Assembly: GCA_965206595.1 (NCBI GenBank)
Contig: OZ242214.1
Coordinates: forward strand, 2,624,001 to 2,688,000
Direction: 5' to 3'
DNA: 64,000 nt
Origin: Candidatus Latescibacterota bacterium
Lineage (GTDB): Bacteria; Latescibacterota; UBA2968; UBA8231
In this document: positions 1 through 64,000 of the stretch, piece after piece
Numbering within the stretch: the stretch's first letter is position 1
Layout of the letters: the number at the start of each line of letters is the position of its first letter
Made by a program: the position numbers and the translations under genes
Notes under the pieces: model-generated
What the model was told of the DNA's origin: nothing
Databases searched by the model: none
The model's input: only the letters and a program-made list of their open reading frames with translations

Positions 1-98
1 CCTAACAGCCGGCGCGGCGGGCGCAACCGCCGCCCGGGATTTGGTATGTGCTGCCGAATACCTGGCGGGCCGGGCCTGTCGAGAGAGGAAGGTTGCTA

Positions 99-689
99 AT
101 GCTGAACCGCCGTTTGCTTCCCCTGCTGGCGGCTGCCGGGTGCGCCGCCCTTTCAGTAACTGACACCGCGAATGCGGCCGGAGGGAAGATCACCGGGACG
201 GTGCGCGATGCCCTGACCGGGTACCCCCTGCCCGATGCCAACGTCCTCCTGGTGGAGACCGAGGCCGGCACCGAGACCGATTCCAACGGGCGCTTCTTTC
301 TCCTCAACGTCGCCCCCGGCCTCTACACCCTCAGAGTCACCTCCTTCGATGCGGAACGGCAGAAAGAGGACGCCGCCCTCATCAACGTCTTCCCCAATCC
401 TTACTACGGCGTCAACAAGGCCGAGACCTCCCCCTACAGCCACTTCGTGACCTTCAGCCACCTGCCGCAGAAAGCGACGGTCCGGCTGTACGATCTGGCC
501 GGCAACCTCGTGCGTGTCCTGGAGAAGAGCGGTCCCGACCCGTTCCTGCGCTGGGATCTCAACAACCACAACGGCCTGCCGGTGGCCAGCGGCATCTACC
601 TCGCCCATATAGAACTGCCCGATGTCCGCAGGAACCGTGTCCTGAAGGTGGTGATCCTGCAGGAACAGCAGTTCCTGGAAAGCTACTGA
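99..689 (+). CDS. Chimeric protein: signal peptide + carboxypeptidase-regulatory-like (TonB receptor N-terminal) domain fused to a T9SS-CTD/FlgD-like C-terminal domain
   Basis: ATG at 99 after GAGAGGAAGG; GKITGTVRD...LPDANV...TDSNGRFFLLNVAPGLYTLRVT followed directly by INVFPNPY...VRLYDLAGNLVRVL...WDL...VASGIY. Confidence 0.7.
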   Translation: MLNRRLLPLLAAAGCAALSVTDTANAAGGKITGTVRDALTGYPLPDANVLLVETEAGTETDSNGRFFLLNVAPGLYTLRVTSFDAERQKEDAALINVFPNPYYGVNKAETSPYSHFVTFSHLPQKATVRLYDLAGNLVRVLEKSGPDPFLRWDLNNHNGLPVASGIYLAHIELPDVRRNRVLKVVILQEQQFLESY

Positions 690-720
690 GCGGCGGCAAA
701 CCCTGAACAGGAGACCTGTC

Positions 721-1758
721 ATGATTCGGATCTACCAACGCGTCCGGCTCCTCCTGGCGGCCTGTCTCTTCCTGGGCTGCGTGCATGCCCACGCGGCGGG
801 GCGCGACCGCATCGGAACGGCCGCGGCACCCGAGCTGCTGATTCCGGTGGGGGCCCGCGACATGGCCCTCGGAGGTGCTTCCATCGCCACGACCTCGGGG
901 GTCGAAGCCCTGCACTGGAATCCCGCGGGACTGTGCCGTTCCGCAAACAACGTCGACCTGATGGTGTCGACCATGGATTACATCGCCGGCATCCAGGTCA
1001 ACTACGCCGCGGTAGGCAGCCTTTTCCCCTCCATCGGCAACCTCGCCCTGAGCATTAAGTCGTTGAACCTCGGGGACATTCCGATCACCACCGAGACCCA
1101 GCCGGACGGAACGGGGGCCACCTTCAAGCCGACCTTCCTGACCCTGGGGATCCATTTCGGCCGCGCCCTTACCGACCGCATCGGCCTCGGCACGACCCTG
1201 CACTACGTAACCAACCGGGTCGAGCGCGCCCAGGCGACGGGCATGTCCTTCAGCGCCGGGCTGCAGTATTTCGATCTCGGCGGTATCGAAGGGCTGGACC
1301 TCGGCGTGGCCGTCAAGCATATCGGCCAGCGGCAGAGGTACGATGGTCCGGCGCTGTTGAACCGGGGGGAGATAGGTTCCCTGCGGCGCGGCCCTTCCTT
1401 CTACAGCGTCCAGGCGAGCTCGGCCGATCTGCCTTCGACCTTCGAGCTGGGCCTGGCCTGGAACTACCCCGTGCAGTCGATGGGGGAGCTGAATTTCAGC
1501 TCGGTCTTCGAGCACCAGAACTACAGCTACGACCAGTACAAGCTCGGGGTCGAGTACGTGCTCAACGGCTTCCTGGCCCTGCGCGGCGGTTTCGACTACG
1601 CCGCCGGCGCCGAAGACGACTCCTACCTGTTCGGCAACAGCTTCGGACTGGGGCTGAGTCTGCCCGGCGGCAAGACCCGCTCCCGGCTCGACTACGCCTA
1701 CGGCAGCGTCGACCGTTTCGACGCGCTTCACACCTTCACCTTCCAGGCCGGTTTCTGA
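721..1758 (+). CDS. PorV/PorQ (UPF0164)-family outer-membrane protein
   Basis: Signal peptide, LLIPVGARDMALGGA...ALHWNPAGL motif, C-terminal beta-strand ending in F. Confidence 0.8.
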   Translation: MIRIYQRVRLLLAACLFLGCVHAHAAGRDRIGTAAAPELLIPVGARDMALGGASIATTSGVEALHWNPAGLCRSANNVDLMVSTMDYIAGIQVNYAAVGSLFPSIGNLALSIKSLNLGDIPITTETQPDGTGATFKPTFLTLGIHFGRALTDRIGLGTTLHYVTNRVERAQATGMSFSAGLQYFDLGGIEGLDLGVAVKHIGQRQRYDGPALLNRGEIGSLRRGPSFYSVQASSADLPSTFELGLAWNYPVQSMGELNFSSVFEHQNYSYDQYKLGVEYVLNGFLALRGGFDYAAGAEDDSYLFGNSFGLGLSLPGGKTRSRLDYAYGSVDRFDALHTFTFQAGF

Positions 1759-1899
1759 AGCGGCGGCGCAAGGTGAGGGTGCTTGTGCAACTCGTGTCCC
1801 CGAGTTAAATCGCGGGATCTGACAGGCGGCGCCATCCATCACCACGTGGGAAGCCGCCGATCGCTTGCCGCGCATTCCCGCTCATGCATGAGATCCTCG

Positions 1900-4800
1900 A
1901 TGCTGATCCGGCGACCGGGCATTCTGTGCCTCGTTTCCCTGTTCTCGATCCTCCTGCCCGACCGCTCCGGTGAGGCCCAGTCGCAGGCAACCACCGGGGT
2001 GATCCGCGGTTTCGTCCGGGACCAGTTCGGCAGCCCCGTAGCCGACGCAGCGGTCGCGCTCAAAGAGACCCGGACCAACTACGAGCGCACCCTCGTCTCG
2101 TCCGACCTCGGGCGGTTCACCGCGGCCTTGCTCCCTCTCGGCAACTACGACGTGACAGTGCAGGCACCCGGTTGGAGCGAACTGCGGAAAACAGGGATTC
2201 AGGTGCGGGTCGGCGAAACCGTGGAGCTGATCGTCAACCTGGTTCCGCAAATGGAGGAGGTAATCGTCGCAGCCGCCCTGCCCGCGGTGGACATAACCCA
2301 GAGCGAGGCGGCGACGCGGCTGCCGGAAGAGGCGGTTCGCGACCTGCCCAACAACGGCCGCAACTTCCTCAACCTGACCCAGCTGACCCCGGGGGTGGCC
2401 ATCGTCCAGGGCCCCGACGGGGACGAGCTCAGCATCGCCGGGCAGCGCGGCATTCACAACAACGTCTCCGTGGACGGGGCCGACTTCAACAACCCCTTCT
2501 TCGGCGAGCAGCGCGGCGGCCAGCGCCCGGCATTCACCTTCAATCTCGATGCGGTCGAGGAGATCGTGGTGGTGCCCCAGGGAGCCAACGCCGAGTTCGG
2601 CCGCTCCAGCGGCGGCTTCGTCAACGTCATCACCAAATCGGGGAGCAACGAGCTGCACGGCTCCCTGCATTTCTACGGCAAGAACGGGGCCTTGTCGGGC
2701 ACGGCGAGGCACGACGGACTGGAACGCGAGCCGGATTTCAGCCAGGGGCAGGCCGGCTTCACCCTGGGGGGACCTCTGCTGAGGGACCGGGCCTTCTTCT
2801 TCACAGCCTACGATCAGCAGCTGCTCAGGGACACCCGGCAGCAGGAAAGCGGGCGCATCGAGGGCCGGCTGCGCGCCTTCATGGACGCGCAGTTCGACGG
2901 GGCCCTGGCCGGGGACTACGGCCCCATCGACCGCACCGACGACGCCCGCGCCTTCCTCGCCAAGATCGATTTCCGCCTCTCCGACGATCAGTACGCCACC
3001 TTCAAATACAACTACACCTGGTCGGAGCAGGAGAACGGCACCTTCGACGTCGACTCCTGGGCCCGCAGCGCCAACGCCGTCGAGAGGGACTGGTCCCACG
3101 CCTTCAACGGCAGCCTGCTGTCGCTGCTCTCCTCGACAGCGACTAACGAGTTGCGCTTCCAGGTTTCCCGCGAAGACCGCCCGCGTCCCTACAGGGGGCC
3201 GCTCAACCCCGAAACCGGGCGGCCCTTCCCCGACACGGCCATGGACTTCCTCCACGGCTACCGCTTCGGCATGCCCTACTTCATCCCGGTCGAGTACTAC
3301 GACACCCGCATCCAGCTGCTCGACAACATCTCCGTTGCCAAGGGGGACCACCTGATCAAGGCCGGCATCGAGTGGAACCGGGTCGAATCGGTGCAGACCT
3401 TCATCGGCTTCGCCAACGGCCGCTACATCTTCAGCTCGACAGACGGCTTTCTCCGCTTCGTCGAGCAGGGGAACGGCTACGTCGAGTGCTCCGACGGCAG
3501 CACCGGCGCCTCCGGGGCCTGTCCCGACGGGACCGAGATCACCGGGCCGGTCCTCATCTACCTGCAACACGCCGGCGCCGGGGGGCTGACCGTGGAGGAG
3601 GCGGGCACCCAGGACATCCCGCAGCACGATCTGGCTCTGTTCGTTCAGGACAGCTGGAAAGCTTCGAGCAGGCTGACCCTCAACTACGGCTTGCGCTGGG
3701 AGGCGCAGATCCAGCCTGACGCCATCACCGATCCCGAGGAGGTGTTTTTTGCGGATTTCATCGGCCGGAAGGTGACCAACGAGACGGGCACCTACGAGTT
3801 CCCCTCCAACGGCAGGATTCCCTCGGACCTGGACATGTTCCAGCCGCGCCTGGGGGTGGCCTGGGATCTGCACGGCGACAACAGGACCCTGCTGCGCGGC
3901 AGCGCCGGGATCTACCACGCCCGCATCCCCGGCCTCAACCTCGCCGGCACACGCTCGACCAACGGCTCGCGCGGCCAGACGATCTTCCGCTCCAGCGCGC
4001 TGACCCCCGTTCTGGGGCCGCCGCCGACCTACGGAGAGCTATTGCCCACTCCCGCAGGCGATCCCTTCCGGCCCAACATCTTCGTCTTCGACCGGGATTT
4101 CCGGAACCCGCGGACCATCAGTCTGCAAGCGGCTGTCGAACGCGAGCTGCATGCCTCGGGACTGGTCGCTTCCTTCGGGTACACCTGGTCCCGGACCGAC
4201 CGGCTGACGCGCTTCGTCAACCGCAACGACGCGGTCTTCGGCTCTCCCTGGTCGACCGGCCTGGGGGCGGACGGCGGCAACGGCATCGGCGACCTTACCG
4301 TGGTCGAAAGCACCGCGGAGTCCCGCTACCACGGCCTCGGTTTCGGTTTGCGGCAAATGCTGGGGGAGGACCTGCAGTTCCAGGTCAACTACACGCTGTC
4401 GTGGGACAGGTCGGACGACGACAACGAGCGCGATCCCTTCACCTTCCGCTACGTCGACGCGAGCCGGCTCGACCGCGAGTGGGGCTACTCGAACCGCGAC
4501 CAGCGCCACCGCTTCAACGCCTGGGCCCTGGCGGCGCTGCCCGGCGGGTTCCTGCTCAACAACCGCCTGAGCTACTACTCGGCGCAGCCGGTCTCCGAAT
4601 TCTGCGGCGCCGGCAACCGGGGCTCGGGACAGCCGGCGGTCATCCCCTGGGGCGCCGCCTCCGACCGCATCTGCGGCGACGGCAGCATCCTCGCGCGCAA
4701 CACCCTGCGCAAGGAGAACGAGTCCTTCTCGTGGGACCTGCGCCTGTCGAAGCCCATCCGGATGGGCGGCGGCCGGCTGGAGGCCATCGTCGAGGTCTTC

Positions 4801-4929
4801 AACCTGCTCAACACCGACAACTTCCGCGACCCCTCCAGCGCCGCCCTGCTGTTCAATTTCGACGGCACCGTGCAGTCCGGCCTCGGCGACCCGCGCGAGG
4901 TGCAGATCGGCTTCCGCTACGTCTATTGA
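1900..4929 (+). CDS. TonB-dependent receptor (Oar-like)
   Basis: N-terminal carboxypeptidase-like domain, LPNNGRNFLNLTQLTPGV plug motif, AEFGRSSGGFVNVITKSG, FQPRLGVAWD, C-terminal PREVQIGFRYVY; start codon uncertain (1783-1900). Confidence 0.9.
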   Translation: MLIRRPGILCLVSLFSILLPDRSGEAQSQATTGVIRGFVRDQFGSPVADAAVALKETRTNYERTLVSSDLGRFTAALLPLGNYDVTVQAPGWSELRKTGIQVRVGETVELIVNLVPQMEEVIVAAALPAVDITQSEAATRLPEEAVRDLPNNGRNFLNLTQLTPGVAIVQGPDGDELSIAGQRGIHNNVSVDGADFNNPFFGEQRGGQRPAFTFNLDAVEEIVVVPQGANAEFGRSSGGFVNVITKSGSNELHGSLHFYGKNGALSGTARHDGLEREPDFSQGQAGFTLGGPLLRDRAFFFTAYDQQLLRDTRQQESGRIEGRLRAFMDAQFDGALAGDYGPIDRTDDARAFLAKIDFRLSDDQYATFKYNYTWSEQENGTFDVDSWARSANAVERDWSHAFNGSLLSLLSSTATNELRFQVSREDRPRPYRGPLNPETGRPFPDTAMDFLHGYRFGMPYFIPVEYYDTRIQLLDNISVAKGDHLIKAGIEWNRVESVQTFIGFANGRYIFSSTDGFLRFVEQGNGYVECSDGSTGASGACPDGTEITGPVLIYLQHAGAGGLTVEEAGTQDIPQHDLALFVQDSWKASSRLTLNYGLRWEAQIQPDAITDPEEVFFADFIGRKVTNETGTYEFPSNGRIPSDLDMFQPRLGVAWDLHGDNRTLLRGSAGIYHARIPGLNLAGTRSTNGSRGQTIFRSSALTPVLGPPPTYGELLPTPAGDPFRPNIFVFDRDFRNPRTISLQAAVERELHASGLVASFGYTWSRTDRLTRFVNRNDAVFGSPWSTGLGADGGNGIGDLTVVESTAESRYHGLGFGLRQMLGEDLQFQVNYTLSWDRSDDDNERDPFTFRYVDASRLDREWGYSNRDQRHRFNAWALAALPGGFLLNNRLSYYSAQPVSEFCGAGNRGSGQPAVIPWGAASDRICGDGSILARNTLRKENESFSWDLRLSKPIRMGGGRLEAIVEVFNLLNTDNFRDPSSAALLFNFDGTVQSGLGDPREVQIGFRYVY

Positions 4930-4959
4930 GGATGGTGGTTTTGTTTATCCGCAGACGGC

Positions 4960-5664
4960 ATGGCCGGCGTATCGAACGCCGCGGCCACTTCGAGAAACCG
5001 GCATCCGGTGATGGCCGAGCTCATCGCCCACCCCAACGCGCTCTCGGCGCTTAAAACCCTCGGATTCGACGAGCCGAAGTTTGGACACGGGCGCATCATC
5101 AGCAAACCACCGCACAGTCCACCCCTGTTCTGGCACGAAGATGGCCGCTTCTGGGATGACCCGGTGAGCTATACGACGCAGCCCATACAATGCTTCCTGA
5201 TGTACTACCTGACCGACACGACCCCGGAAAACGGGTGCTTGCGCGTGATCCCCGGGTCGCACCTGAAGCGTCATCCGCTGCACGACCGGATTTCCCCCAG
5301 GCATACCGATGAGCTCAGAACGTTCGCCAATCCCGACGATCCGGGGTTCTCGCGGGTAGATGATGAGGTCGACGTGCCCGTCAAAGCCGGAGATCTCGTG
5401 ATGGGATACGGCAGCCTGCTGCACGCTTCACATGCCAACCGGTCCAACCAGCGCCGGACCGTGCTCACGATGTGGTACTATCCGGACTTCATTTCCCTGC
5501 CCGAGCGCACCCAGGCCACGGTTGCATCGTTGGAAGCAGACAACAGGGACGCGGCTTTCTCGTCCGCAGGGATACAAGCCATGATGGAACCGCTCCAAAT
5601 CGCCTACCATGGCGAGGCCGAGCCAATAGAGACAGAGTGGACGCCGGGTGAGGCTCTGAAGTAG
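4960..5664 (+). CDS. Phytanoyl-CoA dioxygenase (PhyH) family protein, possibly N-terminally truncated
   Basis: WHED (HxD), [12 protein letters not shown], distal LLHAS, NRSNQRR. Confidence 0.8.
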
Positions 5665-5859
5665 CAACAGCTGTTCCGATGTTTCCGGAGCAGGCACTCT
5701 GCGGCTCGTCGGCTTCGGATCAATCCCGGTGGGCCCTGACTCCCTGGCAGCGCCCACCGGGATTTCACCTTCTCCCCCCCGGGTACTTCCCCGGCTTTCC
5801 CCTGAAGACGGCAGCCTTCACGGAACTGGCAGGTCGGATGGAACCGCTGATCAGCCTGT

Positions 5860-6235
5860 TCGAACTCCTGGTGATGATCGCCCTGCTCGGCGGGGGGATA
5901 GGACTGTTGGGTCCGGGGGGTAGGCTACCTACTTGGCACGGAAGCCCTGCCATGGTCCCTGTCGGCGACGCTGGGTTATTTCTTCGCGCCCTTCGCCTGG
6001 CTGATGGGGATCGAGGTCGGCGACTGTCTGCATGCCGGCGAGCTGCTGGGCAAGAAGATGGTGATCAACGAATTCGTTTCCTACGTCCAGCTGAGCCAGT
6101 GGATGCAGCCGGCTCCGGCGTGGAGCTGAGCCCTCGCTCCGTCGCCATTCTCACCTATGCCCTGTGCGGTTTCGCCAACTTCAGCAGCATCGGCATCCAG
6201 ATCGGCGGCATCGGCGGCATCGCCCCGGAGCTCCC
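5860..6235 (+). pseudogene. C-terminal fragment of a CNT/NupC nucleoside transporter, frameshifted
   Basis: Frame from 5941 reads [38 protein letters not shown]; after a shift near 6110 it reads [35 protein letters not shown]. Confidence 0.8.
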
Positions 6236-6345
6236 TCCGGGTCCGTCCAAGGCCGACGACTTTCATTTAAATTGGTACGGTTACCTCACCGGGAATTCAT
6301 CCCCCGCAATCCAGAGCGAATGAGCAGCCCTCGAGGAAATACTGA

Positions 6346-7467
6346 ATGAACGCCCCCGGCCAGGACCAGCGGATTCAGACCGTCTGTCTGCTCCTTCTCA
6401 CCATCGTAGCCGTGGCCGCAGCGCTCTTCTGGCTGCGCTCGGTCATGGTTCCATTCGTGTTCGCCGTTCTCATCGCTTTCGGCCTCTTCCCCCTGATAAA
6501 TCTTCAGGTACGGCATCTGCGCTTCCCGCGACTCCTGGCCATACTCGCCACCCTGGCCGCGGGGTTCGTGATCCTCGGTCTGCTCGGGGTGCTGATCTCG
6601 ACGTCGGTCGGGCAACTGGCGGCGCGGGCGGACGACTACCTGCAGCGGCTCGTGCAGCTTCTCGACGTCGCCGTGGCGGCGATGCCCGGGCGCTTCGAGG
6701 ACGAGGCCAGGCGCGCCGTCGATTCGCTGTCCGACATTTCCCTGACAACGGCAGGCACCATCCTCGTCACCGTGACCAACGAGCTTTTGAGCCTTCTCTC
6801 GAGCGGCCTGCTGGTGATGATCTTCGTCGGCTTCATGCTCGCCGGTGGCTCCGAACTCGAGCTGACGCGGGACCGTTTCTGGAACGAAGTACAGTCCCGC
6901 ATCCAGCGCTACATCATCGTCAAGTCGCTCGTTTCCGCCCTGACCGGAGGGCTCGTCGGAATCATTCTGGCGCTGCTTGGAATCGATCTCGCCCTCGTCT
7001 TCGGCGTATTCGCCTTCCTGCTGAACTTCATTCCGAGCGTCGGATCGGTCATCGCCACCCTCCTGCCTCTTCCGGTCCTGATCGTCAGCCCGGATCTCTC
7101 CCTGACGACCTGCGTGCTCGCCATCCTGTTGCCGGCAACGGTGCAGTTCATCGTCGGCAACATCGTCGACCCGAAGCTGATGGGAAAAACCCTCGACCTG
7201 CATCCCGTCGCCCTGCTGCTGGCCCTGATCGTCTGGGGGACGATCTGGGGAGCGGTCGGAATGCTTCTCGCCACCCCGATAACGGCCATCCTCAAGATCA
7301 TCTTCGAGCGCATGGAGATCACCGCCCCGCTTGCTGAGATGCTCGCGGGACGCCTCGCCCACGATGGAGACGACCCTCGTCCAGAGGAAGAAGAAGCCGG
7401 AATGGAGAAAGGGGAACCCGGGAGCCAGCCGGATGGACTGGACGAAGCAGCAGACGTGAAGTCGTGA
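6346..7467 (+). CDS. AI-2E family transporter
   Basis: Multi-TM; AFLLNFIPSVGS, GNIVDPKLMGKTLDLHP, WGAVGMLLATP. Confidence 0.9.
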   Translation: MNAPGQDQRIQTVCLLLLTIVAVAAALFWLRSVMVPFVFAVLIAFGLFPLINLQVRHLRFPRLLAILATLAAGFVILGLLGVLISTSVGQLAARADDYLQRLVQLLDVAVAAMPGRFEDEARRAVDSLSDISLTTAGTILVTVTNELLSLLSSGLLVMIFVGFMLAGGSELELTRDRFWNEVQSRIQRYIIVKSLVSALTGGLVGIILALLGIDLALVFGVFAFLLNFIPSVGSVIATLLPLPVLIVSPDLSLTTCVLAILLPATVQFIVGNIVDPKLMGKTLDLHPVALLLALIVWGTIWGAVGMLLATPITAILKIIFERMEITAPLAEMLAGRLAHDGDDPRPEEEEAGMEKGEPGSQPDGLDEAADVKS

Positions 7468-7500
7468 GACGCTGAAGCGCCCGGGTTTGACCCCGGCTCC

Positions 7501-8517
7501 CTACCCGGCCCGGGGGACGACCCCCTCCGGCAGCAGCCCCTCCGCCTCGAGATCCGCCCACAGGGCCGGCGGGATCTCTTCCTGCATCAGGCGCGCGTTC
7601 TCCTTCAGTTCGGCCACCGAGGCGGCGCCTGGCACCACCGAAACAACCGCCTCATGTCCGAAGGGGAACTGCAGCGCCGCCGCCCTCAGGTCGAGGCGGT
7701 GGCGGTCGCAGACCGTCTTGAGCTCCCGGGCCCGCTGCACCATGTGCCCGGGGGCGGGCTGGTAGTCGAAGGAGACCGGCCTGCCGAGGTCGCCGGCGAG
7801 GATGCCGCTGTTGTACGGCCCGCCGATTACCAGCTTGACGCCGCGCTCCACGCACAGCGGCAGGAGCTCCGGCAGGGCGGACTGGTCGAGCAGGGTGTAG
7901 CGCCCGGCCAGGAGGATGCAGTCGAGGTCGAAACGCGCCACCATCCGCGCCGTCCGTTCCCACTCGTTCATCCCCATGCCGATCGCCCTGACCGCCCCGC
8001 TCGCCCGCAGCTCTACCGCGGCTTCCAGCGCCTCGACGAAGACCTCGTCGCCGTGCTGCCCCTTGAAGTCGCTGTCGTGGACGAAGAAGATGTCGACCGC
8101 GGCCAACCCCAGCCGTTGAAGGCTGGAATCGAGGGATGCCCGCAGCCCCTCGGCGCTGAAGTCGAAGGCGCAGGTACAGCGCGGTATCCCATCCTCGCTC
8201 CAGGGCTCCGGGTTTTCGGGGTCGGGCAGCAGCCGCCGCGAGCCCTTGGTCGAGATGGCGAACGACTCACGCGGAAACTCCCCAAGCACCCGCCCGTAGC
8301 GCACCTCGCTGCGCCCCTCGCCGTACAGGGGCGCCGTGTCGAAATAGCGCACCCCCATCTCATGGGCGCGCCGAATGATGGCGAGGGCCTCCGCGTAGCC
8401 GCAGCCCCGGTAAATCCCGTCCGCCAGGATCATGCCTCCCAACGGCGCGCCGCCGAGGCCCAGGCGCGTCACCGTCACTCCTGTGTCGCCGATTCCCACC
8501 TTTTCGAAAGGGTCCAT
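7501..8517 (-). CDS. Aldo/keto reductase (D-threo-aldose/L-fucose dehydrogenase-like)
   Basis: LGLGGAPLG, YFDTAPLYGEGRSE, LLAGRYTLLDQ, GGPYNSGILA; ATG at 8517. Confidence 0.88.
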   Translation of the reverse strand: MDPFEKVGIGDTGVTVTRLGLGGAPLGGMILADGIYRGCGYAEALAIIRRAHEMGVRYFDTAPLYGEGRSEVRYGRVLGEFPRESFAISTKGSRRLLPDPENPEPWSEDGIPRCTCAFDFSAEGLRASLDSSLQRLGLAAVDIFFVHDSDFKGQHGDEVFVEALEAAVELRASGAVRAIGMGMNEWERTARMVARFDLDCILLAGRYTLLDQSALPELLPLCVERGVKLVIGGPYNSGILAGDLGRPVSFDYQPAPGHMVQRARELKTVCDRHRLDLRAAALQFPFGHEAVVSVVPGAASVAELKENARLMQEEIPPALWADLEAEGLLPEGVVPRAG

Positions 8518-8521
8518 GCTC

Positions 8522-9169
8522 TCACTCCAGTCCGTAAAGCCGTTCGGCATTTCCGGCCAGAAGACCGGCCTGCTCTTCCCGGGTGTGGCTGAAGGGGTTG
8601 TCCGGATCGTACCCCGCGGCGCCGTTGACGACGTTCGGGTCGGCGTTGCCGCAGTGGTCGAGGATGAAGCGGGTGTCCTTGCACTGGTCCACCAGCCCGA
8701 CTGCGTCCCCCAGCTCCCCCGGCCGCAGGCAGAGGTCGAAGCTCAGGCCGGCCTCGCCGAGATACTGGACGTCGCGGACGAATCCATGCTGCAGGCAGCG
8801 GCCGGGCCCTGCAGCCGGCACGTGCAGCACCTGCCTCACCCCCTTGATGAACTCGTTCCCCTTGAAGCGGTCGATGTAGCCTCGGAAACCCTCCTCCCCC
8901 GGGCTCCCCGAGATCACCGCCCGCGAAACCGGATTGTCCCCAGCCGAACACAGAGAGATGGCGAACTCCGCTTCTTCCGGACGCTGGGAAGGGTCGAGGT
9001 CGACCTCCATGTAGACGGTCCGGTCGATGCCGGTCCCCGCGGCAGCGGCGAGATAGTCGCTGAGGAGGTGATTCCCCTGCAACGGCCCGGTTCCCTCCCC
9101 GTCGAGCCAGGGCAGCGAGAACCGCGCCAGGTCCCACAGGTGCAGATGCGTATCGACGATCGGCAGCAT
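8522..9169 (-). CDS. Amidohydrolase-2 family (sugar lactonase-like), apparently internally deleted
   Basis: IVDTHLHLWD, FILDHCG, terminal NAERLYGL; only 215 aa and lacks the usual KISG...GSDWP segment. Confidence 0.7.
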   Translation of the reverse strand: MLPIVDTHLHLWDLARFSLPWLDGEGTGPLQGNHLLSDYLAAAAGTGIDRTVYMEVDLDPSQRPEEAEFAISLCSAGDNPVSRAVISGSPGEEGFRGYIDRFKGNEFIKGVRQVLHVPAAGPGRCLQHGFVRDVQYLGEAGLSFDLCLRPGELGDAVGLVDQCKDTRFILDHCGNADPNVVNGAAGYDPDNPFSHTREEQAGLLAGNAERLYGLE

Positions 9170-9555
9170 GTTCCTCCCTCAAGGTTAGGATTTCCTGAAG
9201 TTACGGTAACAACTCGATCTCGACCCCGGGGCTTCACCACGCCTGGGATGTCCGGCCAACGCCCCTCCGCTTTGGGCGCAATCAACAGCATTCAACCTAC
9301 GCCGGGAAAGATCGGCAACAATGGACGCGCTTTCCGACCTGGGAGGCCCCCTTCGGGCAACCTGTCCGGTTCCACGGCCGGCCGGAACCGAGCGGCAGGA
9401 GATCGAATTCCAAACCGGGACCCCCCTTGTTGCTGGACCCTGCCAGACTTGACCAACTTTCACGTATGCACCGGATAGGCCATTTTGTACCTTTCCTAAG
9501 CCGAACCGGTCGAACGTTCGGCGAGTCGGCATCCTGGTCCTGGAGGAGCGGCGAA

Positions 9556-9999
9556 GTGGACTCAAATTTCGAGTTGGAGGTCAGGCTCGATCCCGAAGAG
9601 CCCAGGCGCGTTGCCGAGCAGTTCGAACGCTTCGGAGCCGAGCATGGGCTGCCGGACAGAACGATTTTCGGATTCCAGCTGGCACTGGACGAGATACTGA
9701 CCAACGTTATCTCCTACGGATTCGAGGAGTGGGCACCCGATCCGGACATCACGGTGAGCTTCGACCTCAACGACACCCGGCTCGAGGTCGTCGTCCAGGA
9801 CAACGGCCGGCCCTTCGACCCGCTCGAGGACGCCGACGAGCCCGATTTGACCCTTCCCGTCTCTGGCCGCCCTGTCGGCGGCCTCGGCATCCATCTCGCC
9901 AAGGCATTCGTTCACGCGCTTTCCTACGAGCGGGTGGACGGGTGCAATCGATTGAACCTCGTGCAGCCCACCGAGGCGCACCCGGAGGACGATGCATGA
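9556..9999 (+). CDS. Anti-sigma factor Ser/Thr kinase (RsbW-like, HATPase_c_2)
   Basis: GTG at 9556 after GGAGG; LALDEILTNVISYG, DNGRPFDP, GGLGIHL. Confidence 0.88.
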   Translation: MDSNFELEVRLDPEEPRRVAEQFERFGAEHGLPDRTIFGFQLALDEILTNVISYGFEEWAPDPDITVSFDLNDTRLEVVVQDNGRPFDPLEDADEPDLTLPVSGRPVGGLGIHLAKAFVHALSYERVDGCNRLNLVQPTEAHPEDDA

Positions 10000-10331
10000 A
10001 CCTCGAGACCAGCCATACCGGAAGCACCGCAGTCGCGGCCGTTAGCGGCCGCGTTGATTCCGCCAACGCAAAAAGCTTCGAAGAGGAACTGAGCTCCATC
10101 ATCGACCAGGGGGCCACCGGCCTCGTGGTCGACTGCGGCGAGCTCAACTACATCAGCAGCGCCGGGCTGCGGGTTTTCCTGATCGCCATCAGGAAGACCA
10201 GCGCCGCCGGGGGAGGCCTGGCCCTGTGCCGCGTTCCCGAACACATCCAGGAGGTGCTGAAGATCAGCGGCTTCTCGCGCCTGACGAAGATTTTCCCCAC
10301 GGTGGAGGAAGCGCGGGACAGCTTCGGATAG
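9996..10331 (+). CDS. STAS anti-sigma factor antagonist (RsbV-like)
   Basis: ATGA overlap with upstream gene; GRVDS, YISSAGLRVFL phospho-Ser motif. Confidence 0.9.
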   Translation: MNLETSHTGSTAVAAVSGRVDSANAKSFEEELSSIIDQGATGLVVDCGELNYISSAGLRVFLIAIRKTSAAGGGLALCRVPEHIQEVLKISGFSRLTKIFPTVEEARDSFG

Positions 10332-10476
10332 CCTCGCAGGAAATGAAGTGCAGCGGACCGGCATCCCTGCGGTTGCGGGCTCCCCGCCGGCCCATCATGC
10401 CACCCGGTGCTGCCACCCGGGCCCCTTACGCCGCCACCCTCGAATGGCACTCCGTACCCCTGCCTGAGGAGGACGC

Positions 10477-10743
10477 ATGAACGCACGCCGACACCGATCC
10501 TCCATTCTCCGCCGCCCGCGGATTCCCGGGGCGGCTGCTGCTTGCGGGCTCTTCGCCGCCGGCATCCTCCTGGCCCCGGGTACCGCGGCGGCCGCGGAGG
10601 AAACCGGCTTCATCCTCAACACCTTCTCGTTCCTCGTCTGGGGAGCCCTGGTGATGTGGATGTGCGCCGGCTTCACCATGCTCGAGGCCGGATCGGTGCG
10701 CTCCAAGAACGCCTCGATGATCTGCCTGAAGAACATCGGGTAG
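10477..10743 (+). pseudogene. amtB: Ammonium transporter N-terminal fragment, truncated by transposon end
   Basis: LVMWMCAGFTMLEAGSVRSKNASMICLKN; the stop codon lies inside the TIR that starts at 10739. Confidence 0.88.
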
Positions 10744-10787
10744 TGTGTCAATCTGAAATAAATGCTTACCCAATCCAGTGAACAAAA

Positions 10788-10816
10788 TTGACTAATAATC
10801 TGTATAAGCGTATGTT
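10788..10816 (+). promoter_or_regulatory. Sigma70-type promoter
   Basis: TTGACT-17 nt-TATGTT; predicted start site ~10823-10824 coincides with the 5' end of a long RNA stem. Confidence 0.6.
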
Positions 10817-10823
10817 CTCATTC

Positions 10824-10961
10824 GGGACAATGGCCGTTTTCGAAAACCCGACTTGGTCGGGTGCAGTGGGGAATACGATACCTGTTGGTACCGGACCAGA
10901 ACATCGCGTAACCGGAGCCAAGGGAATACCCATAGAACAGCCGGTAAACGGCCGTTGTTCC
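10824..10961 (+). ncRNA. Candidate structured ncRNA (four-way junction)
   Basis: 16-bp closing stem 10824-10839/10946-10961 (two G-U); hairpins at 10846-10862, 10874-10910 and 10911-10945. Confidence 0.55.
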
Positions 10962-11034
10962 AGCGCCCGGCCTGTCTCATGCGGAGACAGCCGCCATACC
11001 TCCCACTTGGGACTGGGGGGAAGGGGACAACGAA

Positions 11035-11601
11035 ATGAGGCGCATAATTGCAGTAGTGTTCGGATTGGCACTATGGGGATGTGGCGATCAGACCCTATCT
11101 CCGGTAGCGCCGAAGCTTGTAGCAGAGGGAGATTCAACGGCAACAGATGCAGGAAACAATGCGGCACAGTGCGTCGTCGTAAATATTCAGGGCGACAACA
11201 TCCAAGTTCACGGAGCCTCGGATGTGAACATCGATACGGTAGCCGTGTCCACGGTAACGGACACCGTCGTAGTCCAAGCAGGGTTTTCGATGTTGTTGTT
11301 GGAGTTCCAGGGCTACAATGACAACAGTCTGGACTGGGTCTCCAATAGAGAAGGGTGGACTTACTGGGATGAGAGAATCTCGGAAGAGTCCGTACGTGGC
11401 GTGTTTATGGCTACTACCGAATGGCTCGAAGCCCCGCCTGCAGATTGGACGCCGTTCGATTCCTTTCCAGATGTGCAGGAAGAACATGAATTGACTGTTG
11501 GGGATGGTTACATCTTCGTCAAAGACCCCCAACAGGAATTTCAGCGTTACAGCGAAGGCAGCACGAGGATGGGTTACTATTTGGGGATTGTGCTATTTTA
11601 G
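11035..11601 (+). CDS. Hypothetical lipoprotein (transposon cargo)
   Basis: MRRIIAVVFGLALWGC lipobox. Confidence 0.7.
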   Translation: MRRIIAVVFGLALWGCGDQTLSPVAPKLVAEGDSTATDAGNNAAQCVVVNIQGDNIQVHGASDVNIDTVAVSTVTDTVVVQAGFSMLLLEFQGYNDNSLDWVSNREGWTYWDERISEESVRGVFMATTEWLEAPPADWTPFDSFPDVQEEHELTVGDGYIFVKDPQQEFQRYSEGSTRMGYYLGIVLF

Positions 11602-11612
11602 TAGGCAATGTC

Positions 11613-11657
11613 TAAGGTGCTTGCAGGGCAACGGTCTTTCCTCCTGCAAGCACCTTA
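11613..11657. repeat. Perfect 15-bp inverted repeat
   Basis: TAAGGTGCTTGCAGG (11613-11627) / CCTGCAAGCACCTTA (11643-11657), 15-nt spacer, abutting AAGGAG RBS. Confidence 0.85.
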
Positions 11658-11676
11658 AAAAGGAGAAAAGCAAACC

Positions 11677-11901
11677 ATGCCTAAGGGACCGAATGGACAA
11701 ACAAGGCCAGCAGGGGTCACTCAGTGTGCCGTGCACGTGGCCAGGATTGCCATTGGCGAAATCGAGGACACTGGTTACAAGCATCCTGTCCAAGCAGAGA
11801 ATGGAAGCAAGGGCGGGAAGGCTCGTGCTTCCATTCTGACGCCTGAGCGGCGTAGGGAAATTGCCAAGGCTGCTGCTGAAGCTCGATGGAAGACAACTTA
11901 G
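11677..11901 (+). CDS. Small basic protein of the type commonly found beside IS1-family transposases
   Basis: RBS AAGGAG; GSKGGKARASILTPERRREIAKAAAEARW motif. Confidence 0.75.
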   Translation: MPKGPNGQTRPAGVTQCAVHVARIAIGEIEDTGYKHPVQAENGSKGGKARASILTPERRREIAKAAAEARWKTT

Positions 11902-11904
11902 TTT

Positions 11905-12234
11905 GTGATTAATGAGGAAGGAAAAGAACGACAATTGATTTACGCCATTATTTCCCTCGACAACGAGAAATCAGAAGAAATCCATGAAGCAATTGCCAGC
12001 ATTAAATCGACTATCTCAGCTGAAACCGCAACAAAAAAATTCCGCCAAGTACAAAGCATTTATCAGCCTAATGACTTGCGTCATATCAGCTTTATAGCAT
12101 TTTCCGGCAGCGTAAATGAACTGTGCGACTTGCTTGGACTAATTGAAATAAAGCACCTTGCAGTTGCCTTAAGTCATATCGGAGGCAGGGGGTCAACCGA
12201 ATTGGTTAATTGGATAAAGGCATATAATGGCTGA
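11905..12234 (+). CDS. Hypothetical protein (cargo)
   Basis: Open AT-rich ORF packed between neighbours. Confidence 0.55.
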   Translation: MINEEGKERQLIYAIISLDNEKSEEIHEAIASIKSTISAETATKKFRQVQSIYQPNDLRHISFIAFSGSVNELCDLLGLIEIKHLAVALSHIGGRGSTELVNWIKAYNG

Positions 12235-12505
12235 CGGACAGGAGTTTGGTGGGGGGACAAAGAAGCTTACTGAAGGCGGAAGGGTCAATATAGAACTTAT
12301 TGAGCATCGGGTAAATGAAATCGCTAACGACACAAAACAGCAAGGAAAAGAAATCAATTCGATCAATATAATTGTCACAGAGATTAAGACGGGGATGATT
12401 ACGAGAAAGGAGATTTTTACAACTGGAGTTATCATTATGGCAAGTCTTTTGATCGCTGTTTTTGCAGCGTTCGTTGCCATTTTCTTTCAGAAAATAACCG
12501 CATAA
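12227..12505 (+). CDS. Hypothetical protein with coiled-coil-like segment and C-terminal TM helix
   Basis: Overlaps upstream stop; hydrophobic GVIIMASLLIAVFAAFVAIFF tail. Confidence 0.6.
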   Translation: MADGQEFGGGTKKLTEGGRVNIELIEHRVNEIANDTKQQGKEINSINIIVTEIKTGMITRKEIFTTGVIIMASLLIAVFAAFVAIFFQKITA

Positions 12506-12508
12506 CCC

Positions 12509-13414
12509 TCACGAAAACACCAAATCCTCGTCGTTGTAATCTCTTTCTCGCTTCTTGTATTTCTTCGGACGCTTTGGCTTCGGCGTCCGCTTGTCGATCA
12601 GCCCCACAATCCATTCCAGGCTCTTCTCTTCCTTGGTCAGCCCCGCTGCAACTGCTGGTGTGGTTTCAAGAGTCATGTGCGGCCGTACCCAGTTGTAGTA
12701 GGTGAAGAATAGGTGGAGCATATACCTGTGGTTCTCAAGTTTCTTTGAGAACCCGTTTGTCTTTCGTGTATAGCGGCGCATACCCATACGCATGGTAAGG
12801 TTCATGCGCTCAACGTATGATGTGCCCCCTTCTTCGCTGTCGCCGATAACGATCACCTTTTCGGTTTCCGTTACGGTGGAGTTGCTATATCCTGCTCCAT
12901 CGTCGTACCCGTACGACTTCACAAGTTGGGTATAGTTGACGCGGTTCCCGAATGTACTATGGACAGCCTCGGGGTAAGCGCCAAAGGCATCGGATGTGAT
13001 TTGGACCTTGGGTTTTCGGGGCAGGATGATCTTCCCCTTCAACTTACCCATGAAGCGTTTGGCCGTTGTCAGGTTCCTGCCACCAACTTCCCAAGCAATC
13101 ATCAACTTGGTGTCGGGATCGAGTGCCGTCCATGTCCAAATGCTTCCAGCCTGAGAAGGCGCGGCTTGCGCTTGCGGGACATTCTTCTCTTTGGCATGGA
13201 GAAATGACCATATTTCATCCAATTCTACGCGCGCACACCTGATTCGGCGTGCATGCACTGCCTCATAGATGCTGCAAGCCTTCCCCGCATCTACGAGCAG
13301 TTTTACCACCGAATTGACAGCACAATCAGCCGACCTGGATATGGAGCGGATCGATGCACCTTCTACCAGCATGGAGAGGATGGTAACTCGTTTATCTATT
13401 GACAGTTGTTTCAT
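12509..13414 (-). CDS. IS1-family DDE transposase
   Basis: N-terminal HTH (EGASIRSISR), VELDEIWSF, WTALD, ITSD, TSYVERMNLTMRMGMRRYTRKTNGFSKK; ATG 13414 after AAGGAG. Confidence 0.88.
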   Translation of the reverse strand: MKQLSIDKRVTILSMLVEGASIRSISRSADCAVNSVVKLLVDAGKACSIYEAVHARRIRCARVELDEIWSFLHAKEKNVPQAQAAPSQAGSIWTWTALDPDTKLMIAWEVGGRNLTTAKRFMGKLKGKIILPRKPKVQITSDAFGAYPEAVHSTFGNRVNYTQLVKSYGYDDGAGYSNSTVTETEKVIVIGDSEEGGTSYVERMNLTMRMGMRRYTRKTNGFSKKLENHRYMLHLFFTYYNWVRPHMTLETTPAVAAGLTKEEKSLEWIVGLIDKRTPKPKRPKKYKKRERDYNDEDLVFS

Positions 13415-13492
13415 TTCGTTGCTCCTTGACGTTAGTGAACAAAAAGGATACATTTATACACTATCAAAGGCCGAGGCATAGAAATGCCTCGT

Positions 13493-13584
13493 TGGCGGCG
13501 AGGGTGGGATTCGAACCCACGATGCCTCTCCCGAGACATGCCTGATTATAAGTCAGGTGCGTTTATCCACTCCGCCACCTCGCC
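13493..13584 (-). tRNA. tRNA with UAU anticodon (reads Ile AUA) on a serine-type class II body
   Basis: GGCGAGG/CCTCGCC acceptor stem, G73, encoded CCA, anticodon arm CCTGA-CTTATAA-TCAGG, 7-bp variable arm ATGTCTC-GGGA-GAGGCAT, T arm GTGGG-TTCGAAT-CCCAC. Confidence 0.93.
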
Positions 13585-13625
13585 CTTTGTCCCGCCGATT
13601 GCAGTCGGCGGTGATTCTTCCTGCT

Positions 13626-13657
13626 ACGGCGTCCCGCCAATCTCGGCGGGACGCCGT
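13626..13657. repeat. Perfect 13-bp hairpin in the tRNA leader region
   Basis: ACGGCGTCCCGCC-AATCTC-GGCGGGACGCCGT; a second hairpin CCGCCGA-TTGCAG-TCGGCGG lies at ~13592-13611. Confidence 0.8.
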
Positions 13658-13750
13658 TCTGTTTTTACCTGAACATAAATATACGAAATTTTCTGCTTAG
13701 CCGGAAGGGATTTCTCCCCAGGTTGGTTTACATAATGTGTCGATCTGGAC

Positions 13751-13789
13751 AAAAAAGAACCCGGCTCTTCACTGAGAGTCGGGTTCTTG
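13751..13789 (-). terminator. Rho-independent terminator of the SLATT-like gene
   Basis: AAGAACCCGACTCT/AGAGCCGGGTTCTT stem followed by a T run on the minus strand, just after the stop at 13808. Confidence 0.7.
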
Positions 13790-13807
13790 CGAGTGGAAGC
13801 AAGGATT

Positions 13808-14332
13808 TTAGACTGACTGACTTTCCTGTGCAACAAGAGTGTGAGGTCGGATGTCCCATAGCTGCTTGAATAGCCTTTGGTACCAACTCACCTTGGGAAA
13901 CTCACTTGGGTCGTTGCCCTGCGCTCGCATCATTTCAATATGACAGACTATATCCAGCACACGGAGTGGCTGAGGCTCCCTTGACTCGATGGCCAGCCGT
14001 TGTGCTGTGATGTCGGCCAGGAACCCTTGCAGATCGTCATCCTGCAAGTTTCTGCTTCTTTCCATCTGTTGTTGAAGTTGAATGAAGCCCTGCTTGAGTT
14101 CTCCGTGCAGCAAGGCTTTTTCGTTTACCCTGAAGACGAGCATGAATCCTAAAAGAGCAGCACTTGCCACAGAAATCGCATGGTGGCCTTCTATTACGGC
14201 ATAGATAGACAGCATAAAGGCGCCAAATAGAAACCAGTTATGCGCGGCCCTGAGAAAGGATTCGCGGTACGTATGATACCGAATAGATCGGCAGATGCCG
14301 AAATGGAGATTGTGGTAAACTGTGTCAGTCAT
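13808..14332 (-). CDS. SLATT-like two-TM protein
   Basis: RSIRYH..R..F, two TM helices, EKALLH..LK..F..L helical C-terminus; ATG at 14332. Confidence 0.6.
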   Translation of the reverse strand: MTDTVYHNLHFGICRSIRYHTYRESFLRAAHNWFLFGAFMLSIYAVIEGHHAISVASAALLGFMLVFRVNEKALLHGELKQGFIQLQQQMERSRNLQDDDLQGFLADITAQRLAIESREPQPLRVLDIVCHIEMMRAQGNDPSEFPKVSWYQRLFKQLWDIRPHTLVAQESQSV

Positions 14333-14513
14333 TTCCCTTCTTTTTTGGTGGGGGAGCCGGAGGTAATGTGTCGGAGATTGGCTCGGGGGCAATGTCGTCC
14401 CTAACTGCTCTCTTTTCTTGTTCCTCCGTGAGGATTTTTCTTTCTGTATCTGGCCGAGAAGGTGCAGGCTGCGTATCGGGTTTGGGTTCGGATGATCTGC
14501 GCTTGGATGCCAT
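14325..14513 (-). CDS. Small Pro/Lys-rich peptide overlapping the start of the SLATT-like gene
   Basis: 62 aa ending PPAPPPKKKGND; stop overlaps downstream start. Confidence 0.5.
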   Translation of the reverse strand: MASKRRSSEPKPDTQPAPSRPDTERKILTEEQEKRAVRDDIAPEPISDTLPPAPPPKKKGND

Positions 14514-14754
14514 TTCCCTTTTTCCTTAGTTCAATGACTGCTGAGACTGTTCACCCGGAAAATACTGAAAGCCTGCAACGGTGCAAAGAAGTTTCCTCTC
14601 CCCAGTCCCCCAAGGGGATTATTGGAGGGGTTAGCCCTCAATTCTGGGTGGGCGATCCGTCACCAGAAATGGTGACAGAATTTCAGACTGATACACTACC
14701 CCGCATTCTTGGTCAGCACCTGCACCTCATCTTACGGACCTTCTCAACATCCTT

Positions 14755-15132
14755 GGTGGGAAGGAATCGAACAAGCATCAGGACAAGAAGCTGAACGCCG
14801 GACGCGGGACCGTCGGCAAGCAGGCGGTCGTCGGGATCCGCAATCGCAAGACGAAGGAGATCCGGGCGGAGCTGGTCGGCGATACCAAGGCCGACACCCT
14901 GCAGAGCTTCGCGGCCGATTTCGTCGAGCAGGAAGCCGTCAAGTACACGGACGAATCACCGTCCTACGGGGGCATGAAGAACCACGCCAGCGTTAGCCAT
15001 TCCACCGGTGAGTACGTTCGCGAGATGGCCCACATCAACGGGATGGAGTCCTTCTGGGCCACGTTGAAGCGAGGCTACGCCGGAACCTTCCACCGTCGGC
15101 CGGCGAATTCATTAACGGACTTAATCCAGTAG
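14755..15132 (+). pseudogene. IS1595-family transposase internal fragment
   Basis: Not in the ORF track; frame from 14755 reads GGKESNKHQDKKLNAGRGTVGKQAVVG...YTDE...VSHSTGEYVREMAHINGMESFWATLKRG. Confidence 0.85.
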
Positions 15133-15134
15133 AT

Positions 15135-15347
15135 TTGGCAGAGTTAGATTCTGAGCTACAAAAGAGGAAGAGAGCGAGGAAAATGACGAATGAAGAAATA
15201 GGCAGCGCTGCAGAATCAGCGCTTCACCGTCGAACCAAGGCCAAGCGGATTTCGGAGATCTCCCGGTTGGTCAGTGCTCTCCGTGAGGCCCGGAAAGATT
15301 TCGACCAAGCTAATCAGCGCTTGGCTGACCTCGGATATCCTATCTGA
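15135..15347 (+). CDS. Hypothetical protein (IS1595 cargo)
   Basis: Short helical ORF following the transposase remnant. Confidence 0.4.
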   Translation: MAELDSELQKRKRARKMTNEEIGSAAESALHRRTKAKRISEISRLVSALREARKDFDQANQRLADLGYPI

Positions 15348-15350
15348 TCA

Positions 15351-15513
15351 CATGAGCCAGGATAATCAGAAGCAGCAGAAGCAGAAGCCAGGTCGCCCCG
15401 AGCGCCTCATGTCATTCGACGGCACCGCGGAGGAGTTAGCCCAGGCGCTGTTCGCCCGGGCCCGAAAACCTGTCCGGCCTAAGCAAGAGCAGGAGGATGA
15501 GACTGAGAAATGA
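15351..15513 (+). CDS. Small hypothetical protein (IS1595-associated)
   Basis: MSQDNQKQ...GRPERLMSFDGTAEELAQALF; start approximate. Confidence 0.45.
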
Positions 15514-15528
15514 TCAGGGGAGGGTACT

Positions 15529-16119
15529 TTGGCGCGTAGAGCGGATCAAACGAAAGGCGTCTTTTGCCTTGAAACGCATAAGTGGTTTAACAGGAAGGAT
15601 GAGACCACGATTGAGCCCATCCTGGATCTACTGCGAAAACAGCAGGGGAGGAATTGGTCTTACCGCTACCGAGATGTCGCTACGGAAGCTGAATTCCGGT
15701 TCTTTCTTGGGGAATACCTGACACCCATATACGATAGCTTTCCCGTTCTGTACCTGGGATTTCATGGCGAAAATGATAGCATTATCCTTGCGGACAAAAC
15801 GGTCATGTCGCTGGACCGAATCCGACTCGCAATAAATGGCCGGTGCAATGAGCGGGTAATATACTTCGGTTCCTGCGGCACCATGAGCGTACATGGCAAA
15901 CGGCTGAAGTCGTTTTGCAAATCGACTGAGGCGCTAGCCGTATGCGGATTCAAGGAAGAAATCGATTGGTTGCAGGGGGCGGCCTTCGAGCTTCTTATCC
16001 TGGGAACGCTTCAGAGCGTGCCGTTTACTAAGGAGGGGATGGAAGAATTCGACCAACGCCTGAAGGCGCAATCGCCCGGTCTATACAGAAATCTCGGGTT
16101 CCGCTTGGAGACGGCCTGA
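15529..16119 (+). CDS. DUF6642-like protein (caspase/CHAT-like His-Cys pattern)
   Basis: GVFCLE, IEPILDLL, LYLGFHG, IYFGSC, VCGF...DW. Confidence 0.65.
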   Translation: MARRADQTKGVFCLETHKWFNRKDETTIEPILDLLRKQQGRNWSYRYRDVATEAEFRFFLGEYLTPIYDSFPVLYLGFHGENDSIILADKTVMSLDRIRLAINGRCNERVIYFGSCGTMSVHGKRLKSFCKSTEALAVCGFKEEIDWLQGAAFELLILGTLQSVPFTKEGMEEFDQRLKAQSPGLYRNLGFRLETA

Positions 16120-16142
16120 GCGCAGAACGTGCACATGGCGGC

Positions 16143-16184
16143 GTAAACCGGCGGGGAGCCGGTTTACCATCGTATATAATTCCC
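16143..16184 (+). mobile_element. Probable IS1595 right end preceded by a hairpin
   Basis: GTAAACCGGC/GCCGGTTTAC hairpin, then GTATATAATTCCC, after which the type ISP fragment starts abruptly. Confidence 0.5.
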
Positions 16185-17095
16185 TTCGGAAGCCTATCGC
16201 ACAACCAAGCGCGTGCGCCGGCCCGAGGGGCAGGGGCTGAACGATCCCTACGTCAGATTCTTCCGCATGGCGGAACGGCGCATCGCCGAGAAGACGGGCC
16301 AAGGCGTGGTCTGTTTCATCTCCAACTATATCTGGCTCGACGGGCTGTCCTTCACCGGGATGCGGGAGCGCTACCTCGAAGCGTTCGACGCCATCCGCGT
16401 CGACTGCCTGAACGGCGACAAGTACAAGACCGGCAAAGTGGCGCCTGACGGCTCCCCGGACCCGAGCATCTTCTCCACCAAAGGCGATCCAGTCGGTATT
16501 CAAGTCGGAACTGCGATTACGACGCTGGTACGCAAAGCCGATCACGCCCCGGCCACCGAGATCGGCTTTCGCCATCTCTGGGGACAGGCCAAGCCTGCGG
16601 AGTTGACGGCGACAGCGGAGAAGGAACCGGACGCGCTCTACGACTCCATCGAGCCAGTCTTGCCGCTTGGTTTGCCGTTCGCACCAACTGCTGCAAGCGA
16701 GGATTGGTTCGGCTGGCCGGCGTTGCCAGATCTGTTCCCGGTTTCGTTTCCGGGCGTCAAAACCAGCCGCGACGGATTCCTTGTCGATACCGATCTGGAC
16801 CGCCTCAAGGCGCGCATTACCGAATACTTCGACGAAACTCTGAGCCACCATGAGATCGCCCGGCGCTACCCGGCGGTGATGAAGAGCACGGGACTATTTA
16901 ACGCCCGTGCGGTGCGCGATGCGCTGCTAGAACGGGGTGGACCGAATCGATTCTGGATTCATCCGCTTCGCCTATAGGCCGTTCGACAATCGCTGGCTCT
17001 ATTGGGAAGGGGAGAGCGCCCTGCTTGACCGCCCCCGCCTCGACTATCAACCGCATGTGTTCGGGGGGAATTTGTGGCTGTCTGCCGCCGAATCG
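16185..17095 (+). pseudogene. Type ISP-like restriction-modification enzyme fragment (MTase C-part/specificity domain)
   Basis: LNDPYVRFFR.AERRI, GVVCFISN..WLDG.SF.GMR, GIQVGTAI, YRPFD.RWLYW; frameshift ~16945; truncated at both ends. Confidence 0.8.
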
Positions 17096-17226
17096 GCCCC
17101 TCAATACGTCCGTCCGAAGCCGAAACGATGGCCGACTCCAGAGTTTCAGGACGGTGGTTCACGAACTCCTGGATCCACCCGGAGGCTTCCGCGTTCTCCG
17201 CGTTTCTGGGGGTACCTGGACATTAC

Positions 17227-17480
17227 CTACTCCCCATCCTGTCCGCGGGGAAGTCGTCCGCAAACAAGGAAGGAAAAGTCGGGCAGGTTCACCCAATCGT
17301 CCCGATTGAGATCAAATTGCCGGGGGGTGGTCCCGAAGGCGTCGGCGAATAGGAAGAAGTCGGCCAAATCCACATGGCCATCCTGGTTGAAGTCCGCCTG
17401 GGTCGGCCAAGTAAGCCCGGATTCTATCCCGTCCGTCACGGTGGCCACGTAGCCCCACTGGGCCAGAACATACTCCGGTC
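17227..17480 (-). pseudogene. Dockerin/EF-hand-like C-terminal remnant of a secreted protein
   Basis: ADFNQDGHVDLADFFLFADAFG...FDLNRDDWVNLPDF. Confidence 0.6.
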
Positions 17481-17904
17481 GTCGAAGGTTACCAATTCCC
17501 CCTCGGGATTTACATCGACAGTCACCCCGACCTCCCTGTAAATCCGGTAGCCGTCGGCGCCCGGGACCGAAAACCGAGTCATCCGCACTCGTCAAAAGGA
17601 TGAACGTCATTTCGGTTTACGGTGCTCCACAACTTGGCCCGCGACCCCGCCTCGACGGGAGGGCGGCGGCGGCCTTCCTTCGGAACGCCAGCGTCCTCCG
17701 TGAAACTTTGGGGAAACGAAAAAGGGATTGTCAAACTGGTGTTTGACAAACGGGCGTTTCCAATAGGTCAGCGGATCCCGCTACGCCGAAAAATAGTCTC
17801 CTGCTTGCCTCCCCCAACCCGGTAGTGGTGAGCCTAAGCCTTCTGAGCGGTCGGGTACATCCTTTACACCAGCGGATGCCTCCCTTGCTACTGACCCGCC
17901 GTAC

Positions 17905-18180
17905 CGCCCTGAGGTGCGTCCAGGGCTTGGCACCCCAGCAGGAAGCGGCTGTAGCCATCGACGACGGTCAGCGGGTAGCAGTAGCGGCCATCCAGGGTCT
18001 TGAACTGCCCCTTGGTGGGCTCGCAGAACTCGGCCGGCGCCGAGTCCGCGGCGTAGACACGAGGCCATTGCGTTTGAGGATGCCGCAGACGGTGGTGCCG
18101 CCGGCCAGGGGCGATGCGGCTGCGACCGCTGCAGGAGAGCCAGCAGCTTCTTGGCGCGCCCCATGTCGTGTGTTTTCGGC
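17905..18180 (-). mobile_element. IS481-family transposase remnant
   Basis: KGQFKTLDGRYCYPLTVVDGYSRFLLGCQAL and GRAKKLLALL...PWPAA segments. Confidence 0.7.
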
Positions 18181-18354
18181 GCGCCTAAGGTGGGCGGAAC
18201 TGTAATCTCGCTAAGGGGAAGAAATTGGTCAGTCGAATCGAGCGATTTGCAGACCACTGGGACCAAAACGCTCGCTCCTTTGTCCAGAGGCCCACAGCAG
18301 ATCCGGATAAAGATCAAATGACTTAACACACGAATCTCGGCGACGAGACACTAG

Positions 18355-19730
18355 CCGGACCCTGCCCCGTTTCCACACCCCGTTCATCGAACCCAGCGGG
18401 CGGGTTTCCCGCACTGGGCTCTCGGACGAGATCATGCCTTCGCCCACGGAAAGCGGGTCGTGCGCGGTCCAAGGCGAGTCAGCCCGTGGTCTTGCCACAG
18501 GTACCGGTCCGGGAAGCGCACGTATTTCCCGCCTCCCACCTTGTGCTTACGACACAGCCACTGGCGCAACCGCCGGGTCGCGTGCCGGTCCACCGCGGCG
18601 TAGGCCGGGCTCACTTGGCCCAGGATGAAGTAGTTCGCCCACCCGGTCATGAGCCGGTTGAGGCGACCTACCACCACCTCCGGGGCCAGCAGTCCGGATC
18701 CCCGCGCGGTCAGCTCGCTGAGCCGGCGGCAGAGGCTTCGGACGCTCGCCGCGCTCGGGCGCGTGCCCAAGTAGGCCCGACCCGTGTCCCGGCGATAGAT
18801 GCGTCCGATCCGGTAGCCGAGGAACTCCATCGCCTCCTCCGGCACCCGGTAGCATCGGGTTTTCTCGGTGTTTATCGGCAGTCTCAGTTGCGCCATGAGC
18901 CGCTCGACCGCCGCCCGCATCGTGGCGGACGGGGCTTGGCCGAGCGCCCGGACGTCATCGGCGTACACGACGATCTCCGTCTGGAAGCGCCGGGCATAGC
19001 CCCGCACCTTCCAGCCGAGAATGAAGCGACGCAGGTAGATGTTGCTGAGCAGCGGAAAGATCGGCGCCCCCTGCGGGGTCCCTTGGCGCTCTCGACGCGC
19101 CCGGTTCGTGCGGCGGGTGCCGCCTTCCCCGTCGTCTTCCTCTACCGCCATCTCCAACCACGCCTTGATCCAGCCCAGCAGGCGCCCGTCGCTGAGGCGG
19201 CGGGCCAGGGACTTCATCAATTCCGCGTGGGGGATCTGGCCGAAGTAGTCCGACAGATCCGCGTCGACCACCTCCCGGTGGCCCGTGTTCAGCAGCCGAT
19301 GCACGCGCTGAACGGCGTCCAGCGCGCTGCGGCCCGGTCGATAGGCATACTGTCCGGGGGCAGGTCCGCTTCGAAAATCGGCGACAACACCATCATCGGC
19401 GCCGTCTGCGCTACCCGATCCCGGAGACAAGGGATGCCCAAGGGCCGGTACTTCCCACGTTGCTTCTTCGGAATCAGGACCTGCCGTACCGCCTGCGGCC
19501 GGTAGGTCCCTTCCTTCAGGTCCCGCGCCCGTTCCCCAAGCCACCGCTCCACTCCGTACGACTCGACGTCCGCTACCGTCTTGCCGTCCACCCGGCGGCG
19601 CCGCCATTACCGCGGACCTCCTGCCAGGCGACGGCCAGTACATCGGCGCGCCACACCTTGTCGCACAGCGAGTAGAATCGGAAGCCGGGAGCTTCCTTCG
19701 CTTTGGCATGTAGCGTCGTCTGGAAGCGTG
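18355..19730 (-). mobile_element. Degenerate group II intron: frameshifted RT/maturase plus domain V and partial domain VI
   Basis: AKAKEAPGFRFYSLCDKV, RPLGIPCLRDRVAQ, GTPQG, YADD, GWANYF in shifting frames; DV GAGCCCAGTGCGGGAAACCCGCCCGCTGGGTTC at ~18389-18421. Confidence 0.88.
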
Positions 19731-19731
19731 A

Positions 19732-19800
19732 TAGCCGGCGTAGTCCATTTTATCCCGGTTGTTGCGGGCGTAGCCCAGTTCGGTGGTCGCCTGGGGATGG
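19732..19800 (-). mobile_element. Short transposase-like remnant (ISKra4/ISLre2-like)
   Basis: ELGYARNNRDKMDYAGY abutting the truncated intron. Confidence 0.4.
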
Positions 19801-20330
19801 CGCGGTTGACCAGGTCGGGAGACTATGAGACAGATCGTTCGACACCTCGACATACTTCGGACCCTGCAAGCCCAGCGCCACGGTATGAATTTGGAGGAGG
19901 TCGGGTTTCTGCTCGACCAAACCCGGCGGGACGACCAGCACGTCTACTACCAGCTACAGAAAGAGGCGGGGATGCCGCTGAACTTTCCTGTCATGGTCGC
20001 GTCGATGCGCCCACGATGACATCGCCACTTCCACCAGTTGCGGCGCACGTTCAGGACCGACTTCATCGTCAAGCGCAACCTGCGCCCCCCAAATCGAAGT
20101 AGACCTGGCTCGAGGAGCTAACGACCACAAAGGAGCTTACCTGCCTTGACAGAGGGCTAAGAAGGTGCCTCCTTTCCCCAATATACCGGTCGGGTCTAAA
20201 GGGCTTCGGTCAAGCCGGGAACGCCGATGCAGGCTTGGAAGCTTTGTTGCAGGTGTGGGCGATACGGCCGTTTACGTCGCGGCGATCTAGGCGGACGACC
20301 TCGCCGCCGCCAGCGTAGGATCATGCTCTT

Positions 20331-20525
20331 ATGAACTGGTGTCAGCTACTGAACTCCTTACGACGCCGACAGACGACAATTTCGAGCGGTCCCCGCAGTG
20401 AATTCCAACGAGACTTCGACCGCTCGGTCTTTTCGACGCCAGTAAAGCGCCTGCAGGACAAGGCTCAAGTCTTCCCGCTGGAGGCGCACGACGCAGTGCG
20501 CACTCGCCTGACCCATTCGCTCGAG
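20331..20525 (+). pseudogene. dgt: dGTP triphosphohydrolase N-terminal fragment
   Basis: RSEFQRDFDR.VFS...KRLQDKAQVFPL...VRTRLTHSLE, then IS3 sequence. Confidence 0.85.
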
Positions 20526-21141
20526 CATCAATCGGGCGATGCGCTTGGGACTGACGCCGGGCCCCTCCTCGGCCAGTTCGACCCGTATCCTAGGCGCCCC
20601 GTAGGTGCCCCGAGAGCGTGGGTGGATCTGCTCGACGCGCCCCTTGAGCACGGCATCGGCTCGGGTGCCCGACGGCGGGCGTTTCAACCAAGCGTAGTAG
20701 CCGCTGGGGAGACCTTCAGCACGCGGAACATCGTCAGCACCGGAAAGGGGCTTGGTGCGCTCTCAGGAACTCGTAGACTGGCCGGACCCCGAGTCGGCCT
20801 CGGGAGCGAACCACGCCGTGGCTTTTGCCAAGATCTCCCGTTCTATACGCAGTTGCTTGTTCTCACGGGGAAGGCGCCGCAACTTCTCCTGCTCCGTACT
20901 GGAGGGCCCGTCGCGGCGCACCCCCTCGTCGCGTTCGGCCTAGATCACCCAGTTCCGGATCGTCTGCCCGGACGGCTCGAATTCCTTGGCCAGCGCTTCC
21001 GGGCTATACGACCCACTCGTACGAGTTCCACCATCTGTTGCCGGGTTTCCGGTGGATACGGACCATGTGGTTTCGACATGATTGGACACCCTCCTTTCCC
21101 TCTCCAAGAAATGAAGTGTCCACGAAATCGGGTCAACTCCA
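20526..21141 (-). mobile_element. IS3-family remnant (orfA + start of orfB)
   Basis: End TGGAGTTGACCCGATTTCGTGGACAC at 21141; PYPPETRQQMVELVR, YGAPRIRVEL, frameshifts and stops. Confidence 0.85.
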
Positions 21142-21163
21142 GGTAGTATGAAAAGGCTGACGC

Positions 21164-21502
21164 TTGGAACTCGCTTTCGAATCAAGGCAGCTCCGTTTGA
21201 TCTGTGAGAACGAAGCTTTTGCTAAGGAGCATCTTGGACTTGAGGTCGCTGCAGTTCTCAAACATCGCTTAGCGGACCTACGTGCTGCTAGTTCCATTGC
21301 TGACCTTATGGTGGGAAATCCTCGTCGACTTGCAACTGGAGCCCACAACTATTTGGCAGTGGACCTATGCCAAGGGTATCACATCCGTCTCACTCCGAAT
21401 CACCCCAAGAATCCGGTAAGCGTTACGGATGACCTTGACTGGAAAAAGGTTACCCGGATCAGGATAACTCACATACAGAGAGGGGATCATGACCAATCCT
21501 GA
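21164..21502 (+). CDS. HigB-like (RelE-fold) toxin
   Basis: LAFESRQLRLICE...RLADLRAA...DWKKVTRIRI; overlaps downstream antitoxin. Confidence 0.75.
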   Translation: MELAFESRQLRLICENEAFAKEHLGLEVAAVLKHRLADLRAASSIADLMVGNPRRLATGAHNYLAVDLCQGYHIRLTPNHPKNPVSVTDDLDWKKVTRIRITHIQRGDHDQS

Positions 21503-22604
21503 AGGATTCCGGCCTGATTGGATCTCTGCACCAGGGGATACCATTTTAGACATTCTGGAGGATCGGGAGATTTCACAGGAATCGTTTGGGAAGAGTATGG
21601 GCATCTCTAATTTGGAGACAAATTACCTTCTCAGCGGCCGCTCTACGGTAACAATGGCGATTGCTCGTCGGCTCACGAGAATACTCGGAGCTTCTGTAGA
21701 ATTCTGGATTACCCGCGATTTCCAATTTCGGCAAGATGCCAAACCCATAGAGGATGAGGAAGAAAATTGGCTTCGGCAACTTCCAGTGGGAGACATGATC
21801 AAGTTTGGATGGCTAGAACCGCCACCTCATCCATCAGAAGAATTCGAGGCGTGCAAAGCATTCTTCGCGGTGTCTAGTGTCCGTGAATGGCACCAGTATT
21901 ATGGAAGCCCCAGAGAAATGGCGTCCTATAGATCTTCGCCTTCCTTTGAGTCGCACCAAGGAGCGTTGGCAGCTTGGCTTAGGCAAGGCGAAATCCTGGC
22001 TACCAAGATTAACTGCCAGAAGTGGCACGCGGATAGATTCCAGAAGTCCTTAGCCAGAATTCGTGTGCTTACGCGCCAAAAAGACCCGAGTCGGTTTGTC
22101 CCACAGTTGCAGGAAGCGTGTTCGGAAAATGGAGTAGCCACGGTAATCGTTAGGTCGCCCAGTGGTTGCCGGGCAAGTGGTGCTACCAGATTCTTATCTC
22201 GAAACAAAGCTATTCTCCAACTCAGTTTTCGTTACCTAACGGACGATCAATTCTGGTTTACTTTTTTTCACGAGGCAGGTCATCTCCTGCTGCACGGGGA
22301 GAGGCGGTTCTTCTCAGCAACACTAGGAGACGAGAAACCTTGGATCTTAGAAGGTTTCGAGATGCCAGTCGCTGCGGGAGAAGAAGAAGAAGAAGAAGCA
22401 AATCAATTTGCCGCCGACAATTTAATTCCTTCGGAATTCCAGAGAAACCTTCTCTCGCTTCCTCCCGAGTCGAAAACAGTGCTCCGATTTGCCCGTCGCG
22501 TGGGGGTATCCAGCGGAATCATAGTAGGACAATTGCAGCATCACGGCCGAATCGGCTACGACCAGATGAACAGGCTCAAGCGGCGATTTGTATGGCAGGA
22601 TTGA
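21489..22604 (+). CDS. HigA-like XRE antitoxin fused to an ImmA/IrrE metallopeptidase domain
   Basis: SAPGDTILDILE HTH; DQFWFTFFHEAGHLLLH (HExxH); EEEANQFA. Confidence 0.88.
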   Translation: MTNPEGFRPDWISAPGDTILDILEDREISQESFGKSMGISNLETNYLLSGRSTVTMAIARRLTRILGASVEFWITRDFQFRQDAKPIEDEEENWLRQLPVGDMIKFGWLEPPPHPSEEFEACKAFFAVSSVREWHQYYGSPREMASYRSSPSFESHQGALAAWLRQGEILATKINCQKWHADRFQKSLARIRVLTRQKDPSRFVPQLQEACSENGVATVIVRSPSGCRASGATRFLSRNKAILQLSFRYLTDDQFWFTFFHEAGHLLLHGERRFFSATLGDEKPWILEGFEMPVAAGEEEEEEANQFAADNLIPSEFQRNLLSLPPESKTVLRFARRVGVSSGIIVGQLQHHGRIGYDQMNRLKRRFVWQD

Positions 22605-22605
22605 A

Positions 22606-23532
22606 CTAGCTGCGGAAGGGGATGAATCTGTGAGGGCTCTTCTGCCAGTTACAGAGAGCGTCCTCCAAGACCTGCATCCCGAGATTCAACTCGGACCCTA
22701 ATTCGACCAGCCACTGGTTGATTTGGGCTGGTGTTGCAGGGGTTCCGAACAAGAGACGGGCGCCCCGGATCGGGCCAGTCGAATTCTGAATGTACGGGGA
22801 GTCCGCCTCAACATTGGCTAGTCCTAACTTGCCTAACATGGTCAAATAGTCGAATCGAGCGGTCCTACCGAAACTAGCGATTTGCTCCATGCTGTGGTAA
22901 AGCTCACGGAAGGCCACCCGTGGAGACCCACGGGCATTCTGGAGGACTTGGTTCATTAGTCCCTCGTGGGTTCTGGGAGGCCCAACCCACTGAACATATG
23001 TTTGAACGGCGGCGCCAGTTCCGGTGGGGGAGTATGCATCGAGGCTTTGATACTTTCGATGGTTGCCAAACCCACCGGAGATTCTCAATGCATCTTGGTG
23101 GGAGGCTAACCACGCTCGAAAGCGGGCTGGATCGGCACTTGTGGTAGCCCAATCCCATCTGTGAGGTCCCCCAAGAGCGCCGTATACTTCGCGCGCATAC
23201 CGCCAGCCGCCTCGTTTATGTTTTCCGAAATGGACGAGGAAAAACACCATCCAGAAGGCTTCCTCCGTTTGGCCTTGGCGGTGAAAAACGATTGCGGCCC
23301 TCAGAGGGTCAAAATAGCCAGGATTAGAGGGTTCTGAACGACGTTGGGAAATGTCCCTTGTTCTGAGGACCGACACGAATCGGACGCGCCTTGTGCTCTC
23401 GATGACCTGGGCGACAAAGGATTCACGATGCGCGAGGTCTGCCAAGCCTAGAAGTTGGCGGCTATGCCGGTGAAACGCAGCTAACTGGTGGGAAAGTCGC
23501 TGCGCTGCGTGGCGGTCACGGGGCCTAATCAT
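22606..23532 (-). CDS. Alpha-glutamyl/putrescinyl thymine pyrophosphorylase clade 3-like protein
   Basis: FDPLRAA, FGNHRKYQSL, FGRTARFDYL, GPIRGARLLFG, LEDALCNWQKS; ATG 23532 overlaps upstream stop. Confidence 0.75.
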   Translation of the reverse strand: MIRPRDRHAAQRLSHQLAAFHRHSRQLLGLADLAHRESFVAQVIESTRRVRFVSVLRTRDISQRRSEPSNPGYFDPLRAAIVFHRQGQTEEAFWMVFFLVHFGKHKRGGWRYAREVYGALGGPHRWDWATTSADPARFRAWLASHQDALRISGGFGNHRKYQSLDAYSPTGTGAAVQTYVQWVGPPRTHEGLMNQVLQNARGSPRVAFRELYHSMEQIASFGRTARFDYLTMLGKLGLANVEADSPYIQNSTGPIRGARLLFGTPATPAQINQWLVELGSELNLGMQVLEDALCNWQKSPHRFIPFRS

Positions 23533-24356
23533 TCCCTTTCCTCGATCATCCGGGCGATCCAATCGCCGATTGCGAGAATGACCTCCTTTGTGACGCCAAA
23601 ACTGCTCTGAAGGTTATGGTTAAAGCCGAGAATAGAAAGATCGCGGTCAAGGGGAACCCCGCAAACGTCACTTATAACGCCTGTATAAGCGATACCTTTC
23701 ACCTTGTGACCTGAAGCTCTTCCTAAAAACCAATCTGGGACGACTTCTGCTGTCAGGCAAGACCCCGAAAGAGATTGGAAACCCCTTACGACGGAAGTGC
23801 CATTTAGGATTAGAGTCCGAACCGAGGAATCCCGAAGAATAGTAGCCAGGGTGTCTCCAGCTAGGGTAAGGAGTAGGGAGCGCTGTTGGTTAGGGAGATC
23901 CGCCCATTTGCTTAGTGTTGCATAGGGTACTAGATCTAGATGGCAAGCGTTAAATAGAGGTGGATAGTAGGAGACTCTAGCACCCCTAAGTATTGAGTCC
24001 AGCTTTTTGAACCAGACATCATAAGGATTGGAGGCAAAATAAGATCGGTAAGACTCAAGAATCGATTCAAGATGCCTAGCGTCGGCATCAGCCCAAGTCT
24101 GTAACCCCAGGGAGGCAAGGGTTGGAAATCTGCGGAGTTCTCCCTTCAACTCATTACCTGAGGCATCCATGAATTCCCGGGAACTAGGATTAATACCTAT
24201 AGTTGCTAGCTGGGGAGTGGACAAATCTCCGAAGGAAATAACCGGACAACTCCAAGGTATGATGCCGGCCTGAGTAGTCGTAGGCCTGTCGAGGTAATCT
24301 ATCAACTTGGCTGCGGCCGAAAGCACCCCATGAGGAGTCCGCCTAGGGGAGATCAT
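23529..24356 (-). CDS. Hypothetical protein, probable uracil-DNA-glycosylase-like fold
   Basis: PVISFGD...LATIGINPS..EF, HLDLVPYAT..W, LILNG. Confidence 0.55.
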   Translation of the reverse strand: MISPRRTPHGVLSAAAKLIDYLDRPTTTQAGIIPWSCPVISFGDLSTPQLATIGINPSSREFMDASGNELKGELRRFPTLASLGLQTWADADARHLESILESYRSYFASNPYDVWFKKLDSILRGARVSYYPPLFNACHLDLVPYATLSKWADLPNQQRSLLLTLAGDTLATILRDSSVRTLILNGTSVVRGFQSLSGSCLTAEVVPDWFLGRASGHKVKGIAYTGVISDVCGVPLDRDLSILGFNHNLQSSFGVTKEVILAIGDWIARMIEERE

Positions 24357-25084
24357 GTTAAGCGATTCATGTTAAGCGGTTATGGAGTCTGGTAATGTAA
24401 GGGTGGTAGACCTCTGAAGACATTTCCCCTTTTAGGTGTGAAATCTTCTTAAGATTATGGTCTTTGTAAGCTCGAAAGACCAAGAGCAGCCTAATGAGAT
24501 CGGACCAGTAAGAGGGTATAGTGTCAAGGGTGTTTGAGTCAAATTGCCCTTTAATCCTGATAGCGCGTTCTGCGGCGAGCACGAGGTCAATTGCTGCCTG
24601 GGGGTTTCCTTCGGGCATAGGCTCCATCACGTTCTGGGTAGGTTGCCAGCCCTCTTGGAGGAACCTTGTGGCCATTTCCTCATTTTTTGTGTACAAGTGG
24701 AGACTGCCGACCATGTGTTTATATCTCCCGAGGTTTGCAGAGAGAGTGCGGGCGATGATTTCCTGGATCATGGTAAAACAGAAAATGTCGTGAGGTAAAC
24801 CAACGTAAGCGTCGTTAGACCTCATGTGGGTAATCATCTGAAGGTGGTTGCGTCGGAGCATGAATTGGAGAGTACAGGTACACGGAACGTCCTTGTGTGG
24901 TACCAAAAGGTCATTTGCATCGAACAATTGAACTACCGCTTGTCGGGATTGGGGTTTCCGACGAAGAATAGTAACTACATTCTCAAACTGATTGAGCCCG
25001 CGCCAGTTGAATAGTCTTGGGCCGTAGCCACCAAAGAGCGTGGTTCCTTCTGCGTGCAATTTATAATCGGGGATGTAGTAGGAT

Positions 25085-26944
25085 CCTTTGTTATTCATTC
25101 AACCCGCGCATAAGCGGACATAGGCGCTTCCGAGACCCCTTTGCTTAGCCTCAGAGGCTTGCGTCCCTTCTATAGTCGGCTTTTTGGGTAGAGCCGTCTC
25201 CTTATCTCTACCGACCTTGTTGAAATTGTACGCGCCTTCTCGAAGACGCTTGCCTTTGCGAGCCCATCATCCCGACCGACCCGGCCTGCGCTTACGCCAT
25301 CGCCGCGTCCACCGGTTTGAGCGTGGCCAGAAATCTCCACAGACGATCCCAGGCAGCCGCCGTCCCTTGGGTCAGGATGACGCCCACCCTGCGCCCATGC
25401 AAGGTGACGCGGGACGGCAGGCGCAGGTAGCGCCGTCGAAAACTGTCCAGGCTCAGGGCCGTCGTCGAGCGTCCGTATGTGCGGGGCCGCCCGCGTCGGG
25501 CCTCGGCGCGTTCGGCGGCCTGGCGGCCCAGGTGAAGCAGGTTGTAGGCCAGCAGGTTCAAGGTCAGAAGCGCCTGGTTGGCAGCGAAGGCATCCCGGGA
25601 CGGGGTGCGCTGACGCGGCTCTCGACCCCGGTAGTGTTGCTTGCGACGGGTGGTAGAGGAGAGCTGAGGCTGGAGGGTGGAGCTCAACTCGCCGAGCATG
25701 CGCTCGAAAAGGCCGCGCTGACGATAAAAGGCGACCAGGTCGCGGCCGCTCATCGTCTGGGGACTCTGGTCGGTGATCAGGAAGAAGTGGCGGGCGATGG
25801 GCAGCTCTTCCGTCTCGGAAGGGACCAGGACCAACACCACCCGCCGGGGCTGCGCCCAGGACCTGGCTTGATAGCGCAGCTCGCGACAGCGAAAACCCTC
25901 TTCCCGCAGCTCTTCCGGGTGCTGCGCCAGCTCCTGCTGATAGCCTTCCACCCAGGCACGAGCCAGCTCCTCCAGGCGCGCATTCTTCTTGATGCGCGCC
26001 ACGTACGAGGTGTCGGCCCGCGCTTCCAGCTCACTCAGGAAAGACCCGCTCACCGAGGCCGCGTCGAAGCGCAGGATGAGGCGCCGGGCCAGATGCGACT
26101 GAATCCAGTCCAAGCGCTTGCCGAGAGCCTCTGAGGCGCCCTCATGGGCGTGCACGTTGCCCGGCCGCAGCACGGCACCGAAGAAATCGCCCGTCTGCGC
26201 CGAGCCGAGGAGCAGGGGATGGTACCCCGAGGCGTGGAAGTAGCCGTTGTATTCGACCCCCGCCTGGTGCCCGTGCGCCGGCATCGGCAGGGCATCCATG
26301 TCGACGGCCAACTCCTCGTATTTCATCCGTCCTTCCAGCAGCCGGCAACGAGACCGGGCGCTGCGCAGGACGGCTTCCTCCAACACCTCGCGGTTATAGG
26401 CAGTCGAGGCTTGCTCGAGCAGGCGCGACAGCGTCGGCTGACTGGCCAGTCCCTGCGGCCGGTCTTCGTCGCCGCTGCGCAACGGCGCCTGCCCTTTGCG
26501 ATCGCTGACCGCCAGACGCAGGATCGGATCTTGGCGCAACGCGTCGGCGTCGTCGGCGTGGGTCCAGCCCTGTGCCAGCAGCACGATCTGTGTGCGCAGC
26601 AGCTCCGGCAGCGGGTGCGTGATCTGGTCTTGGGTACGGAGATCCTCGAAGTGGGCGTCGACCCAATCCAGAACCCGGCTGTGTTCGAGCAGTTGACGCA
26701 ACATCAGCGCACCGGTGTCGCTGCCAAGGTGGGTGGGGCGGGCTTCGATGTGGATGGAGCGGTTGAAAGACGGCTGAATCGGCCCGGCTTGCTCGGACTC
26801 GGTGTGTGACGGTAATTCACCCATTGGGTGTCCTACTGTGTGATGGGTTCAAAGGGCGATACTGCCTTGTGTTTCCCTCTGAAATCTAAGCATGGGAGGC
26901 ACCCAGTACAGCCCTCTCCACTAAAATTCCATGAATAACAAGGG
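25085..26944 (-). mobile_element. IS1380-family element, copy 1 (1860 bp, intact)
   Basis: TIRs CCTTTGTTATTCAT / ATGAATAACAAGGG; 5-bp TSD AGGAT (25080-25084, 26945-26949). Confidence 0.92.
25292..26824 (-). CDS. IS1380-family transposase
   Basis: GSDTGALMLR, LASQPTLSRL, VDMD, HGHQ...YNGYF...YHPL, LRFDA, FYRQRG..E. Confidence 0.9.
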   Translation of the reverse strand: MGELPSHTESEQAGPIQPSFNRSIHIEARPTHLGSDTGALMLRQLLEHSRVLDWVDAHFEDLRTQDQITHPLPELLRTQIVLLAQGWTHADDADALRQDPILRLAVSDRKGQAPLRSGDEDRPQGLASQPTLSRLLEQASTAYNREVLEEAVLRSARSRCRLLEGRMKYEELAVDMDALPMPAHGHQAGVEYNGYFHASGYHPLLLGSAQTGDFFGAVLRPGNVHAHEGASEALGKRLDWIQSHLARRLILRFDAASVSGSFLSELEARADTSYVARIKKNARLEELARAWVEGYQQELAQHPEELREEGFRCRELRYQARSWAQPRRVVLVLVPSETEELPIARHFFLITDQSPQTMSGRDLVAFYRQRGLFERMLGELSSTLQPQLSSTTRRKQHYRGREPRQRTPSRDAFAANQALLTLNLLAYNLLHLGRQAAERAEARRGRPRTYGRSTTALSLDSFRRRYLRLPSRVTLHGRRVGVILTQGTAAAWDRLWRFLATLKPVDAAMA

Positions 26945-27664
26945 AGGATATGAAATCAAGTTCATTGGTGCCCGCCAAATACCATAGCAACTCACCCAAA
27001 CAACTGAAGGGTTTCCCTTTGGTCTCCGTCCGACTAATTCGGGCCAATGGATTTGAGATCTCAATGAGCGCGCCCGTTATTTCCTTCGCTTGGCCCTTGG
27101 TCGGTTCGATGAGTTCTCCGGATGACAGTAGCTCCTTAATGGCTAGCCGCATTACGTCGTCAAGAGTGTCGCCCGAGAAAGAGTGTGCGTCCATTTTGGC
27201 CCCTTTGGAGTGATCGGGGGTCTTTTTTGGACCGAGTCCGCTGGGCATTTACCACCGGGATAGGTTTGTGGTCAAAGGGCCAATCCTTGAGTACAAGGGA
27301 AGAGAAATTTCGTGACTACCGCTATGGGGATAGACACAAGGAGGAATCCAATGACGGACCCCGCGATTGATGCAATTAGAGGCTCTGATAACATCTCGGT
27401 CTTCTCCCTTTGGTTTAGTGGTGAGGTTGGAATGTTTCTCCGTGTTTGAGGTGAGATCCTTTGAATATAGCTCGGACTGGGGGTCGTCCCCCAAGTCTGT
27501 GGGGTCTGGGGTCTGTTGTTCCCGCTAACTCGGGCGGAGGGCGCACACTTCTCGCACTCGACGAAGCTACCACGCCAACCCCACCCCGCGCTGCCGCAGA
27601 TCCTCGCGGCGGCGCCCGTAATCCGGCATGATCCCCCCAAAGCGCCAATAACCGCATTTGGGCT

Positions 27665-28953
27665 TCATGGTTGGGGTTCCTCCTCGTTGAATTCCTCCCG
27701 GGCGAATCCTTCATCGTCCACATCCAGCAACTCAATCCTTCGCTTGCGGACGCCTATGCCGTGCTTGATGAGAAGATCAATCAGCTTTTCGCCGTCGATG
27801 AGCGTGATGGGGGCTGCCCCGGTCGCGAAGGCAGCCTCCTGGGTGCCCTTGGCAAATCGAGAGGTGGTGACGATGGTCCCACGAACCGCGTCGAAGCGAT
27901 AGAGCGAACCGCGGAGGTGCGTCGAGGGCGCTGCGGGGGACGCTTCCTCGATGGCGCTTCGCCTGCACGACTTCCCGGACCGACGTGATGCCCAGCTCAA
28001 TGTCGGCTACCACGTCGACGCCGCCGTCTCCCGACTGGGAAGTGACCTCCACGTTCTGGTAGTCCATCTCCTCCAACAGTCGCTTGATGAGGTGCTCGAA
28101 GTCGAAGGGGTCCATATCGTGGAGCATCTCATGCAGGGTTTGGCGAACCCGGGTTTGCTGCTGCCGAACCAGATTCCAGACTTCGTTGTCGTCTCCGGCG
28201 GCCTCGTCTCCGGTCTTCTTGAGGTAAGCCAAACCCTCCGGGGTCGCCGAGTAAGCAAACCTCCTCCGCTCGACCATTCCACGCTCAAGGAGGTTTTTCA
28301 GTCGGTAGCTCATCGTATTTCTGATAGTGGACTCGGCGCGGAAGGGGGAGCGGCCCCCCGCCAGGTACTCCCCCCACTCCTCGACGAACCCTCCCGCCCA
28401 TGCCGGACCGTTGTTCGCCACAATGAAGAGCAGCTTGACCAAGCCCTCGCCTTCATCGACAACCGCCTCGGTTTCACCCCCCGGATGCTTTTGGAAATCC
28501 CGGCCGGCTTGGGCGAGTTGAAGCACACCCTCTCCATCGACGCCGAGGAGCTGGTAATGCTGCGCGAGCTGCCAATGACCGTAGGTGAACCGGGGGTTCA
28601 CGGCACCTTTCGACTGATCCCAGATGGCCCGGGCCAGCTCGAGATCGTCGCCCGCGAGCCGCTGGGGGATCCAAGTGGCCGGATCGGTCCAGTCGACCAG
28701 TCTTCTGGGGAGTGCCGCGCAGTTCCAAGAGAGTAGATTGCAGACCGGTCACTTGCTTCCGCAGGCGACCGGGCCACACCCGCAGAAGATGGCGAACCTC
28801 CGAGTACACCGGGAAGTAGGGGATGCGAACCCGCACCTTGGCATCTTCGCTCGCCGCGCTGGCCTCTTCATTAGCGGCCCCGGCGACGGGGGCGACGTCG
28901 GGCTCGCGGAGCCCTCGCTGCACCCCTCTCAGGGAGAGGCCACTTCCGGCCAT
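27665..28953 (-). pseudogene. mrr: Mrr-like restriction endonuclease with two +1 frameshifts
   Basis: MDPFDFEHLIKRLLEEMDY, SGDGGVDV, VVQAKR, ITLIDGEKLIDLL; single extra bases near 28699 and 27917. Confidence 0.85.
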
Positions 28954-29283
28954 AGCTCCCCACTGCCATCAGTTTTCTCCATCGTTCCCCCCTTCTTTGC
29001 CATCGCCGCACATCCGGCATTCGACCTTCAGGTTCTTGAACGCTCTGTCTGTCTCCCATCGCCTGGGAATGTCCAGTTTCCAAATCCCCTGCTCTTGCCT
29101 CCAGCTCCAGGATTCGATGCCGACATGCAACATCGTCATGTTGCCGACGAACAGGGCCTCTGGTCCGCTGGCCCAACAGCCAAGGTAAGGGGGCAGTTCG
29201 AACGGGTACTGCTCCCGGTCGGGCGCAAGAATCCAGCTGACGGACAGGGGTTCCTTTGCGCTCCCGCAGGTCTCGCAATGGAA

Positions 29284-29520
29284 TCATGCATTCCTAAGCT
29301 TCTTTCCTCGCAACCGCTGGAATATCTGATCCCATTCCTCCCTCAGAGTCGCCGCCATGGCCTCTCGCTCTTCGTCCTTGGCGACCTCTGACAGTTCATC
29401 CCACACCCTCCTGCGTTCCTCCTTCTCCTTCTCCTGTTTCTCCTTCACGACCTGCCGGACCAGGAAGCCAACGCCAATGACGCCAGCAGCTCCGATCCCC
29501 GCCAGGATGGTTATTATCAA
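29284..29520 (-). CDS. Small single-TM coiled-coil protein
   Basis: Hydrophobic N-terminus followed by a charged helix. Confidence 0.45.
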   Translation of the reverse strand: MIITILAGIGAAGVIGVGFLVRQVVKEKQEKEKEERRRVWDELSEVAKDEEREAMAATLREEWDQIFQRLRGKKLRNA

Positions 29521-29919
29521 TTGGAGCCCCCTCCCATTCGCTTTTTTGACTTGCCCTTTCCCGGTTTCTGGAACCGGCCCCGGCTGGACATGTCGGGGCC
29601 GGCCAGTCGGAGGGTCGGCAATCGCGCAAAAAGCGACCCTCCGGGTTCAGGCCGGAGCGCCTGAAAGAGATGGGCCGCGTCGTTACGCCCGAGAGCCTGG
29701 GTTGCCCATCCTCGGCCCCAGCCCTTTCGGAACTGGGAGACGACGATGCGGCCCCGTCAAAGAAACTCTTTGAAACCGCACGAACCGTAGCGCAACCCAA
29801 CCTAAAACCCCCCTCTGGACACTGCAAAAAAAATTCCCCGCGAGTGATAACTGCTGGTATAACGGCGCTCGGGGGATTTTTCAAGTAACGAATTAACAGC
29901 AACTTACAACATTACAACT

Positions 29920-32900
29920 GCGGAAGACCTGGTCACCGGGCTCAACCAGCCCCGAGGGATCGCCCTCGATCTTTCCGGCGGCCGCATGTACTGGCCCGAC
30001 TGGGGCACGGACAAGATCCAGCGGGCTTATCTCGACGGCTCCGGTGTGGAAGACCTGGTCACCGAGGGCCTGCAGACCTCCCAGGCGATCGCCCTCGATC
30101 CGGGCGAGGGCAGGATGTACTGGACCGATTACGGCACCGACAAGATCCAGCGCGCCCACCTCGACGGCAGCGATGTGGAAGACCTGGTCACCACCGGCCT
30201 GAAGGAGCCCTACGGCCTGACCCTGGGCGCCGGCCTGCCGGCGCAGATCCTGAAAGTAGAGGGGGCCTCGGCGACCCTGAACCTAGCCGGCCGCTTCCGC
30301 GACCCGGAGGGGGGCGCCCTGACCCTCACCGTGTCTTCAAGCGACGAGGCGGTCGCCACCGCGACTCTGGCCGACTCGACGGTGACCATCGCCCCGGTCG
30401 CCCCCGGCCGGGTGACGGTCGCGGTGACCGCCCGCGACGAGGGGGGCCGGGCTACCAGCCTGCCGGTGGCCGTGACCGTGTACCCGGCCAACCGCCCGCC
30501 GCAGGCCCTCACCCTGGCCGACCGCAAGATCCGCATCGGCAGCCCGGCCCGGGTCGAGCTGAAAAACGCCTTCACCGACCCGGACGAAGAAGACGTCCTG
30601 ACCTACACGGCCGCCTCGAGCAACGAAGCGGTGGCCACCGCGGCCGTCGAGGGGACCGGCCTGCTGATCACCCCCAGGAAAACCGGGCAGACCCGGATCT
30701 CGGTGACCGCCCGCGACCCGAAGGGCCTGGAGGCGTCGCTGAGCTTTGCCGTCACCGTCGAGCCCAAGCCGCCCCCCAGGCCGCCCCGGACCCCGCCCGG
30801 CTCGAGCAGTGACGATGGTGATGGTAATGATGGTGGTGGCCCGGTAACCCCCCCGCCCCCGCCTCCGCCTCCGCCTCCTCCTCCACCGCCGACGCCTCCG
30901 CCTACCCCACCTCCGCCGGGTCAGAACAACGCCCCGACCTTTGACGAGGGTTCGCATACCACCCGCCGCCTGGCCGAGAACACCGGCGCGAACCAGAACA
31001 TCCAGCACCCGGTCCGCGCCACCGACGACGACGGACACCGGCTCACCTACCGCCTCTCAGGCACCGACGAGGCCCGCTTCGCCGTCGTCTCCGGCAGCGG
31101 ACAGCTGCGCACCCGGTCGGGGGTCGCCTACGACTTCGAGGCGCAGAATCGCTACTCGGTGACGGTGGAAGCAGACGATGGTCACGGCGGCAGGGCGACC
31201 ATTGAGGTGACGATTAGAGTGATCGACGCAGCAGAGCCGTGTCCTGGTGACGGCGATGCCCCGGTGCCGACAGCGGTGGAGGTCGGGGTTGTTCCCATCG
31301 TGGTCGAATCCACAACTGAAGAGTACTTCGTGCTGTATGTGAAGTACGATGTGGACGGCACGGATGTGGAGTTGCCGGTCCTGGTGAAGTTGGGTGAGGC
31401 CGGCACGACCACGTTGGCAGAAAACGTGGCGGCGCTGCCCGCCGAGCGCTACCGGGTGGAGAAGTATCTCATCGCCGACCCCGCTGACGTGGATGGTGAC
31501 TGCATCGACGACATCGCGGAACTCAATAACCTGGGGGGCATGAACCCGGTGAACGCCGCCGCCGCCATCGAACTCAGCGACGGCGCCGTGGCCGTTCCCG
31601 ATCGGGACACATTCGAGACGCTCGCCTACGGCCTGACATACCTCAAGTTCGTACTGCTCGACAAGGACACCGACCGACCGCGTGTCTACTTCATCAACTC
31701 CAAGACGCACACGGCTCATTTTGCATTCCTGGATGCCGTAAGCCTCGAGCCGGACCAGGACTGGTATATGATCACCGGTACGATCGTCTATCACCGGGAA
31801 TTGGGCGCCCCCGGTGGCAGCTCAGGAGTCTACCTTTTACGGCTAGACGCATTCAGAGCCTTCCATTACTCCTTCAGCCTCGTGGCGCGCTCCTATACAG
31901 CGTTCGCGGCCAGCATGCCGCTGCTCGATGGCAACCTGGCCTTGCATATGCCAAACCAGGATCTTCTGTATCTCCAGGCCGACTTGCCGTTGTACACGGA
32001 ATCCCGCATCCCCCTCGTGTTCGAGGAAGATATCTCCCCTAAATCTGGCTTCATGGCGATGAACCCGGGGGAAGGCTACGGCCTGCTGCGGGTCATGGAA
32101 CTGGACGAGCGTCCCACCCCCCGAGACATCGTGATCTACGAGGCGCTGCCCAACAATCTGCCCCGCGTCGCCGGCATCATCACCACCGTGCCCCAAACGC
32201 CGCTGTCGCACGTCAACCTGCGCGCCGTGCAGGACGGCGTGCCCAACGCTTTCATCCGCGGCGCCCTCGACAAGCCCTACATCGACAATCGCGTCGGCAG
32301 CTACGTCCGGTACGAAGTGATCGAGAACGGATACGTAATCCACGCCGCCACCCCTGCGGAAGTCGATGCCCACTACGCCGCGTCCCGCGCCGTGCAGGAA
32401 CAGACCCCGCAACGCGACCTCTTGGAGATGTCGATCACTCCCCTCAGTGAGATCGTCTTTGCGGACTGGAAGGCGTTCGGCGTCAAGGCGGCGAACGTGG
32501 CCGTGCTCGGGACGCTGGGGTTTCCGGAGGGGACCGTGCCCAACGGGTTTGCGATCCCGTTCTATTTCTACGACGAGTTCATGAAGGCCAACGGGTTGTA
32601 TGACGACATTGAAGAGATGCTGGCTGATGAGGATTTCCAAACGGACTTCGCCATCCAGGAGTCCGAGCTCAAGAAGCTGCGTAAGAAGATCAAGGATGCG
32701 GACACTCCCCAGTGGATCACCGACGCGCTCACCACAATGCACGCCACGTACCCCGAAGGGCAGTCGCTCCGCTACCGGTCGAGCACCAACAACGAAGACC
32801 TGCCCGGTTTCAACGGGGCGGGCCTGTACGACTCCAAGACCCAGCATCCCGACGAGACCGAGGAGGACGGCATCGCCAAATCGCTCAAACAGGTGTACGC

Positions 32901-33393
32901 CAGCCTGTGGAATTTCCGCGCGTTCATCGAACGCGACTTCCATCGCATCGATCACCTGGCGGCCGCGATGGGGGTGCTGGTGCATCCCAACTATTCCGAC
33001 GAGTTGGCCAACGGCGTCGCCGTCTCCTTCGATCCCGTCTTGGGCAGACAAGGGAGCTACTACGTCAACACGCAGCTCGGCGAAGATCTGGTCACTAATC
33101 CCGACGCCCACTCGGTGCCGGAGGAAATCCTGTTGGACCGGTTCGGTTTTTTCACCATTCTTGGCACCTCCAACCAAGTGCCGCCGGGGCAACTCCTGAT
33201 GAGCGACACCCAAATGACACAGTTGCGTGGGCACCTCACCGTGATCCATGACCACTTCGCAGGGCTGTACAACCCCGCACCCGATGAACCTTTCGCCATG
33301 GAGATCGAGTTCAAGATCACCAGCGACAATATCCTGGCGATCAAGCAGGCCCGCCCCTGGGTGTTCAGCGGCAGCGGCTCCGGTGATCCATGA
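29920..33393 (+). CDS. 5'-truncated surface protein: YWTD/LDLR-like repeats, Ig/cadherin-like domains, Pro-rich linker, PEP/pyruvate-binding (PPDK N-terminal-like) domain
   Basis: MYWTDYGTDKIQRAHLDGS repeats; cadherin YDFEAQNRYSVTV.A.D; FGVKAANV, RYRSSTNNEDLPGFNGAGLYDS, EIEFK...IKQARP; no signal peptide. Confidence 0.8.
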   Translation, partial: AEDLVTGLNQPRGIALDLSGGRMYWPDWGTDKIQRAYLDGSGVEDLVTEGLQTSQAIALDPGEGRMYWTDYGTDKIQRAHLDGSDVEDLVTTGLKEPYGLTLGAGLPAQILKVEGASATLNLAGRFRDPEGGALTLTVSSSDEAVATATLADSTVTIAPVAPGRVTVAVTARDEGGRATSLPVAVTVYPANRPPQALTLADRKIRIGSPARVELKNAFTDPDEEDVLTYTAASSNEAVATAAVEGTGLLITPRKTGQTRISVTARDPKGLEASLSFAVTVEPKPPPRPPRTPPGSSSDDGDGNDGGGPVTPPPPPPPPPPPPPPTPPPTPPPPGQNNAPTFDEGSHTTRRLAENTGANQNIQHPVRATDDDGHRLTYRLSGTDEARFAVVSGSGQLRTRSGVAYDFEAQNRYSVTVEADDGHGGRATIEVTIRVIDAAEPCPGDGDAPVPTAVEVGVVPIVVESTTEEYFVLYVKYDVDGTDVELPVLVKLGEAGTTTLAENVAALPAERYRVEKYLIADPADVDGDCIDDIAELNNLGGMNPVNAAAAIELSDGAVAVPDRDTFETLAYGLTYLKFVLLDKDTDRPRVYFINSKTHTAHFAFLDAVSLEPDQDWYMITGTIVYHRELGAPGGSSGVYLLRLDAFRAFHYSFSLVARSYTAFAASMPLLDGNLALHMPNQDLLYLQADLPLYTESRIPLVFEEDISPKSGFMAMNPGEGYGLLRVMELDERPTPRDIVIYEALPNNLPRVAGIITTVPQTPLSHVNLRAVQDGVPNAFIRGALDKPYIDNRVGSYVRYEVIENGYVIHAATPAEVDAHYAASRAVQEQTPQRDLLEMSITPLSEIVFADWKAFGVKAANVAVLGTLGFPEGTVPNGFAIPFYFYDEFMKANGLYDDIEEMLADEDFQTDFAIQESELKKLRKKIKDADTPQWITDALTTMHATYPEGQSLRYRSSTNNEDLPGFNGAGLYDSKTQHPDETEEDGIAKSLKQVYASLWNFRAFIERDFHRIDHLAAAMGVLVHPNYSDELANGVAVSFDPVLGRQGSYYVNTQLGEDLVTNPDAHSVPEEILLDRFGFFTILGTSNQVPPGQLLMSDTQMTQLRGHLTVIHDHFAGLYNPAPDEPFAMEIEFKITSDNILAIKQARPWVFSGSGSGDP

Positions 33394-33394
33394 G

Positions 33395-33587
33395 CAGTTC
33401 GCGGTGCTGTACGGCATCGGCCCTGGTTCTCTACAGCGAAGAGGTGGAAGTCGATGGAATGGTTCAATTCTCTCAAAAAAACCATCTGTGGCCGGAATTT
33501 CGGCGAATACGGGGTATGCGATTGGGGCATGGCAGGACATCCTCCTTCTTTTCTCAAGCAATGAATGAAGTTTCCACAAAATCGGGT
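33395..33587 (-). mobile_element. IS3-family left-end remnant
   Basis: MPQSHTPYSPKFRPQMV and an end similar to 21112-21141. Confidence 0.6.
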
Positions 33588-34076
33588 TGATGTGGATTCC
33601 GGAATTCGGACGGTCACGTTAGTCGGACAGTCACGTTAGGTGGATCCAACCCTCTATGGAAGGAATGGAGACATGGGAAAACGACGTAGCTTCTCCGCCC
33701 AATTCAAGGCCAAAGTCGCCTTGGAGGCCCTGTCTATCTGCACGACTTCCAGGATGGACGGCAGGCGCGTCAGATGATCGCTGACTGGCTTTCGCTAATA
33801 CAACGAAGAACGACCTCACTCCAGCTTGGCCGGGGACTGGACGCGATGGAGGCATACACCCGGCGCCGGGCGGCATTAACTTCAGAAGGGACGGGCGTGT
33901 GACAATTTGCCAAGGGCTGGTGGGTTATCTTGCGCCAGCAAAAAAACGGGTATCCCGCAGAGTCGGAAAGGAGGTCCCAGGGGAAACCCGGGAACAAGAA
34001 GAACAGGGCAGCAATCAACTCAATGAGTCCACCATAACTCTGCTGTTCGGCTGTCCAAAGAATGGGGTTCACCTCA
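33588..34076 (+). mobile_element. Internally deleted IS3-family element (MITE-like)
   Basis: TG...CA imperfect ends; orfA start MGKRRSFSAQFKAKVALEAL; orfB tail YNEERPHSSL; 17-bp tandem duplication 33606-33639. Confidence 0.65.
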
Positions 34077-34089
34077 CCCGAAAGTGTTT

Positions 34090-34253
34090 CATTTCTTTCG
34101 CGGCTCCATACCGCGGACCTACGCCTCCCCCTGCCAGCGCATGCGCCTGCACCGTTACCTGCGCACGCGCATGACTCGGGGCTGTCGTGGTTCGCTACAC
34201 CTTTGACACAGATGACTTTCACATCTTACACCTCGCCGGTTTAGCCGGCGCAC
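34090..34253 (-). mobile_element. Group II intron 5' (domain I) remnant
   Basis: Begins GTGCG at 34253; GTGCGCCGGCTAAACCGGCGAGG...GGTGTAGCGAACCACGACAGCCCCGAGTCATGCG. Confidence 0.65.
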
Positions 34254-34263
34254 GGAGAAGTCC

Positions 34264-35613
34264 ATGAGACTCGTTTCCTCTTTTCTGCTCACCTGCGCCT
34301 TGACCCTGGGCGGCTGCTCCGACCACGATCCGGTTTCCTCCAACCAGCCGGAAGCGGCGGGCAAGCGGATATCCAGCAGCCTGACCTTGAGCGCCCCTGT
34401 CGCCGGGCTGGCCGAGTCCAGGCCCTCCAAGCCCCGCTTCGAGCCCGGACCGCTCGGCGCCGTCGAAGTCGAAGAGGGAGAGGCGGTACAGATCCGCTCG
34501 TTGCTCGCGCACACCGTAGCGCCATCCCTTGGCGTGCCATCCCGGCAAAGCATCGAGTTGGCCGTGGCGGACTTCGGACCCGTTCACGGCCGCGAGGTCG
34601 AGCTCGGAGAGCCTGTAGACGCCATGTGCTCGCCGGAAGGGGGAAGCGCGGGCGCAGGGCAGATCGTCGCCGACCCGCAGGTGCTCGGCGTCATCGGCAC
34701 CTCCTGCTCGGCCGCGGCGGTAGCTGCCTCCCCGGTGATCGACGAAGCGGGGCTGGTGATGATCTCGCCGTCCAACACCTCCCCTTCGCTCACTTCCGAT
34801 CTGGCCGGCAACGCGAATCCCGACTACCACCCCGGGTATTTCCGCGTTTCCATCAACGATCTCTACCAGGCGCAGGCAGTCGCCGACTTCGCCTACACCG
34901 TGCTGGGCCTGCGGAGCATGGCGGCCATCGACGACGGCGACCCGTACACGTCCGCCCTCGTCGGCGCCTTCGGGGACGCCTTCGAGGCCATCGGCGGAGC
35001 GATCGCGGCCACCGCCCGGATCGAGAAAGGGGAAACGGGCATGACCTCCGTCCTCGCGGAATTCGCGGCAGCCGGGCCGGACGGCATCTTCTTTCCGCTA
35101 TTCGAGGTGGAGGGCACCGCCTTCGCCGAGCAGGCGCTGGCGTTCGAGGGACTGGAAGACGCCACCCTCATTTCGGGTGCCGCCCTCCTTGTGTCCGAGT
35201 TCCTCGGCATGCCGCAGTCGGAGGGCATCTATTTCGCGGGGCCGGAGTCGGATCTCGGCTCGAACGTCAACGCGGCGACCGGCAAGAGCGCCGGGGAAGT
35301 GCTGGACGCATTCGCCGCGGCTCACGGCGGGTCTCCGGGGACTCCCTACTGGGCGCACTCCTACGACGCTGCGACGCTGCTGCTCGGCGCCGTCGAGTCC
35401 GTTGCCGTGGCCGAGGGCGGGAAGCTGTACGTCGACCGCGCCGCGCTACGGGAGGAGATCGCGGCCACGAACGGCTTCCAGGGCCTCGTCGGCACCCTCT
35501 CCTGCGACGAGTTCGGAGACTGCGGCACCGGGCGCATCAACATCTACCACCACACGGACACCGAAATCACCGATCCCGCGCAGCTGCCGCTGGTCTACCG
35601 GTTCGCTCCCTGA
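34264..35613 (+). CDS. Branched-chain amino acid ABC transporter substrate-binding lipoprotein (orphan)
   Basis: LGGC lipobox, VIGTSCS, MISPSNT, YFRVS.ND..Q, AHSYDA; no permease genes nearby. Confidence 0.88.
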   Translation: MRLVSSFLLTCALTLGGCSDHDPVSSNQPEAAGKRISSSLTLSAPVAGLAESRPSKPRFEPGPLGAVEVEEGEAVQIRSLLAHTVAPSLGVPSRQSIELAVADFGPVHGREVELGEPVDAMCSPEGGSAGAGQIVADPQVLGVIGTSCSAAAVAASPVIDEAGLVMISPSNTSPSLTSDLAGNANPDYHPGYFRVSINDLYQAQAVADFAYTVLGLRSMAAIDDGDPYTSALVGAFGDAFEAIGGAIAATARIEKGETGMTSVLAEFAAAGPDGIFFPLFEVEGTAFAEQALAFEGLEDATLISGAALLVSEFLGMPQSEGIYFAGPESDLGSNVNAATGKSAGEVLDAFAAAHGGSPGTPYWAHSYDAATLLLGAVESVAVAEGGKLYVDRAALREEIAATNGFQGLVGTLSCDEFGDCGTGRINIYHHTDTEITDPAQLPLVYRFAP

Positions 35614-36289
35614 GCCTTGTCTCCCGGCTGCTGGGGCAGTTCCGCCAGGGACGGAGCTGGGAGGATTCGTCGATGCCGAGGGGCATCGGCCGCAGGACTC
35701 CAAAAGGCCCGGGATGGTGCTTCGTGAGCTGGGCATCCTACCCGATAGGGACCCGGCTGAACGGCATGCGGGTCCGCGTTCTCCCTGATCCACCCGAAGG
35801 GGAGCTCGTTCAGCGAGCGCCGTGCTGATTCCGCCACTGCGCCTGTAGCGGATAAATGGACCTTGTCGAGAACCAAGGATCTACTCGACCGCTCACCCAA
35901 CAGGACATGCCCGTGGGTGGGAAGACAGCCTACCGCGTTCGAAAGACTAGGAAAAGAAGAGGGATCAGGCAGGCGCGTTCAGCTCGAGGAATTACGCATC
36001 AACGCAACGCATTCCTCCGGTGTTCCAGTTGTAGAAGATGCCTCTTCAGGCAGGAAATCCTATTCTACGCTCTGAACCACTAACAGCCCGTTGATAAAGT
36101 TGCGCTGCAGGCGAGACCGAGTCATTGCGGTCGAAGACAAGGCGCGCGACCGAAGTGTAAAGCGGCTCGGGTAATTCCCATACGGTTCGGAAGTGGTGGT
36201 CACATCCCTGTCCCCCGGGGAGTCATCTTTCAACCGGTGCGTTTCGACCCGCGCAGAAATTCCAGCCCTCCAAGAGAGATCGCCGGAAA

Positions 36290-37039
36290 TCAACAAAGCC
36301 GAGGATCGGAATCCGGGGCCACTTCATGAGCGATGGCGGCAGCGAAATCCTCGTTGCCCAGATCCTCCAGCCGCCATCTGACTTCCGGCATCCGGGGAAA
36401 CCGGAATATGGTCGTCGTCATGCCGCGGCGCATGGCCAAGGGGATCTCGAATTCGGACATGCCCGAAGAAAGGCCTGTGCCAAGCGCCTTGAGCAGTGCT
36501 TCCTTCATTGTCCAGAGATTGTAGAACAGGTGGAGCTTGTGGCTTCCACGCGCCAATGCGAGCTCGGCCTTTTCGCCCGGGCCGAGCACGGTCCTTATCA
36601 GTCCGTCGAGGTCGCCACGGGGGACCCGTTCCTCGACATCCACGCCCAGCCGCCCTTCCGGCGCCACCGCGATCAATCCATGTCCGCCCCCGTGACTTAC
36701 GTTGAAGCTTATGGTCGCCGGCGCCCCATCCAACAGGGCAAACGGCTTTCCATAACTGGATACAGCGAATGCAAGTTGTTCGTTTCGGCAGCCGAGTCGC
36801 TTGCAGAGAATTGCGCGGAGCGCCGCACGGCACAAGGCGAATCGACGACGGGGACCGGCATGCAGGTAGCGTTGCCAGCGCGACTGTTCCTTTTCGTCAA
36901 GGTACTCAAGGGCGTCCGCCTCACGGGAAGCATGTGGCGAAAGATCGACGTATGTGACGGCGGCGTTGCCGATCTTTCTGAAGGGACGCCACCAGCACTC
37001 GGCAACGGAAGCTGGTATTGTTTGTCGGGGGAGCTGCAC
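36290..37039 (-). CDS. 4'-phosphopantetheinyl transferase (Sfp-type)
   Basis: YGKP, FNVSH, LGVDVE, WTMKEALLKALGTG. Confidence 0.9.
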   Translation of the reverse strand: MQLPRQTIPASVAECWWRPFRKIGNAAVTYVDLSPHASREADALEYLDEKEQSRWQRYLHAGPRRRFALCRAALRAILCKRLGCRNEQLAFAVSSYGKPFALLDGAPATISFNVSHGGGHGLIAVAPEGRLGVDVEERVPRGDLDGLIRTVLGPGEKAELALARGSHKLHLFYNLWTMKEALLKALGTGLSSGMSEFEIPLAMRRGMTTTIFRFPRMPEVRWRLEDLGNEDFAAAIAHEVAPDSDPRLC

Positions 37040-37101
37040 CAGTCCTTCACAAAGCCGCAGATCTTCGCTGGAGCAGCGGACGCCCCGTATCCAGGGGGCG
37101 T

Positions 37102-37290
37102 TCAGCCAGCGTGAGTATCGAGGTGCTCGATGAATTCCCGTACGCTGTTTTCATCCGCACAATCTTCGGGAGTAAACGTATCGTTGGATTCCTGAGCGAC
37201 CAGTTTCGCGAACGCAACGAGTTTCACGGAGGATACGCCGGCATCGATTAGGCTGAAATCCATATCCTCCCGCAGCCCTACGGGAATAAC
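37102..37290 (-). pseudogene. Acyl carrier protein remnant (SupB-like)
   Basis: Not in the ORF track; reads MDFSLIDAGVSSVKLVAFAKLVAQESNDTFTPEDCADENSVREFIEHLDTHAG*. Confidence 0.6.
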
Positions 37291-37384
37291 GCCAACGTGG
37301 GCTCAGGATGGACAGCACCATCCATTCCCCGCACCCGTCCCCCGACTTCCGGCCAGGCCGTTGCCACCAACGGACCCGGCACTG

Positions 37385-37560
37385 CGCTGGGAGGTCAGCT
37401 GCCTTTGGGAATCGGCACGCCATGCCCACAATCGCTATCGGCTGTGCGGACCGGTTCCCCTTCTGTTGCCCGACCCCGGTTTCAGGAACGGGTTCTCCGG
37501 AAGGATCGAAGGACCCGTCCAGTCTCAACATGCTACCGGTTTCAGAATTCATCTCGGCAA
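37385..37560 (-). pseudogene. Type I PKS ketosynthase N-terminal stub
   Basis: QPIAIVGMACRFPKAADL, then homology ends abruptly. Confidence 0.75.
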
Positions 37561-38037
37561 CCCTTTCTTCAAAATCAAAACACCGGTCGTTGCCCGGCCC
37601 CTCCATTTCTCCGACTCCAAACAATACCACGTGTATATGAAACCCACCAAGCGATACCGCCACCTCGTTGCGTGAGGATTCCGTCACGCCCTTGCCGGGG
37701 ATGGCGAAATACACTTGCGCGAAGACAAACCGCGCTACAATCAACGGGCTGCAATCGATTTGGTTATCTTTTCCGTCTTCGTGCGCACCTTACCGGTTTC
37801 TTTGGGAAACAGGAACCGCACCCACAAGAGCGGACGACTGCGAATACCTGAAAGCCAGTTCTTCGCCGGCACGGAATGATGCCGTGACCTTTGGCGCCGG
37901 TCCGAACTTCCATCCTCTGATCGACTGATGCGACCCTTGCCGCCGCGCAACGGCTGCCCTCTCGCGGGCCCTTCCCGCAACACCCCCCTACCACCCCGTC
38001 CGGTGACTTCCGGACCATACAAACCTGGAGCGCCTCG

Positions 38038-39195
38038 ATGGCCAAGATCCTAGTCGTAGACGACGAGCCGGACCTGGAGCTGCTGCTGCGGCAGAGATTC
38101 CGGCGCCGGACCCGGTCCGGAGAGCTCAGTCTCGTTTTCGCCCAGAACGGCGTCGAGGCCCTGCAGCAACTCGAGGAACACGACGACATCGACCTGGTGC
38201 TGTCGGACATCAACATGCCGGAAATGGACGGGCTCACCCTCCTGCAGCAGCTCGGCAGTCTGGACTACGACCTGCGGGCGGTGATGGTCACCGCGTACGG
38301 GGACATGAAGAACATCCGCACCGCCATGAACCGGGGGGCCTTCGATTTCGTGACCAAGCCGATCGACTTCGACGACCTCGAAGCGACGATCGCCAAGACC
38401 CTCGAGCACCTCGGGGTAATGCGGGAGGCGCTGCGGTCGCGGGACGAGCTGGTGGCCCTGCGGCAGGAGCTCGGGGTGGCGGCGCAGATGCAGGAGTCCA
38501 TTCTCCCCACGGACTTCCCCGTGAACCCCCGCTACGAGATACACGCCTCGATGACCCCGGCTCGCGAGGTCGGCGGCGACTTCTACGACTTCTTCCAGAT
38601 CGAGGGCGAGCGCATGGGGATCGTGGTGGCGGACGTGTCGGGGAAGGGAGTGCCGGCCGCCCTCTTCATGATGGTGAGCCGGACCCTCATGAAGGGGACC
38701 GCCATCGGCGAGAGCAACCCGGCGAAGTGCCTCAACGAGGTCAACGAGCTGCTGACCGAGTCGAACAAGGAGTCGATGTTCGTCACCGTGTTCTACACTA
38801 CCCTCGACCCGGTCACGGGGCGCGTCGAGTTCGCCAACGCCGGGCACAACCTGCCGTACGTGGTCAAGCAGTCCGGCGAGGTGCGGCAGATATCCTGCGA
38901 CCCGGGGCTGGTCCTGGGGGTGCTGCCCTCCTTCGAGTTCCCGGAGGGTAACATCGAGCTGGACCCGGGGGACGTGCTGTTCTTCTACACCGACGGCGTC
39001 AACGAGGCGATGGACGAGAACGGCGTCGAGTTCGGCGACGAAAGGCTGACCCAAGTCCTGGCGCAGGCCGCGGGTGCCAGCGCCGCCGAGTTCAGCAGCC
39101 GGGTGGTGCAGGCGGTGCAGGATCACGCCGGCGAAGCCCCCCAGTCCGACGACATAACCTGCATGGCCGTGCGCTACATCGGGGATCCTGCGTAG
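38038..39195 (+). CDS. Response regulator receiver + PP2C/SpoIIE phosphatase (RsbU/RsbP-like)
   Basis: ILVVDDE, LSDINMP; VGGDFYD, ADVSGKG, YTDG, SDDIT. Confidence 0.92.
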   Translation: MAKILVVDDEPDLELLLRQRFRRRTRSGELSLVFAQNGVEALQQLEEHDDIDLVLSDINMPEMDGLTLLQQLGSLDYDLRAVMVTAYGDMKNIRTAMNRGAFDFVTKPIDFDDLEATIAKTLEHLGVMREALRSRDELVALRQELGVAAQMQESILPTDFPVNPRYEIHASMTPAREVGGDFYDFFQIEGERMGIVVADVSGKGVPAALFMMVSRTLMKGTAIGESNPAKCLNEVNELLTESNKESMFVTVFYTTLDPVTGRVEFANAGHNLPYVVKQSGEVRQISCDPGLVLGVLPSFEFPEGNIELDPGDVLFFYTDGVNEAMDENGVEFGDERLTQVLAQAAGASAAEFSSRVVQAVQDHAGEAPQSDDITCMAVRYIGDPA

Positions 39196-40383
39196 ATGGG
39201 TCGTTTCGCCCTCCTCGCCGCGGCAGCGGCGGGACTGGCGCCTGTCGCCGCGTACGCCCCCCCCCCGGCCGTCAGCGACGGGGTGTTCCCCGACTCGATC
39301 CTCTTCGGACAGTCCGCGGCCCTGAGCGGTCCGGCCAGAGAACTGGGCCGCAACATGAACCTCGGGATCCGCGCCGCCTTCGAGGAAGCCAACCGCTCCG
39401 GCGGCATCCACGGCCGCCAGCTCCGGCTCCTCGTGCGGGACGACGGGTACGAGCCCGAGGCCGCGGTCGCCAACACCAGGGAGCTGATCGCGCTCGGCGT
39501 CTTCGGCCTGATCGGCGCCGTGGGCACCCCCACCTCCAACGCCGCCGAACCGATTGCCAGCGGCGCCTCGGTCCCCTACGTCGGCCCCTTCACCGGCGCC
39601 GACCTGCTCAGGGGCCGGGACCAGCGCTTCGTCGTCAACGTCCGCGCCTCGTACTACCAGGAGACCGAGGAGATGGTGGAGCGGCTGACCGCGGACCTGG
39701 GATTCCGTCGCATCGCCATCCTCTACCAGGACGACAGCTACGGAACGGCCGGCCTCACCGGCGTGCGCCGGGCCCTCGACCGGCGCGGCATGAAACTGGT
39801 CGGCGAAGTCACCTACATGCGCAACACCGTCGCCGTGAAGCGGGCCCTTCTCGGCCTCCTGGACAGCGATCCGGAAGCGGTCATCATCATCGGCGCCTAC
39901 CGGCCGGCCGCCCACTTCATCAAGTGGGCCCGGAAGATCGGCATGGAAGCGGTCTTCGTGAACATATCCTTCGTCGGCAGCAACGCCCTGCTCGAGGAGC
40001 TGGGCCGGGCGGGCGACGGGGTGGTGGTCACCCAGGTCGTGCCGTTCCCCCGCGACACCGGCATTCCGGTAGTTGCCCGATATCACGCCGCCCTGAAAGC
40101 GGTCGACGAGGCGGGGCAACCGGGGTTCGTCTCCCTCGAGGGGTACCTGGCAGGGCGCCTCGCCGCCGATGCCCTGCGCGCTTCCACCGCCCCCGCCGGG
40201 GGCGGTGAGGCGGCCCGGCCGACCCGTGAGGCTTTCCTGCGAACCCTCGAGGAGTCCGGCCCCATCGACCTGGGCGGCTTCGAGGTCGAGTACGGTCCCG
40301 GGGACAACCAGGGGTCCGACCGGGTGTTCCTGACCACGATCCGCGGCGGCGGTTTCGTCCCGGTGACGCGGCTGTTGCGATGA
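39196..40383 (+). CDS. Periplasmic ligand-binding protein (LivJ-like), sensor partner
   Basis: GQSAALSGPA, DDGYEP, VGTPT, NVRASY..E, LEGY. Confidence 0.88.
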   Translation: MGRFALLAAAAAGLAPVAAYAPPPAVSDGVFPDSILFGQSAALSGPARELGRNMNLGIRAAFEEANRSGGIHGRQLRLLVRDDGYEPEAAVANTRELIALGVFGLIGAVGTPTSNAAEPIASGASVPYVGPFTGADLLRGRDQRFVVNVRASYYQETEEMVERLTADLGFRRIAILYQDDSYGTAGLTGVRRALDRRGMKLVGEVTYMRNTVAVKRALLGLLDSDPEAVIIIGAYRPAAHFIKWARKIGMEAVFVNISFVGSNALLEELGRAGDGVVVTQVVPFPRDTGIPVVARYHAALKAVDEAGQPGFVSLEGYLAGRLAADALRASTAPAGGGEAARPTREAFLRTLEESGPIDLGGFEVEYGPGDNQGSDRVFLTTIRGGGFVPVTRLLR

Positions 40384-42611
40384 ACATCTCCGAGCAACGC
40401 ATCCAATCCACCTTCGAAAGCGTCCTGGCGCGGCTCCCCGGCCCCCTCGGCGAACGCCTCCGAAAAGCGACCGGGGGACGGTTCGGCATCGGCAGCAAGA
40501 TCGCCGTGGTCCTGGGCGGCGGCGTCACCCTGACCATCGGCGCCGTCGTTCTCGCGCTGGGGCTGATGAGAATCGTCAGCACCCGCCAGAGCGAGGTCAC
40601 CGAAGGGTACATGCCGGCCCTGGTCGCCGCCTTCGAGGTCGCCCGGAGCAGCTCCGAGTTGGTGCGGGCTTCCCCCCGGCTCCTCTCCGCCGACGATCCC
40701 GACGACCTCGGGTTGGTGATGTGGGACGTGGTGCGGGAGGAGGAGACTTTGCGGAAATGGCTTTCCGAAGTAAGGCGCGCCGAATCGAAGGGAGGTGCCG
40801 AGGGAGACATCGGAAGCGCGGTCGTGCCGCTGGCCGACAGCCTGGTGGAGAGCATCAGCCAGATCCAGGAGTCGGTCGGGCGCAGGATGCAGTACCGGGC
40901 CCTGCTCCGGAAGCTCGAAGGGCAGGTCGAGAGCCTCGGCCTCGAACTGCAGCTATTGCTCGAGGAGCTGGTCGACGATCAGCATTTCTTCATGCACACC
41001 GGGCTCCGCGGTCTCGACGATGCCCCGGCCTCCCCGGACCGGAGGACGTCGAGGGCCGAGCTCGATCACTACGCCGGCCTCCTCGACTTCCAGGCTTCGC
41101 AGAACGTCACCACCACCCTCATCCAGCAGGCGATGACGGAGAACGACCCGGAGCTGCTGCGGGCGAACCGGGAACGGGTGGAAACGGCCATGAGCGACGT
41201 GCGCCGGGCCCTGGGCGGGGTCAGGCCGGCGATCAGGTCCCTGCTGCAGCCGCAGGTGGAGAAGCTGACCGGCTTCTACGCCGCCCCGGACGGGGCCTTC
41301 GAAGCCCGCACCCGCGAGCTCGAGGAGATCCGCCGCTCCGAAGACCTCCTGGCCCGCAACCAGCAGACCACCGCCGACCTCGTGGCCATGGTGGAAGGGC
41401 TGGTGAAGGAGGCCGAGGTCTCCACCCAGAACGCCGCCAATCGCTCCCGCAACCTGGTGCGCCTCGGGTTCTGGTTTCTGCTCGGGGTCACCCTCCTCAC
41501 CCTCGTCGCCGCCTACTTCGTCTGGACGTTGTTCGGCAAGCGCCTGCTGGCCCGGTTGGGCAGGCTCTTCGACGCCACCCAACGGATGTCGAAGGGGGAT
41601 CTCGAAGTGCAGGTGGAGATCGAAGGGAACGACGAGGTGACCGACATGGCCGGGGCCCTGGAGGTCTTCCGGCAGCACGCCGTCGAGGTGCAGCGGCTCA
41701 ACCTCGTCGAGAAGCTGGCCGCGGAGGTCCAGGCCAAGAACGCCGCGCTCGAGACCACCAACTCCGAGCTGGAGACCACCCTGGAAGACCTCAAGCGCAC
41801 CCAGCAGCAGGTCATCAGCCAGGAAAAGCTCGCTTCCCTGGGGGCCCTCACCGCCGGCATCGCCCACGAGATCAGGAACCCCCTGAACTTCGTCAACAAC
41901 TTCGCCGGCCTTTCGTCCGACCTGATCGACGAGCTGAGGGAAGAGCTGAAGGGAGAGGGGGAGGGCGGCATGGACCAAGAGCTGATCGACGAGATCCTCG
42001 ACGACCTCGGCGGCAACGCGGGCAAGGTGAAGGAGCACGGGGAGCGGGCCAACCGCATCGTCGAGGGCATGCTGGCCCACTCCCGCAACGAGGCGGGACA
42101 GGTGGAATCAGTGGACATCAACCTGCTGGTCGACGAATACGCCAAGCTCGCCTACCACGGACTAAGGGGCACGGATTCGACCTTCAACGTCAACCTGGTC
42201 CAGGAGTACGACGAGGGCGCCGGGCGGGTCGAGGCGATCACCCGGGACCTGAGCCGGGTCTTCCTCAACGTGGTGACGAACGCCTGCCACGCCACTGCCG
42301 CCCGCGCCAGGGAGTCCGACGGCTCCTACAAGCCCAAGGTGTGGCTCAGGACCGAGGGCAGCGAGGACGGCGTTCGCGTTTCCATCCGCGACAACGGCAC
42401 CGGGATTCCCGACGAGATCGTCGACAGGATCTTCGACCCGTTCTTCACCACCAAGTCCGGCACCCAGGGGACCGGACTCGGACTTTCGATCTCCCACGAG
42501 ATCGTCCGCGAGCACGGGGGGGAGCTCCAGGTGGAGACCGAAGAGGGGGAATTCACCGAATTCAGGATAGTCCTGCCGAGGAAGAGCTTTTCCGCGGCTC
42601 CAGCTTCCTGA
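40380..42611 (+). CDS. Membrane sensor histidine kinase (periplasmic domain, HAMP, HisKA, HATPase)
   Basis: Two TMs, GNDEV HAMP, AGIAHEIRNPLN, DNGTG, FFTTK...GTGLGL. Confidence 0.92.
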   Translation: MNISEQRIQSTFESVLARLPGPLGERLRKATGGRFGIGSKIAVVLGGGVTLTIGAVVLALGLMRIVSTRQSEVTEGYMPALVAAFEVARSSSELVRASPRLLSADDPDDLGLVMWDVVREEETLRKWLSEVRRAESKGGAEGDIGSAVVPLADSLVESISQIQESVGRRMQYRALLRKLEGQVESLGLELQLLLEELVDDQHFFMHTGLRGLDDAPASPDRRTSRAELDHYAGLLDFQASQNVTTTLIQQAMTENDPELLRANRERVETAMSDVRRALGGVRPAIRSLLQPQVEKLTGFYAAPDGAFEARTRELEEIRRSEDLLARNQQTTADLVAMVEGLVKEAEVSTQNAANRSRNLVRLGFWFLLGVTLLTLVAAYFVWTLFGKRLLARLGRLFDATQRMSKGDLEVQVEIEGNDEVTDMAGALEVFRQHAVEVQRLNLVEKLAAEVQAKNAALETTNSELETTLEDLKRTQQQVISQEKLASLGALTAGIAHEIRNPLNFVNNFAGLSSDLIDELREELKGEGEGGMDQELIDEILDDLGGNAGKVKEHGERANRIVEGMLAHSRNEAGQVESVDINLLVDEYAKLAYHGLRGTDSTFNVNLVQEYDEGAGRVEAITRDLSRVFLNVVTNACHATAARARESDGSYKPKVWLRTEGSEDGVRVSIRDNGTGIPDEIVDRIFDPFFTTKSGTQGTGLGLSISHEIVREHGGELQVETEEGEFTEFRIVLPRKSFSAAPAS

Positions 42612-42851
42612 CCCCCCGCCGTTGCCGAGGGGGGTGATTGGACCTCCCCGGACAACCCTCCCCCGAGGGGCGCGGCCCCGGTTTCGCTGCCTCCGGTCCC
42701 ACCTCGGACCGGGACCTGACTTTCATCGATCTACCCCAGCTGACCGGAACCGGTGTCGAAGCGGAAATTGCCACCGACCGTATCTGGCGAAAACAGCGTC
42801 GGACCATCTTTTCAGAACCGGAAAAACCAGACCTGGAACAGCGAGGACAGA

Positions 42852-43625
42852 ATGAAAAAACCATGCGCTGCGGGGATGGCCGCCGTACTGCTGTCCGTCT
42901 CGGCCTCTGCCCCCGCCCGCGCCGAGTTCCACCTGCAGTACGGCAAGCTGCTGAATCCATTCTCGGCCGCGGAGCAACCGACCCTTGTCTTCACCGTGCA
43001 GCAAGCGTCCGGGTGGAAATTCGGCGACAGCTTCTTCTTCATCGACTACCTCGACGACGGCGGAGAGGACGGCTTCAACGACCGGGAGTTCTACGCCGAG
43101 TGGTACCCGACCCTGAGCTTGGGCAAGCTGACCGGCAAGGAGTTCCGCTTCGGTCCGATCGGGGATTTTTCCCTGGTGGCCGGGTTCAACGCCAGCGGCG
43201 ACGGCAAAGTCGTGAAGTACCTGCCTGGTCTCAGGGCTTCCTGGAACCTGCCGGGGCTCCTGTTCCTGAATACGGACCTGACCGCCTATATAGACGACAA
43301 CACCGGCATCGACAGCGGAGGCCCCCCCGATACCGGCAACAGCTTCATGTGCGACGTCAGCTGGGCTTTCCCCTTCGAGGCCGGCAGCCAGTCGTTTGCC
43401 ATCGCCGGCCATGCCGAGTACGTCGGCGGCACCACTGACGAGCTTGGCGGCGACGTCAACGGGTGGATTCTCGCTCAGCCGCAGTTCACCTGGGATCTGG
43501 GCAAGGCCCTATTCGCAGCGCCCCACCGGCTCCTGGCCGGCATCGAGTATCAGTACTGGCTCAACAAGCTGGGAACGGACCAAGACGAGAGCACGGCGCA
43601 GCTGCTGCTGGTTTGGCGCCCTTGA
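42852..43625 (+). CDS. DUF5020/Tsx-like nucleoside-specific outer-membrane channel
   Basis: Signal peptide; WKFGDSFFFID, QPQF.WD, GIEYQYWLNKLG. Confidence 0.72.
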   Translation: MKKPCAAGMAAVLLSVSASAPARAEFHLQYGKLLNPFSAAEQPTLVFTVQQASGWKFGDSFFFIDYLDDGGEDGFNDREFYAEWYPTLSLGKLTGKEFRFGPIGDFSLVAGFNASGDGKVVKYLPGLRASWNLPGLLFLNTDLTAYIDDNTGIDSGGPPDTGNSFMCDVSWAFPFEAGSQSFAIAGHAEYVGGTTDELGGDVNGWILAQPQFTWDLGKALFAAPHRLLAGIEYQYWLNKLGTDQDESTAQLLLVWRP

Positions 43626-43742
43626 AGGGCGTGTTATGGCGGGATCGGGGTTCGCAAAGCTTTCAGCATATCTTCGCCGGATCGTTCGTTCCAAACTTAA
43701 TTTTTTTCATTTTGGTTTTATCTTACAAGCTATTGGGAGACA

Positions 43743-45500
43743 ATGGGTTTGGATACAGTAAGAGCGAATGAAAACATCCGCTTCGAGCCCGACGAGCGCC
43801 CTCCCCACTCGGTCGCGGCCGGGGTCGGATTTCAGGCCGCGGTCGTCGTCCTGGCGCCGGTGGTGCTCAGTGCCGTCATAATTGCCCGGGCAGCCAACCA
43901 GCCGGCGAGCTACCTGACCTGGGTCGCCTTTGCGGCGCTGATGGTCAGCGGCGTGAGCACGGTGCTGCAAGCGGTCCGGATCGGGCGTATCGGGGCGGGG
44001 CACGTGCTCATCATGGGCACCTCCGGAGCCTTCATCGCGGTCTGCATCACGGCGCTGGTGAAGGGCGGACCCTCCCTGATGGCGAGCCTCATCGTCGTTT
44101 CGTCGCTGTTTCAGTTTCTCCTGGCGGCGCGGCTGTCGCTGGTGCGCCGGATCATCACCCCGGTCGTCTCCGGCACGGTGATCATGCTGATCGCCGTCAC
44201 CGTCATGCCGGTGGTCTTCGACCTCCTGGGGGACGTTCCGGATGGCACGCCTGCGGTTGCGGCACCGGCCGCGGCCGCGGCTACCCTCGCCGCCCTTCTG
44301 GTTCTGGCGCTGCGCGCCCCGGTGGCCTGGCGCCTTTGGGCACCGCTGGTCGCCATCGCGGTCGGCTGCGCCGTCTCCGCCCCCTTGGGGCTGTACGACG
44401 TTCAGCCTGTAGTCGAAGCCGCCTGGATCGGCTTTCCCGACTACGCCTGGCCGGGACTGGACCTGTCCCTCAGCGCCGAGTTCTGGGCGCTGCTGCCGGC
44501 GTTCGTGGTCGTCACCATGGTAGGGGCGATCGAGACCATCGGCGACGGCGTCGCCATTCAACGGATCTCGCGACGCCGGCCGCGGGCTACCGATTTCCGC
44601 CTCGTCCAGGGCGCCCTCAACGCCGACGGGGTGGGCAATCTGCTCTCCGGGCTCGTCGGCACGCCCCCCAATACGACCTACTCCACCAGCATATCCCTCG
44701 CCGAGCTGACCGGTGTCGCCGCACGCCGGGTCGGGGTGTACATCGGCGTCCTCTTCGTGCTGCTGGCCTTGTCGCCCAAGGTGACGGCCCTCATCATCGC
44801 CATTCCCAACCCGGTGGGGACCGCCTACGTAACCCTGCTGATAGGCATCCTCTTCGTGCAGGGAATGAAGATCGTCGTCGGGGACGGCCTCGATCACCGC
44901 AAGGCCGCGGTGGTGGGCCTGTCTTTCTGGATCGGCGTCGGCTTCCAGAACCAGGTGATCTTCGCCGACCTGCTCGGCGACACCTTGGGCACCTTGCTAG
45001 GCAACGGCATGACCGCCGGGGGGATCGTGGCGATCGCGCTTACCGCCTTCCTGGAGCTGACGGCGCCCCGCAGCCGGCGCCTGAAGGTCGAGCTGGCCGC
45101 CTCGGCGCTGCCGGAGATCGACGCCTTCCTGCGCGCCTTCGCCGCCAGGGCCGGCTGGAAGGAGCCGTCGGAGGGGCGGCTGCGCTCCGCGGGAGAGGAG
45201 ACACTGGCGGTCCTGCTGCAGCAGTTCGAAGGGGAAGGGGCGGAGCCCGAGGGGCGGAGCCTGATCGTCACCGCCCGCCTGGCCGAGAAGGGTGTGGAGC
45301 TGGATTTCCTCGCCGCCTCGAGTGCCGAGAACCTCGAGGACCGGCTCGCCTACCTCAGCGAGCAGCCCGAGCGGGTCGACGAGCACGAGATCTCCTACCG
45401 CCTGTTGCGGCATTACGCCGCTTCGGTGCGGCACCAGAAATACCACGACGTCGACATCGTCTCGGTCCTGGTCGAGGAGGCGCCCGAGTCCCGCCTGTGA
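43743..45500 (+). CDS. NCS2 xanthine/uracil permease with an extra C-terminal HATPase-like domain
   Basis: GTSGAF, TPVVSGTVIMLI, ETIGD, GALNADG, PNTTYS; soluble ~140-aa tail. Confidence 0.85.
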   Translation: MGLDTVRANENIRFEPDERPPHSVAAGVGFQAAVVVLAPVVLSAVIIARAANQPASYLTWVAFAALMVSGVSTVLQAVRIGRIGAGHVLIMGTSGAFIAVCITALVKGGPSLMASLIVVSSLFQFLLAARLSLVRRIITPVVSGTVIMLIAVTVMPVVFDLLGDVPDGTPAVAAPAAAAATLAALLVLALRAPVAWRLWAPLVAIAVGCAVSAPLGLYDVQPVVEAAWIGFPDYAWPGLDLSLSAEFWALLPAFVVVTMVGAIETIGDGVAIQRISRRRPRATDFRLVQGALNADGVGNLLSGLVGTPPNTTYSTSISLAELTGVAARRVGVYIGVLFVLLALSPKVTALIIAIPNPVGTAYVTLLIGILFVQGMKIVVGDGLDHRKAAVVGLSFWIGVGFQNQVIFADLLGDTLGTLLGNGMTAGGIVAIALTAFLELTAPRSRRLKVELAASALPEIDAFLRAFAARAGWKEPSEGRLRSAGEETLAVLLQQFEGEGAEPEGRSLIVTARLAEKGVELDFLAASSAENLEDRLAYLSEQPERVDEHEISYRLLRHYAASVRHQKYHDVDIVSVLVEEAPESRL

Positions 45501-45577
45501 CACTCACGTCGCGTAAAGAGATTCGACGCCGGAGCGGTCGGGGCTCGGTTCGGAAGCGCCCGGGCTCCTACCTTCAG

Positions 45578-47436
45578 CCTTTGTTATTCATTCAACCCGC
45601 GCATAAGCGGACATAGGCGCTTCCGAGACCCCTTCGCTTAGCCTCAGAGGCTTGCGTCCCTTCTATAGTCGGCTTTTTGGGTAGAGCCGTCTCCTTATCT
45701 CTACCGACCTTGTTGAAATTGTACGCGCCTTCTCGAAGACGCTTGCCTTTGCGAGCCCATCATCCCGACCGACCCGGCCTGCGCTTACGCCATCGCCGCG
45801 TCCACCGGTTTGAGCGTGGCCAGAAATCTCCACAGACGATCCCAGGCAGCCGCCGTCCCTTGGGTCAGGATGACGCCCACCCTGCGCCCATGCAAGGTGA
45901 CGCGGGACGGCAGGCGCAGGTAGCGCCGTCGAAAACTGTCCAGGCTCAGGGCCGTCGTCGAGCGTCCGTATGTGCGGGGCCGCCCGCGTCGGGCCTCGGC
46001 GCGTTCGGCGGCCTGGCGGCCCAGGTGAAGCAGGTTGTAGGCCAGCAGGTTCAAGGTCAGAAGCGCCTGGTTGGCAGCGAAGGCATCCCGGGACGGGGTG
46101 CGCTGACGCGGCTCTCGACCCCGGTAGTGTTGCTTGCGACGGGTGGTAGAGGAGAGCTGAGGCTGGAGGGTGGAGCTCAACTCGCCGAGCATGCGCTCGA
46201 AAAGGCCGCGCTGACGATAAAAGGCGACCAGGTCGCGGCCGCTCATCGTCTGGGGACTCTGGTCGGTGATCAGGAAGAAGTGGCGGGCGATGGGCAGCTC
46301 TTCCGTCTCGGAAGGGACCAGGACCAACACCACCCGCCGGGCTGCGCCCAGGACCTGGCTTGATAGCGCAGCTCGCGACAGCGAAAACCCTCTTCCCGCA
46401 GCTCTTCCGGGTGCTGCGCCAGCTCCTGCTGATAGCCTTCCACCCAGGCACGAGCCAGCTCCTCCAGGCGCGCATTCTTCTTGATGCGCGCCACGTACGA
46501 GGTGTCGGCCCGCGCTTCCAGCTCACTCAGGAAAGACCCGCTCACCGAGGCCGCGTCGAAGCGCAGGATGAGGCGCCGGGCCAGATGCGACTGAATCCAG
46601 TCCAAGCGCTTGCCGAGAGCCTCTGAGGCGCCCTCATGGGCGTGCACGTTGCCCGGCCGCAGCACGGCACCGAAGAAATCGCCCGTCTGCGCCGAGCCGA
46701 GGAGCAGGGGATGGTACCCCGAGGCGTGGAAGTAGCCGTTGTATTCGACCCCCGCCTGGTGCCCGTGCGCCGGCATCGGCAGGGCATCCATGTCGACGGC
46801 CAACTCCTCGTATTTCATCCGTCCTTCCAGCAGCCGGCAACGAGACCGGGCGCTGCGCAGGACGGCTTCCTCCAACACCTCGCGGTTATAGGCAGTCGAG
46901 GCTTGCTCGAGCAGGCGCGACAGCGTCGGCTGACTGGCCAGTCCCTGCGGCCGGTCTTCGTCGCCGCTGCGCAACGGCGCCTGCCCTTTGCGATCGCTGA
47001 CCGCCAGACGCAGGATCGGATCTTGGCGCAACGCGTCGGCGTCGGCGGCGTGGGTCCAGCCCTGTGCCAGCAGCACGATCTGTGTGCGCAGCAGCTCCGG
47101 CAGCGGGTGCGTGATCTGGTCTTGGGTACGGAGATCCTCGAAGTGGGCGTCGACCCAATCCAGAACCCGGCTGTGTTCGAGCAGTTGACGCAACATCAGC
47201 GCACCGGTGTCGCTGCCAAGGTGGGTGGGGCGGGCTTCGATGTGGATGGAGCGGTTGAAAGACGGCTGAATCGGCCCGGCTTGCTCGGACTCGGTGTGTG
47301 ACGGTAATTCACCCATTGGGTGTCCTACTGTGTGATGGGTTCAAAGGGCGATACTGCCTTGTGTTTCCCTCTGAAATCTAAGCATGGGAGGCACCCAGTA
47401 CAGCCCTCTCCACTAAAATTCCATGAATAACAAGGG
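45578..47436 (-). mobile_element. IS1380-family element, copy 2 (1859 bp, transposase frameshifted)
   Basis: Near-identical to 25085-26944; TSD TTCAG (45573-45577, 47437-47441); one G missing near 46340. Confidence 0.92.
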
Positions 47437-47498
47437 TTCAGACTGCCTGCCCCACTCCCACCATCTTTCGGCCAAAGCCGAAGGATCAGAACTGGAGG

Positions 47499-48644
47499 TC
47501 AAGCTCTGGTCCAGGGCTCCTTCAGGGACGGATGTTCAAGAACCAGCCGGACAGTTTCGTTTGTGTCGTTGTAGAACTTGCTGATCTGCTCTTCCGCATT
47601 CCGAGCACCCGCCAGAACTTCCACCAATGGACACCTTATGTGAAATGGGTGCCACTGGTTTGGCTCCCGTACTTTTTCATCCCCGAGATGATCGTAAAAC
47701 GTCCAGCCGTCCGGGAAACTCACGGACTTCAGATACGCCACGAGCTTTCGGTAAGCGGGAACTGCTGGCGCGGGATGCAGATCCTCGTCGAGACTGAGAA
47801 CAACACAAGCGTCCGGGCCGCGGTTGCGGTCCACTGGTTCCGTGCAATGATCCGATCCATCCAGGAGAACACCGACGAACAGGCCGGGGTCCCAACCGGT
47901 ACCACCCGACTTGCCGCGTACCTGGAAACCCAGACGACCCCATTTGTCCACAACCTTTCTCTCGACAGTACATGGCCATTCCTGACCAGACACGGCCCAC
48001 ATCATCTTCTTCAGGTTTTCGTGGAAGTCGGCTACAAGGAAGTAGCCCTCGATAACTTTCTGTTCCAACCTGTCCATCGGTCCGAGTCCTCTCCTCTCAA
48101 GCAAGTGTCTGAAATCCTCGACTACGAAATGCACCACCGGATCGTGGCTGTCGGACTGCAGCCGCAACCACTTCTCCAGAAGTTCATGAATATGATGCCA
48201 ACACAGCTTCAGATCCGGCTTCTGCTGATGTTGTCCGGGATACGCGGTAATGAGAACAACCGGTGCTTCATTGAACGGCGGGGGCGCGTGGTTCCTGTAA
48301 TCGCCAAGCTGATCTTCTCGCAGCCAAGACCAAACCTTGTGTTCGAAGACAATCCCACGCTTTCCATCCGAGCAGGTCATGTCGGGACGGACGGGCCACA
48401 TGCCTTCCCCCCGCGGGAACGATGTCTGGGTCTCCCATCGCAGCGCCTCCCTGTCAAGAGCCGACATACTGAGGCCCTCCTCGCTGAGGTAGTCGAGGAA
48501 GCATTCGTCAAAACCGGTGTTCGACAATATCCAGCAGAATGCATTCGTGATGAAGTCCTCGATCTTGCCCGGAGCCAAAGAATCGAGCAGACCCGGAGCG
48601 AGACCGGTTTTCAGCCGGTAACTCGCTGAGGATGTGGTGGTCAT
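47499..48644 (-). CDS. PD-(D/E)XK nuclease superfamily protein
   Basis: EDFIT, RPDM, IVFEHK, QL..Y. Confidence 0.7.
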   Translation of the reverse strand: MTTTSSASYRLKTGLAPGLLDSLAPGKIEDFITNAFCWILSNTGFDECFLDYLSEEGLSMSALDREALRWETQTSFPRGEGMWPVRPDMTCSDGKRGIVFEHKVWSWLREDQLGDYRNHAPPPFNEAPVVLITAYPGQHQQKPDLKLCWHHIHELLEKWLRLQSDSHDPVVHFVVEDFRHLLERRGLGPMDRLEQKVIEGYFLVADFHENLKKMMWAVSGQEWPCTVERKVVDKWGRLGFQVRGKSGGTGWDPGLFVGVLLDGSDHCTEPVDRNRGPDACVVLSLDEDLHPAPAVPAYRKLVAYLKSVSFPDGWTFYDHLGDEKVREPNQWHPFHIRCPLVEVLAGARNAEEQISKFYNDTNETVRLVLEHPSLKEPWTRA

Positions 48645-48729
48645 GACTTCTCCTTTCTCCCTTTATTTACTCTCCGGTCTTGCAGTCAACTCCCACCTGA
48701 ATGGATATCGTGCGGTTCTTCCTCATTCT

Positions 48730-49335
48730 TCAGATACCGAACTCAAATGAATTACCCAACGCACAGAGCCGTTCGACAAAATAACGAGCACTAGGGCAAT
48801 TGAGGTGCTGAGCCGCCCGTCTGACGTCAAACCCTTGATCGCGAATGAATTTTCTGGAAAAAATGAGTCGGTTTCTCCCTGGCCCTCTGCCTTTTGCGTC
48901 CCGGAGCTCCTTCAGCCGGTCCCAAGGCATTCCAGTTGCGGTTTCCGGGTCAACCTCACAGAAGGTGCTGTCTCCCAACCACTGCCGCATGGCCTTGGTA
49001 TCGGCGAGAAACCAGGATTCCATCGCCTTCTTCGCAATCGCGACCAGATCAATGCCCTGGGAACCAATGATTTTCTTGCGCGCTTGCACACATCGCGCAC
49101 AGGTCTCGGGATCGAGGTCGGCAAGCACAACCACCTTTTCCGGACTTGCCGTGTTCCTGAGATTCTTGACGAAGGTCCCGATGTTTCGACTACACATATT
49201 GCCATTGCCAGCCGCATCAACCACTGGATCGAGCACTTCAAGGTTGCATTCTTCACGCAGCCATTTTCGAAACAGTTCGCTTTCGACCAGTCGTTTTTCT
49301 GATGCCCCCTCCACCACGAACCCCACGGTCACCAT
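48730..49335 (-). CDS. DUF4276/TOPRIM-like protein
   Basis: GFVVEG.SE, VLADLD, MESWFLAD, C.S...F; overlaps ATPase stop. Confidence 0.7.
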   Translation of the reverse strand: MVTVGFVVEGASEKRLVESELFRKWLREECNLEVLDPVVDAAGNGNMCSRNIGTFVKNLRNTASPEKVVVLADLDPETCARCVQARKKIIGSQGIDLVAIAKKAMESWFLADTKAMRQWLGDSTFCEVDPETATGMPWDRLKELRDAKGRGPGRNRLIFSRKFIRDQGFDVRRAAQHLNCPSARYFVERLCALGNSFEFGI

Positions 49336-50477
49336 GGCAGCCCCCCGTCCAGAAGGTTGGAAAGCCAAGCCTCATCAAGACTCAATGAATCAAGGTTTTC
49401 TTGGGTGAAGTTCCCCGCATCGGCAGGCTTCATTCCCGTGCGGCCTTCGACCTTATCCACTAAAATGAGCTCATCGGGGTTTATCGCTCGAACAACGGAC
49501 TCGCTATGGGTGGTCAACCAGATAGGGTTTTCAGGCGACGCCCGCTGCCGCATCAAATCTATCAGCTCGCGGATGGCTTTTGCGTGAAGCCCTCTCTCAG
49601 GTTCCTCGATTAACGTCATTCCACCACCAGCAGGCTGGTCGAGAACGGCTACCAGCAAACAGAGCGCGTACATCGTCCCATCTGAAACCAAGTGGGCCGG
49701 GAACCGCTTCCTCGTCCCTTCCTCCTTGAAAAGGAGGGCAGCACTGCTATCCAGTCTCTGCTTTTCAGTCTGGATATTCTCGATTCCTGGTACAATCATT
49801 TCCATCCAATCCGAAATATCCCCCCGTACCAATCGATCTCCCTCCAAGCGATTCAAGACACTCGCCAGATTGTGCCCCTTGCGCTCTAACCTTGTTGGAT
49901 CAAGGTCGGATTTATCCGGCTCCTTTGCACCCGCAGGATCAATTCGGTATATATGCAAATTTCTCAGGAGTTCGGTGAGCGGCTCCTCCCCGAATATCGA
50001 GAGACCCGAATAGATGTTCGGAAGTCCTGAGAGTTGACGGGTATTGGACTCTTCTCCAACGACTATCGCGTTTTTTCCCCTTTTTCGCTTAAAGCGTTGT
50101 TTCCCGTTGACCCTCAAATATTCCTCGATTTCAGGTTCTTTCCCGAGATCGAAAATACTCAACAAATAGTGAGACGTTGCGAGCTCTTCTCCCTGCTCTT
50201 GGGAAAAATCGCCTTCGAGTTCAAAAGTGAACTTTCTGGAATTCGGCGCATAACGCTTCGCGGATTGTATATTGGCAAAGCCTCCATGCTCGCGCAGGGC
50301 GGTTTCAATCCCGTTACGCACAAACAGGCTGACAAAGTCCAACGCATCGAAAAAATTGCTCTTGCCCGAGCCATTCGCTCCAGCGAATACCGAGAAGGGG
50401 GAAAGCCCCTTTATCTCCAGAGCATCAATACTCTTGAAGTTCTCGATCCTCAAGGTTTGTATGGTTTTCTTCGTCAT
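49329..50477 (-). CDS. ABC-type (AAA_21) ATPase
   Basis: IENFKSI, GANGSGKSN, VSDGT, LIEEPERGLH, TTHS. Confidence 0.88.
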   Translation of the reverse strand: MTKKTIQTLRIENFKSIDALEIKGLSPFSVFAGANGSGKSNFFDALDFVSLFVRNGIETALREHGGFANIQSAKRYAPNSRKFTFELEGDFSQEQGEELATSHYLLSIFDLGKEPEIEEYLRVNGKQRFKRKRGKNAIVVGEESNTRQLSGLPNIYSGLSIFGEEPLTELLRNLHIYRIDPAGAKEPDKSDLDPTRLERKGHNLASVLNRLEGDRLVRGDISDWMEMIVPGIENIQTEKQRLDSSAALLFKEEGTRKRFPAHLVSDGTMYALCLLVAVLDQPAGGGMTLIEEPERGLHAKAIRELIDLMRQRASPENPIWLTTHSESVVRAINPDELILVDKVEGRTGMKPADAGNFTQENLDSLSLDEAWLSNLLDGGLPW

Positions 50478-50811
50478 ATCAGGATCCGTTCCGTGCCTTT
50501 GCTGGGCTGGCGAAGACCGTCGAAAAACATTTCCTGCCTCCACATCGCACCTGTGAAAAGGCCACTTTCCACTCCGCAGAGGATCAATCCCGACGCAACT
50601 ACCGCCCTGCTACGGCGCAGATCCGCGGTTGCCCCTGCCGGTGGAAATCAAGGGTTTAAATTTCGAAGCTATGGCATCATGGGTAGTCCGCAACATGCAG
50701 GTAACAGAACCCGAGGAAAAGTCCGATCTTGAACGGTCCATGGGCTCGCATGACATCTCCTGTCGACCGCGGGGAGTTCGTGGGCTCGCTTCAACAGGCT
50801 GCCCCGCATCT

Positions 50812-51930
50812 CTACAAGCGGGACAGCCTGTGGGCGCGGTACGGGTTGCTGCAGGGCGGACCGTCGGCGACCTCGAGGGTGCCGGCGGAGACGTCCATGA
50901 CCACCGAGGCCAGGGTTTCCAGGACGAGCTCGTCCGGCTGGTCTTCCCGGTGCCGGCAGATCGATTCCGGCCGGTTCTCGTGATCGCGTAGGATGGCCTT
51001 CAGACGCTCGCTGCCCGCCTCCCCTTCCCCGATCAGCTCTCCGGCCCTGCGGGCGCGGTCGCAGAACCCGGGATACTGAACGGCCAGGCGGTCCTCGAGG
51101 CCGCGCTCCCGGGGAGGGCCGTCTTCACTGGCATCTGCAAAGACATTGCAATGCGACGCCCGCCCGCCCGGGGACGCGGCGACCACCGCGACGTCCACGG
51201 GACTCACCTCGAGCGAGGCTACATTCTCCTCGACTGAGCCCGGGGCACCCCGTTGCGCCATGGTGAAGTTGACCGAGGCCACCCGTTCGGCCGGCTCCAG
51301 AGTGCGGCGCGCCTCGTCGATGCTCGAGCAGTTCAGGGCGCTGCGCGCCAGCACCCAGACCGGCACCGCGGCCTCGAAGCGGTCGAGCTGCGATCCCATG
51401 GCGTTGGCGCACAGGGCGAGGCCCTCGGAGTTGAGCCCCTTGTGGCCGACGAACCCCGCCTCGACGTGGGTGAGGATGTCGGGGCGGTCCTCCTGCCGGA
51501 TCTCGAGCAGAATGCTGACCTCGGCGACCGGCACCGCCCAGTCCCAGTTCTGCCCGACCAGGGTGTGGCCGCTTTCGCTGGCCCGGGCGATTCCGAGGGA
51601 GGTGCATTCACCGCTTCCTGCCGGCGCTCCGGCGAAGAGGGTCGACAGCATGATCTCGTAGCGGCCGTTGACGATCAACACGTCGTCGACCGCGAGCCCG
51701 GAGCCGGCGGCGATCCCCTCGATCTCGGTCAGAATCTCCGCGTCGAAATCCCCAATCTTCCCGGCGAAACCGGAGATGATCTCGATCAGCTCCCCCCGGG
51801 TGCGGCCGCTCCCCTTCTCCCACATGTCGACGTAGAACTCGACCCCCTTGCGGATGAGGGGGCCGGCCTGCTCGCCGTACTGGCGGCCGCGTTCGAAAGG
51901 ACCGCCGCTGATGGTCACTTTGCGGGGCAT
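50812..51930 (-). CDS. Peptidase C45 (acyl-CoA:6-APA acyltransferase-like)
   Basis: ERGRQYG, ECT nucleophile, GQNWDW, GLNSEG, SICRH. Confidence 0.88.
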   Translation of the reverse strand: MPRKVTISGGPFERGRQYGEQAGPLIRKGVEFYVDMWEKGSGRTRGELIEIISGFAGKIGDFDAEILTEIEGIAAGSGLAVDDVLIVNGRYEIMLSTLFAGAPAGSGECTSLGIARASESGHTLVGQNWDWAVPVAEVSILLEIRQEDRPDILTHVEAGFVGHKGLNSEGLALCANAMGSQLDRFEAAVPVWVLARSALNCSSIDEARRTLEPAERVASVNFTMAQRGAPGSVEENVASLEVSPVDVAVVAASPGGRASHCNVFADASEDGPPRERGLEDRLAVQYPGFCDRARRAGELIGEGEAGSERLKAILRDHENRPESICRHREDQPDELVLETLASVVMDVSAGTLEVADGPPCSNPYRAHRLSRL

Positions 51931-52030
51931 CGTTCTTCTCCGGACCCCCGGACCTGCATTGAGCGGTCAATCAGGTTGTGGCCCCGCGCGCCCGGCCCGA
52001 CTCCCCTGCACCTCGAATACGCGGACATCT

Positions 52031-52405
52031 CTACTCCTCCATCACCGTCTGCCTGTCCGCGGAGGAAAAGGAGATAAACAGGACCGCCTCCTCGGTTTCG
52101 GACAGGTTGCGGGCCTGGTGTGGGACTCCCGTGGGAATGGTGACGGTGTCGCCGGGGCCGAGCTCGGCGACACCGCCTGCGTCCAGCGTGTGGGAGATCC
52201 CGCCCGAAACGACGACGAGCACTTCCGAGCAGTTGGGATGGTAATGCCGGGGATTGGCCTGCCCCGGTTTCAACCGCGCCGTGCCCACGGTCATCTCTCC
52301 CGAATTGCCCAGCGCCCTGCTGGCGTGCCAGCGCAACTCCCCCCAGTCGGCGTCGGCGACCTCGCACTCGTTCGAGCGCAACACCGAAATTCCCGCTTCT
52401 TCCAT
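52031..52405 (-). CDS. Cupin domain protein
   Basis: HYHPNCSE, GDTVTIPTGVPH. Confidence 0.85.
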   Translation of the reverse strand: MEEAGISVLRSNECEVADADWGELRWHASRALGNSGEMTVGTARLKPGQANPRHYHPNCSEVLVVVSGGISHTLDAGGVAELGPGDTVTIPTGVPHQARNLSETEEAVLFISFSSADRQTVMEE

Positions 52406-52497
52406 GGCAGCCTCCTTGGCTTCGTCTTGCTTTCCGCTGATAGCCGGCAGGCGTAGTATATGGCGGCCCCGAAACCGACACCACGCACCCCCTGCAT

Positions 52498-54549
52498 ATG
52501 ACAAAGCTGCACACCGCGCAGGAGCTGTCGCGGCTGCGCGGGCGCGCCTCGCAACCGGTCTTCGCGGCCGCGGTCGCCAAACTGCGTCAGGAGACGGACG
52601 AGTTCCTCGCCGGCGAACTCGCAGTCCCCGAGCGCTCCGCCGGCTTCTACCACCACTACTTCTGCCCCGACCACGCCGTCGAGCTCACCTTCGACCCGGC
52701 CTCTCCCACCCGGCACCGCTGCCCGAGCGACGGCCGTCTCTTCTCGGAGGAGCCTTTCGATTCGGCCTGGCTGTGGTTCGTCAACAACCGCCTCTCGACG
52801 ATGGCGTACTACCTGGCACTGCGCTGGGGCCTCGACCGGGAGCCGGGCCATCTCCGGCGCGCAGGAGAGATCCTCACCGGGTACGCCGCCCGTTACGGCA
52901 GCTACCGTCCGTTGCAGCCCCGGGAGTTCGGAAACGGCAAGGCGACCTTCCAGTCCCTCGACGAAGCGGTCTGGCTGATCCCCCTGGCGAGGGCCTACGA
53001 CCTGGTCCGGGACGGCCTGGCGGAAAGCGAACGAAACAAGGTCGAGGAACAGCTCCTCAGACCCGCGGCCGAACACATCCTCGGCCAGAAGTACCACCGG
53101 ATCCACAACATCGAGAACTGGCACAACGCCGCCATCGCCGCGGTCGGGTTGCTGCTCGGGGACGAACGCCTCCTCCGCATCGCCGTGGAGGAGGAGAACG
53201 GCTTCCACCACCAGCTCGCCGAAGGGGTGCGCGACGACGGGCTCTGGTGGGAGGGATCGTCGAGCTACCACTTCTACGCCCTGACCCCGATGATCGCCCT
53301 CGCCCAGGTCTGCGCCGGCCGCGGCCTCGAGCTGTGGAACCACGAGCGCTTCGAGAAGATGTTCCGCGCCCCGATCGATATGCTGCTTCCCGGTCTCAGG
53401 CTGCCGGCCAACAACGACTGCTGGTTCTTTTCCAGCCTCGTCGCCGATGTCTGTCACGGAGTTCCGGCCGCCGCGGCCTTCTACGAGGTCGCCCACGCCT
53501 GGTACGGCGACCCCGCCTTCGCCTGGGTTCTCACAGAGAACTACCGGCACGGGAAGCGCGACTCCCTGGAGGCCCTGCTCCACGGCCGCGACGAGGTGGC
53601 CGAAGCCTCGGCCCCTTGCCTGCGTAGCGTCAACTTCGAGCCGACCGGATGCGCCCTGTTCAGGTCTCCGGGGCCGCTGGAAAAACAGGACTGCCTGCTG
53701 CTCAAGTACGGCCCCGACGGGGGCGGACACGGCCACCCGGACAAGCTCGGCACCTTCGCCTACGCAAGGGGCATCGACCTCTCCGCGGATCTCGGCACGC
53801 CCGGGTACGGAATCGAGCTGAACGACACCTGGTACCGGCAGACGCTCAGTCACAACACCGTGCTCCTCGACGGCTGCTCCCAGCCCCCGGCCGAAGGCAG
53901 GCTGGTCCGTTTCGAAAGCGGCGATCGCTTGTTCGAGGTCGCCGACGCCGAGGTCGAATTCGACGAGCCGCCCTGGGAAGGGGTGTCGCTGCGGCGGGTC
54001 ATCCTGTGGATGCCGGGGTACTACCTCGACTTCACCCGGGTGAGGTGCGACCGCGAAAGGCAGATCGATCTCCCCTGCCGCATGCGAGGGGGTGCCTTCG
54101 ATGCCCGCGGCCTCGAGCCCTGCCCCGACCCGCCGCGGCTGCAGGGAGCGGGATACGAGCACGTGAGCGGGGCGCAGGTTTTCACCGCCCCCGGAGTGGC
54201 GGAGCTGCGCTGGCGACAGGAGACCGGCTCCACCGCCCTTCACCTGCCCGACGGAGGGGATTCCGAGATCATCCTCGGGCAGGTTCCCGGCAATCCCGCG
54301 GCCGACTGCAGCGCCATCGTCATCCGGCGGCGGCGAGCCCTGGAAACGGCGTTCCTTTCGGTGGTCGAGCTCTCCTGCGAGGAGCCGCTGGAGGTGGCCC
54401 CCTGGCCGGGGGTCACTGATGGTTTCCGGGGGGTCGTGGTGAAACAGGGGGGACGTCAGAGGGCCTGGGCTTTCTGCGAGTCCGGGTGCGAGCCGCCCCC
54501 GCTTCCGCCGGGGGCCGCCGGCGCAAAAATCGAGCGCTACCAGTTGTAG
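52498..54549 (+). CDS. Heparinase II/III-like / oligo-alginate lyase
   Basis: QSLDEAVW, IHNIENW, DGLWWEGS.SYHFY, GGHGHPDKL, SHNTV. Confidence 0.85.
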   Translation: MTKLHTAQELSRLRGRASQPVFAAAVAKLRQETDEFLAGELAVPERSAGFYHHYFCPDHAVELTFDPASPTRHRCPSDGRLFSEEPFDSAWLWFVNNRLSTMAYYLALRWGLDREPGHLRRAGEILTGYAARYGSYRPLQPREFGNGKATFQSLDEAVWLIPLARAYDLVRDGLAESERNKVEEQLLRPAAEHILGQKYHRIHNIENWHNAAIAAVGLLLGDERLLRIAVEEENGFHHQLAEGVRDDGLWWEGSSSYHFYALTPMIALAQVCAGRGLELWNHERFEKMFRAPIDMLLPGLRLPANNDCWFFSSLVADVCHGVPAAAAFYEVAHAWYGDPAFAWVLTENYRHGKRDSLEALLHGRDEVAEASAPCLRSVNFEPTGCALFRSPGPLEKQDCLLLKYGPDGGGHGHPDKLGTFAYARGIDLSADLGTPGYGIELNDTWYRQTLSHNTVLLDGCSQPPAEGRLVRFESGDRLFEVADAEVEFDEPPWEGVSLRRVILWMPGYYLDFTRVRCDRERQIDLPCRMRGGAFDARGLEPCPDPPRLQGAGYEHVSGAQVFTAPGVAELRWRQETGSTALHLPDGGDSEIILGQVPGNPAADCSAIVIRRRRALETAFLSVVELSCEEPLEVAPWPGVTDGFRGVVVKQGGRQRAWAFCESGCEPPPLPPGAAGAKIERYQL

Positions 54550-54586
54550 CCGGGATGGACCTGTTCATGGCTGAGGGAGGCCGCCA

Positions 54587-55654
54587 ATGAGAGCATTCTT
54601 TTTCTGGGAAGACGGACGCGGCATCGCCATCAGGGGGCGCAGCAACCCGTACGCCGGGCTGCTGGGGCGCGCTCTCGAGAAGCGCGGCATCCATCTCGAC
54701 GAGGGGCTGTACCGGTTCGAGCGGGAGTGGCTGGAGGAGGGCCGCGAGGACCACGAGGTCCTGCACCTGCACTGGCTGCACGGCTTCTACCGCACCGGGG
54801 ACCTGCAGTCGACGATCGAGAGGTGCAACCGCTTCTGCGACACTCTCCGCTACGCCAAAGCGACCCTCGGGTACCGCATCGTCTGGACGATGCACAACTT
54901 CTACCCGCACGAGCGCCCCTTCCCCGAGGTCGACCACCTAGCGCGGCTGTTCGTCGCCCGCGAGGCGGACGCCGCAATCGCCCACTGCCGCTACGCCGCC
55001 GGGCTCTGCAGGAAGCAGTTCCATTTCGAGGGGGAGGTGAACGTCATCCCGCACGGCAACTTCATCGACGTCTTCCCCGACGAGGTCACCCGCGCCGAGG
55101 CCCGGGAGCGGCTCGGCCTTCCGCCCGCTTCCTTCGTCTACCTGTTCTTCGGCAACGCGCGCACCTACAAGGGGGTCGACGCCCTGATCGAGGCCTTCCG
55201 CGAGATCGACCCGGACGACGCCGAGCTGTTGCTGATGATGCGCGCCTCCTTCAACCCGCAGTACGCGCAGGAGCTGCGCGACCTCGCCGCCGGGGACGCG
55301 CGCGTGCGCATCCACACCTCCGACTTCTTCCCGGAGGAGGACTTCCAGGTCTTCCTCAACAGCGCCGACGTCGTGGTGATTCCCTTCTCCGAGGTGCTGA
55401 CCTCCGGATCGACCATCGCGGCGCTGGGGTTCGGCAAGCCGGTGGTGCTGCCGGCTCGCGGCTGCCTGCCCGAGCTGATCGACGACTCCATGGGCATCCT
55501 CTTCGACCCGGACCGGGAGGGGGCCCTGCAGGAGGCGATGCGGGAGATCCGGAACCGCGACCTCGAGGCGGCCGGACGCGCCGCCCGCGCCTGCGCCGAG
55601 AGCCTCGACTGGGAGGAGATCGCCGACCGGCACGCGAGCCTGTACAGGGGGTAG
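54587..55654 (+). CDS. Glycosyltransferase family 4
   Basis: HLHW, WTMHN, IPHG, YKG, ADVVVIP...TSG, GKPVV. Confidence 0.88.
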   Translation: MRAFFFWEDGRGIAIRGRSNPYAGLLGRALEKRGIHLDEGLYRFEREWLEEGREDHEVLHLHWLHGFYRTGDLQSTIERCNRFCDTLRYAKATLGYRIVWTMHNFYPHERPFPEVDHLARLFVAREADAAIAHCRYAAGLCRKQFHFEGEVNVIPHGNFIDVFPDEVTRAEARERLGLPPASFVYLFFGNARTYKGVDALIEAFREIDPDDAELLLMMRASFNPQYAQELRDLAAGDARVRIHTSDFFPEEDFQVFLNSADVVVIPFSEVLTSGSTIAALGFGKPVVLPARGCLPELIDDSMGILFDPDREGALQEAMREIRNRDLEAAGRAARACAESLDWEEIADRHASLYRG

Positions 55655-55799
55655 CCGCGGAGCAGGGCCCGCGCCGGACCCAGGGGTTGCCTGCCCGCGG
55701 CCGAGGCGAGGCAGAGGCGGCCCGGCGGTTTTCCCTGCAAGGCCAGGCCAAAACCAGCAGACGGACTGTCGTATCAGATTTCAGCTTATCGAAAAGGAG

Positions 55800-56934
55800 A
55801 TGCGAGTGCACATCTACGAAGAGCTTGGAGTGCGCACCCTGATCAACGCCGCCGGCGCCATGTCGCGCTACGGGGGATCCCTGATGGACCCCGGGTTGTT
55901 CGATGTAATGCGCGAGGCGGGCGGGAAGTTCTGCATGCTCGACGAGCTGCACGAGAAGGTCGGGGAGCGCATCGCCGGCCTGCTCGAGGTCGAGGCGGCC
56001 TACGTGACCGCCAGCGCCGCTTCCGGCCTGGTGCTGACCACCGCGGCCTGCATGGCCGGCACCGATACGGAGCGCATCGCACGGCTGCCCGACAGCAGCG
56101 GGATGAGATCGGAGGTCGTCATCCAGCGGCTGCACCGCATCGGCTACGACCAGGCGATCCGCCTGGCAGGGGCCACCCTGGTGGTGGTGGTCGACGACGA
56201 CGGGGTGCCTCCGCTCGCGGCGATGCGGGACGCGGTCGGCGGCGACACCGCAGCGATCTTCTGCATGGCCCACAGGCTCGAGGAGCCCGGGTCCCTGCGG
56301 ATCGAGGATTTCGTCGCCCTGTCGAGGGAGTCGGGAGTGCCGCTCGTGGTCGACGCCGCCTCCGAGTGCCCGCCGATGTCGACGCTGACAAGGTTCTGCC
56401 GGGAGGGGGCGAACCTGGTGATTTTCAGCGGCGGCAAGAGCCTGCTGGGGCCCCAGTCGACCGGACTGGTGGTAGGACGGCGCGACCTCATCGCCGCCTG
56501 CGCCGCCAACGGCAACCCGTTCGCGACCGTCGGACGGCCCATGAAGGTCAGCCGCGAGGAGGTGATCGGCTTCCTCAAGGCGCTCGAGAGCTACCTCGCC
56601 CGCGACCACGAGGCGGACCGCGCCCGCTGGCAGGCCCAGGTCCGGCACGTCGAGGAGGCCCTCGCCGGACTTCCCGGGCATCGAGCTGCAGCACCTGGTC
56701 AAGTGCGGGACCTACACCGTCCCCCTGCTCGGGGTGCGCCCGCTGCCCGGCGCCGGGTTCACCCGCTCCGACATCTTCGCGGCGCTGGAGGCGGGGGAGC
56801 CGCAGATCATGGTCTCCGAGGGGTACACCGACGACCACGTCATCATCAACCCGCACATGCTTCAGCCCGGCGAGGTGGAGATCGTGGCGGCGCGCTGCGC
56901 CGAGGTGATTCGGCAGCTCGGCCAGCGGGGGTAG
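55800..56934 (+). pseudogene. SelA-like PLP enzyme (DgaE-like), frameshifted near 56677
   Basis: INAAG, VDAASE, FSGGK, GRPMKV; the C-terminus continues in another frame (IINPHMLQPGE) to 56934. Confidence 0.8.
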
Positions 56935-57037
56935 GTCGCGGACCGGCCTCACTCGGGATCTCGAAGCGGATCCGTCAGGGACCGAGGCGATCCTGAGGCA
57001 CGCCCAGACCGGGCACGCCGCGATGTCGCCCCGGATG

Positions 57038-58613
57038 TCAGGACTCTGGTTTCGGGCGCCGCAGTCCGTACTTGGACATGCGGTAACGCAGCTTCTCCGG
57101 ATGCATGCCCAACAGGCGAGCTGCCCCCCGGTCTCCATAGACGATCCAGTTGGTCGCCTTGAGCGCCTCGAGAATCCGCTGCTTTTCGTCCTTTTCTTCA
57201 GAAGCCCCCGGCGCAACCGGCTGGACAGGCGCGGGCGGTTCAGCCGAAAGCGGCAGATCCCCAACCTCGATGACACTGCCTTCGCACAGCCCGACCGCCC
57301 GCCGGATCAGGTGCTCCAGCTCGCGCACCTTCCCCGGCCAGGAATGTCCCTGCAAGTGCACAATCGCCTCTTTTCCCAGGCTCGGGACCGGCCGCTTGAG
57401 GTGGTGAGCGGACCTGGCAGCGAAATGCGCCGCCAGGATGGGGATCTCCTCCCGGCGGTCCCGCAACGGGGGAAGCACAACCGGGAACTCGCTCAATCGG
57501 TAGTACAGGTCCTGACGGAAGGTCCCTTCTTCGACAGCTCCTTCCAGGTCGCGGTTGGTCGCGGCAATCACCCGCACATCCACATGGATGGGCTCATTGG
57601 CACCGACGCGCCTGATCTGGCCATCCTCCAGGACGTGGAGCAACGCCCGTTGCGCTTCCAAGGAGAGATCGCTGATTCCATCGAGGAACAAGGTGCCGCC
57701 ATGGGCTCGTTCAAAGCATCCGATCTGCCCGGTCGCCGCACCTGAATAGACTCCCTGCTCCCGGCCGAACAGTTCGCTTTCCACCAGCCCCGAGGGCAGC
57801 GCCCCGCAGTTGATCTGAACGAAGAGGTGCTCTCTGCGTGGGCTCAGAGCGTGGATTTCCCGGGCGAGCATGCTCTTGCCCGTCCCCGTCTCGCCGGCCA
57901 GCATCAGGGTCATGTCAGTCCGGACCACCTGCCCGAGCTGCGACAGAACACGGGATATGGTCGGGGCTTGGCCAGCCACTGCCTGAACTGTTACTGCCCG
58001 CTCCTCCTCCAGGCTCTCGAGGCCGGCCACCTTTTGGCCTCGGACCACCTGCATTTCCAGGCGAGCCACCTCCGACACCAAGTCGTCCCGGTCCCGGGCC
58101 CGCACTTCAAAGCGGTATTCCCCGGCCGGCAAGCCGCGGTAGGCGACCTTGTTATCAGGCCTGAAATCGCTCCATTCCTTCGCAGAACCGTGACGGACGA
58201 GCCGGTGGCTGTAGCGCATCTGACCTGCCCCCCCGATCCGGAAACGGATGCCCTGGAAATGAAGGGCTATTTCAGGGGTGCCCTCCGGGAAGGATAGGAC
58301 TTTGGGTGCCTCCAGGAGCCGCCCCTTTTCCATCCGGCGGATCACGATGCCCGGAAGAGTATGGGGCGGCCCGGCCGTCCAGGCTGATGACCCCACGGTC
58401 CTGGGTTGCCAGCCAGGTAGTACCTGCCGAGTCCGTGGCCATGTTAAAAACACGCCCTATGGGGCGGCCATCGATGGCGGTCGTGCTCCTGGTGCACTGA
58501 CCGTCGGCGAACCACCCGATCCCGGCACTTGTCAGGACTCGCAGAAAGCCGTCAGCCTGCGGCTGCAAGCCCAGGATTTCATTGGACGGCAGTCCGTGCT
58601 CGGTAGTGTACAT
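57038..58613 (-). pseudogene. Beta-propeller/Y_Y_Y-fused sigma54-type Fis regulator, truncated, frameshifted and degenerate
   Basis: GLPSN repeat, Y..LPAGEY.F.V.A, GETGTGK; GAFTGA is GVYSGA and Walker B is FLDGI; frameshift ~58375. Confidence 0.78.
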
Positions 58614-58759
58614 TGACGTAAGTGAAATTCTCGCCGGACATCGCCACCGCCACGTCCAGGCCGGCGGCGTGGATCTCTGCTTGCAGGGCGGCGATGTCGG
58701 CTCGGGGTCCGGGCATTTTACCTCGCACCTACAAACCTGCGGCCGCGAACTCGCCAGCT

Positions 58760-60740
58760 TCAGCCGCCGCCAATCGTAAACTGCCGTAACGGAATCGACC
58801 TGTAACGCTTGTCGCCTTCCGCGATTTCAATCGACTGGTCCATCGGCACATCAGAGAAGGTCTGAGTCAAATCAGACGTGGGCCAGTACACTTCGATCGA
58901 CTCGATCCGTTCAGCTTTTCCTAGACCAATGTTCTGACGCAGCGGATTGCACCCGAAGCTGCCGCCACTGTTGACGTATCGGTAAATCGATCGCTCGCCG
59001 CTGTCTTCGACGATCCTGACGTGAATACGTGCACCGATCGCACAACGGTTTGATTGCCGACCCGTAAGTTTGACTGTGATCCAGTGGTGGTTGAACCCTG
59101 GATTCTCGAACAGCGCGTCGTGATAATGGTCACCTGGCAATTGCCCGCCAGTCTGAACGTAGAGGTCCTGGTCTCCATCATTGTCGATGTCGGCGAAGCT
59201 GACTCCATGCCCCTTCTGGAGGTGTCCGAACCCGCCTGCCATTGTGACGTTGGCAAACCGCTCACCCCCCTGACTGACGTACATGACATTTGGCCGCAAT
59301 TCCGAGTATGGGACGTCACCGGTCGCGAGATAGAAATCGAGCCAGCCATCGCCGTTTACGTCGCCAAAGTTTGCACCCATTGGATTCGTTGCATAGGTGA
59401 TCTTTCGTTCAATCGCTTCGTAAACAAAGCCGCCTTTCCCATCACCGTGATATAAGGCGGGCAGCCCGAATCCAATCTTCATCGGCGGCCCCCCCGCTCC
59501 GGACGATCTAACGCTAAACGTGACAACTCCATCATCATACGATCGGGCCGCAATAGGACTGTATGAAGACATAGGACTGTATGAAGACAATGACTCGATT
59601 GCGACGGGACCCATACTGCTACCGACGTACAGATCCAGGGCGCCATCGTTGTTGAAGTCCCAGAACCAAGAGGCCCATCCGTCCTTCGGCTTCGTGACAT
59701 TCATGGCCTCGGCCACATTCGTGAACGTGCCGTTCTGATTGTTGTGGTATAGACCGTGGCGGTCGCGGGGATAATCTCCACAAGCGAACAAGTCCGGATA
59801 ACGGTCGTTGTCGTAGTCACCCCAGACCACGGCCATAGTAAAACGACTGTCGTCAACACCGGCGGCGGCGGCCACATCGGTAAATGTCTCGTCACCGTTA
59901 TTGCGAAACAGCTGCGACGGAATCTCAAAACCATCGCGCGCTTCGTTTCCAATGAACAGATCCAGGTCGCCGTCGTTGTCGTAATCCGCCCAGCTGGCTG
60001 TCTTCGTCGGATAGTGAACTTCGCCCAGCCCCGCCTGGAATGTGACGTCAGTAAACGTAAGGTTGCCATTGTTCCGCAGCAGCGAATTCGGATGTCGGCC
60101 AGCGGGGCCCAGCCACGCGCCGCGCAGGATCAGGACGTCCAGATTGCCGTCGTTGTTATAGTCCGCCTGGACCACGTTCAGTCCGCCGTAGAGACCCGTC
60201 AGGCCGGCATCATCACTCAGGTCCGTGAACGTTCCATCGCGGTTGTTATGAAAAAATCGACACGGCAACGTTGGATCGGCGGTCGACACGAAGATGTCCA
60301 GGTAATCGTCGTTGTCGAAATCATCGACGATCGCGCCGCCCGCGGCATTCCAGGTGTTCAAATTCAGCTTGGGCGCCACATTCTCGAATCGAGGAAACTC
60401 AATCTCTGACTCGAAGAACTCAGTCGGTACGAGGTACTCCTTCGGGACCTGGTCCGGGAGGTCGATGACGTCCACCTGCCGGTCGGTCGCCTCCTCCAGG
60501 GCATTCATCACCTCCAGGACGGCACGCGAACAGCCGCGGACCGCGACATCGACGTCGGATGAGCTGCGCCAGGCGCCGGGGGTTATGAGAGAACCCACGA
60601 TGTAGGCAGCCTCGATCCCATGCTTGCGGCGGATCCGCCGCAAGACCTCCTGCACCCGTTCCAGCAGTGCCTCCCGCTCCTGCTCCAGCTTCAGCCGCCG
60701 GCTCCTCAGGCCCTCGTCCAGTCTGTGCGTGTCGAACATG
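58760..60740 (-). CDS. Chimera: minimal nucleotidyltransferase N-terminus fused in frame to FG-GAP/CRTAC1/ASPIC-UnbV C-terminal part
   Basis: YIVGS...SSDVDVAV...VDVIDL, then DFDNDD/DYNNDG repeats, QKGHG, AIGARI, VYWP. Confidence 0.75.
59553..59588. repeat. 18-bp perfect tandem duplication (SSYSPM/SSYSPI)
   Basis: ATAGGACTGTATGAAGAC x2. Confidence 0.9.
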
Positions 60741-61095
60741 GAACCTCCGGCAGATTCGCCTCGGTCGATCTCCACTTCCTTGGAATCTCAGGGGGTCGAG
60801 GGTCGGACTACAAGCTACTTGGCAGGTCGACCCCATGTGTGACAGGCAGGTTCACCTCCGCGGCCATCGTCCCCAAGTCCGAGCTTGATCTTTGGAGAGA
60901 TCGATCGCATTCCCCGCTCTATACTGGAAATGGTCGCCGGTCGGGTATGCCTGACAAGCTCGTGGAGAAGATCGTGGTCGAGTATCCAGGGGCAGATCCT
61001 GTATCGCTGAAGTTCTGAGACCCGCGGCTGCTCAGCCGATGTACGCCGGATTGGGAGGCCCTTCTGGCGGTCGTGCCCCGGTGGCGATCTGAGAA

Positions 61096-61710
61096 TCAAA
61101 CCGCAGCAATCATCTGCCCCAGTGCTGTAAACAACTCATCGCAGTGACCGCACCGTTTCATTGCCTTGTTCGCATCAATCCGTGCCAGCAGATCGCTCGC
61201 ATGCCTGATCTTGTGGTAGGGCCCCTTCTGCGTGCGCTCCGTCGCCTGGCTCAAGCGGCGTATCAAATTAACCTTTGACACTTTCTCGAGATTGGCCGCC
61301 CTCGGAAGGCCCTGGCCCCTGAAACCCTGCCCGTAGTAGCTTGCCAGAGTCTCCGGGTCAGCGACGATCCAAGCCTCCATCGACTGCACCATCAGGTGAA
61401 CGGCATCTTCGTTGGCAAAGCTCAGATCCCATTTGTCCCCGGATCGAAGGTGGTCCCGGGCAGACTGGCTCACCGGCGCCTCGGCGTCGACCAGAAGGAC
61501 ATTCACCACATCATTCCCGTTTATGACGGCATTTCGAAATCCTTGAAATGCCTCGTCGCGTGGGCCGCAACAGACCAGCTTCCAGCGTAGCACCTTGTTC
61601 CTGGCTGCCTCTTTGAGGGGCTGAAGAAACGAATCCATCCCCTGACGAAGAGCTGCCCGGTTTTCCTTGCCGACACCCCCGCCTTCCATGTAGATGGCGA
61701 TTCCGGTCAC
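61096..61710 (-). CDS. DUF4276 family protein
   Basis: IYMEGGG, LLVDAE, LMVQSMEAWIVAD, YHKIRH; GTGA overlap with ATPase. Confidence 0.8.
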   Translation of the reverse strand: MTGIAIYMEGGGVGKENRAALRQGMDSFLQPLKEAARNKVLRWKLVCCGPRDEAFQGFRNAVINGNDVVNVLLVDAEAPVSQSARDHLRSGDKWDLSFANEDAVHLMVQSMEAWIVADPETLASYYGQGFRGQGLPRAANLEKVSKVNLIRRLSQATERTQKGPYHKIRHASDLLARIDANKAMKRCGHCDELFTALGQMIAAV

Positions 61711-62888
61711 GGGTTGGCGCCAAGCTCCCCCATCCGCCAAAGGTCGCCAAGCCTGTATTCGTCCAGCCAATCGGCGAGCTTTTCGGGATCGAGGCGGCGC
61801 AGCACAGTGCCGGACCCTGGCCGCTCGCAGGCGACGATGGAGGCCGGCTGATGGGTCAGCGCCGACACAAAGGCATCGGAATGCGTCGTGACCACCAGCT
61901 GCATACGCCCGGAGGCTTCGACGACAAGGTCGGCGAGCAGCGCCACGGCATCGGGATGCAGTCCGAGCTCCGGTTCTTCCATGCAGACGAGCGAGGGCGG
62001 CGATGGGTTCAACAGGGTCGCCAGCATAGCAATAAATCGGATGGTGCCGTCAGACAGCCGGGTTGCGGGAATCGGGGTACTGAAGCCGGATTCGTGCAGG
62101 AAAAACTGCAAGGTCCCCCCGGAAATCGAGGTGGACATTCGTTCGAACCGGGGGAAAAAACGTTTCAGATGCTTGTTGAATACCGGACCAGCCTGGTGTT
62201 CAATCTGGTTGAGCACCAAGGCCAGATTGCTGCAGTCGGGAAGCAGCCATTTCTCCGGAAGATCCGCTCGTTGCGGCTGCCGCAACGCACCGTAACGGCC
62301 GAACGTCCACTCGCGGAACGTTTGGATTTCCTGAAACTGGAACCCTAGCCCGAATAGCTCTGGATAGATATCCGGATCCTTTCGCTGCGCGAGAACGGAT
62401 TGATTCAGCGAGTGCTCTTTCGACGGAACAGTTATCTCCTCGGTTGATCCACCCGGCGGTATCCTCCTGCGAATGTTGATTTCTGGGTGACCCTGCTGGA
62501 AGATGAAATAACAAGTTGGCTCTACTCCCTTGGGAGACCCTTCCTCGATTTCCTCCTGGATGATGTTGACAAAAGGTCCAATAGTGTTAAACGAGATGCG
62601 ATACCTCAACGGCTCGTCCGTCATCATATTCGGACCTGTTTCTACTTCTACAGTCGCAGGTGACGAACGTTCATCCCCTTTCCACAGCCACTCCTTCGCA
62701 CCGCCGCCGTCCCGGATCGCAGCGGCGAAGTCCGTCGGCGTGGCGCGCAGGAGCTCCAGCACCTCGATGAAGTTCGATTTCCCCGACGCATTCGGACCAA
62801 TAAGAACGTTCAATGGCTGCAGCTCGAAGAACTCCATATCGGGGGAAAACGACAGCAGCCCACCCATGCGAAGCCGTTGGATGAACAT
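61707..62888 (-). CDS. ABC-type (AAA_21) ATPase
   Basis: GPNASGKSN, LSDGT, EEPELGLHP, TTHS. Confidence 0.88.
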   Translation of the reverse strand: MFIQRLRMGGLLSFSPDMEFFELQPLNVLIGPNASGKSNFIEVLELLRATPTDFAAAIRDGGGAKEWLWKGDERSSPATVEVETGPNMMTDEPLRYRISFNTIGPFVNIIQEEIEEGSPKGVEPTCYFIFQQGHPEINIRRRIPPGGSTEEITVPSKEHSLNQSVLAQRKDPDIYPELFGLGFQFQEIQTFREWTFGRYGALRQPQRADLPEKWLLPDCSNLALVLNQIEHQAGPVFNKHLKRFFPRFERMSTSISGGTLQFFLHESGFSTPIPATRLSDGTIRFIAMLATLLNPSPPSLVCMEEPELGLHPDAVALLADLVVEASGRMQLVVTTHSDAFVSALTHQPASIVACERPGSGTVLRRLDPEKLADWLDEYRLGDLWRMGELGANP

Positions 62889-62909
62889 CGGATTTACCCT
62901 CCTCCTGAT

Positions 62910-64000
62910 TCAGGCATCGAGCACGCCGATGGTCGGACCGAAGCTGTCCTGGTACGCCTGCGCGTCGAGGCGGCAATCGATCAGCGTCCCGACCTCCGCG
63001 GCGAACGCCTCCCTCAGCGCTTCCCGAAGCCCCTCCGGGGTATCGACGGTCGCCCCGGCGAGTCCGCAGCACCTCGCCACCTCGGCGTAATCGACCCTCT
63101 GCAGCTGCAGCTTGTACTCCGGCATTCCGCGCGCCTTCTGCCGCCACTTCATGGTACCGAGGGCATCGTCGTTCAGGATAACCAGGGGCACCGCCACGCC
63201 GGCGCGCGCCAGGGTCTCCAGCTCGCCGAGCCGCATCAGCAGGCTGCCGTCGGCGCCCAGTCCCATCATCGGGGTCTCCGGGGCTGCCAGTTTCGCCCCG
63301 AGAATCGCCGGTATCGTCAGCCCCATGGTGCGCCCGCCGCTGGTGCCCCGGTAACTTGCCGGATCGTCGACCTTCCACAGGCGCTCGAGAATGGTGATGT
63401 AGATCCCGGTTTCCGAGAACAGCACCCCCCCGGGCGGCATCAGCTCCCTGGCGATCTCGATGATGTCTTGCGCCGCCAGCCGGGCGTGCGGGGGCCGCGC
63501 GAAGTGCGGCTCCACCGCGGCGTCGATCGCGGCCAGCTCGGCCTGGGAAAAGCCCTCCCCCGTTGTCGTCAGCTGCGCGATGGAGGCCTTGAGGTCGCCG
63601 TCCACTCTCACCTCCGGTTCGGGTGTGAAGGAGAGGTACCCGGGCCGGGCGACGAGCTCGCAGACCGGCAGTGGAGAGCTCCACGGAACGTGCGCCATCA
63701 TCGCGTCCGCCCCGGCGAAGAGCACGGCGTCGGCGCACTCGAGCACCTCCATTTCGACGGTGTTGGCCACCCAGCTCCCGGTCATCACTCCTGCCCAGCG
63801 GGGGTGGGACTCGGGAAAGGCGCCGCGGCCGTCCATCGTCGACAGCACCACCCCGCCGATGCGCTCGACCAGCTCGACCAGCTCCGGGGTGGCCCCGGCC
63901 CGGGTGACGTCCGCGCCGGCGACGACCGCTGGCTTGGCGGAGCGCTCGAGAAAGGCGCGGGCGGCTTCGAGGGAAGCGGCCTCAGCCTGCCCGTCGGTAC
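62910..64000 (-). CDS. Thiamine pyrophosphate-binding enzyme (acetolactate synthase-like), 5' end outside the window
   Basis: TMG..IPA.LGAK, GADGSLLM..GE, VILND. Confidence 0.85.
   Translation of the reverse strand, partial: TDGQAEAASLEAARAFLERSAKPAVVAGADVTRAGATPELVELVERIGGVVLSTMDGRGAFPESHPRWAGVMTGSWVANTVEMEVLECADAVLFAGADAMMAHVPWSSPLPVCELVARPGYLSFTPEPEVRVDGDLKASIAQLTTTGEGFSQAELAAIDAAVEPHFARPPHARLAAQDIIEIARELMPPGGVLFSETGIYITILERLWKVDDPASYRGTSGGRTMGLTIPAILGAKLAAPETPMMGLGADGSLLMRLGELETLARAGVAVPLVILNDDALGTMKWRQKARGMPEYKLQLQRVDYAEVARCCGLAGATVDTPEGLREALREAFAAEVGTLIDCRLDAQAYQDSFGPTIGVLDA

Follow-up and report, generated by a model that had tools for sequence, protein, structure and literature searches.

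A 3,962-bp element was found at positions 10739-14700 of the window, which is the whole 64-kb stretch of Candidatus Latescibacterota DNA analysed here (Table 1). By its sequence, the element is of the IS1-family "transporter" IS type. It is probably a rearranged member of a widespread, poorly described subgroup of these elements, carrying a likely serylated, AUA-decoding tRNA. The element was low in GC (0.50 vs about 0.65 in the flanks), and the 21-bp inverted repeats at its two ends were identical at 19 of 21 positions. The repeat consensus proposed in the earlier note matched both repeats without mismatch and, at up to three mismatches, matched only these two sites in the 64-kb window, while 0.00 matches were expected from 100 shuffles. 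Sequence comparison and consensus search thus bore out the earlier claim of 19/21 repeats around 3962 bp. The 7.05-Mb genome contained this single copy and one broken fragment, which was 44% identical.

Table 1. Features of the element and its flanks, in window coordinates.
Feature	Position	Strand	Remarks
Left flank, amtB 5' 88 codons, cut by the element	10477..10738	+	Pfam positions 3-38 of 399; frame continues in G001 and G002
Left terminal inverted repeat, GGTAGTGTGTCAATCTGAAAT	10739..10759	+	IRL type; inward promoter-like site behind; 3 mismatches to relatives' consensus GGTAGTGTCTCAGTTTGAA
Sigma-70-like promoter, TTGACT-17-TATGTT	10788..10816	+	9/12 consensus match only; 50 nt inside left repeat
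Leader of about 220 nt before lipoprotein gene, putative structured RNA	10812..11034	+	MFE -91.6 kcal/mol, z -3.21, long closing helix
188-aa acidic protein, probable lipoprotein	11035..11601	+	Sequence features: signal-peptide-like N-terminus ending in GC
Perfect 15-bp stem-loop between lipoprotein and small basic genes	11613..11657	+	Arms 100% complementary, loop of 15 nt; not followed by a T run
Small basic protein (74 aa), partner gene conserved in the IS1 subgroup	11677..11901	+	tblastn and HMM
109-aa ORF	11905..12234	+	Only weak matches (phrog_38154, 3.5e-4); GC about 0.42-0.45
92-aa protein, one C-terminal transmembrane helix	12227..12505	+	Residues 68-86, hydropathy 2.98
IS1-family single-ORF transposase, 301 aa, frame intact	12509..13414	-	Pfam DDE_Tnp_IS1, 34.3 bits (cut-off 24.1)
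Class II tRNA, serine-type body, UAU anticodon, CCA encoded	13493..13584	-	ARAGORN; Rfam tRNA 64.8 bits, E 9e-13
Two GC-rich hairpins in tRNA 5' leader	13592..13667		One at 13592-13611, the larger at 13626-13657
Intrinsic-terminator-like hairpin 3' of 2-TM gene	13755..13788	-	14-nt arms, 93% complementary, then T run
174-aa protein, two adjacent hydrophobic helices (2-TM), BcepMu gp19 / phrog_11791 family	13808..14332	-	phrog_11791 1.1e-24, full length
62-aa proline- and lysine-rich ORF	14325..14513	-	Overlaps 2-TM gene start by 8 nt
Right terminal inverted repeat, reverse complement GGTAGTGTATCAGTCTGAAAT	14680..14700	-	2 mismatches to relatives' consensus
Right flank, internal fragment of IS1595-family transposase gene	14701..15132	+	NF033547 4.5e-22, profile positions 76-194 of 215

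The earlier note had described a single-transposase IS1-family element with the transposase central between two converging arms. Our results agreed on both points, the minus-strand transposase ORF lying between two converging gene sets. In addition to the Pfam match, NCBIfam transpos_IS1 matched at E 2.8e-19 (69.8 bits, under its cut-off of 100), and an AAGGAG ribosome-binding site was located 7 nt upstream of the ATG. At least 7,870 homologues at E<=0.001 were found among 8,000 scored, many of them named "IS1 family transposase". The two closest transposases were 80% and 67% identical, and the related-locus counts of ends, layout and tRNA given here leave these two out. Homologous transposases did have these ends, as the earlier note had asked: transposases of 28-52% identity carried the same terminal repeat, GGTAGTG(T/G)(C/G)TCAGTTTGAA. 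A site of this type (up to 4 mismatches) was present in 18/22 related loci, ten of which had it at both ends. All ten complete relatives (2.1-5.4 kb, with cargo) were flanked by 8-bp target duplications, nine of them perfect and one at 7/8, and in 9/10 the transposase ORF ended 9 nt from the outer end of the element.

The ends of IS1-family elements begin with GGnnnTG, and classic IS1 is about 0.77 kb long, with two frames joined by frameshifting. The element differed from classic IS1 in its one 301-aa ORF, its separate conserved 74-aa basic gene and its 2-5 kb of cargo. It resembled the "transporter IS", described as IS1-family single-ORF or long forms that carry passenger genes (cited in PMC3129680 from Siguier, Gagnevin & Chandler 2009), in the IS1-type DDE transposase, the GGnnnTG ends, the passenger genes between the repeats and the 8-bp duplications of its relatives. 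In this copy, a central inverted transposase and a tRNA add to the differences from classic IS1. A literature search for the name "ISMhu11" gave no match.

By its distribution, the gene of the small basic protein is a partner gene conserved in the subgroup, a status that the earlier note had missed. It was located upstream of the transposase and co-oriented with it in 17/24 related loci (tblastn, HMM). In L008, L013 and L020, which are minimal elements, it comes first among the genes, at a distance of 75-77 nt from the left end. At E<=0.001 the protein had 1,151 homologues, of which the 120 listed were all without a Pfam domain, and no PDB match was found at E<=0.001. Structure prediction gave three helices (pLDDT 83, pTM 0.38). 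Behind the left repeat, L008 and L013 had TTGAC-type and TA...T hexamers at a like offset and L020 had weaker ones; the promoter claimed earlier for the left arm stood as a consensus match only. The claim of a structured RNA in this arm was not confirmed: folding energy was its sole basis, the Rfam search of the leader returned nothing at E<=1, and no homologue was found in 23 related loci (L002-L024) or elsewhere in the genome. The probable lipoprotein had no match in Pfam, NCBIfam, PHROG or PADLOC and, in a search of 1.84 billion representatives, only 11 matching proteins at E<=0.001; the two matches of 100% identity (103 and 84 aa) were parts of the same protein. Matches of the 92-aa protein to phrog_1193 "hemolysin" (6e-3) and WXG100_2 (4e-3) were weak and under the cut-off.

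In the right arm, the 174-aa protein shared 35% identity, across 95% of its length, with BcepMu gp19 and phiE255 gp49. In their phages these two are annotated as conserved hypothetical proteins and are encoded upstream of the lysis cassette. The gene had been called SLATT-like, for which only the two-helix architecture fits: SLATT Pfam models returned nothing even at E<=10, the BcepMu gp19 family (phrog_11791) offers no link to SLATT, and the label was not supported. The 62-aa ORF had no family match in Pfam, NCBIfam, PADLOC or PHROG. The terminator reported for this arm was recovered as the minus-strand hairpin with its T run. The larger hairpin in the tRNA leader, with 13 pairs followed by TCTGTTTTT on the plus strand, reads as a plus-strand intrinsic terminator.

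Comparison with two same-genus genomes located the insertion site. G001 (95% identity) and G002 (88%) matched the window up to position 10740, within 2 nt of the junction, and amtB, an ammonium-transporter gene, then went on intact. Synteny resumed at window position 34254; the interval between these points was about 8.0 kb in G001 and 7.5 kb in G002 vs 23.5 kb here. By this alignment, a 23.5-kb mobile mosaic stands in place of about 8 kb of ancestral sequence that included the remainder of amtB. The 3' part of amtB was absent beside the element, and the other five Amt matches in the genome were four other amt genes elsewhere, one matched in two pieces. On the right, the frame of the IS1595 fragment was open from the first base past the repeat, and no other copy of the fragment was found in the genome. 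There was no target duplication, since the flanking octamers GAACATCG and CCGCATTC differ. A second assembly (run X1, probably the source sample) spanned both junctions with 0 differences. The truncation of amtB, the missing duplication, the missing 3' half and the loss of flanking DNA were therefore all as the earlier note had read them. The element lies at the edge of the mosaic, and the duplication may be missing because the mosaic replaced the ancestral DNA through IS-associated adjacent deletion or rearrangement.

The subgroup's single-ORF DDE transposase would recognise repeats of about 20 bp (GGTAGTG..TCAGTTTGAA), move the whole 2-5 kb unit and generate 8-bp duplications. Its canonical order would be left repeat, inward promoter, basic protein of 72-80 aa, variable cargo, and a transposase whose stop lies inside the right repeat. 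The window copy retained both repeats, the intact transposase and the basic protein. Judged against this order it is atypical, with a central, inverted transposase, no repeat at the stop and no target duplication; this derived gene order had gone unremarked. No repeat overlapped the stop codon, and the last 12 residues of the transposase diverged from 9/9 aligned relatives, whose C-termini read ..SN or ..SK. The block of 62-aa ORF, 2-TM protein, terminator, tRNA and transposase would thus have been turned round with respect to the left block, with loss of the native 3' end and of the right repeat, through either an internal inversion or a tail-to-tail fusion of two left-end halves. With one copy in the genome, no target duplication and a transposase lacking the native C-terminus and repeat overlap, the element may be immobile.

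It is conceivable, if doubtful, that the 3,962 bp are two independent, abutting partial elements, both left-end halves, whose repeats bound no unit that ever moved together. Each half reads inward like the family's left-end layout, a right repeat is lacking at the transposase stop, the duplication is missing, and GC is uneven among modules (about 0.42 at 12000-12600 vs about 0.50-0.55 elsewhere in the element). Against this, the convergent stop codons are just 3 nt apart with both ORFs intact, and the two repeats, besides their near-identity, have in common a CTGAAAT variant where relatives have TTTGAA; moreover, two such ends with one transposase would remain a mobilisable unit. A single rearranged element is the reading we prefer.

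The tRNA reported earlier in the right arm proved to be real and canonical; no second RNA gene was verified, so that the claim of RNA genes as cargo stood for the tRNA only. The translation-altering or defensive role proposed for such RNAs in the earlier note would be conjecture. By sequence its body is of serine type, with a UAU anticodon reading the isoleucine codon AUA. The cloverleaf (canonical 7/5) was the MFE fold with 27/27 standard pairs, G73 and a 7-bp extra-arm stem. Over 92/92 nt, identity was 79.6% to a Rhizobium phage tRNA-Ser(ACU) and 78.3% to a Ralstonia tRNA-Ser(CGA). Where the stems differed from tRNA-Ser genes they remained paired through two-sided changes: relative to the commonest pair, acceptor pair 3:70, one D-stem pair and one extra-arm pair were changed on both sides, while the anticodon stem was the same as in the compared tRNA-Ser genes (annotated or ARAGORN-called). 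The discriminator, D-loop and extra-arm length were closer to host tRNA-Ser than to host tRNA-Leu or tRNA-Tyr. The serine-type body had been missed before. The gene preceded the transposase start by 79 nt in the same orientation, and a promoter search found no convincing one. The earlier note had asked whether relatives have the tRNA at a chromosomal locus outside the element and how often tRNAs are cargo. Of 168 genomes in the phylum, only that of the host had the pattern, and no tRNA was found inside the element in the 10 complete elements or the 22 related loci; by these counts it is neither a chromosomal locus of host relatives nor a family trait.

Serylation with AUA decoding is the most likely chemistry because SerRS does not read the anticodon. 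The tRNA would be charged with serine and cause low-level Ile-to-Ser ambiguity at a codon rare in the host. AUA made up 12 of every 1,000 codons in element genes vs about 2.6 for a crude set of host ORFs, a difference of about 4.5-fold. One AUA of the transposase encodes Ile68, an invariant column of a 10-sequence alignment; serine at this site would thus harm the transposase of the element itself, which counts against tolerated serine decoding. The host already reads AUA in the usual way, through TilS (172 bits) and a CAU tRNA whose body is Ile-like.

A reading that we consider unlikely gives the tRNA no translational role and takes it for a tRNA-Ser copy that hitch-hikes or decays, or for a processing or stability element of the transposase transcript, in an element that would be wholly an immobile relic. 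The missing native transposase 3' end, single copy and missing duplication would fit this, as would the absence of tRNAs from related loci and the co-oriented position before the transposase. The fully paired four stems and extra arm, with pairing kept through two-sided changes, argue against it, as do the encoded CCA, found in most host tRNAs, and two anticodon substitutions in an otherwise intact body, unlike random decay. Phage-borne tRNAs are thought to act in codon supply, and A35, U36, A37 and A38, all present in the anticodon loop CUUAUAA, are major IleRS determinants in E. coli; an isoleucine-charged tRNA boosting the AUA-rich element genes, invariant Ile68 included, in a GC-rich host is nevertheless improbable, given the 78-80% identity to tRNA-Ser genes, the discriminator G (A in host tRNA-Ile and the Ile-like CAU tRNA), a long extra arm, which is not known from any tRNA-Ile, and the TilS and Ile2-type tRNA of the host.

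Serine decoding of AUA thus remains the preferred reading. The allo-tRNA(UAU) genes of soil bacteria, reported by Mukai et al. 2017 in association with transposon-related genes and toxin-antitoxin loci (PMC5389517), have serine-type identity features and the UAU anticodon in common with this tRNA. As defined in that paper, allo-tRNAs have 8/4 or 9/3 acceptor/T branches; compared by this description only, the element tRNA differs in its 7/5 cloverleaf and normal tRNA-Ser D-arm. According to the same account (PMC5389517), six allo-tRNA-UAU variants showed no activity in E. coli once changed to CUA, which we counted against serine decoding. The nematode nev-tRNA-Ile(UAU) (PMC4300185) likewise combines a class II long-extra-arm body with a UAU anticodon, and is, as described there, eukaryotic, chromosomal and leucine-type, whereas the tRNA here is bacterial, transposon-borne and serine-type. 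In principle, such a body with this anticodon could place a non-cognate amino acid at AUA. The most unusual cargo of the element is this structurally intact, possibly missense-decoding tRNA-Ser(UAU), and a serine-type tRNA reading AUA might alter the translation of this codon.

The analysis confirms the element and its boundaries. The terminal repeats, GGTAGTGTGTCAATCTGAAAT on the left and GGTAGTGTATCAGTCTGAAAT on the other strand on the right, are identical at 19 of 21 positions, and the 3,962-bp element between their outer ends has a GC content of 0.50 compared with about 0.65 in the left flank. The repeat consensus of the earlier note, searched in the 64-kb window with up to three mismatches, gave two matches only, with an expectation of 0.00 in 100 shuffles. 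An inverted-repeat finder stretched the arms to 31 nt (81%), the AAGAA of the amtB flank being mirrored on the right (10729-10738 and 14701-14710), but this extension is attributed to chance because in relatives the leftmost 10 nt simply belong to amtB. Six ORFs and one tRNA gene lie between the repeats in addition to the transposase gene. In the leader of the tRNA, a pair of similar GC-rich hairpins was observed; the larger hairpin and its T run form a plus-strand terminator, antisense to the tRNA and the transposase, which could halt left-arm transcripts that have already crossed the transposase gene in antisense.

Features of the element (10739-14700) and of the sequence to its right, in window coordinates
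Feature	Position	Strand	Remark
Promoter-like site TTGACT-17-TATGTT	10788-10816	plus	
220-nt leader		plus	downstream of the promoter-like site
188-aa ORF		plus	followed by a 15-bp perfect hairpin
74-aa ORF	11677-11901	plus	small basic protein
109-aa ORF		plus	followed by the 92-aa ORF
92-aa ORF		plus	stop 3 nt from the transposase stop
Transposase gene	13414-12509	minus	
tRNA gene	13584-13493	minus	
Pair of hairpins in the tRNA leader	13592-13667		
Terminator-like hairpin	13788-13755	minus	
174-aa ORF	14332-13808	minus	
62-aa ORF	14513-14325	minus	
Sequence rightward of the element	14701-17452		begins with the IS1595 fragment
DUF6642 protein	15529-16119		
Split Type ISP restriction-enzyme fragments	16213-17452		
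Group II intron reverse transcriptase/maturase ORF	18432-19853	minus	RVT_1 and GIIM
Segment present many times over in same-genus genomes	20519-21142		
Thymine-hypermodification-type cassette	22606-25098	minus	aGPT-Pplase3/ADDT (5e-96), 275-aa ORF without family match, thymidylate-synthase-like gene

The 301-aa transposase matched PF03400 (Pfam DDE_Tnp_IS1) with 34.3 bits, above the cut-off of 24.1, and NF033558 (NCBIfam transpos_IS1) with an E-value of 2.8e-19 and 69.8 bits, under the cut-off of 100. Homologues at E<=0.001 numbered 7,870 of the 8,000 scored candidates, many of them named 'IS1 family transposase'; the two best non-self matches showed 80% and 67% identity, and the remainder at most about 56%. 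D66, D142, and E202, which we take to be the catalytic residues, are invariant columns of the alignment. Both ends of the element start with GGTAGTG, as do the repeats in 18 of 22 related loci, and the terminal inverted repeats of the IS1 family begin with GGnnnTG (ISfinder). The host genome (7.05 Mb in one contig) contained this copy of the transposase and a 44%-identical fragment with two stop codons. Classic IS1 has two ORFs, insA and insB', joined by a -1 frameshift, whereas the transposase of the window is one unbroken ORF, which fits the single-ORF IS1 subgroups. Genes unrelated to transposition sit inside the repeats, and the element belongs to the IS1-family transporter IS, a known kind, as IS elements with passenger genes have been described before.

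Transposase scans yielded 11 related loci in species-representative genomes and 11 in JGI metagenomes, with identities of 28-52%; no transposase above 52% identity was found in these genome and metagenome contigs, and no homologue whatever in viral contigs. The hosts were Alphaproteobacteria, other proteobacterial MAGs, Planctomycetaceae, Thermoguttaceae, an Actinomycetota MAG, and a Methanomassiliicoccaceae archaeon. A site within four mismatches of GGTAGTGTCTCAGTTTGAA was present in 18 of the 22 loci and flanked the transposase region at both ends in 10, and the terminal repeats are thus shared by homologous transposases, as the reading of the earlier note demanded. An 8-bp direct repeat surrounded all 10 complete relatives (perfect in nine, 7 of 8 positions in locus L014), and direct target duplications of 8-9 bp are a property of the IS1 family. 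Because these repeats flank every one of the 10 pairs, the units of 2,103-5,401 bp transpose whole, with the cargo inside the target duplications. In nine of the 10 complete relatives, 9 nt separated the end of the transposase-family ORF from the outer edge of the right repeat, and the stop codon of the ORF therefore falls within that repeat; the exception, L011, had a frameshifted transposase gene and a gap of 244 nt to the repeat end. The C-termini of the transposases of the relatives read ..SN or ..SK. All cargo of the complete relatives was located upstream of the transposase, and the cargo of the related elements looks defence- or phage-like, consisting of P63C-domain proteins in L004 (4825-6117, minus), L005 (1693-2772, minus), and L009 (4871-6094, minus), a STAND NTPase in L007 (4545-5810, minus), an SDH-type ClpP-like protease in L041 (3749-4705, minus), and an XRE-M78 peptidase regulator in L042 (3756-4943, plus).

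The insertion site was defined by comparison with same-genus genomes. The left flank aligned with them (95% and 88% identity) as far as window position 10740, after which their amtB runs on in frame (..KNIG/LYAIAG..), and since the amtB match stops there, the left junction is the exact outer end of the repeat within 2 shared nucleotides (GG). Loose ends at 10739 were considered as signs of excision and rejected, as they were amtB of other organisms with 85-95% likeness. Synteny returned only at window position 34254, and the intervening sequence was about 8.0 kb and 7.5 kb in the two same-genus genomes with intact amtB (G001 and G002, respectively) and 23.5 kb here. An IS1595-family transposase fragment, internal to the gene (profile positions 76-194 of 215), starts at the base that follows the right repeat; no second copy of this IS was found in the host genome. 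The fragment is followed by the DUF6642 protein and the Type ISP fragments, and farther right by the group II intron reverse transcriptase, another IS, an Mrr-like nuclease, and, inside the 23.5-kb mosaic, the thymine-hypermodification-type genes. The flanking sequences GAACATCG and CCGCATTC agree at 3 of 8 positions, so that an 8-bp target duplication is not present. The duplication is missing because the two flanks were never contiguous, and since all 10 complete relatives have 8 bp, its absence is attributed to rearrangement of the flanks. The earlier note had suggested an adjacent deletion, and these results support a deletion or rearrangement of this kind as the probable event; adjacent deletion mediated by IS1 is established. 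The 3' half of amtB, sought on the suggestion of the earlier note, did not turn up in the genome, which held four other amt genes (one matched in two pieces), none of them the missing half. A Logan contig of sequencing run X1, probably the source sample, covered both junctions with no differences, and the runs of two other studies yielded, at low depth, only short fragments identical to the element, with no information on the junctions.

The copy in the window departs from the architecture of its relatives. Its transposase gene is central and runs against the left-hand genes, its stop has no repeat-like site nearby in the window, and the last 12 residues of the protein differ from nine of nine aligned relatives. 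The closest relative, P0002, a protein with 80% identity, ends in ..KKN, which, judged from the protein alone, would be compatible with the usual repeat-encoded end. On account of these features, the layout is read as derived. Both halves of the element, read inward, resemble the left end of the family followed by co-oriented genes, and the origin fits either an internal inversion of the transposase-bearing block or a tail-to-tail fusion of two left-end halves. A supposed C-terminal remnant of the transposase beside the right repeat does not tell the two apart, as its 'ISD-stop' comes from the repeat itself and is present at the left repeat too. The window copy is rearranged and may be immobile.

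The small basic protein, listed as cargo in the earlier note, is more than chance cargo. With a profile made from its homologues, the gene was located upstream of the transposase and co-oriented with it in 17 of 24 loci, comprising the 22 related loci and two plasmid regions. Of the seven loci where it was not found, four are on contigs that break off within 350 nt upstream of the transposase, the motif of L005 falls inside a larger opposite-strand ORF and nowhere else, and L006 and L024 lack it. The minimal elements L008, L013, and L020 open with this gene, which begins 75-77 nt from their left end and is preceded by promoter-like hexamers, and the promoter-like site of the window is similarly offset. 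The family counts 1,151 members (E<=0.001), of which the 120 listed have no Pfam domain and mostly no name, and its core, MPKGP..RPAD..A..VA.IATGE....GGKARA..LTPERR.EIA..AA.ARW, is strongly conserved. Searches with the protein gave no match in Pfam or NCBIfam, only a partial one in PHROG, no PDB sequence below E 0.97, and no Foldseek hit at E<=0.001; the AlphaFold2 model consists of three helices (pLDDT 83, pTM 0.38). On plasmids of Acidiphilium and Hoeflea, a 'hypothetical protein' of this family adjoins an 'IS1 family transposase'. We consider it a candidate DNA-binding regulator of transposition. No description of the subgroup by its common repeat, 8-bp duplication, and small partner gene was found in the literature searched, ISfinder entries aside. 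The C-terminal motif of the small basic protein also reappears near the N-terminus of the P63C proteins carried by related elements.

Two hydrophobic helices lie next to each other in the 174-aa protein; they are not specific for SLATT, and the label 'SLATT-like' given to the protein before found no backing, with no SLATT Pfam model at E<=10 and no PADLOC match at E<=0.1. The protein matched phrog_11791 over its full length (1.1e-24), and BcepMu gp19 and phiE255 gp49, whose genes sit upstream of the phage lysis cassette, with 35% identity over 95%. A single C-terminal transmembrane helix is present in the 92-aa protein, whose matches were all sub-threshold. For the 188-aa protein, with a lipoprotein-like N-terminus, a search of 1.84 billion representatives gave only 11 hits at E<=0.001, and two of these, 103 and 84 aa long and 100% identical, correspond to parts of that same protein. 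The 220-nt leader folds better than its shuffles (z -3.2) and has no Rfam match and no homologue; it is hypothetically a structured RNA.

The tRNA-Ser-like UAU gene is the feature of the element most worth experiment. ARAGORN and Rfam concurred on a 92-nt tRNA gene with encoded CCA, and the minimum-free-energy fold is a cloverleaf with an acceptor stem of 7 bp, anticodon and T stems of 5 bp each, and an extra arm of 7 bp. The body is that of a class II tRNA-Ser: the D-loop and the 20-nt extra region fit the serine pattern of the host, and the discriminator is G, as in the host tRNA-Ser, and not the A of the host tRNA-Leu and tRNA-Tyr. The best full-length match among 50,697 phage records was an annotated tRNA-Ser(ACU) (79.6% over 92/92 nt), and the best among plasmids and chromids a Ralstonia gene called tRNA-Ser(CGA) by ARAGORN (78.3% over 92/92 nt), both with an identical anticodon stem. 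However, the anticodon is UAU (loop CUUAUAA) and not one for serine codons (NGA or GCU/ACU). Every pair is kept relative to these two tRNA-Ser genes, with changes on both sides from the commonest pair at acceptor 3:70, one D-stem pair, and one extra-arm pair, which argues, within the weak statistics of three sequences, that the tRNA is maintained rather than a decaying copy. Its body is not that of a class I tRNA-Ile, as the host tRNA-Ile(GAU) and the Ile-like CAU tRNA are 75-77 nt long with A73. Allo-tRNAs are defined by 8/4 or 9/3 acceptor/T branches (Mukai et al. 2017, PMC5389517), and this identity in the defined sense was ruled out by the 7/5 branch seen in both the Rfam alignment and the fold.

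The tRNA sets this copy apart from the related loci. No tRNA was found within the element in any of these 22, so the tRNA cargo that drew the earlier note is not typical of the family; in L009, a Thermoguttaceae MAG, a tRNA-Arg(TCG) was observed at 3051-3125, 134 bp outside the left repeat. The long-extra-arm UAU pattern, which fixes the T-loop and misses its variants, occurred in one of 168 genomes of the host's phylum, that of the host itself, and thus the tRNA is not a chromosomal locus of the lineage, the point on which the earlier note would have yielded. With the same pattern, none was found in five genomes with related elements or in 401 genomes from the phylum of G171. That it is a host gene beside a chance repeat was rejected, as the whole segment is absent from same-genus genomes. 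In IMG/VR, the pattern occurred in at least 120 contigs (e.g. L053:2824-2913 and L050:3681-3772), and ARAGORN called an 85-94-nt 'tRNA-Ile(tat)' in 66 of the first 80, with a 4-bp/4-nt D-arm and, by eye, an 8/4-like acceptor/T branch. By eye, these are a different family reminiscent of allo-tRNA(UAU); unlike the tRNA of the window, they do not lie beside IS1-type genes, their sequence is unrelated, and the proteins of the element had no match in the 120 loci. The exact anticodon-arm pattern hit 97 stretches in IMG/VR, 96 of which are not tRNAs.

SerRS ignores the anticodon, so a seryl-tRNA reading AUA is the default expectation. The host carries TilS and a CAU tRNA with an Ile-like body; AUA is therefore already read in the usual way, and the tRNA of the element would be a supernumerary AUA reader. 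We regard a serylated AUA decoder as a serious possibility, without calling it probable. Its harmless use is counted against, because the ORFs of the element are rich in AUA (12 per 1,000 codons versus about 2.6 in a crude host set of 1,508 long ORFs filtered at GC3 >0.75) and an AUA encodes Ile68 of the transposase, an invariant alignment column. That the tRNA takes no part in translation is a rather unlikely alternative; the kept pairs point to a maintained gene. Charging with isoleucine, as a codon supply for these AUA-rich ORFs, is distinctly improbable for a tRNA with G73 and a long extra arm.

A fuller proposal starts from the serylated decoder: the transposon would carry an active missense tRNA(UAU) that rivals the host's lysidine tRNA-Ile2 and makes AUA ambiguous between Ile and Ser, a long shot that, if true, would be a new kind of IS-carried, tRNA-based defence or self-regulation. 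AUA is rare in the 65%-GC host and common in lower-GC invaders, so that such a mobile module could preferentially corrupt phage and plasmid proteins; the missense tRNA could also throttle the element's own transposase via the AUA at Ile68. Allo-tRNAs are found near transposon-related genes and toxin-antitoxin loci, and of converted variants in E. coli six were inactive and two lethal, according to Mukai et al. (PMC5389517); the nematode V-arm tRNA-Ile(UAU) (PMC4300185) is a eukaryotic parallel.

Our results place the element in a large, cross-domain IS1-type subgroup, found in Alphaproteobacteria, Planctomycetes, an actinobacterial MAG, and a Methanomassiliicoccaceae archaeon, with one terminal repeat and the small basic protein in common. 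The latter is a candidate transposition regulator that annotation pipelines label 'hypothetical'. Since their cargo looks defence-like (STAND NTPase, P63C, SDH protease, XRE-M78), the related elements may shuttle small defence modules. With this tRNA, the allo-tRNA(UAU) observation is extended to the canonical 7/5 form, here within defined mobile boundaries; a transposon-borne tRNA-Ser body that is structurally intact and bears an isoleucine anticodon makes a natural candidate for mobile codon ambiguity.

Follow-up and report, generated by a model that had tools for sequence, protein, structure and literature searches.

The 64-kb stretch of DNA analysed here (the window) carries a transposon unit at 10740-14699, the features of which are listed in Table 1. 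The initial annotation had placed the left end of a transposon at this position, and this was borne out by the 20-nt repeat found in inverted orientation at the other end, a pair for which 0 matches are expected (100 shuffles). To the left of the unit lies the 5' fragment of an ammonium-transporter (amt) gene. The intact amt gene is present in a same-genus genome, whose 95% identity to the window ends exactly at 10740, and amt contigs of other organisms part from the window at 10739/10740. Beyond 14699, the right flank holds part of an IS1595-type transposase gene. With the amt fragment and the IS1595-type fragment as flanks, no target-site duplication of the unit was found.

Table 1. Features of the transposon unit and of the structured domain near its left end (positions in the window)
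Feature	Position	Strand	Basis or remark
Ammonium-transporter (amt) gene, 5' fragment, truncated at transposon end	10477-10740	+	Pfam Ammonium_transp positions 3-38 of 399 only
Terminal inverted repeat, left end, 20 nt	10740-10759	+	Inverted match at other end
Sigma-70-like promoter, TTGACT-17-TATGTT	10788-10816	+	Predicted; 9/12 consensus matches
Structured domain, 138 nt, closed by 16-bp stem	10824-10961	+	Folding, pair probabilities, stem census
Inner hairpin P2, 7 bp, 3-nt loop	10846-10862	+	Probability about 0.6
Two-part direct repeat	10869-10939	+	GGGAATAC at 10869-10876 and 10922-10929; AGAACA after each, at 10898-10903 and 10934-10939
Hairpin after domain, without U-tract	10968-10993	+	Fold; no terminator call at site
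Hairpin CCUCCCA/UGGGGGG, just 5' of Shine-Dalgarno-like GAAGGGGA (11021-11027)	10999-11020	+	Fold
Predicted lipoprotein, 188 aa, signal peptide and LWGC lipobox	11035-11601	+	Rare family
p74, small protein, 74 aa	11677-11901	+	phrog_2384; tblastn matches in 15 related loci
Two overlapping small genes, 109 aa and 92 aa (C-terminal membrane helix)	11905-12505	+	Weak PHROG matches only
IS1-family DDE transposase, 314 aa	12509-13453	-	Pfam DDE_Tnp_IS1, 34.3 bits (cut-off 24.1)
tRNA, anticodon UAU, long variable arm, G73, encoded CCA	13493-13584	-	Rfam match and tRNA fold
Membrane protein, 194 aa	13808-14392	-	phrog_11791, E = 9.7e-25
Terminal inverted repeat, right end	14680-14699	-	2 mismatches to left repeat

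The transposase, of which the genome contains one full copy, scored 69.8 bits against NCBIfam transpos_IS1, which is under the equivalog cut-off of 100. By its IS1-type DDE transposase and terminal inverted repeats, the element is classed as an IS1-family transporter insertion sequence. It lacks, besides the target duplication, the intact layout in which the 3' end of the transposase gene abuts one of the repeats. Unlike in the relatives described below, the transposase gene in the window is inverted, adjoins no repeat and lies 1.2-1.8 kb from either end; the unit may therefore be a fusion of two partial elements. Elsewhere in the same genome, solo repeat-like sites were seen at C1:435025, 1509063, 3569015 and 3973795, and a transposase fragment at about 3789845-3790148.

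Where the lipoprotein gene begins was set by the conserved N-termini among its homologues. The family is tiny, with 3 close members among 5.8 billion clusters and 13 representatives among 1.84 billion. The three close homologues come from ENA contigs, and the alignment of the wider family is very diverse. The protein had no Pfam, PHROG, NCBIfam or PADLOC match, its predicted structure had a mean pLDDT of 49.2, and no loci of its relatives were found in the genome, viral or JGI metagenome collections.

The element also carries a serine-type tRNA gene with a UAU anticodon (Ile, AUA). The tRNA is 92 nt long and has a type-II body with a 7-bp variable arm and a 3-bp D stem. Host tRNA-Ser genes have G73 and an encoded CCA like the element tRNA, whereas the Leu and Tyr tRNAs of the host end in A73. 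In a plain alignment, the nearest host tRNAs were Ser(GGA) (67/92) and SeC (68/92). The element tRNA may read AUA as serine. According to Mukai et al., serine-type allo-tRNA(UAU) forms the most abundant group and is tied to transposable elements and toxin-antitoxin loci (PMC5389517). The element tRNA resembles this group as it is described there (PMC5389517); it folds 7/5, not 8/4 or 9/3. No similar tRNA was found in the related loci, and 4 ordinary tRNAs were present among all loci scanned. This tRNA(UAU) is a more curious item of the element than the structured domain discussed below.

Comparison with the same-genus genome showed that positions 10740-34253 of the window form a 23.5-kb mosaic island, in place of 8.0 kb that include the rest of amt. 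The left end of the transposon is the left edge of the island. Synteny is back at 34254, and a group II intron domain match (34063-34219, minus strand) adjoins this point; a second synteny break against the same genome lies at 45495-50812. Two ORFs at 16213-17452 (plus strand) have weak matches to the C-terminal domain of type ISP restriction enzymes and are probably fragments, and 18432-19853 (minus strand) is a gene for a group II intron reverse transcriptase/maturase. Three adjacent genes at 22606-25098 (minus strand) resemble a DNA thymidine hypermodification set, comprising an aGPT-Pplase3/amino acid:DNA transferase (E = 5e-96), a 275-aa protein and a thymidylate-synthase-like protein; an IrrE/M78 peptidase-type gene (21489-22604) adjoins them. 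Two 100% identical IS copies with a DDE_Tnp_1_4 transposase, at 25085-26146 and 45578-46638, lie about 20.5 kb apart in direct orientation.

IS1-family transporter insertion sequences with this well-kept 20-nt end, a conserved 74-aa gene and variable cargo proved to be widespread in metagenomes. The terminal 20-mer, with two positions left free, was found in 113 metagenome and 3 viral stretches, giving 116 ends with GTAGTGTCTCAGTCTGAAAT as the majority form. The first 60 nt inside these 116 ends comprise 94 distinct sequences. In addition, 11 genome loci encode transposases that are 28-52% identical to that of the window. Both sets, the 11 transposase loci (L017-L027) and the 116 terminal-repeat loci (L038-L153), were used as related loci. 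In 7 of the 11 transposase loci, similar repeats enclose units of 2.4-4.1 kb, with the 3' end of the transposase gene at one repeat and p74 and variable genes on the opposite side. Among these variable genes are peptidase-like ones and an antitoxin-like one with a Panacea domain; the latter, together with a small gene, is the counterpart of the position held by the 109- and 92-aa genes in the window. The one cargo gene common to this transposon and its relatives is p74. Because p74 and the transposase recur in the related loci (in 15 and 25, respectively) and the lipoprotein is in none of them, as is the case for the 109-, 92- and 194-aa proteins, the domain and the lipoprotein gene are assigned on this comparison to a variable cargo slot between transposon end and p74, and the domain is not a feature of the family. 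Since relatives hold other cargo genes in this slot, a leader found there is expected to be cargo-specific.

The domain lies in the 292-nt non-coding gap between the truncated amt gene and the lipoprotein gene. As had been claimed in the initial annotation, a TTGACT-17-TATGTT site precedes it and a long stem starts at the predicted +1. This +1 falls at 10823/10824, about 7 nt 3' of the promoter-like site, and is predicted from the consensus match only. The promoter was scored by sigma-70 rules, which may not fit the host lineage, and with 4 promoter-like sites in 2.1 kb against 1.9 +/- 1.3 in shuffles the site is not significant alone. The closing stem (10824-10839/10946-10961) was likewise found as described, with 16 unbroken pairs (14 Watson-Crick and 2 G-U) and pair probabilities of 0.81-1.0 in the thermodynamic ensemble. 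The minimum free energy (MFE) was -56.9 kcal/mol on the plus strand versus -52.4 on the minus strand, and both non-Watson-Crick pairs of the closing stem are G-U on the plus strand.

The interior of the domain did not conform to the four-way junction first proposed. The MFE structure is a three-way fold (-56.9 kcal/mol), and a forced four-way fold (-53.4 kcal/mol) is 3.5 kcal/mol worse. From the three stems that had been drawn inside the domain, the one at 10846-10862 was recovered (P2 in Table 1), whereas the stems at 10874-10910 and 10911-10945 had ensemble probabilities of 0.0 and 0.42, respectively. The interior as a whole is ill-defined: the MFE structure has a frequency of 0.005, competing folds have probabilities of 0.4-0.6, and the repeat-bearing part (10869-10939) folds ambiguously. 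The doubling of GGGAATAC noted earlier was found, and each copy is followed by AGAACA. The hairpin that had been placed after the domain is also present.

Folding of 10824-11070 showed that the domain and the two hairpins 3' of it form independently, the domain being the 5' end of a 211-nt leader. In this fold no alternative pairing of the domain with the downstream hairpins or the ribosome-binding site was seen. The second hairpin includes one U-G pair, and the Shine-Dalgarno-like stretch that follows it, 7 nt before the ATG, is mostly open (unpaired probability of 0.8-0.97 at most positions). The sole sigma-70-like site on the plus strand from the transposon end to the ATG (11035) is the one 5' of the domain, and no terminator-like site was predicted 3' of the domain. 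Four ORFs cross the region, none with a Pfam match at E <= 1.

The initial annotation had called the RNA undescribed, and as far as Rfam 15 is concerned this is correct. At gathering score, Rfam 15 (4227 models) gave no family match in the domain; its only matches in the 64-kb window were the tRNA and the group II intron domain, both elsewhere. In 10600-11200 at E <= 10 the only match was Yfr1 on the minus strand (17.8 bits versus a gathering score of 38), and no T-box, Y RNA, ribozyme or riboswitch model was among the matches. A tRNA-like or tmRNA-like fold of the domain was rejected, as ARAGORN found nothing, relaxed thresholds included. A T-box leader for the element's own tRNA was dismissed as well: the likeness was only a short one, and Rfam at E <= 10 gave no T-box match. 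The core motifs of integron attC sites were absent from the stem arms on reading. In titles and abstracts of the literature, no report was found of structured RNA in IS1-family cargo.

At the DNA level, the own genome yielded the domain itself and one 32-nt chance match in a coding region, 60 relatives yielded nothing beyond matches of <=26 nt at E >= 0.009, and plasmids and phages yielded no homologue of the domain. We also built a covariance model (R1), a single-sequence model with which distant relatives could be missed. In the own genome, the sole R1 match was the domain itself, at 180.5 bits. Across 151 genomes of the phylum the model gave, besides the domain itself, one 18-bit match that is rich in non-standard pairs and not credible, and in 5 + 151 + 151 genomes of lineages with related transposases it gave none. 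Altogether, about 450 other genomes were searched and no homologue of the domain was found. Of the motif patterns run against viral contigs, one hit 8 stretches, to none of which R1 matched, and another hit 0.

The related loci were searched in the same way. R1 had 0 matches in the 11 transposase loci and 0 in 83 of the 116 loci carrying the terminal repeat; the remaining 33 were covered by blastn-short only, which over the related transposase and terminal-repeat loci gave only chance matches of <=23 nt. Given this absence from 11 transposase and 83 repeat loci and the 94 distinct sequences inside 116 ends, the initial suggestion of a transposition regulator is not supported. A structured leader as a trait of the transposon family was rejected too: the 200 nt inside 91 distinct related ends fold near average (mean z about -0.4), and the few strong folds (3/88 at z <= -3) are unlike that of the domain. 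Among assembled contigs from sequencing runs, one 5524-nt contig (X1) is identical to 10719-14900. Two others (X4 and X5) contain a few identical pieces of 151-171 nt, none over 10794-10940, and X6 only conserved amt and tRNA pieces from other organisms; none of the four sequencing-run contig sets contained variants of the region. Going by these searches, the domain is an orphan singleton, a member of no defined family.

The best explanation, which we put forward tentatively, is that the domain acts in cis, as a structured leader at the very 5' end of the cargo operon (lipoprotein, p74, 109-aa and 92-aa genes). This reading is favoured because the stem starts at the predicted +1, no other promoter-like site on the plus strand precedes the ATG and there is no terminator-like site, and because the domain folds independently, its plus-strand fold is the stronger one, the G-U pairs are on the plus strand, z is -3.5 and there is no coding signal. 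A leader had been among the functions suggested initially, and it fits this anatomy. The operon would be carried by the IS1-family transporter insertion sequence and transcribed inward from the promoter-like site just inside the left end. With +1 at the first base of the 16-bp stem, the 5' end of the transcript would be fully base-paired. 5' stem-loops, for example that of the ompA leader, shield mRNA from 5'-end-dependent decay; a helix of 16-19 bp at the very 5' end, with no single-stranded tail, could shield the operon mRNA in the same manner. The long duplex might also be a site for double-strand processing or protein binding, and the repeated GGGAAUAC...AGAACA is a candidate protein contact. 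Structure, position, uniqueness and location in the variable slot were observed directly; the start of transcription, transcription itself and the stabilising role we infer. Against a leader, a branched domain of 138 nt is far more than a 5' stabiliser needs, and the promoter match is not significant alone.

Whether the fold exceeds chance was assessed in several ways. The fold of 10820-10995 had z = -3.50, with 0/200 shuffles as stable. After regression of MFE on GC content, 18 of 3650 138-nt windows (64-kb window, both strands) were as stable or more, a ranking in which the target was taken at its best boundaries and the other windows were not so cut; the windows as stable or more include a tRNA/terminator region and a group II intron. 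A census of the 7.05-Mb genome for uninterrupted 16-bp stems with <=2 wobble pairs, enclosing 60-230 nt, counted 59 (plus-strand rule) and 63 (minus-strand rule) comparable stems, about one per 58 kb or 1.1 per 64 kb; the closing stem of the domain is the sole one in the 64-kb window. The combined 8-mer and 6-mer repeat had a counterpart in 65 of 5000 dinucleotide shuffles, in a test that was post hoc. Outside the window, dense G + C palindromes of 16-19 bp with a spacing of about 65-135 nt were seen at G000:C1:6771774-6773065, which may be a repeat array.

The domain is only moderately more than chance. Three things taken together raise the case above noise: the stem starts at the predicted +1, the gap that holds it is non-coding, and it is on the same strand as the operon that follows. 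An incidental stable fold in the spacer between transposon end and first cargo gene, whether transcribed or not, with no selection for structure, is unlikely but has to be taken seriously. The frequency of comparable stems, at about one for each window of this size, the GC-adjusted rank, the ill-defined interior and the lack of a relative in any search all agree with it, and these same observations speak against the leader reading. The coincidence of the stem start with the predicted +1 is not accounted for by an incidental fold, nor is the location of the stem within one of the few non-coding gaps; the rarity of the repeat in shuffles and the z-score also run against it.

A second alternative keeps the RNA but detaches it from the operon, as a stand-alone, trans-acting small RNA of about 140-170 nt (regulator, sponge or antitoxin) that would be released when transcription terminates, or the RNA is processed, at the hairpin at 10968-10993. 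The promoter-like site of its own, the compact closed domain and the hairpin after it suit such an RNA, and IS-derived regulatory RNAs are known, among them the IS200 5' UTR and the ISPpu9 sRNAs (PMC5435999, PMC8450116). We nevertheless regard it as improbable, given that the hairpin has neither a U-tract nor a terminator call, that the domain is not conserved among related elements and that, in a crude test, the energies predicted for its pairing with the tRNA, or with the 5' regions of cargo and transposase genes, were no better than those of shuffled RNA.

There is also little to commend a DNA-level feature, in which a 138-bp miniature inverted-repeat element, or a relic recombination or protein-binding site, would have the RNA fold as a by-product. 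The 16-bp inverted repeat with its 106-bp spacer comes near the size of known miniature elements, and the region is a mosaic of mobile DNA. Yet the sequence is single-copy (near-matches of the two arms with 2 substitutions number 3 and 3 in the genome, against about 3.9 expected per arm), neither DNA search nor covariance model gave a further match in the genome, the flanks CTCATTC and AGCGCCC share nothing that could be a target-site duplication, and, read on the transcribed strand, both mismatches of the stem are G-U.

That the branched domain is a riboswitch-like sensor, binding a ligand or protein and controlling the lipoprotein operon, appears more doubtful still. It would explain a multi-stem domain in a 5' leader closed by a P1-like helix, with two hairpins, one with an anti-SD-like CCUCCC, between it and the ribosome-binding site. 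At 16-19 bp, however, the closing helix greatly exceeds a switching P1 in length and stability, and a switch is argued against because the domain folds alone, with no pairing to the downstream hairpins or the ribosome-binding site; the SD-like stretch is mostly open regardless. Neither an Rfam match nor a conserved family is at hand to define an aptamer. More speculative again, and quite improbable, is that a new class of mobile-element RNA is seen here for the first time: a scaffold that binds protein or RNA, with the repeated GGGAAUAC...AGAACA as its recognition site, which would act with other cargo (the serine-type tRNA with the Ile anticodon, or the small toxin-antitoxin-like genes) to control or buffer the effect of that cargo on the host. 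In a last reading, the RNA would serve a mobile-element enzyme as guide or template (retron msr-msd, IS110 bridge RNA or TnpB/IscB omega RNA), as suggested by its place beside a transposon end, by a promoter-like site of its own and by a long terminal duplex resembling retron a1/a2 pairing. This is barely credible and largely refuted because the partner enzyme is missing: the element encodes a DDE transposase of the IS1 family, the ORFs scanned in 10740-14699 included no reverse transcriptase, IS110-type recombinase or TnpB, the nearest reverse transcriptase (18432-19853) is of the group II intron maturase type, and related ends show no conservation of the domain.

If the domain is real, the leader reading would add one more transposon cargo operon with its own elaborate 5' RNA structure. 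The family around it, widespread in soil and water metagenomes and shuffling its cargo in a defined slot, would then be a natural test bed for the expression of cargo after capture. As it stands, the domain is a singleton with modest statistics that opens or closes no larger question; the analysis recasts a candidate four-way-junction RNA as an orphan leader and defines its context.

Structured leaders or leader-derived RNAs of insertion sequences are described for the 5' UTR of IS200 tnpA and for the 5' UTR of ISPpu9 with its sRNAs (PMC5435999, PMC8450116). With these, the domain shares a stable RNA structure just inside the transposon end and inward transcription from an element-borne promoter, which is predicted here. 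The known leaders are described as preceding the transposase gene and as conserved in every copy of the IS, whereas the domain precedes a cargo lipoprotein gene, points at the 3' end of the transposase gene and is absent from the related elements examined. Conservation at the same end in relatives, as expected of a regulatory leader of an IS family, was not seen.

The domain also resembles retron msr-msd RNA, in which the 5' and 3' ends form a long duplex around hairpins in an RNA of similar size. Terminal pairing is present in the form of the 16-bp stem, but a Pfam search of neighbouring ORFs showed no retron-type reverse transcriptase near the domain; the sole RVT_1 match among them, at 18432-19853, goes with a group II maturase domain. 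The enzyme needed by an IS110 bridge RNA or a TnpB/IscB omega RNA is not encoded in the element. Riboswitch aptamers are, like the domain, helix junctions closed by P1 in a 5' leader. The P1 of the domain, in contrast, is 16-19 bp long and has no switching partner, the domain belongs to no Rfam family, and the fold of 10824-11070 contained no expression platform competing with the closing helix. With miniature inverted-repeat elements the domain has in common a size of about 140 bp, 16-bp inverted repeats and the ability to fold if transcribed; it differs in being single copy, and neither multiple copies nor a target-site duplication were found. Finally, 5' stabilisers of the ompA type are simple hairpins, while the domain is a branched 138-nt structure with a repeated inner motif and a predicted start. 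What it shares with them is that its helix would begin at the first transcribed base, the feature that such stabilisers need.

Follow-up and report, generated by a model that had tools for sequence, protein, structure and literature searches.

Natural tRNAs in which the body and the anticodon point to different amino acids are rare windows on the drift of the genetic code and on the tolerance of deliberate mistranslation. The closest known system to the tRNA gene described here is allo-tRNA(UAU) (Mukai et al. 2017, NAR; PMC5389517). In the accessible parts of the two relevant reports, allo-tRNAs combine a long variable arm with G73 and a presumed serine identity, carry UAU as their commonest non-serine anticodon, occur mostly in Acidobacteria and adjoin transposon-related and toxin–antitoxin genes (PMC5389517, PMC7609411). 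They are defined there by an 8/4 or 9/3 acceptor/T branch together with a tRNA-Sec-like D arm (long stem, tetraloop), and some 8/4 and 9/3 species of serine identity inserted serine at leucine codons in E. coli (PMC5389517). By the same partial account, the published bacterial cases of serine type have these odd folds, and the UAU ones tested were inactive (PMC5389517). The pipeline that found them began, according to the accessible text, from a tRNA-Sec model, so that species with a canonical fold may have been missed (PMC5389517).

Our study revealed a tRNA of canonical fold, which is the only tRNA that ARAGORN calls in the 64-kb window (the whole stretch of DNA that was analysed), with its anticodon (tat) at position 35 of the gene (Table 1). 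It matched the Rfam model RF00005 at 64.8 bits (E 8.2e-12) and our own covariance model at 94.3 bits. Folded at minimum free energy (MFE), the 92 nt form a cloverleaf: an acceptor stem of 7 bp, a D stem of 3 bp, an anticodon stem of 5 bp that bears a 7-nt loop, a variable stem of 7 bp ending in a 4-nt loop, and a T stem of 5 bp. This fold has an energy of -39.1 kcal/mol, whereas its shuffles average -29.7 (z -3.09); 1 of 200 shuffles was as stable. The acceptor pairs include G1-C72, G2-C71 and C3-G70, followed by the discriminator G73 and an encoded CCA, and the D stem pairs G10-C25, C11-G24 and G12-C23 and then opposes G13 to A22, with 11 nt between its strands (GAGUGGAUAAA) in the manner of tRNA-Ser. 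The anticodon loop reads C32-U33-UAU-A37-A38, the tertiary positions are all in place (U8, A14, G18G19, U33, T loop UUCGAAU, A58), G15 stands with C48, and one unpaired base lies on each side of the variable stem (C44, C48). An 8/4 drawing is not possible, since U8 lies opposite C65 and so adds no pair to the acceptor stem. An earlier, sequence-only reading had listed the features of a 92-nt 7/5 UAU cloverleaf, and all of these were confirmed by ARAGORN, Rfam, the MFE fold and the sequence itself. A 5,524-nt contig of sequencing run X1 equalled 12400-14500 with 0 differences, although X1 is possibly the source sample and so not independent. In a further run, which may be RNA, coverage was limited to the stretch of the T arm that other tRNAs share.

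The hairpin on the 3' side (Table 1) begins one base past the CCA end, is stretched by an eighth pair (C-G) to 13473-13492 and is followed by GCCUUUG; it is a possible, putatively weak, terminator of the tRNA. The two hairpins just upstream of the 5' end read as terminators on the plus strand. No sigma-70-like site was found between these hairpins and the tRNA, the nearest one (13832-13805) lying upstream of a terminator-like hairpin.

Table 1. Features of the tRNA locus and of the block around it, in positions of the window
Feature	Position	Strand	Basis
Class-II tRNA, 92 nt, serine-type body, UAU, G73, encoded CCA	13493-13584	-	ARAGORN, Rfam
Anticodon U34 (13550), A35 (13549), U36 (13548) in loop CUUAUAA	13548-13550	-	Sequence, ARAGORN
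Hairpin, 7-bp GAGGCAU/AUGCCUC stem, 4-nt loop	13474-13491	-	Sequence reading
Two GC-rich hairpins just upstream of the tRNA 5' end	13592-13611, 13626-13657	.	Sequence analysis
DDE transposase, 301 aa, distantly IS1-like	12509-13414	-	Pfam, NCBIfam
194-aa ORF, no known family, upstream of the tRNA	13808-14392	-	BLASTP
Strain-specific block	10741-34253	.	Synteny with two congeners, GC composition

Bacterial SerRS reads the long variable arm and features of the acceptor and disregards the anticodon, and the identity elements of a serine tRNA are G73, G1-C72, G2-C71, C11-G24 and G15-C48. The window tRNA has all five. Its variable-arm layout, with a single base on each side, and its T arm GUGGGUUCGAAUCCCAC are both found in the host tRNA-Ser(GGA) and tRNA-Ser(CGA) genes; in the host tRNA-Leu genes, by contrast, two bases precede the T stem and position 73 is A, as it also is in the host tRNA-Tyr. 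Anticodon-masked nhmmer profiles scored the window tRNA at 47.3 bits for Ser, 22.1 for Leu and 21.6 for Tyr, the profiles being small and home-made (20 Ser, 8 Leu and 4 Tyr sequences) with a Ser set dominated by relatives of the host. The Ser profile was also the best in all 30 distinct UAU tRNAs, the window sequence included, 28 of which have G2-C71 and 22 C11-G24. In place of a serine anticodon (NGA or GCU) there is UAU, and in place of the class-I body and A73 of a tRNA-Ile there are a class-II body and G73. The body is of serine type, as had been claimed from the sequence alone, and with a fully canonical fold nothing structural argues against its use by SerRS, EF-Tu and the ribosome.

The host genome is a single contig of 7.05 Mb with 63.7% GC and 53 tRNA calls by ARAGORN. 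It encodes one copy of SerRS, which has the N-terminal arm domain and lies at genome positions 2845048-2845359 and their flanks, as well as TilS and a CAU tRNA of the Ile2 type, and so the normal bacterial route of AUA decoding that had been presumed is indeed present. With this standard system intact, the UAU tRNA would be its competitor and not its substitute. TilS was likewise kept in all five of the other carriers tested. By a count that was based on crude ORF calling, the host has ~7,966 ATA codons (3.84 per 1000), found in 3,248 of 4,534 long ORFs, and ATA is its fourth rarest sense codon, although AUA is not negligible in this host. Four island ORFs called in the same count carry 5-15 ATA per 1000, against 3.84 host-wide.

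Comparison with congeners indicated the foreign context of the tRNA. Positions 345-10740 and 34254-40000 are collinear with two genomes of the same genus, which have only ~7.5-8 kb between these flanks, and the 23.5 kb that separate them here are thus strain-specific; GC content falls to 49-57% in the 10-16 kb part, from about 65% outside it. Across 40 relatives from the same genus, family and class, no match was both full-length and closely similar to the tRNA. The matches were mostly 29-35 nt long, over the T arm and acceptor, and the longest, at 71-74% identity, look like ordinary tRNA-Ser genes. The best host match to the window tRNA, tRNA-Ser(GGA), is 71% identical, whereas UAU tRNAs of four other phyla, labelled Verrucomicrobiales, Thermodesulfobacteriota, Alphaproteobacteria and Terriglobia, reach 77-79%. 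The setting, strain-specific and low-GC DNA beside a transposase, agrees with the candidate mobile tRNA of the sequence-only reading, and these comparisons suggest that the tRNA itself was acquired horizontally.

The IS1-like transposase is encoded on the strand of the tRNA and starts 78 nt further downstream. It matched the Pfam families DDE_Tnp_IS1 (3.2e-8), rve_3 and HTH_38, and its NCBIfam IS1 score of 68.7 bits lies under the 100-bit cut-off. By tblastn it is single-copy in the genome, with just one further weak match, and two runs of another study contained 151-nt pieces identical to it at a depth of 2. The 194-aa ORF upstream had no match in Pfam, NCBIfam or PADLOC, and BLASTP identified a homologue near the UAU tRNA of locus L086 (31% identity, E 9e-27). 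Other neighbours of the tRNA comprise ORFs of no known family, DUF6642, fragments of type ISP restriction enzymes, a group II intron reverse transcriptase, an M78 peptidase and an aGPT-Pplase3 enzyme. No convincing terminal inverted repeats were found around the tRNA and transposase. PADLOC gave 0 matches for five window neighbours of the tRNA, so that the codon-targeted defence once proposed found no tie at this locus, and a defence role in particular is supported by nothing here.

The window tRNA does not stand alone: 32 other long-arm UAU tRNAs of canonical fold were found in public genomes. A pattern that demanded the UAU loop, a long variable region, the T loop, G73 and CCA was scanned over one genome from each of 185,579 species and gave 74 matches at 73 loci. 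ARAGORN recognised 32 of the 74 matches as long-arm tRNA(tat), 85-96 nt in length, while the others are chance matches or 3' fragments of tRNAs. By database labels 22 of the 32 are of Acidobacteriota type (the names Angelobacter and Acidiferrum are ones that we take to belong to this phylum), and the other 10 are labelled Chloroflexota, Acidovorax, Marinobacter, Alphaproteobacteria, Thermodesulfobacteriota, Nitrospina, Ignavibacteriaceae, Verrucomicrobiales, Binatia and uncultured archaeon. Going by these labels, the group spans at least nine phylum-level groups. An alignment of the window tRNA with 30 UAU tRNAs (31 sequences, two copies identical to that of L073 being left out) had 96% of stem cells paired and compensatory changes in 15 of 19 pairs, and its covariation score was matched by none of 500 shuffles. 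The constancy of UAU within the group is not evidence, since it was imposed by the search pattern. The same pattern gave 15 matches in viral contigs and 0 real long-arm UAU tRNAs.

The ORFs within 4 kb of each tRNA were clustered and then scanned against Pfam and NCBIfam. A transposase lies within this distance at 19 of the 32 loci (IS1-like at 4, IS1595 at 9 and IS5-like with a SWIM domain at 6), and 22 of the 32 have either a transposase or a RelE/ParE toxin–antitoxin module near the tRNA. In the Pfam tally of 150 neighbouring ORFs there were 8 hits to IS1595, 5 to HTH_3/HTH_31 and 4 each to DDE_Tnp_1, Gp49 and DUF3467, and aminoacyl-tRNA transferase families were absent among the 25 Pfam families listed for the neighbours. 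As exceptions, the Acidovorax UAU tRNA sits between housekeeping genes and that of Verrucomicrobiales lies 38 nt upstream of cas8g. By tblastn, the window and the loci L079, L083, L050 and L053 have an IS1-like transposase on the strand of the tRNA, 40-140 nt downstream of it. The IS5-like DDE transposase with a SWIM finger is present at 6 loci in 4 genomes, where the tRNA stands 8-26 nt after an ORF-A of 145-174 aa and 23-59 nt before the transposase. In one Acidobacteriota genome, a 2,533-bp unit of ORF-A, tRNA(UAU) and transposase, which spans 1802-4334 of locus L073, occurs in three copies of 99.9-100% identity and carries a 15-bp subterminal inverted repeat; in this genome the tRNA(UAU) is demonstrably part of a mobile element.

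At 4 of the 32 loci, a RelE/ParE (HI1419-type) toxin gene, an HI1420-type antidote gene and a DUF3467-like gene lie 115-125 nt downstream of the tRNA. Each of them has one palindrome twice, ~20 nt in front of the tRNA and immediately ahead of the toxin gene; this palindrome is GTAGCTTNNAAGCTAC in L054, L082 and L096 and a different one in L057. A palindrome shared in this way suggests that the tRNA of the toxin–antitoxin loci may be under the operon's own operator. Relatives of the toxin–antitoxin genes, sought with a DUF3467 query, were found in 1 of 401 genomes, and no tRNA was found there.

The transposase families differ once their relatives are collected through the transposase. The window IS1-like transposase has at least 593 metagenomic relatives, and 76 of the 80 closest have no tRNA within 400 nt upstream; the remaining 4 have other, partly irregular upstream tRNAs (the anticodon ACU twice, one with C33), and among the same 4 a Leu-type UUA suppressor lies further upstream. 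Close IS1-like pairs are alike only 0-65 nt before the start codon, with the three pairs that match upstream of it alike over 20-65 nt, and as the similarity ends at this point the upstream tRNAs lie outside the IS1-like element. A quick tree showed the tRNA(UAU)-linked IS1-like transposases to be scattered (3 changes needed, with 387 of 500 shuffles doing as well) and placed the window transposase on a terminal branch of 1.45, where the median was 0.29. The 76 relatives lacking a tRNA, the scattered tree and the boundary test led us to reject the idea that the tRNA is an integral part of the IS1-like family. Movement together with the adjacent IS1-like gene was not borne out by this comparison, which argues for a place of the tRNA outside the element; on sequence evidence the window tRNA is best described as a neighbour of the IS1-like gene and not a demonstrated passenger.

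The relatives of the IS5-like transposase were fetched through the transposase alone and so are without anticodon bias. They occur in 10 of the 401 Acidobacteriota genomes sampled, and a class-II tRNA lies directly upstream in 6 of 9 distinct near-full-length copies, which indicates that this family carries a tRNA as a standing component with the triplet swapped. The anticodons are UAU, UAA, CAA, CCA or UUA; the UUA tRNA has A73 and is Leu-type by profile, and in another copy the anticodon loop is enlarged by 23 bases. The five unbroken tRNAs, that with UAU included, all keep C32-U33-NNN-A37-A38, and this points to loops that are probably decoding-competent and whose anticodons appear to have been swapped. 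A pattern with an open anticodon (middle A or U), run over the 401 Acidobacteriota genomes, gave clear serine-type mismatched tRNAs in 2 of them, one UAU and one UAA, and with these numbers a preference for UAU cannot be claimed. The same pattern also detected long-arm Asn(GUU) tRNAs inside large arrays of irregular tRNAs.

The elements' own genes were compared with those of relatives at the codons that the tRNAs would read. Relatives of the window transposase have I, V or T at its ATA codons, one of which encodes the invariant Ile68 of its DEIWS motif. For each tRNA of the IS5-like elements, the codons that it would read fall for the most part on columns of the standard residue, and Ser occupies one cell only: TTG is mostly matched by L, ATA by I, L, V, Y or F and, for the CCA-anticodon element, 6 of 7 TGG codons by Trp in each of the four relatives examined. 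As the cognate codons stand at conserved standard residues, we rejected a private code for the elements' own genes. The window and L079 transposases have 3 ATA codons each, against a mean of 0.83 in 18 GC-matched relatives, 3 of which also have 3 or more; the ATA excess in tRNA-linked transposases is weak.

Taken together, we lean modestly towards regarding the window tRNA as a horizontally acquired, presumably SerRS-charged decoder of AUA, a canonical-fold counterpart of the 8/4 allo-tRNA(UAU). A class-II tRNA of serine type would have had its anticodon changed to UAU and been acquired horizontally; as SerRS disregards the anticodon, the single SerRS of the host should charge it with serine. 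The serylated tRNA, if expressed, would read AUA and possibly some AUG in competition with the lysidine-modified tRNA-Ile2, with codon-specific Ile-to-Ser substitution as the outcome. It would be one of the scattered 7/5 serine-type tRNAs with non-serine anticodons that appear to travel with transposases and RelE/ParE-type toxin–antitoxin genes, and it may serve its element either as a host-independent reader of rare codons or as a mild RNA toxin. The canonical structure, together with the serine insertion by 8/4 and 9/3 allo-tRNAs, favours the SerRS-charged reader; efficient insertion of serine would be costly for the host, which counts against it. The benefit could lie in a rare-codon reader that any host can charge, in a mild RNA toxin or addiction factor, or in defence. 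That the gene is instead a genuine tRNA-Ile(UAU), charged by IleRS and possessing its long variable arm by chance, is very improbable. A loop with U36, A37 and A38 suits t6A37 and the contacts of IleRS, and ARAGORN calls Ile on the anticodon alone; set against this are G73 in place of A73, the class-II body with G15-C48, a Ser profile ahead by 25 bits, and the TilS of the host and the five other carriers, the retention of which leaves no need for a replacement decoder of AUA as Ile. Also improbable, if less extremely so, is a neutral hitch-hiker without function, in the form of a serine tRNA paralogue that is decaying or not expressed. The tRNA occurs once, in an island that is a mosaic of transposase, intron and restriction-enzyme fragments, no promoter was identified upstream of it, the adjacent transposase has the long branch noted above, and several tRNA-linked IS1-like genes are split or truncated. 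Yet all stems of the window tRNA are undisrupted, its 30 divergent relatives are equally intact and show compensatory changes, the tRNA is intact beside a decayed transposase at L050 and L053, and any serine anticodon needs at least two substitutions to become UAU. A silent relic is disfavoured because the tRNA is intact in 31 divergent sequences and beside decayed transposases.

A more serious rival, though still an unlikely one, is a tRNA-shaped RNA that does not decode and serves the mobile or toxin–antitoxin element in another way. It might mark processing or punctuation, regulate, act as a decoy for tRNA-targeting toxins, or be charged and left unused, these roles being weighed jointly. 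In the accessible text of the allo-tRNA report, six allo-tRNA(UAU)-to-CUA variants were inactive in E. coli translation, two were lethal, and the G-1 tRNA1 species were charged and unused (PMC5389517); the inactivity of the CUA-converted allo-tRNA(UAU) keeps a non-decoding role alive. The palindrome common to tRNA and toxin gene suggests co-regulation as part of a module, the tRNA of the IS5-like elements is wedged closely between ORF-A and transposase, one IS5-like relative has its anticodon loop interrupted by extra bases, and the elements' own cognate codons stand at conserved standard residues. The window tRNA nevertheless has every canonical tertiary and decoding feature (U8, A14, G18G19, U33, A37, T loop, CCA), and the relatives collected without bias hold a 7-nt loop in which only the triplet varies, which a structural or processing element would not need. 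Beyond the preferred AUA decoder we suggest, tentatively and with more doubt than conviction, a wider possibility in which swapped-anticodon serine-type tRNAs would be dedicated parts of selfish elements, acting as codon-specific RNA toxins or recoders, and the window tRNA a live copy. Their targets would be mostly codons that are rare in GC-rich hosts or a stop (AUA, UUA, UUG, UAA), and they would be built into the ORF-A/tRNA/SWIM-DDE insertion sequence and into RelE/ParE-type operons, where the tRNA would stand behind the same operator as the toxin gene. Because SerRS disregards the anticodon, any host could charge such tRNAs.

Compared with ordinary bacterial tRNA-Ser, the window tRNA is alike in its whole body, with a T arm identical to that of two host tRNA-Ser genes, and differs in having UAU rather than NGA or GCU, the atypical C3-G70 and a setting in foreign DNA. 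In Mycoplasma mobile and some other bacteria, AUA is read by a tRNA-Ile(UAU) with a class-I Ile body, which is charged by IleRS and replaces the lysidine system; unlike that setting, the host here keeps TilS. The nematode nev-tRNA-Ile(UAU) also joins a class-II body to UAU and, in the accessible parts of its reports, is charged according to body and not anticodon, as is presumed here, although it is eukaryotic, has a leucine-type body and is charged with leucine (PMC3333845, PMC4300185). The tRNA-ProX of Streptomyces and Kitasatospora is a natural bacterial mismatch of body and anticodon like the window tRNA, but by the portion of the source available it has a class-I proline body with Ala, Asn or Thr anticodons and belongs to Actinomycetes (PMC11415595). 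That portion of this 2024 review mentions no link of tRNA-ProX to mobile elements and has no occurrence of allo-tRNA, UAU or transpos- (PMC11415595). A literature search for tRNASerUAU and its variants, with coverage mostly without subscription papers and supplements, found no paper, and a search combining mistranslating or suppressor tRNAs with mobile elements or transposases and AUA found nothing closer than allo-tRNA(UAU).

With allo-tRNA(UAU), as described in the accessible text of its report, the window tRNA has in common the long variable arm, G73 (allo-tRNAs have G73 or U73), the non-serine anticodon and the neighbourhood of transposon and toxin–antitoxin genes (PMC5389517). It differs in being 7/5 (7-bp acceptor and 5-bp T stem), as had been stated when it was first set apart from the 8/4 or 9/3 serine-accepting allo-tRNAs, and it has an ordinary tRNA-Ser D arm with no destabilised stems instead of the tRNA-Sec-like one (PMC5389517). 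The newest point of our study is at the level of the group, namely the presence of canonical-fold, serine-type tRNAs with swapped anticodons in an insertion sequence and in toxin–antitoxin operons. The group is physically built into at least one multi-copy insertion sequence, and it raises the question of whether mobile elements carry anticodon-blind tRNAs in order to read, or to poison, the rarest codons of their hosts, beside the 8/4 and 9/3 allo-tRNAs already described.

A 2,533-bp element carrying a Ser-type tRNA(UAU) was found in three copies (loci L073, L044 and L055) sharing 99.9-100 % identity within one Acidobacteriota genome. It opens with a 174-aa reading frame, ORF-A, which matched no known family, followed by the tRNA and then by an IS5-like transposase of the DDE type that bears a SWIM finger, and a 15-bp inverted repeat occupies a subterminal position. 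Class-II tRNAs were also seen upstream of the IS5-like transposase in relatives of this element (loci L178, L179, L183, L184 and L188), where the anticodons are UUA, CCA, CAA or UAA. The UUA (ochre) tRNA is Leu-type with A73, and the tRNA of L179 has an anticodon loop with 23 extra bases.

For the IS1-like transposase that neighbours the window tRNA, four of the 80 closest relatives from metagenomes had tRNAs on the same strand, 128-184 nt upstream. Several of these tRNAs are unusual, with features such as an ACU anticodon or the loop base C33, and a UUA suppressor of Leu type is among them. Relatives of this transposase (L097-L154) have in common a conserved block that lies approximately 50 nt before the transposase start and comprises the palindrome TGCTTGAC.CTAAGCA together with the motif AAAGTTCATAT; many of them end at GGTAGTGTCTCA, stop codon included. 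The window copy has neither this upstream block nor the GGTAGTGTCTCA end. Contigs of 151 nt identical to parts of the transposase were recovered at a depth of 2 from two runs that belong to another study and carry another organism label, which indicates that the same transposase element is present elsewhere at low abundance.

In four tRNA(UAU) loci with a RelE/ParE-type toxin gene, a palindrome occurs twice, directly 5' of the tRNA and directly 5' of the toxin gene that follows, and looks like a shared operator. The UAU tRNA most similar to that of the window (L087) has cas8g (type I-G) 38 nt downstream, followed by a Cas_GSU0053 gene. In a Binatia genome (L094), a UUA-anticodon long-arm tRNA, for which the Leu profile scored best, adjoins the Ser-type tRNA(UAU). 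Dense tRNA arrays, with 14-18 genes per about 2 kb, were observed in two Acidobacteriota genomes (L201 and L202) and contain many irregular tRNAs, including 89-nt long-arm tRNA-Asn(GUU) and tRNA-Ile(GAU). In the host genome (contig C1), two ARAGORN calls, tRNA-Ser(cga) of 99 nt and tRNA-Ile(gat) of 97 nt, lack both a normal T loop and a CCA end and are probably false positives.

Locations of the features described
Feature	Location	Strand
2,533-bp element	L073:1802-4334	
tRNAs upstream of IS1-like relatives	L110:1709-2332, L132:2017-2372, L145:2240-2316, L150:311-385	
Contigs identical to transposase parts	window 12595-13446	
Palindrome pairs	L054:400-660, L082:6200-6450, L096:4325-4700, L057:1925-2180	
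UAU tRNA with cas genes	L087:4854-7172	
UUA long-arm tRNA and adjoining tRNA(UAU)	L094:2342 onward and L094:2604-2694	
tRNA arrays	L201:75-1960, L202:63-2249	
tRNA-Ser(cga) call	C1:4181416-4181514	
tRNA-Ile(gat) call	C1:5418288-5418384	
DUF6642 protein	window 15529-16119	+
Weak match to type ISP C-terminal specificity domain	window 16213-17452	+
Reverse transcriptase/maturase, 473 aa	window 18432-19853	-
M78/IrrE-type peptidase	window 21489-22604	+
318-aa protein	window 22606-23562	-
Group II intron D1-D4-6 match	window 34063-34219	-

The island that holds the window tRNA also contains a group II intron match (70.1 bits) and, elsewhere, a reverse transcriptase/maturase reading frame, pieces of both of which recur many times in two congeners. 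Further reading frames of the same island specify an M78/IrrE-type peptidase and a DUF6642 protein. Another region of it resembles the C-terminal specificity domain of type ISP enzymes weakly, with a match that falls below the cut-off (E 0.003). A 318-aa protein of the island was matched to two thymidine hypermodification families linked to phages, aGPT-Pplase3 at 5e-96 and amino acid:DNA transferase at 1e-65, and is encoded here within bacterial DNA.

Follow-up and report, generated by a model that had tools for sequence, protein, structure and literature searches.

Gene layout of the cassette

The window that we analyzed is a 64,000 nt stretch from Candidatus Latescibacterota bacterium (contig OZ242214.1 of assembly GCA_965206595.1, positions 2,624,001-2,688,000 of the forward strand), and the coordinates below are counted from its first base. 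Read along the minus strand, it contains a thymidylate synthase (TS)-like gene split by an insertion sequence (IS), then a gene for a UDG-fold protein, and then an aGPT-Pplase clade 3 (Pplase3) gene. The N-terminal part of the TS-like gene (26945-27194) comprises 83 codons and one base up to the point of IS insertion, whilst the C-terminal part (24367-25079) encodes the catalytic cysteine (VPCTCT), the RSND, GLPHD and SLHLY motifs, and a MilA-type C-terminal helical region. The UDG-superfamily gene (23529-24356; 275 aa) belongs to no described family and encodes a protein whose first strand is followed by a G-[LI]-N-P-S loop. The Pplase3 gene (22606-23532) encodes 308 aa, counted from the ATG in an ATGA overlap, with a helix-hairpin-helix, glycosylase-like fold. 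The original prediction had called these genes a tightly coupled operon of lower GC content, and direct reading confirmed a 10 bp gap between the TS-like and UDG-like genes (24357-24366) and the ATGA overlap between the UDG-like and Pplase3 genes (23532-23529). The GC content of the cassette genes is 0.48-0.54, versus 0.63-0.66 in the flanks and the IS.

The claim of a three-gene unit was correct in that the genes are linked, but it missed a convergent pair on the plus strand. The first gene of the pair (21164-21502) encodes a small HigB/RelE-like protein of 112 aa, and overlaps by 14 nt the start of the second (21489-22604), which encodes a fusion of a HigA/Xre-type HTH domain and an M78 (ImmA/IrrE) peptidase. 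The HTH-M78 gene is convergent on the Pplase3 gene, with the stop codons 1 nt apart. The cassette comprises four or five genes, this pair included, and the UDG-like gene is an optional part that is dispensable in many copies.

The IS (25085-26944, minus strand; 1860 bp) is of the IS1380 family. Its transposase (ORF 25292-26824) matches NF033539 with 243 bits (cut-off, 180; E = 3.5e-72) and DDE_Tnp_1_4 (4e-64). The element has 15 nt terminal inverted repeats (25084-25098 and 26931-26945) and is accompanied by a 5 bp target-site duplication, ATCCT on the minus strand (26949-26945 and 25084-25080), as judged from direct reading and the limits of the IS. Among the matches listed for the same genome, 26 are full-length copies at 100% identity, this one counted, and most copies match query positions 2-1861. 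The two TS pieces fit neighboring stretches of a single profile, phrog_5131 thymidylate synthase (positions 4-84, E = 1.4e-06, and 95-233, E = 3.1e-34, of 357). The N-terminal piece lines up with the N-termini of intact relatives, and 63 of 68 related loci have a single open frame in which both pieces are joined. The cassette is inactivated in this genome by the IS insertion and, since this copy is broken, it is uninformative on activity in this organism.

Predicted specificity of the TS-like protein

The C-terminal part of the TS-like protein matches PF00303 (1.1e-19). Against the PDB, the family profile matches the CMP 5-hydroxymethylase MilA (5jnh) over its full length, C-terminal helical domain included (E = 4e-69), compared to 5e-28 for the best ThyA; MilA is the nearest solved relative, which corrects the earlier reading. 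The PC, RSND, and LPHD motifs reported previously are all present, and the catalytic Cys, Glu, His, and Tyr, a set shared with MilA and T4 gp42, are kept in all 61 rows of the family alignment. The specificity positions of MilA are described as Lys133, Ala176, and Asp186, with Lys and Ala as its ribose determinants, and the Asp in place of the Asn of ThyA as a cytosine-type residue found in MilA and T4 dCMP hydroxymethylase (PMC5175136). The TS-like family has Arg at the Lys133 position in 60/61 rows, and Ser and Asp at the other two in 61/61. Arg and Ser are the ribose-specifying residues of T4 gp42 and ThyA, unlike the Lys and Ala of MilA. By its profile match the protein is nearest to MilA, yet it carries the Arg/Ser/Asp set typical of dCMP enzymes. 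The Asp supports the proposal in the original prediction of a residue as in dCMP-acting hydroxymethylases.

The TS-like protein is distinct from the housekeeping thymidylate synthase: a canonical ThyA is encoded elsewhere in the genome (398 bits, full length), and the TS-like protein stays below the cut-offs of all eight thymidylate-synthase equivalogs in NCBIfam. Its genomic partners are unlike those in the MilA and T4 gp42 pathways. Among phage proteins, gp319 of Bacillus phage G comes closest (33% identity, same Ser/Asp type), and in its vicinity are an annotated alpha-glucosyltransferase, a kinase, and a dCMP deaminase.

Pplase3 and the UDG-like protein

Pplase3 matches PF18746 with 321.8 bits (cut-off, 25; E = 5e-96), in agreement with its earlier assignment. 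Clade 3 of the aGPT-Pplases was reportedly defined by Iyer et al. in 2013, who are said to have placed it in bacterial operons. The fold is of the helix-hairpin-helix type, the closest relative is gp46 of phage PaMx11, and PF18724 is common to both (1.2e-65 for Pplase3 and 1.6e-27 for gp46). A Glu-Asp-x-x-Cys motif (E290-D291-x-x-C294) is invariant in 77/77 Pplase3 rows. Hhalign places E290/D291/C294/W296 onto E243/T244/C247/W249 of gp46, with a low probability (3.5%) over 17 columns, which counts against the interpretation that we favor below. Glu243 and Cys247 are described as active-site residues of gp46 (PMC11472151), and a Cys and a Glu as essential in clade 2 (PMC8989533). The comparison supports the view that Pplase3 retains the catalytic Glu and Cys of the phage transferases. 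An Asp stands beside the catalytic Glu where gp46 has Thr244.

Phage thymidine hypermodification employs a dUMP hydroxymethylase, a 5-hmdU DNA kinase, and an amino-acid:DNA transferase from clade 2 of the aGPT-Pplases (M6 gp51, ViI gp247, PaMx11 gp46/PUGT). The cassette likewise pairs a predicted TS-fold hydroxymethylase with a helix-hairpin-helix enzyme, which shares its Pfam family (PF18724) with the phage one, and a Glu-x3-Cys catalytic motif occurs in both. Unlike the phage pathway, the cassette is bacterial or plasmid-borne (among 50,697 records of isolated phages, none matched Pplase3 or the UDG-like protein) and lacks kinase, PLP, radical-SAM, and FAD partners. Its TS has the Asp of the cytosine type instead of being uracil-type, and the cassette brings a toxin-antitoxin-like regulator pair.

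The UDG-like protein has a UDG fold, with 4zby as the nearest structure. In Foldseek, its model is matched best by structures of TDG bound to 5hmU, 5fC, and 5caC. The G-[LI]-N-P-S loop is invariant in the family and presumably corresponds to the Asn-type catalytic motif of UDG-superfamily families. Such a loop, and an occurrence in defense or mobile-element contexts, are shared with the Brig1, TDG, MUG, and SMUG1 branches; unlike these, the protein has no match to PF03167 (Pfam), and its gene lies inside an operon with a synthase. The likeness to Brig1 extends to the fold and nearest structure, as compared by structure match and published description (PMC11078745). The UDG-like gene is present in 48/61 genomic and 2/19 viral-contig cassettes; as it is missing from the other 13 and 17, respectively, the core mechanism must be able to work without it.

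The convergent gene pair

The HTH-M78 protein matches Peptidase_M78 (2.3e-10), the HigA antidote model TIGR02607 (5.4e-08, under its cut-off), and, over residues 18-353, PADLOC PD-Lambda-2_B (4.1e-25). Its gene occurs in 76/80 related loci, with identities of 32%-65% across many phyla. The small protein matches the phrog_3066 toxin-antitoxin toxin (E = 0.006), scores 0.96 in the Atlas against RelE/ParE clusters and those named "plasmid maintenance system killer", and its family HMM finds members in 72/80 genomic and 25/28 viral loci. Pfam HigB-like_toxin matches just 2/67 members of the family; the HigB assignment is weak, and this counts against our favored interpretation. The pair is similar to the A and B components of PD-lambda-2, described as a validated defense system of E. 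coli in which a small HigB-like gene likewise overlaps a HigA-type HTH-peptidase fusion (Vassallo et al., 2022; PMC9519451). Unlike PD-lambda-2, the locus has no match to the component A or C models, and a convergent TS-(UDG)-Pplase3 operon lies where component C would be.

Distribution and linkage

Relatives number 238 in the genome_contigs collection (one genome per species, 185,579 species), and Pplase3 is found on 10 plasmids but not among 40 related genomes; a further 28 related loci are on IMG/VR viral contigs. The cassette is horizontally acquired and scattered over many phyla. The original prediction had made co-occurrence elsewhere a test of the idea, and the three genes do co-occur widely. 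Among loci with enough flank, TS, Pplase3, and the convergent pair are found together in 61/64 genomic and 19/19 viral-contig loci. Across 56 loci, the identities between pairs of TS, of Pplase3, and of HTH-M78 sequences rise and fall together (r = 0.82-0.83), whereas 500 permutations gave at most 0.26. TS and Pplase3 are fused in one protein, and in related loci the stop codons of the pair and the Pplase3 operon abut or overlap.

By inspection, 13 of 21 genomic loci are flanked by defense or mobile-element genes; the neighbors in the remaining 8 are metabolic or transport genes only, which speaks against a defense function, as does the fact that no PADLOC model matched TS, the UDG-like protein, or Pplase3. 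No kinase is present in the cassette, nor consistently in its flanks. In prophage-like contigs, Pplase3 is a moron-like insert.

A possible anti-phage cassette

We consider the chances about even that this is a self-contained, horizontally mobile conflict cassette based on 5-hydroxymethylcytosine chemistry, probably directed against phages, and infer both the chemistry and the biological role from what is shown: which genes it has and that they occur together, their folds, and their catalytic residues. An anti-phage role for a predicted hydroxymethyl-cytosine cassette with a toxin-antitoxin-like regulator pair is plausible, and the earlier interpretation, of a system that makes a modified pyrimidine and installs or excises it, is partly supported. 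The same domain set, by the text of a figure legend, appears in the "aGPT-Pplase" system of DefensePredictor (Science 2026, Fig. 6F; PMC13092281), where aGPT-Pplase is listed as a predicted, unvalidated defense domain and the legend also names UDG and HTH; the domain set of the cassette had thus already been flagged. The DefensePredictor supplements that were searched gave no match for the Pplase3 family. A system with a TS and a 5-hmdU kinase is described there as validated (PMC13092281), and Brig1, a UDG-superfamily glycosylase, as an anti-phage effector whose target is a derivative of hmC (PMC11078745). A literature search found no experiments on any family member.

In the proposed mechanism, the TS-like enzyme would hydroxymethylate dCMP at C5 with methylene-tetrahydrofolate, the firmest step and one suggested by sequence. 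Kinases from outside the cassette would then phosphorylate the product, allowing it to enter replicating DNA. This is the weakest step: as there is no kinase, neither the route of hm-dCMP into DNA nor activation of the hydroxymethyl group is explained by the cassette. By analogy with the phage amino-acid:DNA transferases, but minus their kinase step, Pplase3 would flip the base, its Cys attacking C6 of the 5-hydroxymethyl pyrimidine with Glu as general acid, and would swap or add a group at the 5-methylene to give a bulky or reactive base. The phage enzymes require a phosphate on the hydroxymethyl group, a point against this proposal. The UDG-like glycosylase, where present, might cut out the modified base or the product of its deamination, converting marks to abasic sites or cleaning the host's own DNA. 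Finally, the PD-lambda-2 A/B-like pair would control the operon or set it off, and might have a toxic effect of its own.

Alternatively, temperate phages, phage-plasmids, and integrative elements could hypermodify their own cytosines while replicating, as a protection against host restriction, as in phage Mom and hmC pathways, with the HTH-M78 protein setting expression to induction. ImmA/IrrE-type proteases are typical induction switches, the cassette enzymes descend from phage modification pathways, and prophage and phage-plasmid carriage suits this explanation equally well: besides the viral-contig loci, one cassette lies within a head-gene module (L111), another within a lambdoid early region (L118), and those of L113, L115, and a Pantoea plasmid adjoin DdrA-like anti-restriction genes. 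We nevertheless regard it as unlikely, if credible, given the absence of Pplase3 and the UDG-like protein from the isolated phage records, the many chromosomal relatives amid ordinary genes, and the homologous HigB-like/HTH-M78 pairs that stand alone or beside other defense-like genes. The cassette also lacks the dNMP kinase, dCTPase, and host-dCTP-exclusion genes that cytosine-replacing phages carry, and contrasts in this with the phage G set.

It is quite unlikely that the pathway operates on nucleotides, with no DNA substrate, in the manner of MilA/MilB (mildiomycin) and BcmA/BcmB (bacimethrin), the TS making a hydroxymethyl-cytidylate from which the two glycosylase-fold proteins, acting on the free base or nucleotide, would form an antimetabolite, a signal, or a pool poison. 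MilA is indeed the closest solved relative, down to its special C-terminal domain, MilB is described as freeing 5-hydroxymethylcytosine in the mildiomycin pathway (PMC4081090), a UdgX-dUMP complex is on record (6ajp), the TS-Pplase3 fusion protein would fit, and no kinase is there to carry the product into DNA. The ribose determinants, however, are of the deoxy type, the nearest relative of Pplase3 works on flipped bases in double-stranded DNA, and the flanks of the 21 genomic loci conserve no other biosynthetic, export, or resistance genes.

A Brig1-like sensor and effector, in which Pplase3 and the UDG-like protein attack hmC or hmU of phages that already contain hydroxymethyl pyrimidines, and TS acts on the phage nucleotide pool, for example by binding or reversing hm-dCMP, instead of supplying the substrate, would need no kinase, since the phage brings the modified DNA. 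Brig1 is described as anti-phage and also has 4ZBY as its best structural match (PMC11078745), and the TDG complexes found by Foldseek fit as well. We consider this very unlikely: it is the TS-like gene, not the glycosylase, that invariably accompanies Pplase3, TS is described as supplying the substrate in known pathways (PMC8989533), and every TS catalytic residue is kept, which argues for a working synthase.

That the cassette is a chance association of a toxin-antitoxin pair with a nucleotide-metabolism operon to which it is unrelated is extremely improbable, for although 23 of 33 plasmids bearing the pair have neither TS nor Pplase3, and on one the pair is solitary, the converse fails, Pplase3 loci with enough flank having the pair almost throughout, with abutting or overlapping stop codons, linkage across many phyla, and correlated divergence of the genes.

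Organization of the cassette in the window

The original prediction was of three tightly coupled, lower-GC genes encoding a thymidylate synthase (TS)-like protein, a UDG-like protein and an aGPT-Pplase of clade 3 (Pplase3). Direct reading of the junctions bore out this order. On the minus strand, the TS-like gene begins at 27194 and is interrupted at 26945/26944 by an insertion sequence (IS); the remainder spans 25079–24367. The gene is followed, after 10 bp, by the UDG-like gene (275 codons; 24356–23529), which shares an ATGA overlap with the Pplase3 gene (308 codons; 23532–22606). The GC content of these minus-strand genes is 0.48–0.54, against 0.63–0.66 in the surroundings and in the IS. 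The cassette also comprises two plus-strand genes: a HigB-like gene (112 residues; 21164–21502) and, downstream of it with a 14-nt overlap, a gene for a fusion of an HTH and an M78 peptidase domain (HTH-M78; 371 residues; 21489–22604), which converges on the Pplase3 gene with 1 nt between the stop codons.

The TS/UDG-like junction (24355–24382, minus strand) has two copies of a 12-nt string that contains the stop/start ATGA, at a spacing of 14 nt. Their presence suggests that a 14-bp tandem duplication pulled apart an ancestral overlap of the ATGA type that is found in several relatives, and such a duplication would account for the 10-bp gap. Inspection of the regions preceding the TS and HigB-like genes, in the window and in seven other loci, showed no palindromic operator in common, a result that says little.

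Just past the HigB-like gene, at 18432–19853 and 20331–21150, are a group II intron reverse transcriptase/maturase (RVT_1, GIIM) and, by eye, IS3-type transposase-like fragments, so that the cassette sits amid mobile-element debris. Two more low-GC stretches, at 11000–16000 and 48000–51000 (0.46–0.55, vs. about 0.65), could be further islands of acquired DNA. The immediate upstream neighbor of the TS-like gene encodes a type IV (modification-dependent) restriction endonuclease of the Mrr type (27665–28601, minus strand) and looks frameshifted. The ORF at 27777–28601 comprises the N-terminal part and reaches two thirds of the way through Mrr_cat (PADLOC PDC-S02, 1.2e-62), and an overlapping ORF in another frame (27665–28000) looks, from its translation, like the C-terminal end. 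We rejected this neighbor as a member of the cassette, given that it is found in none of 80 related loci.

Conservation and mobility of the cassette

Relatives of Pplase3 were found in 238 stretches of a species-representative genome collection, the record titles of which name Chloroflexota, Acidobacteriota, Planctomycetota, Verrucomicrobiota, Pseudomonadota, Bacteroidota, Actinomycetota, Myxococcota, and others. Our counts are from the best 80 of the 238, in which tblastn located the C-terminal part of the TS 71 times, the UDG-like gene 58 times, HTH-M78 76 times, and the HigB-like gene 68 times (72 by family HMM); the misses are mostly loci cut by contig ends. Where the flanks are sufficient (at least 2.2 kb upstream and at least 1.7 kb downstream), the TS, HTH-M78, and HigB-like genes accompany Pplase3 in 61 of 64 genomic loci, the exceptions being L018, L059, and L063, and 48 of these 61 full-core loci also have the UDG-like gene. 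The genes of the predicted operon do, therefore, co-occur elsewhere.

The order is constant, with TS, the UDG-like gene where present, and Pplase3 on one strand, and the pair convergent upon them with stop codons abutting or overlapping. One locus (L079) has the pair on the same strand as the operon, and in three others (L049, L057, and L084), the UDG-like gene comes after Pplase3, behind a conserved extra ORF of about 100 residues, which we take to resemble DUF4031. These same three loci have an Xre-type HTH ORF on the opposite strand. Across 56 loci, the pairwise identities of TS, Pplase3, and HTH-M78 correlate with r values of 0.82–0.83, compared to a maximum of 0.26 in 500 label permutations, as would follow from transfer of the cassette as a unit; shared host ancestry would add to the correlation too. 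Pplase3 is single-copy in its own genome and was found in none of 40 related genomes, two of them congeneric.

Neither Pplase3 (by tblastn) nor the UDG-like gene matched any of 50,697 isolated phage records. Pplase3 is present on 10 of 72,556 plasmids, where RefSeq labels the cassette genes as thymidylate synthase, hypothetical protein, ImmA/IrrE metallo-endopeptidase, and hypothetical protein. The viral contigs of IMG/VR yielded 28 loci, with TS in 27, HTH-M78 in 27, and the UDG-like gene in four, and the core is complete in 19 of the 19 with sufficient flanks. In some of these contigs, the placement is moron-like: between head genes (L111), in a lambdoid early region (L118), by integrases (L100, L106, and L117), or by DdrA-like anti-restriction genes of a P1-like element (L113 and L115). 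In one sub-group of the viral-contig cassettes that lack the UDG-like gene (L105, L106, L110, L116, and L117), a function-unassigned gene matching phrog_14118/phrog_8593 (E about 1e-50) recurs by the HigB-like gene.

A Pfam search of 150 of the 158 ORFs flanking 21 genomic loci revealed no further conserved gene and no kinase. By our own reading, genes of defence systems or mobile elements are present in 13 of these 21 flanks (type I HsdR, TIR, SIR2 with HerA, Shedu, HNH, methylases, integrases, and transposases were seen), and the remaining eight contain nothing but genes for metabolism or transport. Three loci have a NUDIX hydrolase gene right beside the cassette (L038:8553–8972, L066:8417–9319, and L100:3634–3936); that these genes could be accessory suppliers of dCMP from dCTP is speculation.

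The TS-like enzyme

We made a TS family profile from 60 intact members and the two window fragments. It matches MilA, the CMP 5-hydroxymethylase of mildiomycin synthesis, with an E-value of 4e-69, compared to 5e-28 for the best true ThyA. The homology to MilA is full-length (profile positions 9–293 to chain residues 8–303 of 342) and includes the extra C-terminal helical domain. According to the MilA structure study, Lys133 and Ala176 go with ribonucleotides and Arg and Ser with deoxyribonucleotides, whilst Asp186 (MilA numbering) goes with cytosine and Asn with uracil (PMC5175136). In contrast to MilA, the TS family lacks the ribose-preference residues, having Arg in place of Lys133 (60/61 rows) and Ser in place of Ala176 (61/61), and Asp186 is retained in all 61 rows, as are the catalytic Cys, Glu, His, and Tyr. 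The window fragments hold every specificity and catalytic residue that we tallied, in agreement with the earlier claim that the protein keeps its catalytic motifs and has Asp where ThyA has Asn.

The cytosine Asp, the deoxyribose Arg/Ser, and the catalytic Cys and Glu are also those of T4 gp42, the dCMP hydroxymethylase. In architecture, then, the enzyme resembles MilA, and its predicted substrate, dCMP, is that of T4 gp42. Although sequence alone cannot tell a hydroxymethyl from a methyl product, we favor the former because of the kinship with MilA and the nearest phage relative. The latter is gp319 of Bacillus phage G (33% identity), which shares the Ser/Asp type and is encoded in a neighborhood with an annotated alpha-glucosyltransferase, a kinase, and a dCMP deaminase.

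The sequence does not fit a ThyA. The uracil-specifying position is Asp rather than Asn (61/61), and the best NCBIfam score, obtained with the C-terminal fragment only, is 66.7 bits against an equivalog cut-off of 174.55. No ThyX was found in the genome, which does have a separate full-length ThyA (398 bits), so the TS-like gene is not the housekeeping synthase. A TS-Pplase3 fusion protein occurs once in a large protein collection, as a single sequence from one contig.

The UDG-like protein

The UDG-like protein has no recognized match in sequence libraries, and no Pfam family, PF03167 included, matches it at E ≤ 0.01. The nearest Atlas (language-model) cluster with PF03167, which 29% of its members carry, has a score of 0.92 to the protein. 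The assignment made in the original prediction is upheld by structure: the model (pLDDT 94.9) has the alpha/beta fold of the UDG superfamily, and Foldseek returned 47 PDB matches at E ≤ 0.001, headed by complexes of human TDG with 5hmU, 5fC, and 5caC, and then family 4 UDG, UdgX, and SMUG1. A search of the UDG-like profile against PDB sequences gave a retron reverse transcriptase as the best match (E 0.0058), which we took as chance.

A loop, G-[LI]-N-P-S, follows the first strand (50–54) in 52 of 52 UDG-like rows, and a second motif, [NS]-H-N-x-Q-S-S, lies near the C-terminus (246–252). The Asn in the loop (Asn56) we take, by motif only, to be the pattern of MUG, TDG, and SMUG1 (GINPG or GMNPG loops). 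The idea that UDG-positive and UDG-negative cassettes form two deep clades was unsupported by simple identity, as Pplase3 identity is 0.47–0.49 within the groups and 0.47 between them. There is a precedent for a divergent member of the superfamily in defence: Brig1, a validated anti-phage glycosylase, excises alpha-glucosyl-hmC and has the same best structural match as the UDG-like protein, 4ZBY (PMC11078745).

Pplase3 and its predicted active site

The assignment of the third protein to aGPT-Pplase clade 3 proved secure, with a score of 321.8 bits to PF18746 against a cut-off of 25 (profile positions 2–278 of 279; E 5e-96). The Pfam family for this clade reportedly originates from a 2013 computational study by Iyer et al. 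Pplase3 also matches PF18724, the amino acid:DNA transferase family (1e-65). The model is all-helical (pLDDT 96.8), with a helix-hairpin-helix (HhH) DNA-glycosylase-like fold. Foldseek found no PDB match for it at E ≤ 0.001, the few weak rows being glycosylases, and the Pplase3 profile gave nothing meaningful against PDB sequences.

The nearest relative is gp46 of phage PaMx11, a clade-2 aGPT-Pplase. A profile-to-sequence alignment of the two covers a single stretch, at low probability, but this is the stretch with the catalytic residues: E290, D291, C294, and W296 of Pplase3 fall on E243, T244, C247, and W249 of gp46. The E, D, C, N, and W of the motif, E290 and C294 among them, are invariant in 77 of 77 clade-3 sequences. 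In gp46, the flipped base is clamped by Cys247 and Trp146, and Glu243 and Thr244 hold a metal on thymine O4 (PMC11472151); Cys and Glu are essential in clade 2 (PMC8989533). The Thr beside the catalytic Glu of gp46 is thus replaced in clade 3 by an invariant Asp. This change parallels the Asn-to-Asp switch in the TS and, judged from the residues involved, may indicate a cytosine-type base.

Pplase3 differs from the clade-2 enzymes in context. They are from phages that make 5-hmdU DNA and are encoded with a 5-hmdU DNA kinase, whereas Pplase3 gave no match in the isolated-phage records, its partner TS is of the Asp type, and a kinase domain is found in none of the five cassette genes and recurs in none of the flanks of the 21 loci. 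A 666-aa protein from one contig (P0001), in which integrase domains are joined to a Pplase3 domain, is probably a gene-calling or assembly artefact.

The convergent HigB-like/HTH-M78 pair

HTH-M78 joins an HTH of HigA/Xre type (TIGR02607; 5e-08, below the cut-off) to an M78 (ImmA/IrrE) peptidase domain. The PADLOC model PD-Lambda-2_B (PDLC03982) matches the protein at 4.1e-25, with residues 18–353 aligned to profile positions 63–377 of 402, and the protein hence resembles component B of PD-lambda-2 in type, as a HigA-type HTH fused to a peptidase. The 112-residue partner is softly assigned as HigB/RelE-like. The assignment draws on a match to phrog_3066, a TA toxin (E 0.006), on Pfam HigB-like_toxin in two of 67 HigB-like members, on an Atlas match, scoring 0.96, to clusters of "plasmid maintenance system killer" and RelE/ParE proteins, and on the RefSeq labels of homologues. 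Against the PDB, its profile found only a "putative killer protein" (E 0.77). The PD-Lambda-2 models matched none of the 67 members, the sole PADLOC match being DpdC in one of them (E 0.0098).

In PD-lambda-2, HigB-like A neutralizes the toxic HTH-peptidase B, and defence needs a third gene (PMC9519451). No model for that component (C, which is P4-antitoxin-like) matched any of the seven window proteins searched; instead, it is the TS, UDG-like, and Pplase3 genes that adjoin the pair in the window. Homologues of the pair occur on 33 plasmids, and Pplase3 is missing from 23 of them. Since the operon nearly always comes with the pair, the dependence is one-sided. Of four pair-bearing plasmids inspected, one has the pair alone, one has it by a type I restriction S subunit, and two by multiubiquitin/ThiF genes. 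Pair homologues divergent to genes for multiubiquitin, ThiF (E1), and an E2-like protein were seen on the Rhodococcus and Streptomyces plasmids (L093 and L094) and in the flank of L066, which suggests that the pair is a control module that can be combined with various sets of effectors.

A possible role in conflict or defence

No characterized member of the Pplase3 cassette family was found in the literature searched, and it is with respect to that literature that we call the family uncharacterized. The DefensePredictor study of 2026 counts aGPT-Pplase among the defence domains that are predicted and unvalidated, in a figure legend that also names UDG and HTH, and it reports a separate validated system with a TS and a 5-hmdU kinase; the supplements searched have no entry for aGPT-Pplase, Pplase3, or PF18746 (PMC13092281). 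What we add here is the four- or five-gene architecture with its PD-lambda-2-like pair, the relation of the TS to MilA together with its dCMP-type residues, the mapping of the clade-3 catalytic motif on gp46, the UDG-like fold, the distribution of the cassette, and its knock-out by an IS. The original idea of a modified-pyrimidine system is reasonable, if unproven.

We consider the chances about even that the cassette serves in conflict or defence. In the scheme that we propose, the TS-fold synthase would provide a 5-hydroxymethyl-cytosine nucleotide, Pplase3 would perform C6-thiol-assisted chemistry on the 5-hydroxymethyl-cytosine base in DNA, the marked or deaminated base would be removed by the UDG-like glycosylase, and the HigB-like/HTH-M78 pair would gate the process. 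The basis for this scheme is a dCMP-type synthase of TS fold that keeps every catalytic residue, an HhH enzyme with the Glu/Cys dyad known from the DNA 5-methylene transferases, an optional Asn-loop UDG, an obligatory toxin–antitoxin-like HTH–protease pair, and mobility. Its weak points are that the cassette has no kinase to take hm-dCMP to the triphosphate or to activate the hydroxymethyl group, and that the UDG-like protein is dispensable.

A more specific version of the defence reading, which we hold only tentatively and think somewhat doubtful, is immunity by a lethal mark. An infected cell would make 5-hydroxymethyl-dC nucleotides that are built mainly into fast-replicating phage DNA, on which Pplase3, as a cytosine-directed and kinase-independent relative of the phage amino-acid:DNA transferases, would produce adducts or protein–DNA cross-links and, in most versions, the UDG-family glycosylase abasic sites, with the PD-lambda-2-like protease/HTH switch firing all of them. 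A phage DNA-hypermodification pathway would then have been captured by bacteria and turned on phages. The carriage of the cassette by prophages suits self-modification of a mobile element, as an anti-restriction measure, as well as it suits defence; we regard self-modification as unlikely. A nucleotide-level pathway of the MilA/MilB kind is in our estimate quite improbable, and an attack on phages that already bear hydroxymethyl pyrimidines is the least probable of these readings.

To our knowledge, the known C5-pyrimidine hypermodification pathways are restriction-evasion tools of phages that use thymine precursors and need a DNA kinase. The cassette brings the same two enzyme folds to bacteria, plasmids, and prophages in over ten phyla, with cytosine-type residues, no kinase, a new UDG branch, and a tight link to the toxin–antitoxin-like protease/HTH pair of a validated defence system. 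If defensive, it would represent a new effector logic, in which a modified nucleotide is used to mark or damage replicating DNA enzymatically, and a new DNA-modifying activity on cytosine derivatives, with a possible use in base-resolution chemistry. If self-modifying instead, it would represent a form of cytosine hypermodification new to bacteria or prophages. Both possibilities can be tested directly, as intact copies exist in culturable, harmless hosts such as Pseudomonas mosselii, Chitinophaga, Chryseobacterium sp., and Sorangium.

Inactivation of the window copy by an IS1380-family element

The IS in the TS-like gene is 1860 bp long (25085–26944). Its transposase matches NF033539 (IS1380) with 243 bits against a cut-off of 180, and DDE_Tnp_1_4 as well; it has 15-nt terminal inverted repeats, a 5-bp direct duplication at its flanks, and multiple copies in the genome, all of which place it in the IS1380 family. 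Both TS pieces match consecutive stretches of one phage TS profile and, when the IS and one copy of the duplication are removed, they are in frame as 321 codons, including the stop. The corresponding region is a single open frame in 63 of 68 related loci. Contigs assembled from three sequencing runs of one sample, which may be the assembly's own source, cover both flanks and end 28–29 letters inside the IS, where bridging needs 31; among these contigs, which drop rare variants, none spanned the IS and no intact allele was seen.

The window copy of the cassette has thus been knocked out recently by a highly active IS, and its worth is as a pointer to the cassette family. The element is in a burst: in the 7.05-Mb genome, 26 full-length copies are listed at 100% identity, that in the TS gene included, together with one running over contig ends and others at 98% and 89% identity. 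One of the 26 is a second copy in the window, at 45578–47436, and in the three runs, contig depth over the IS is roughly 40–60x that of the flanks.
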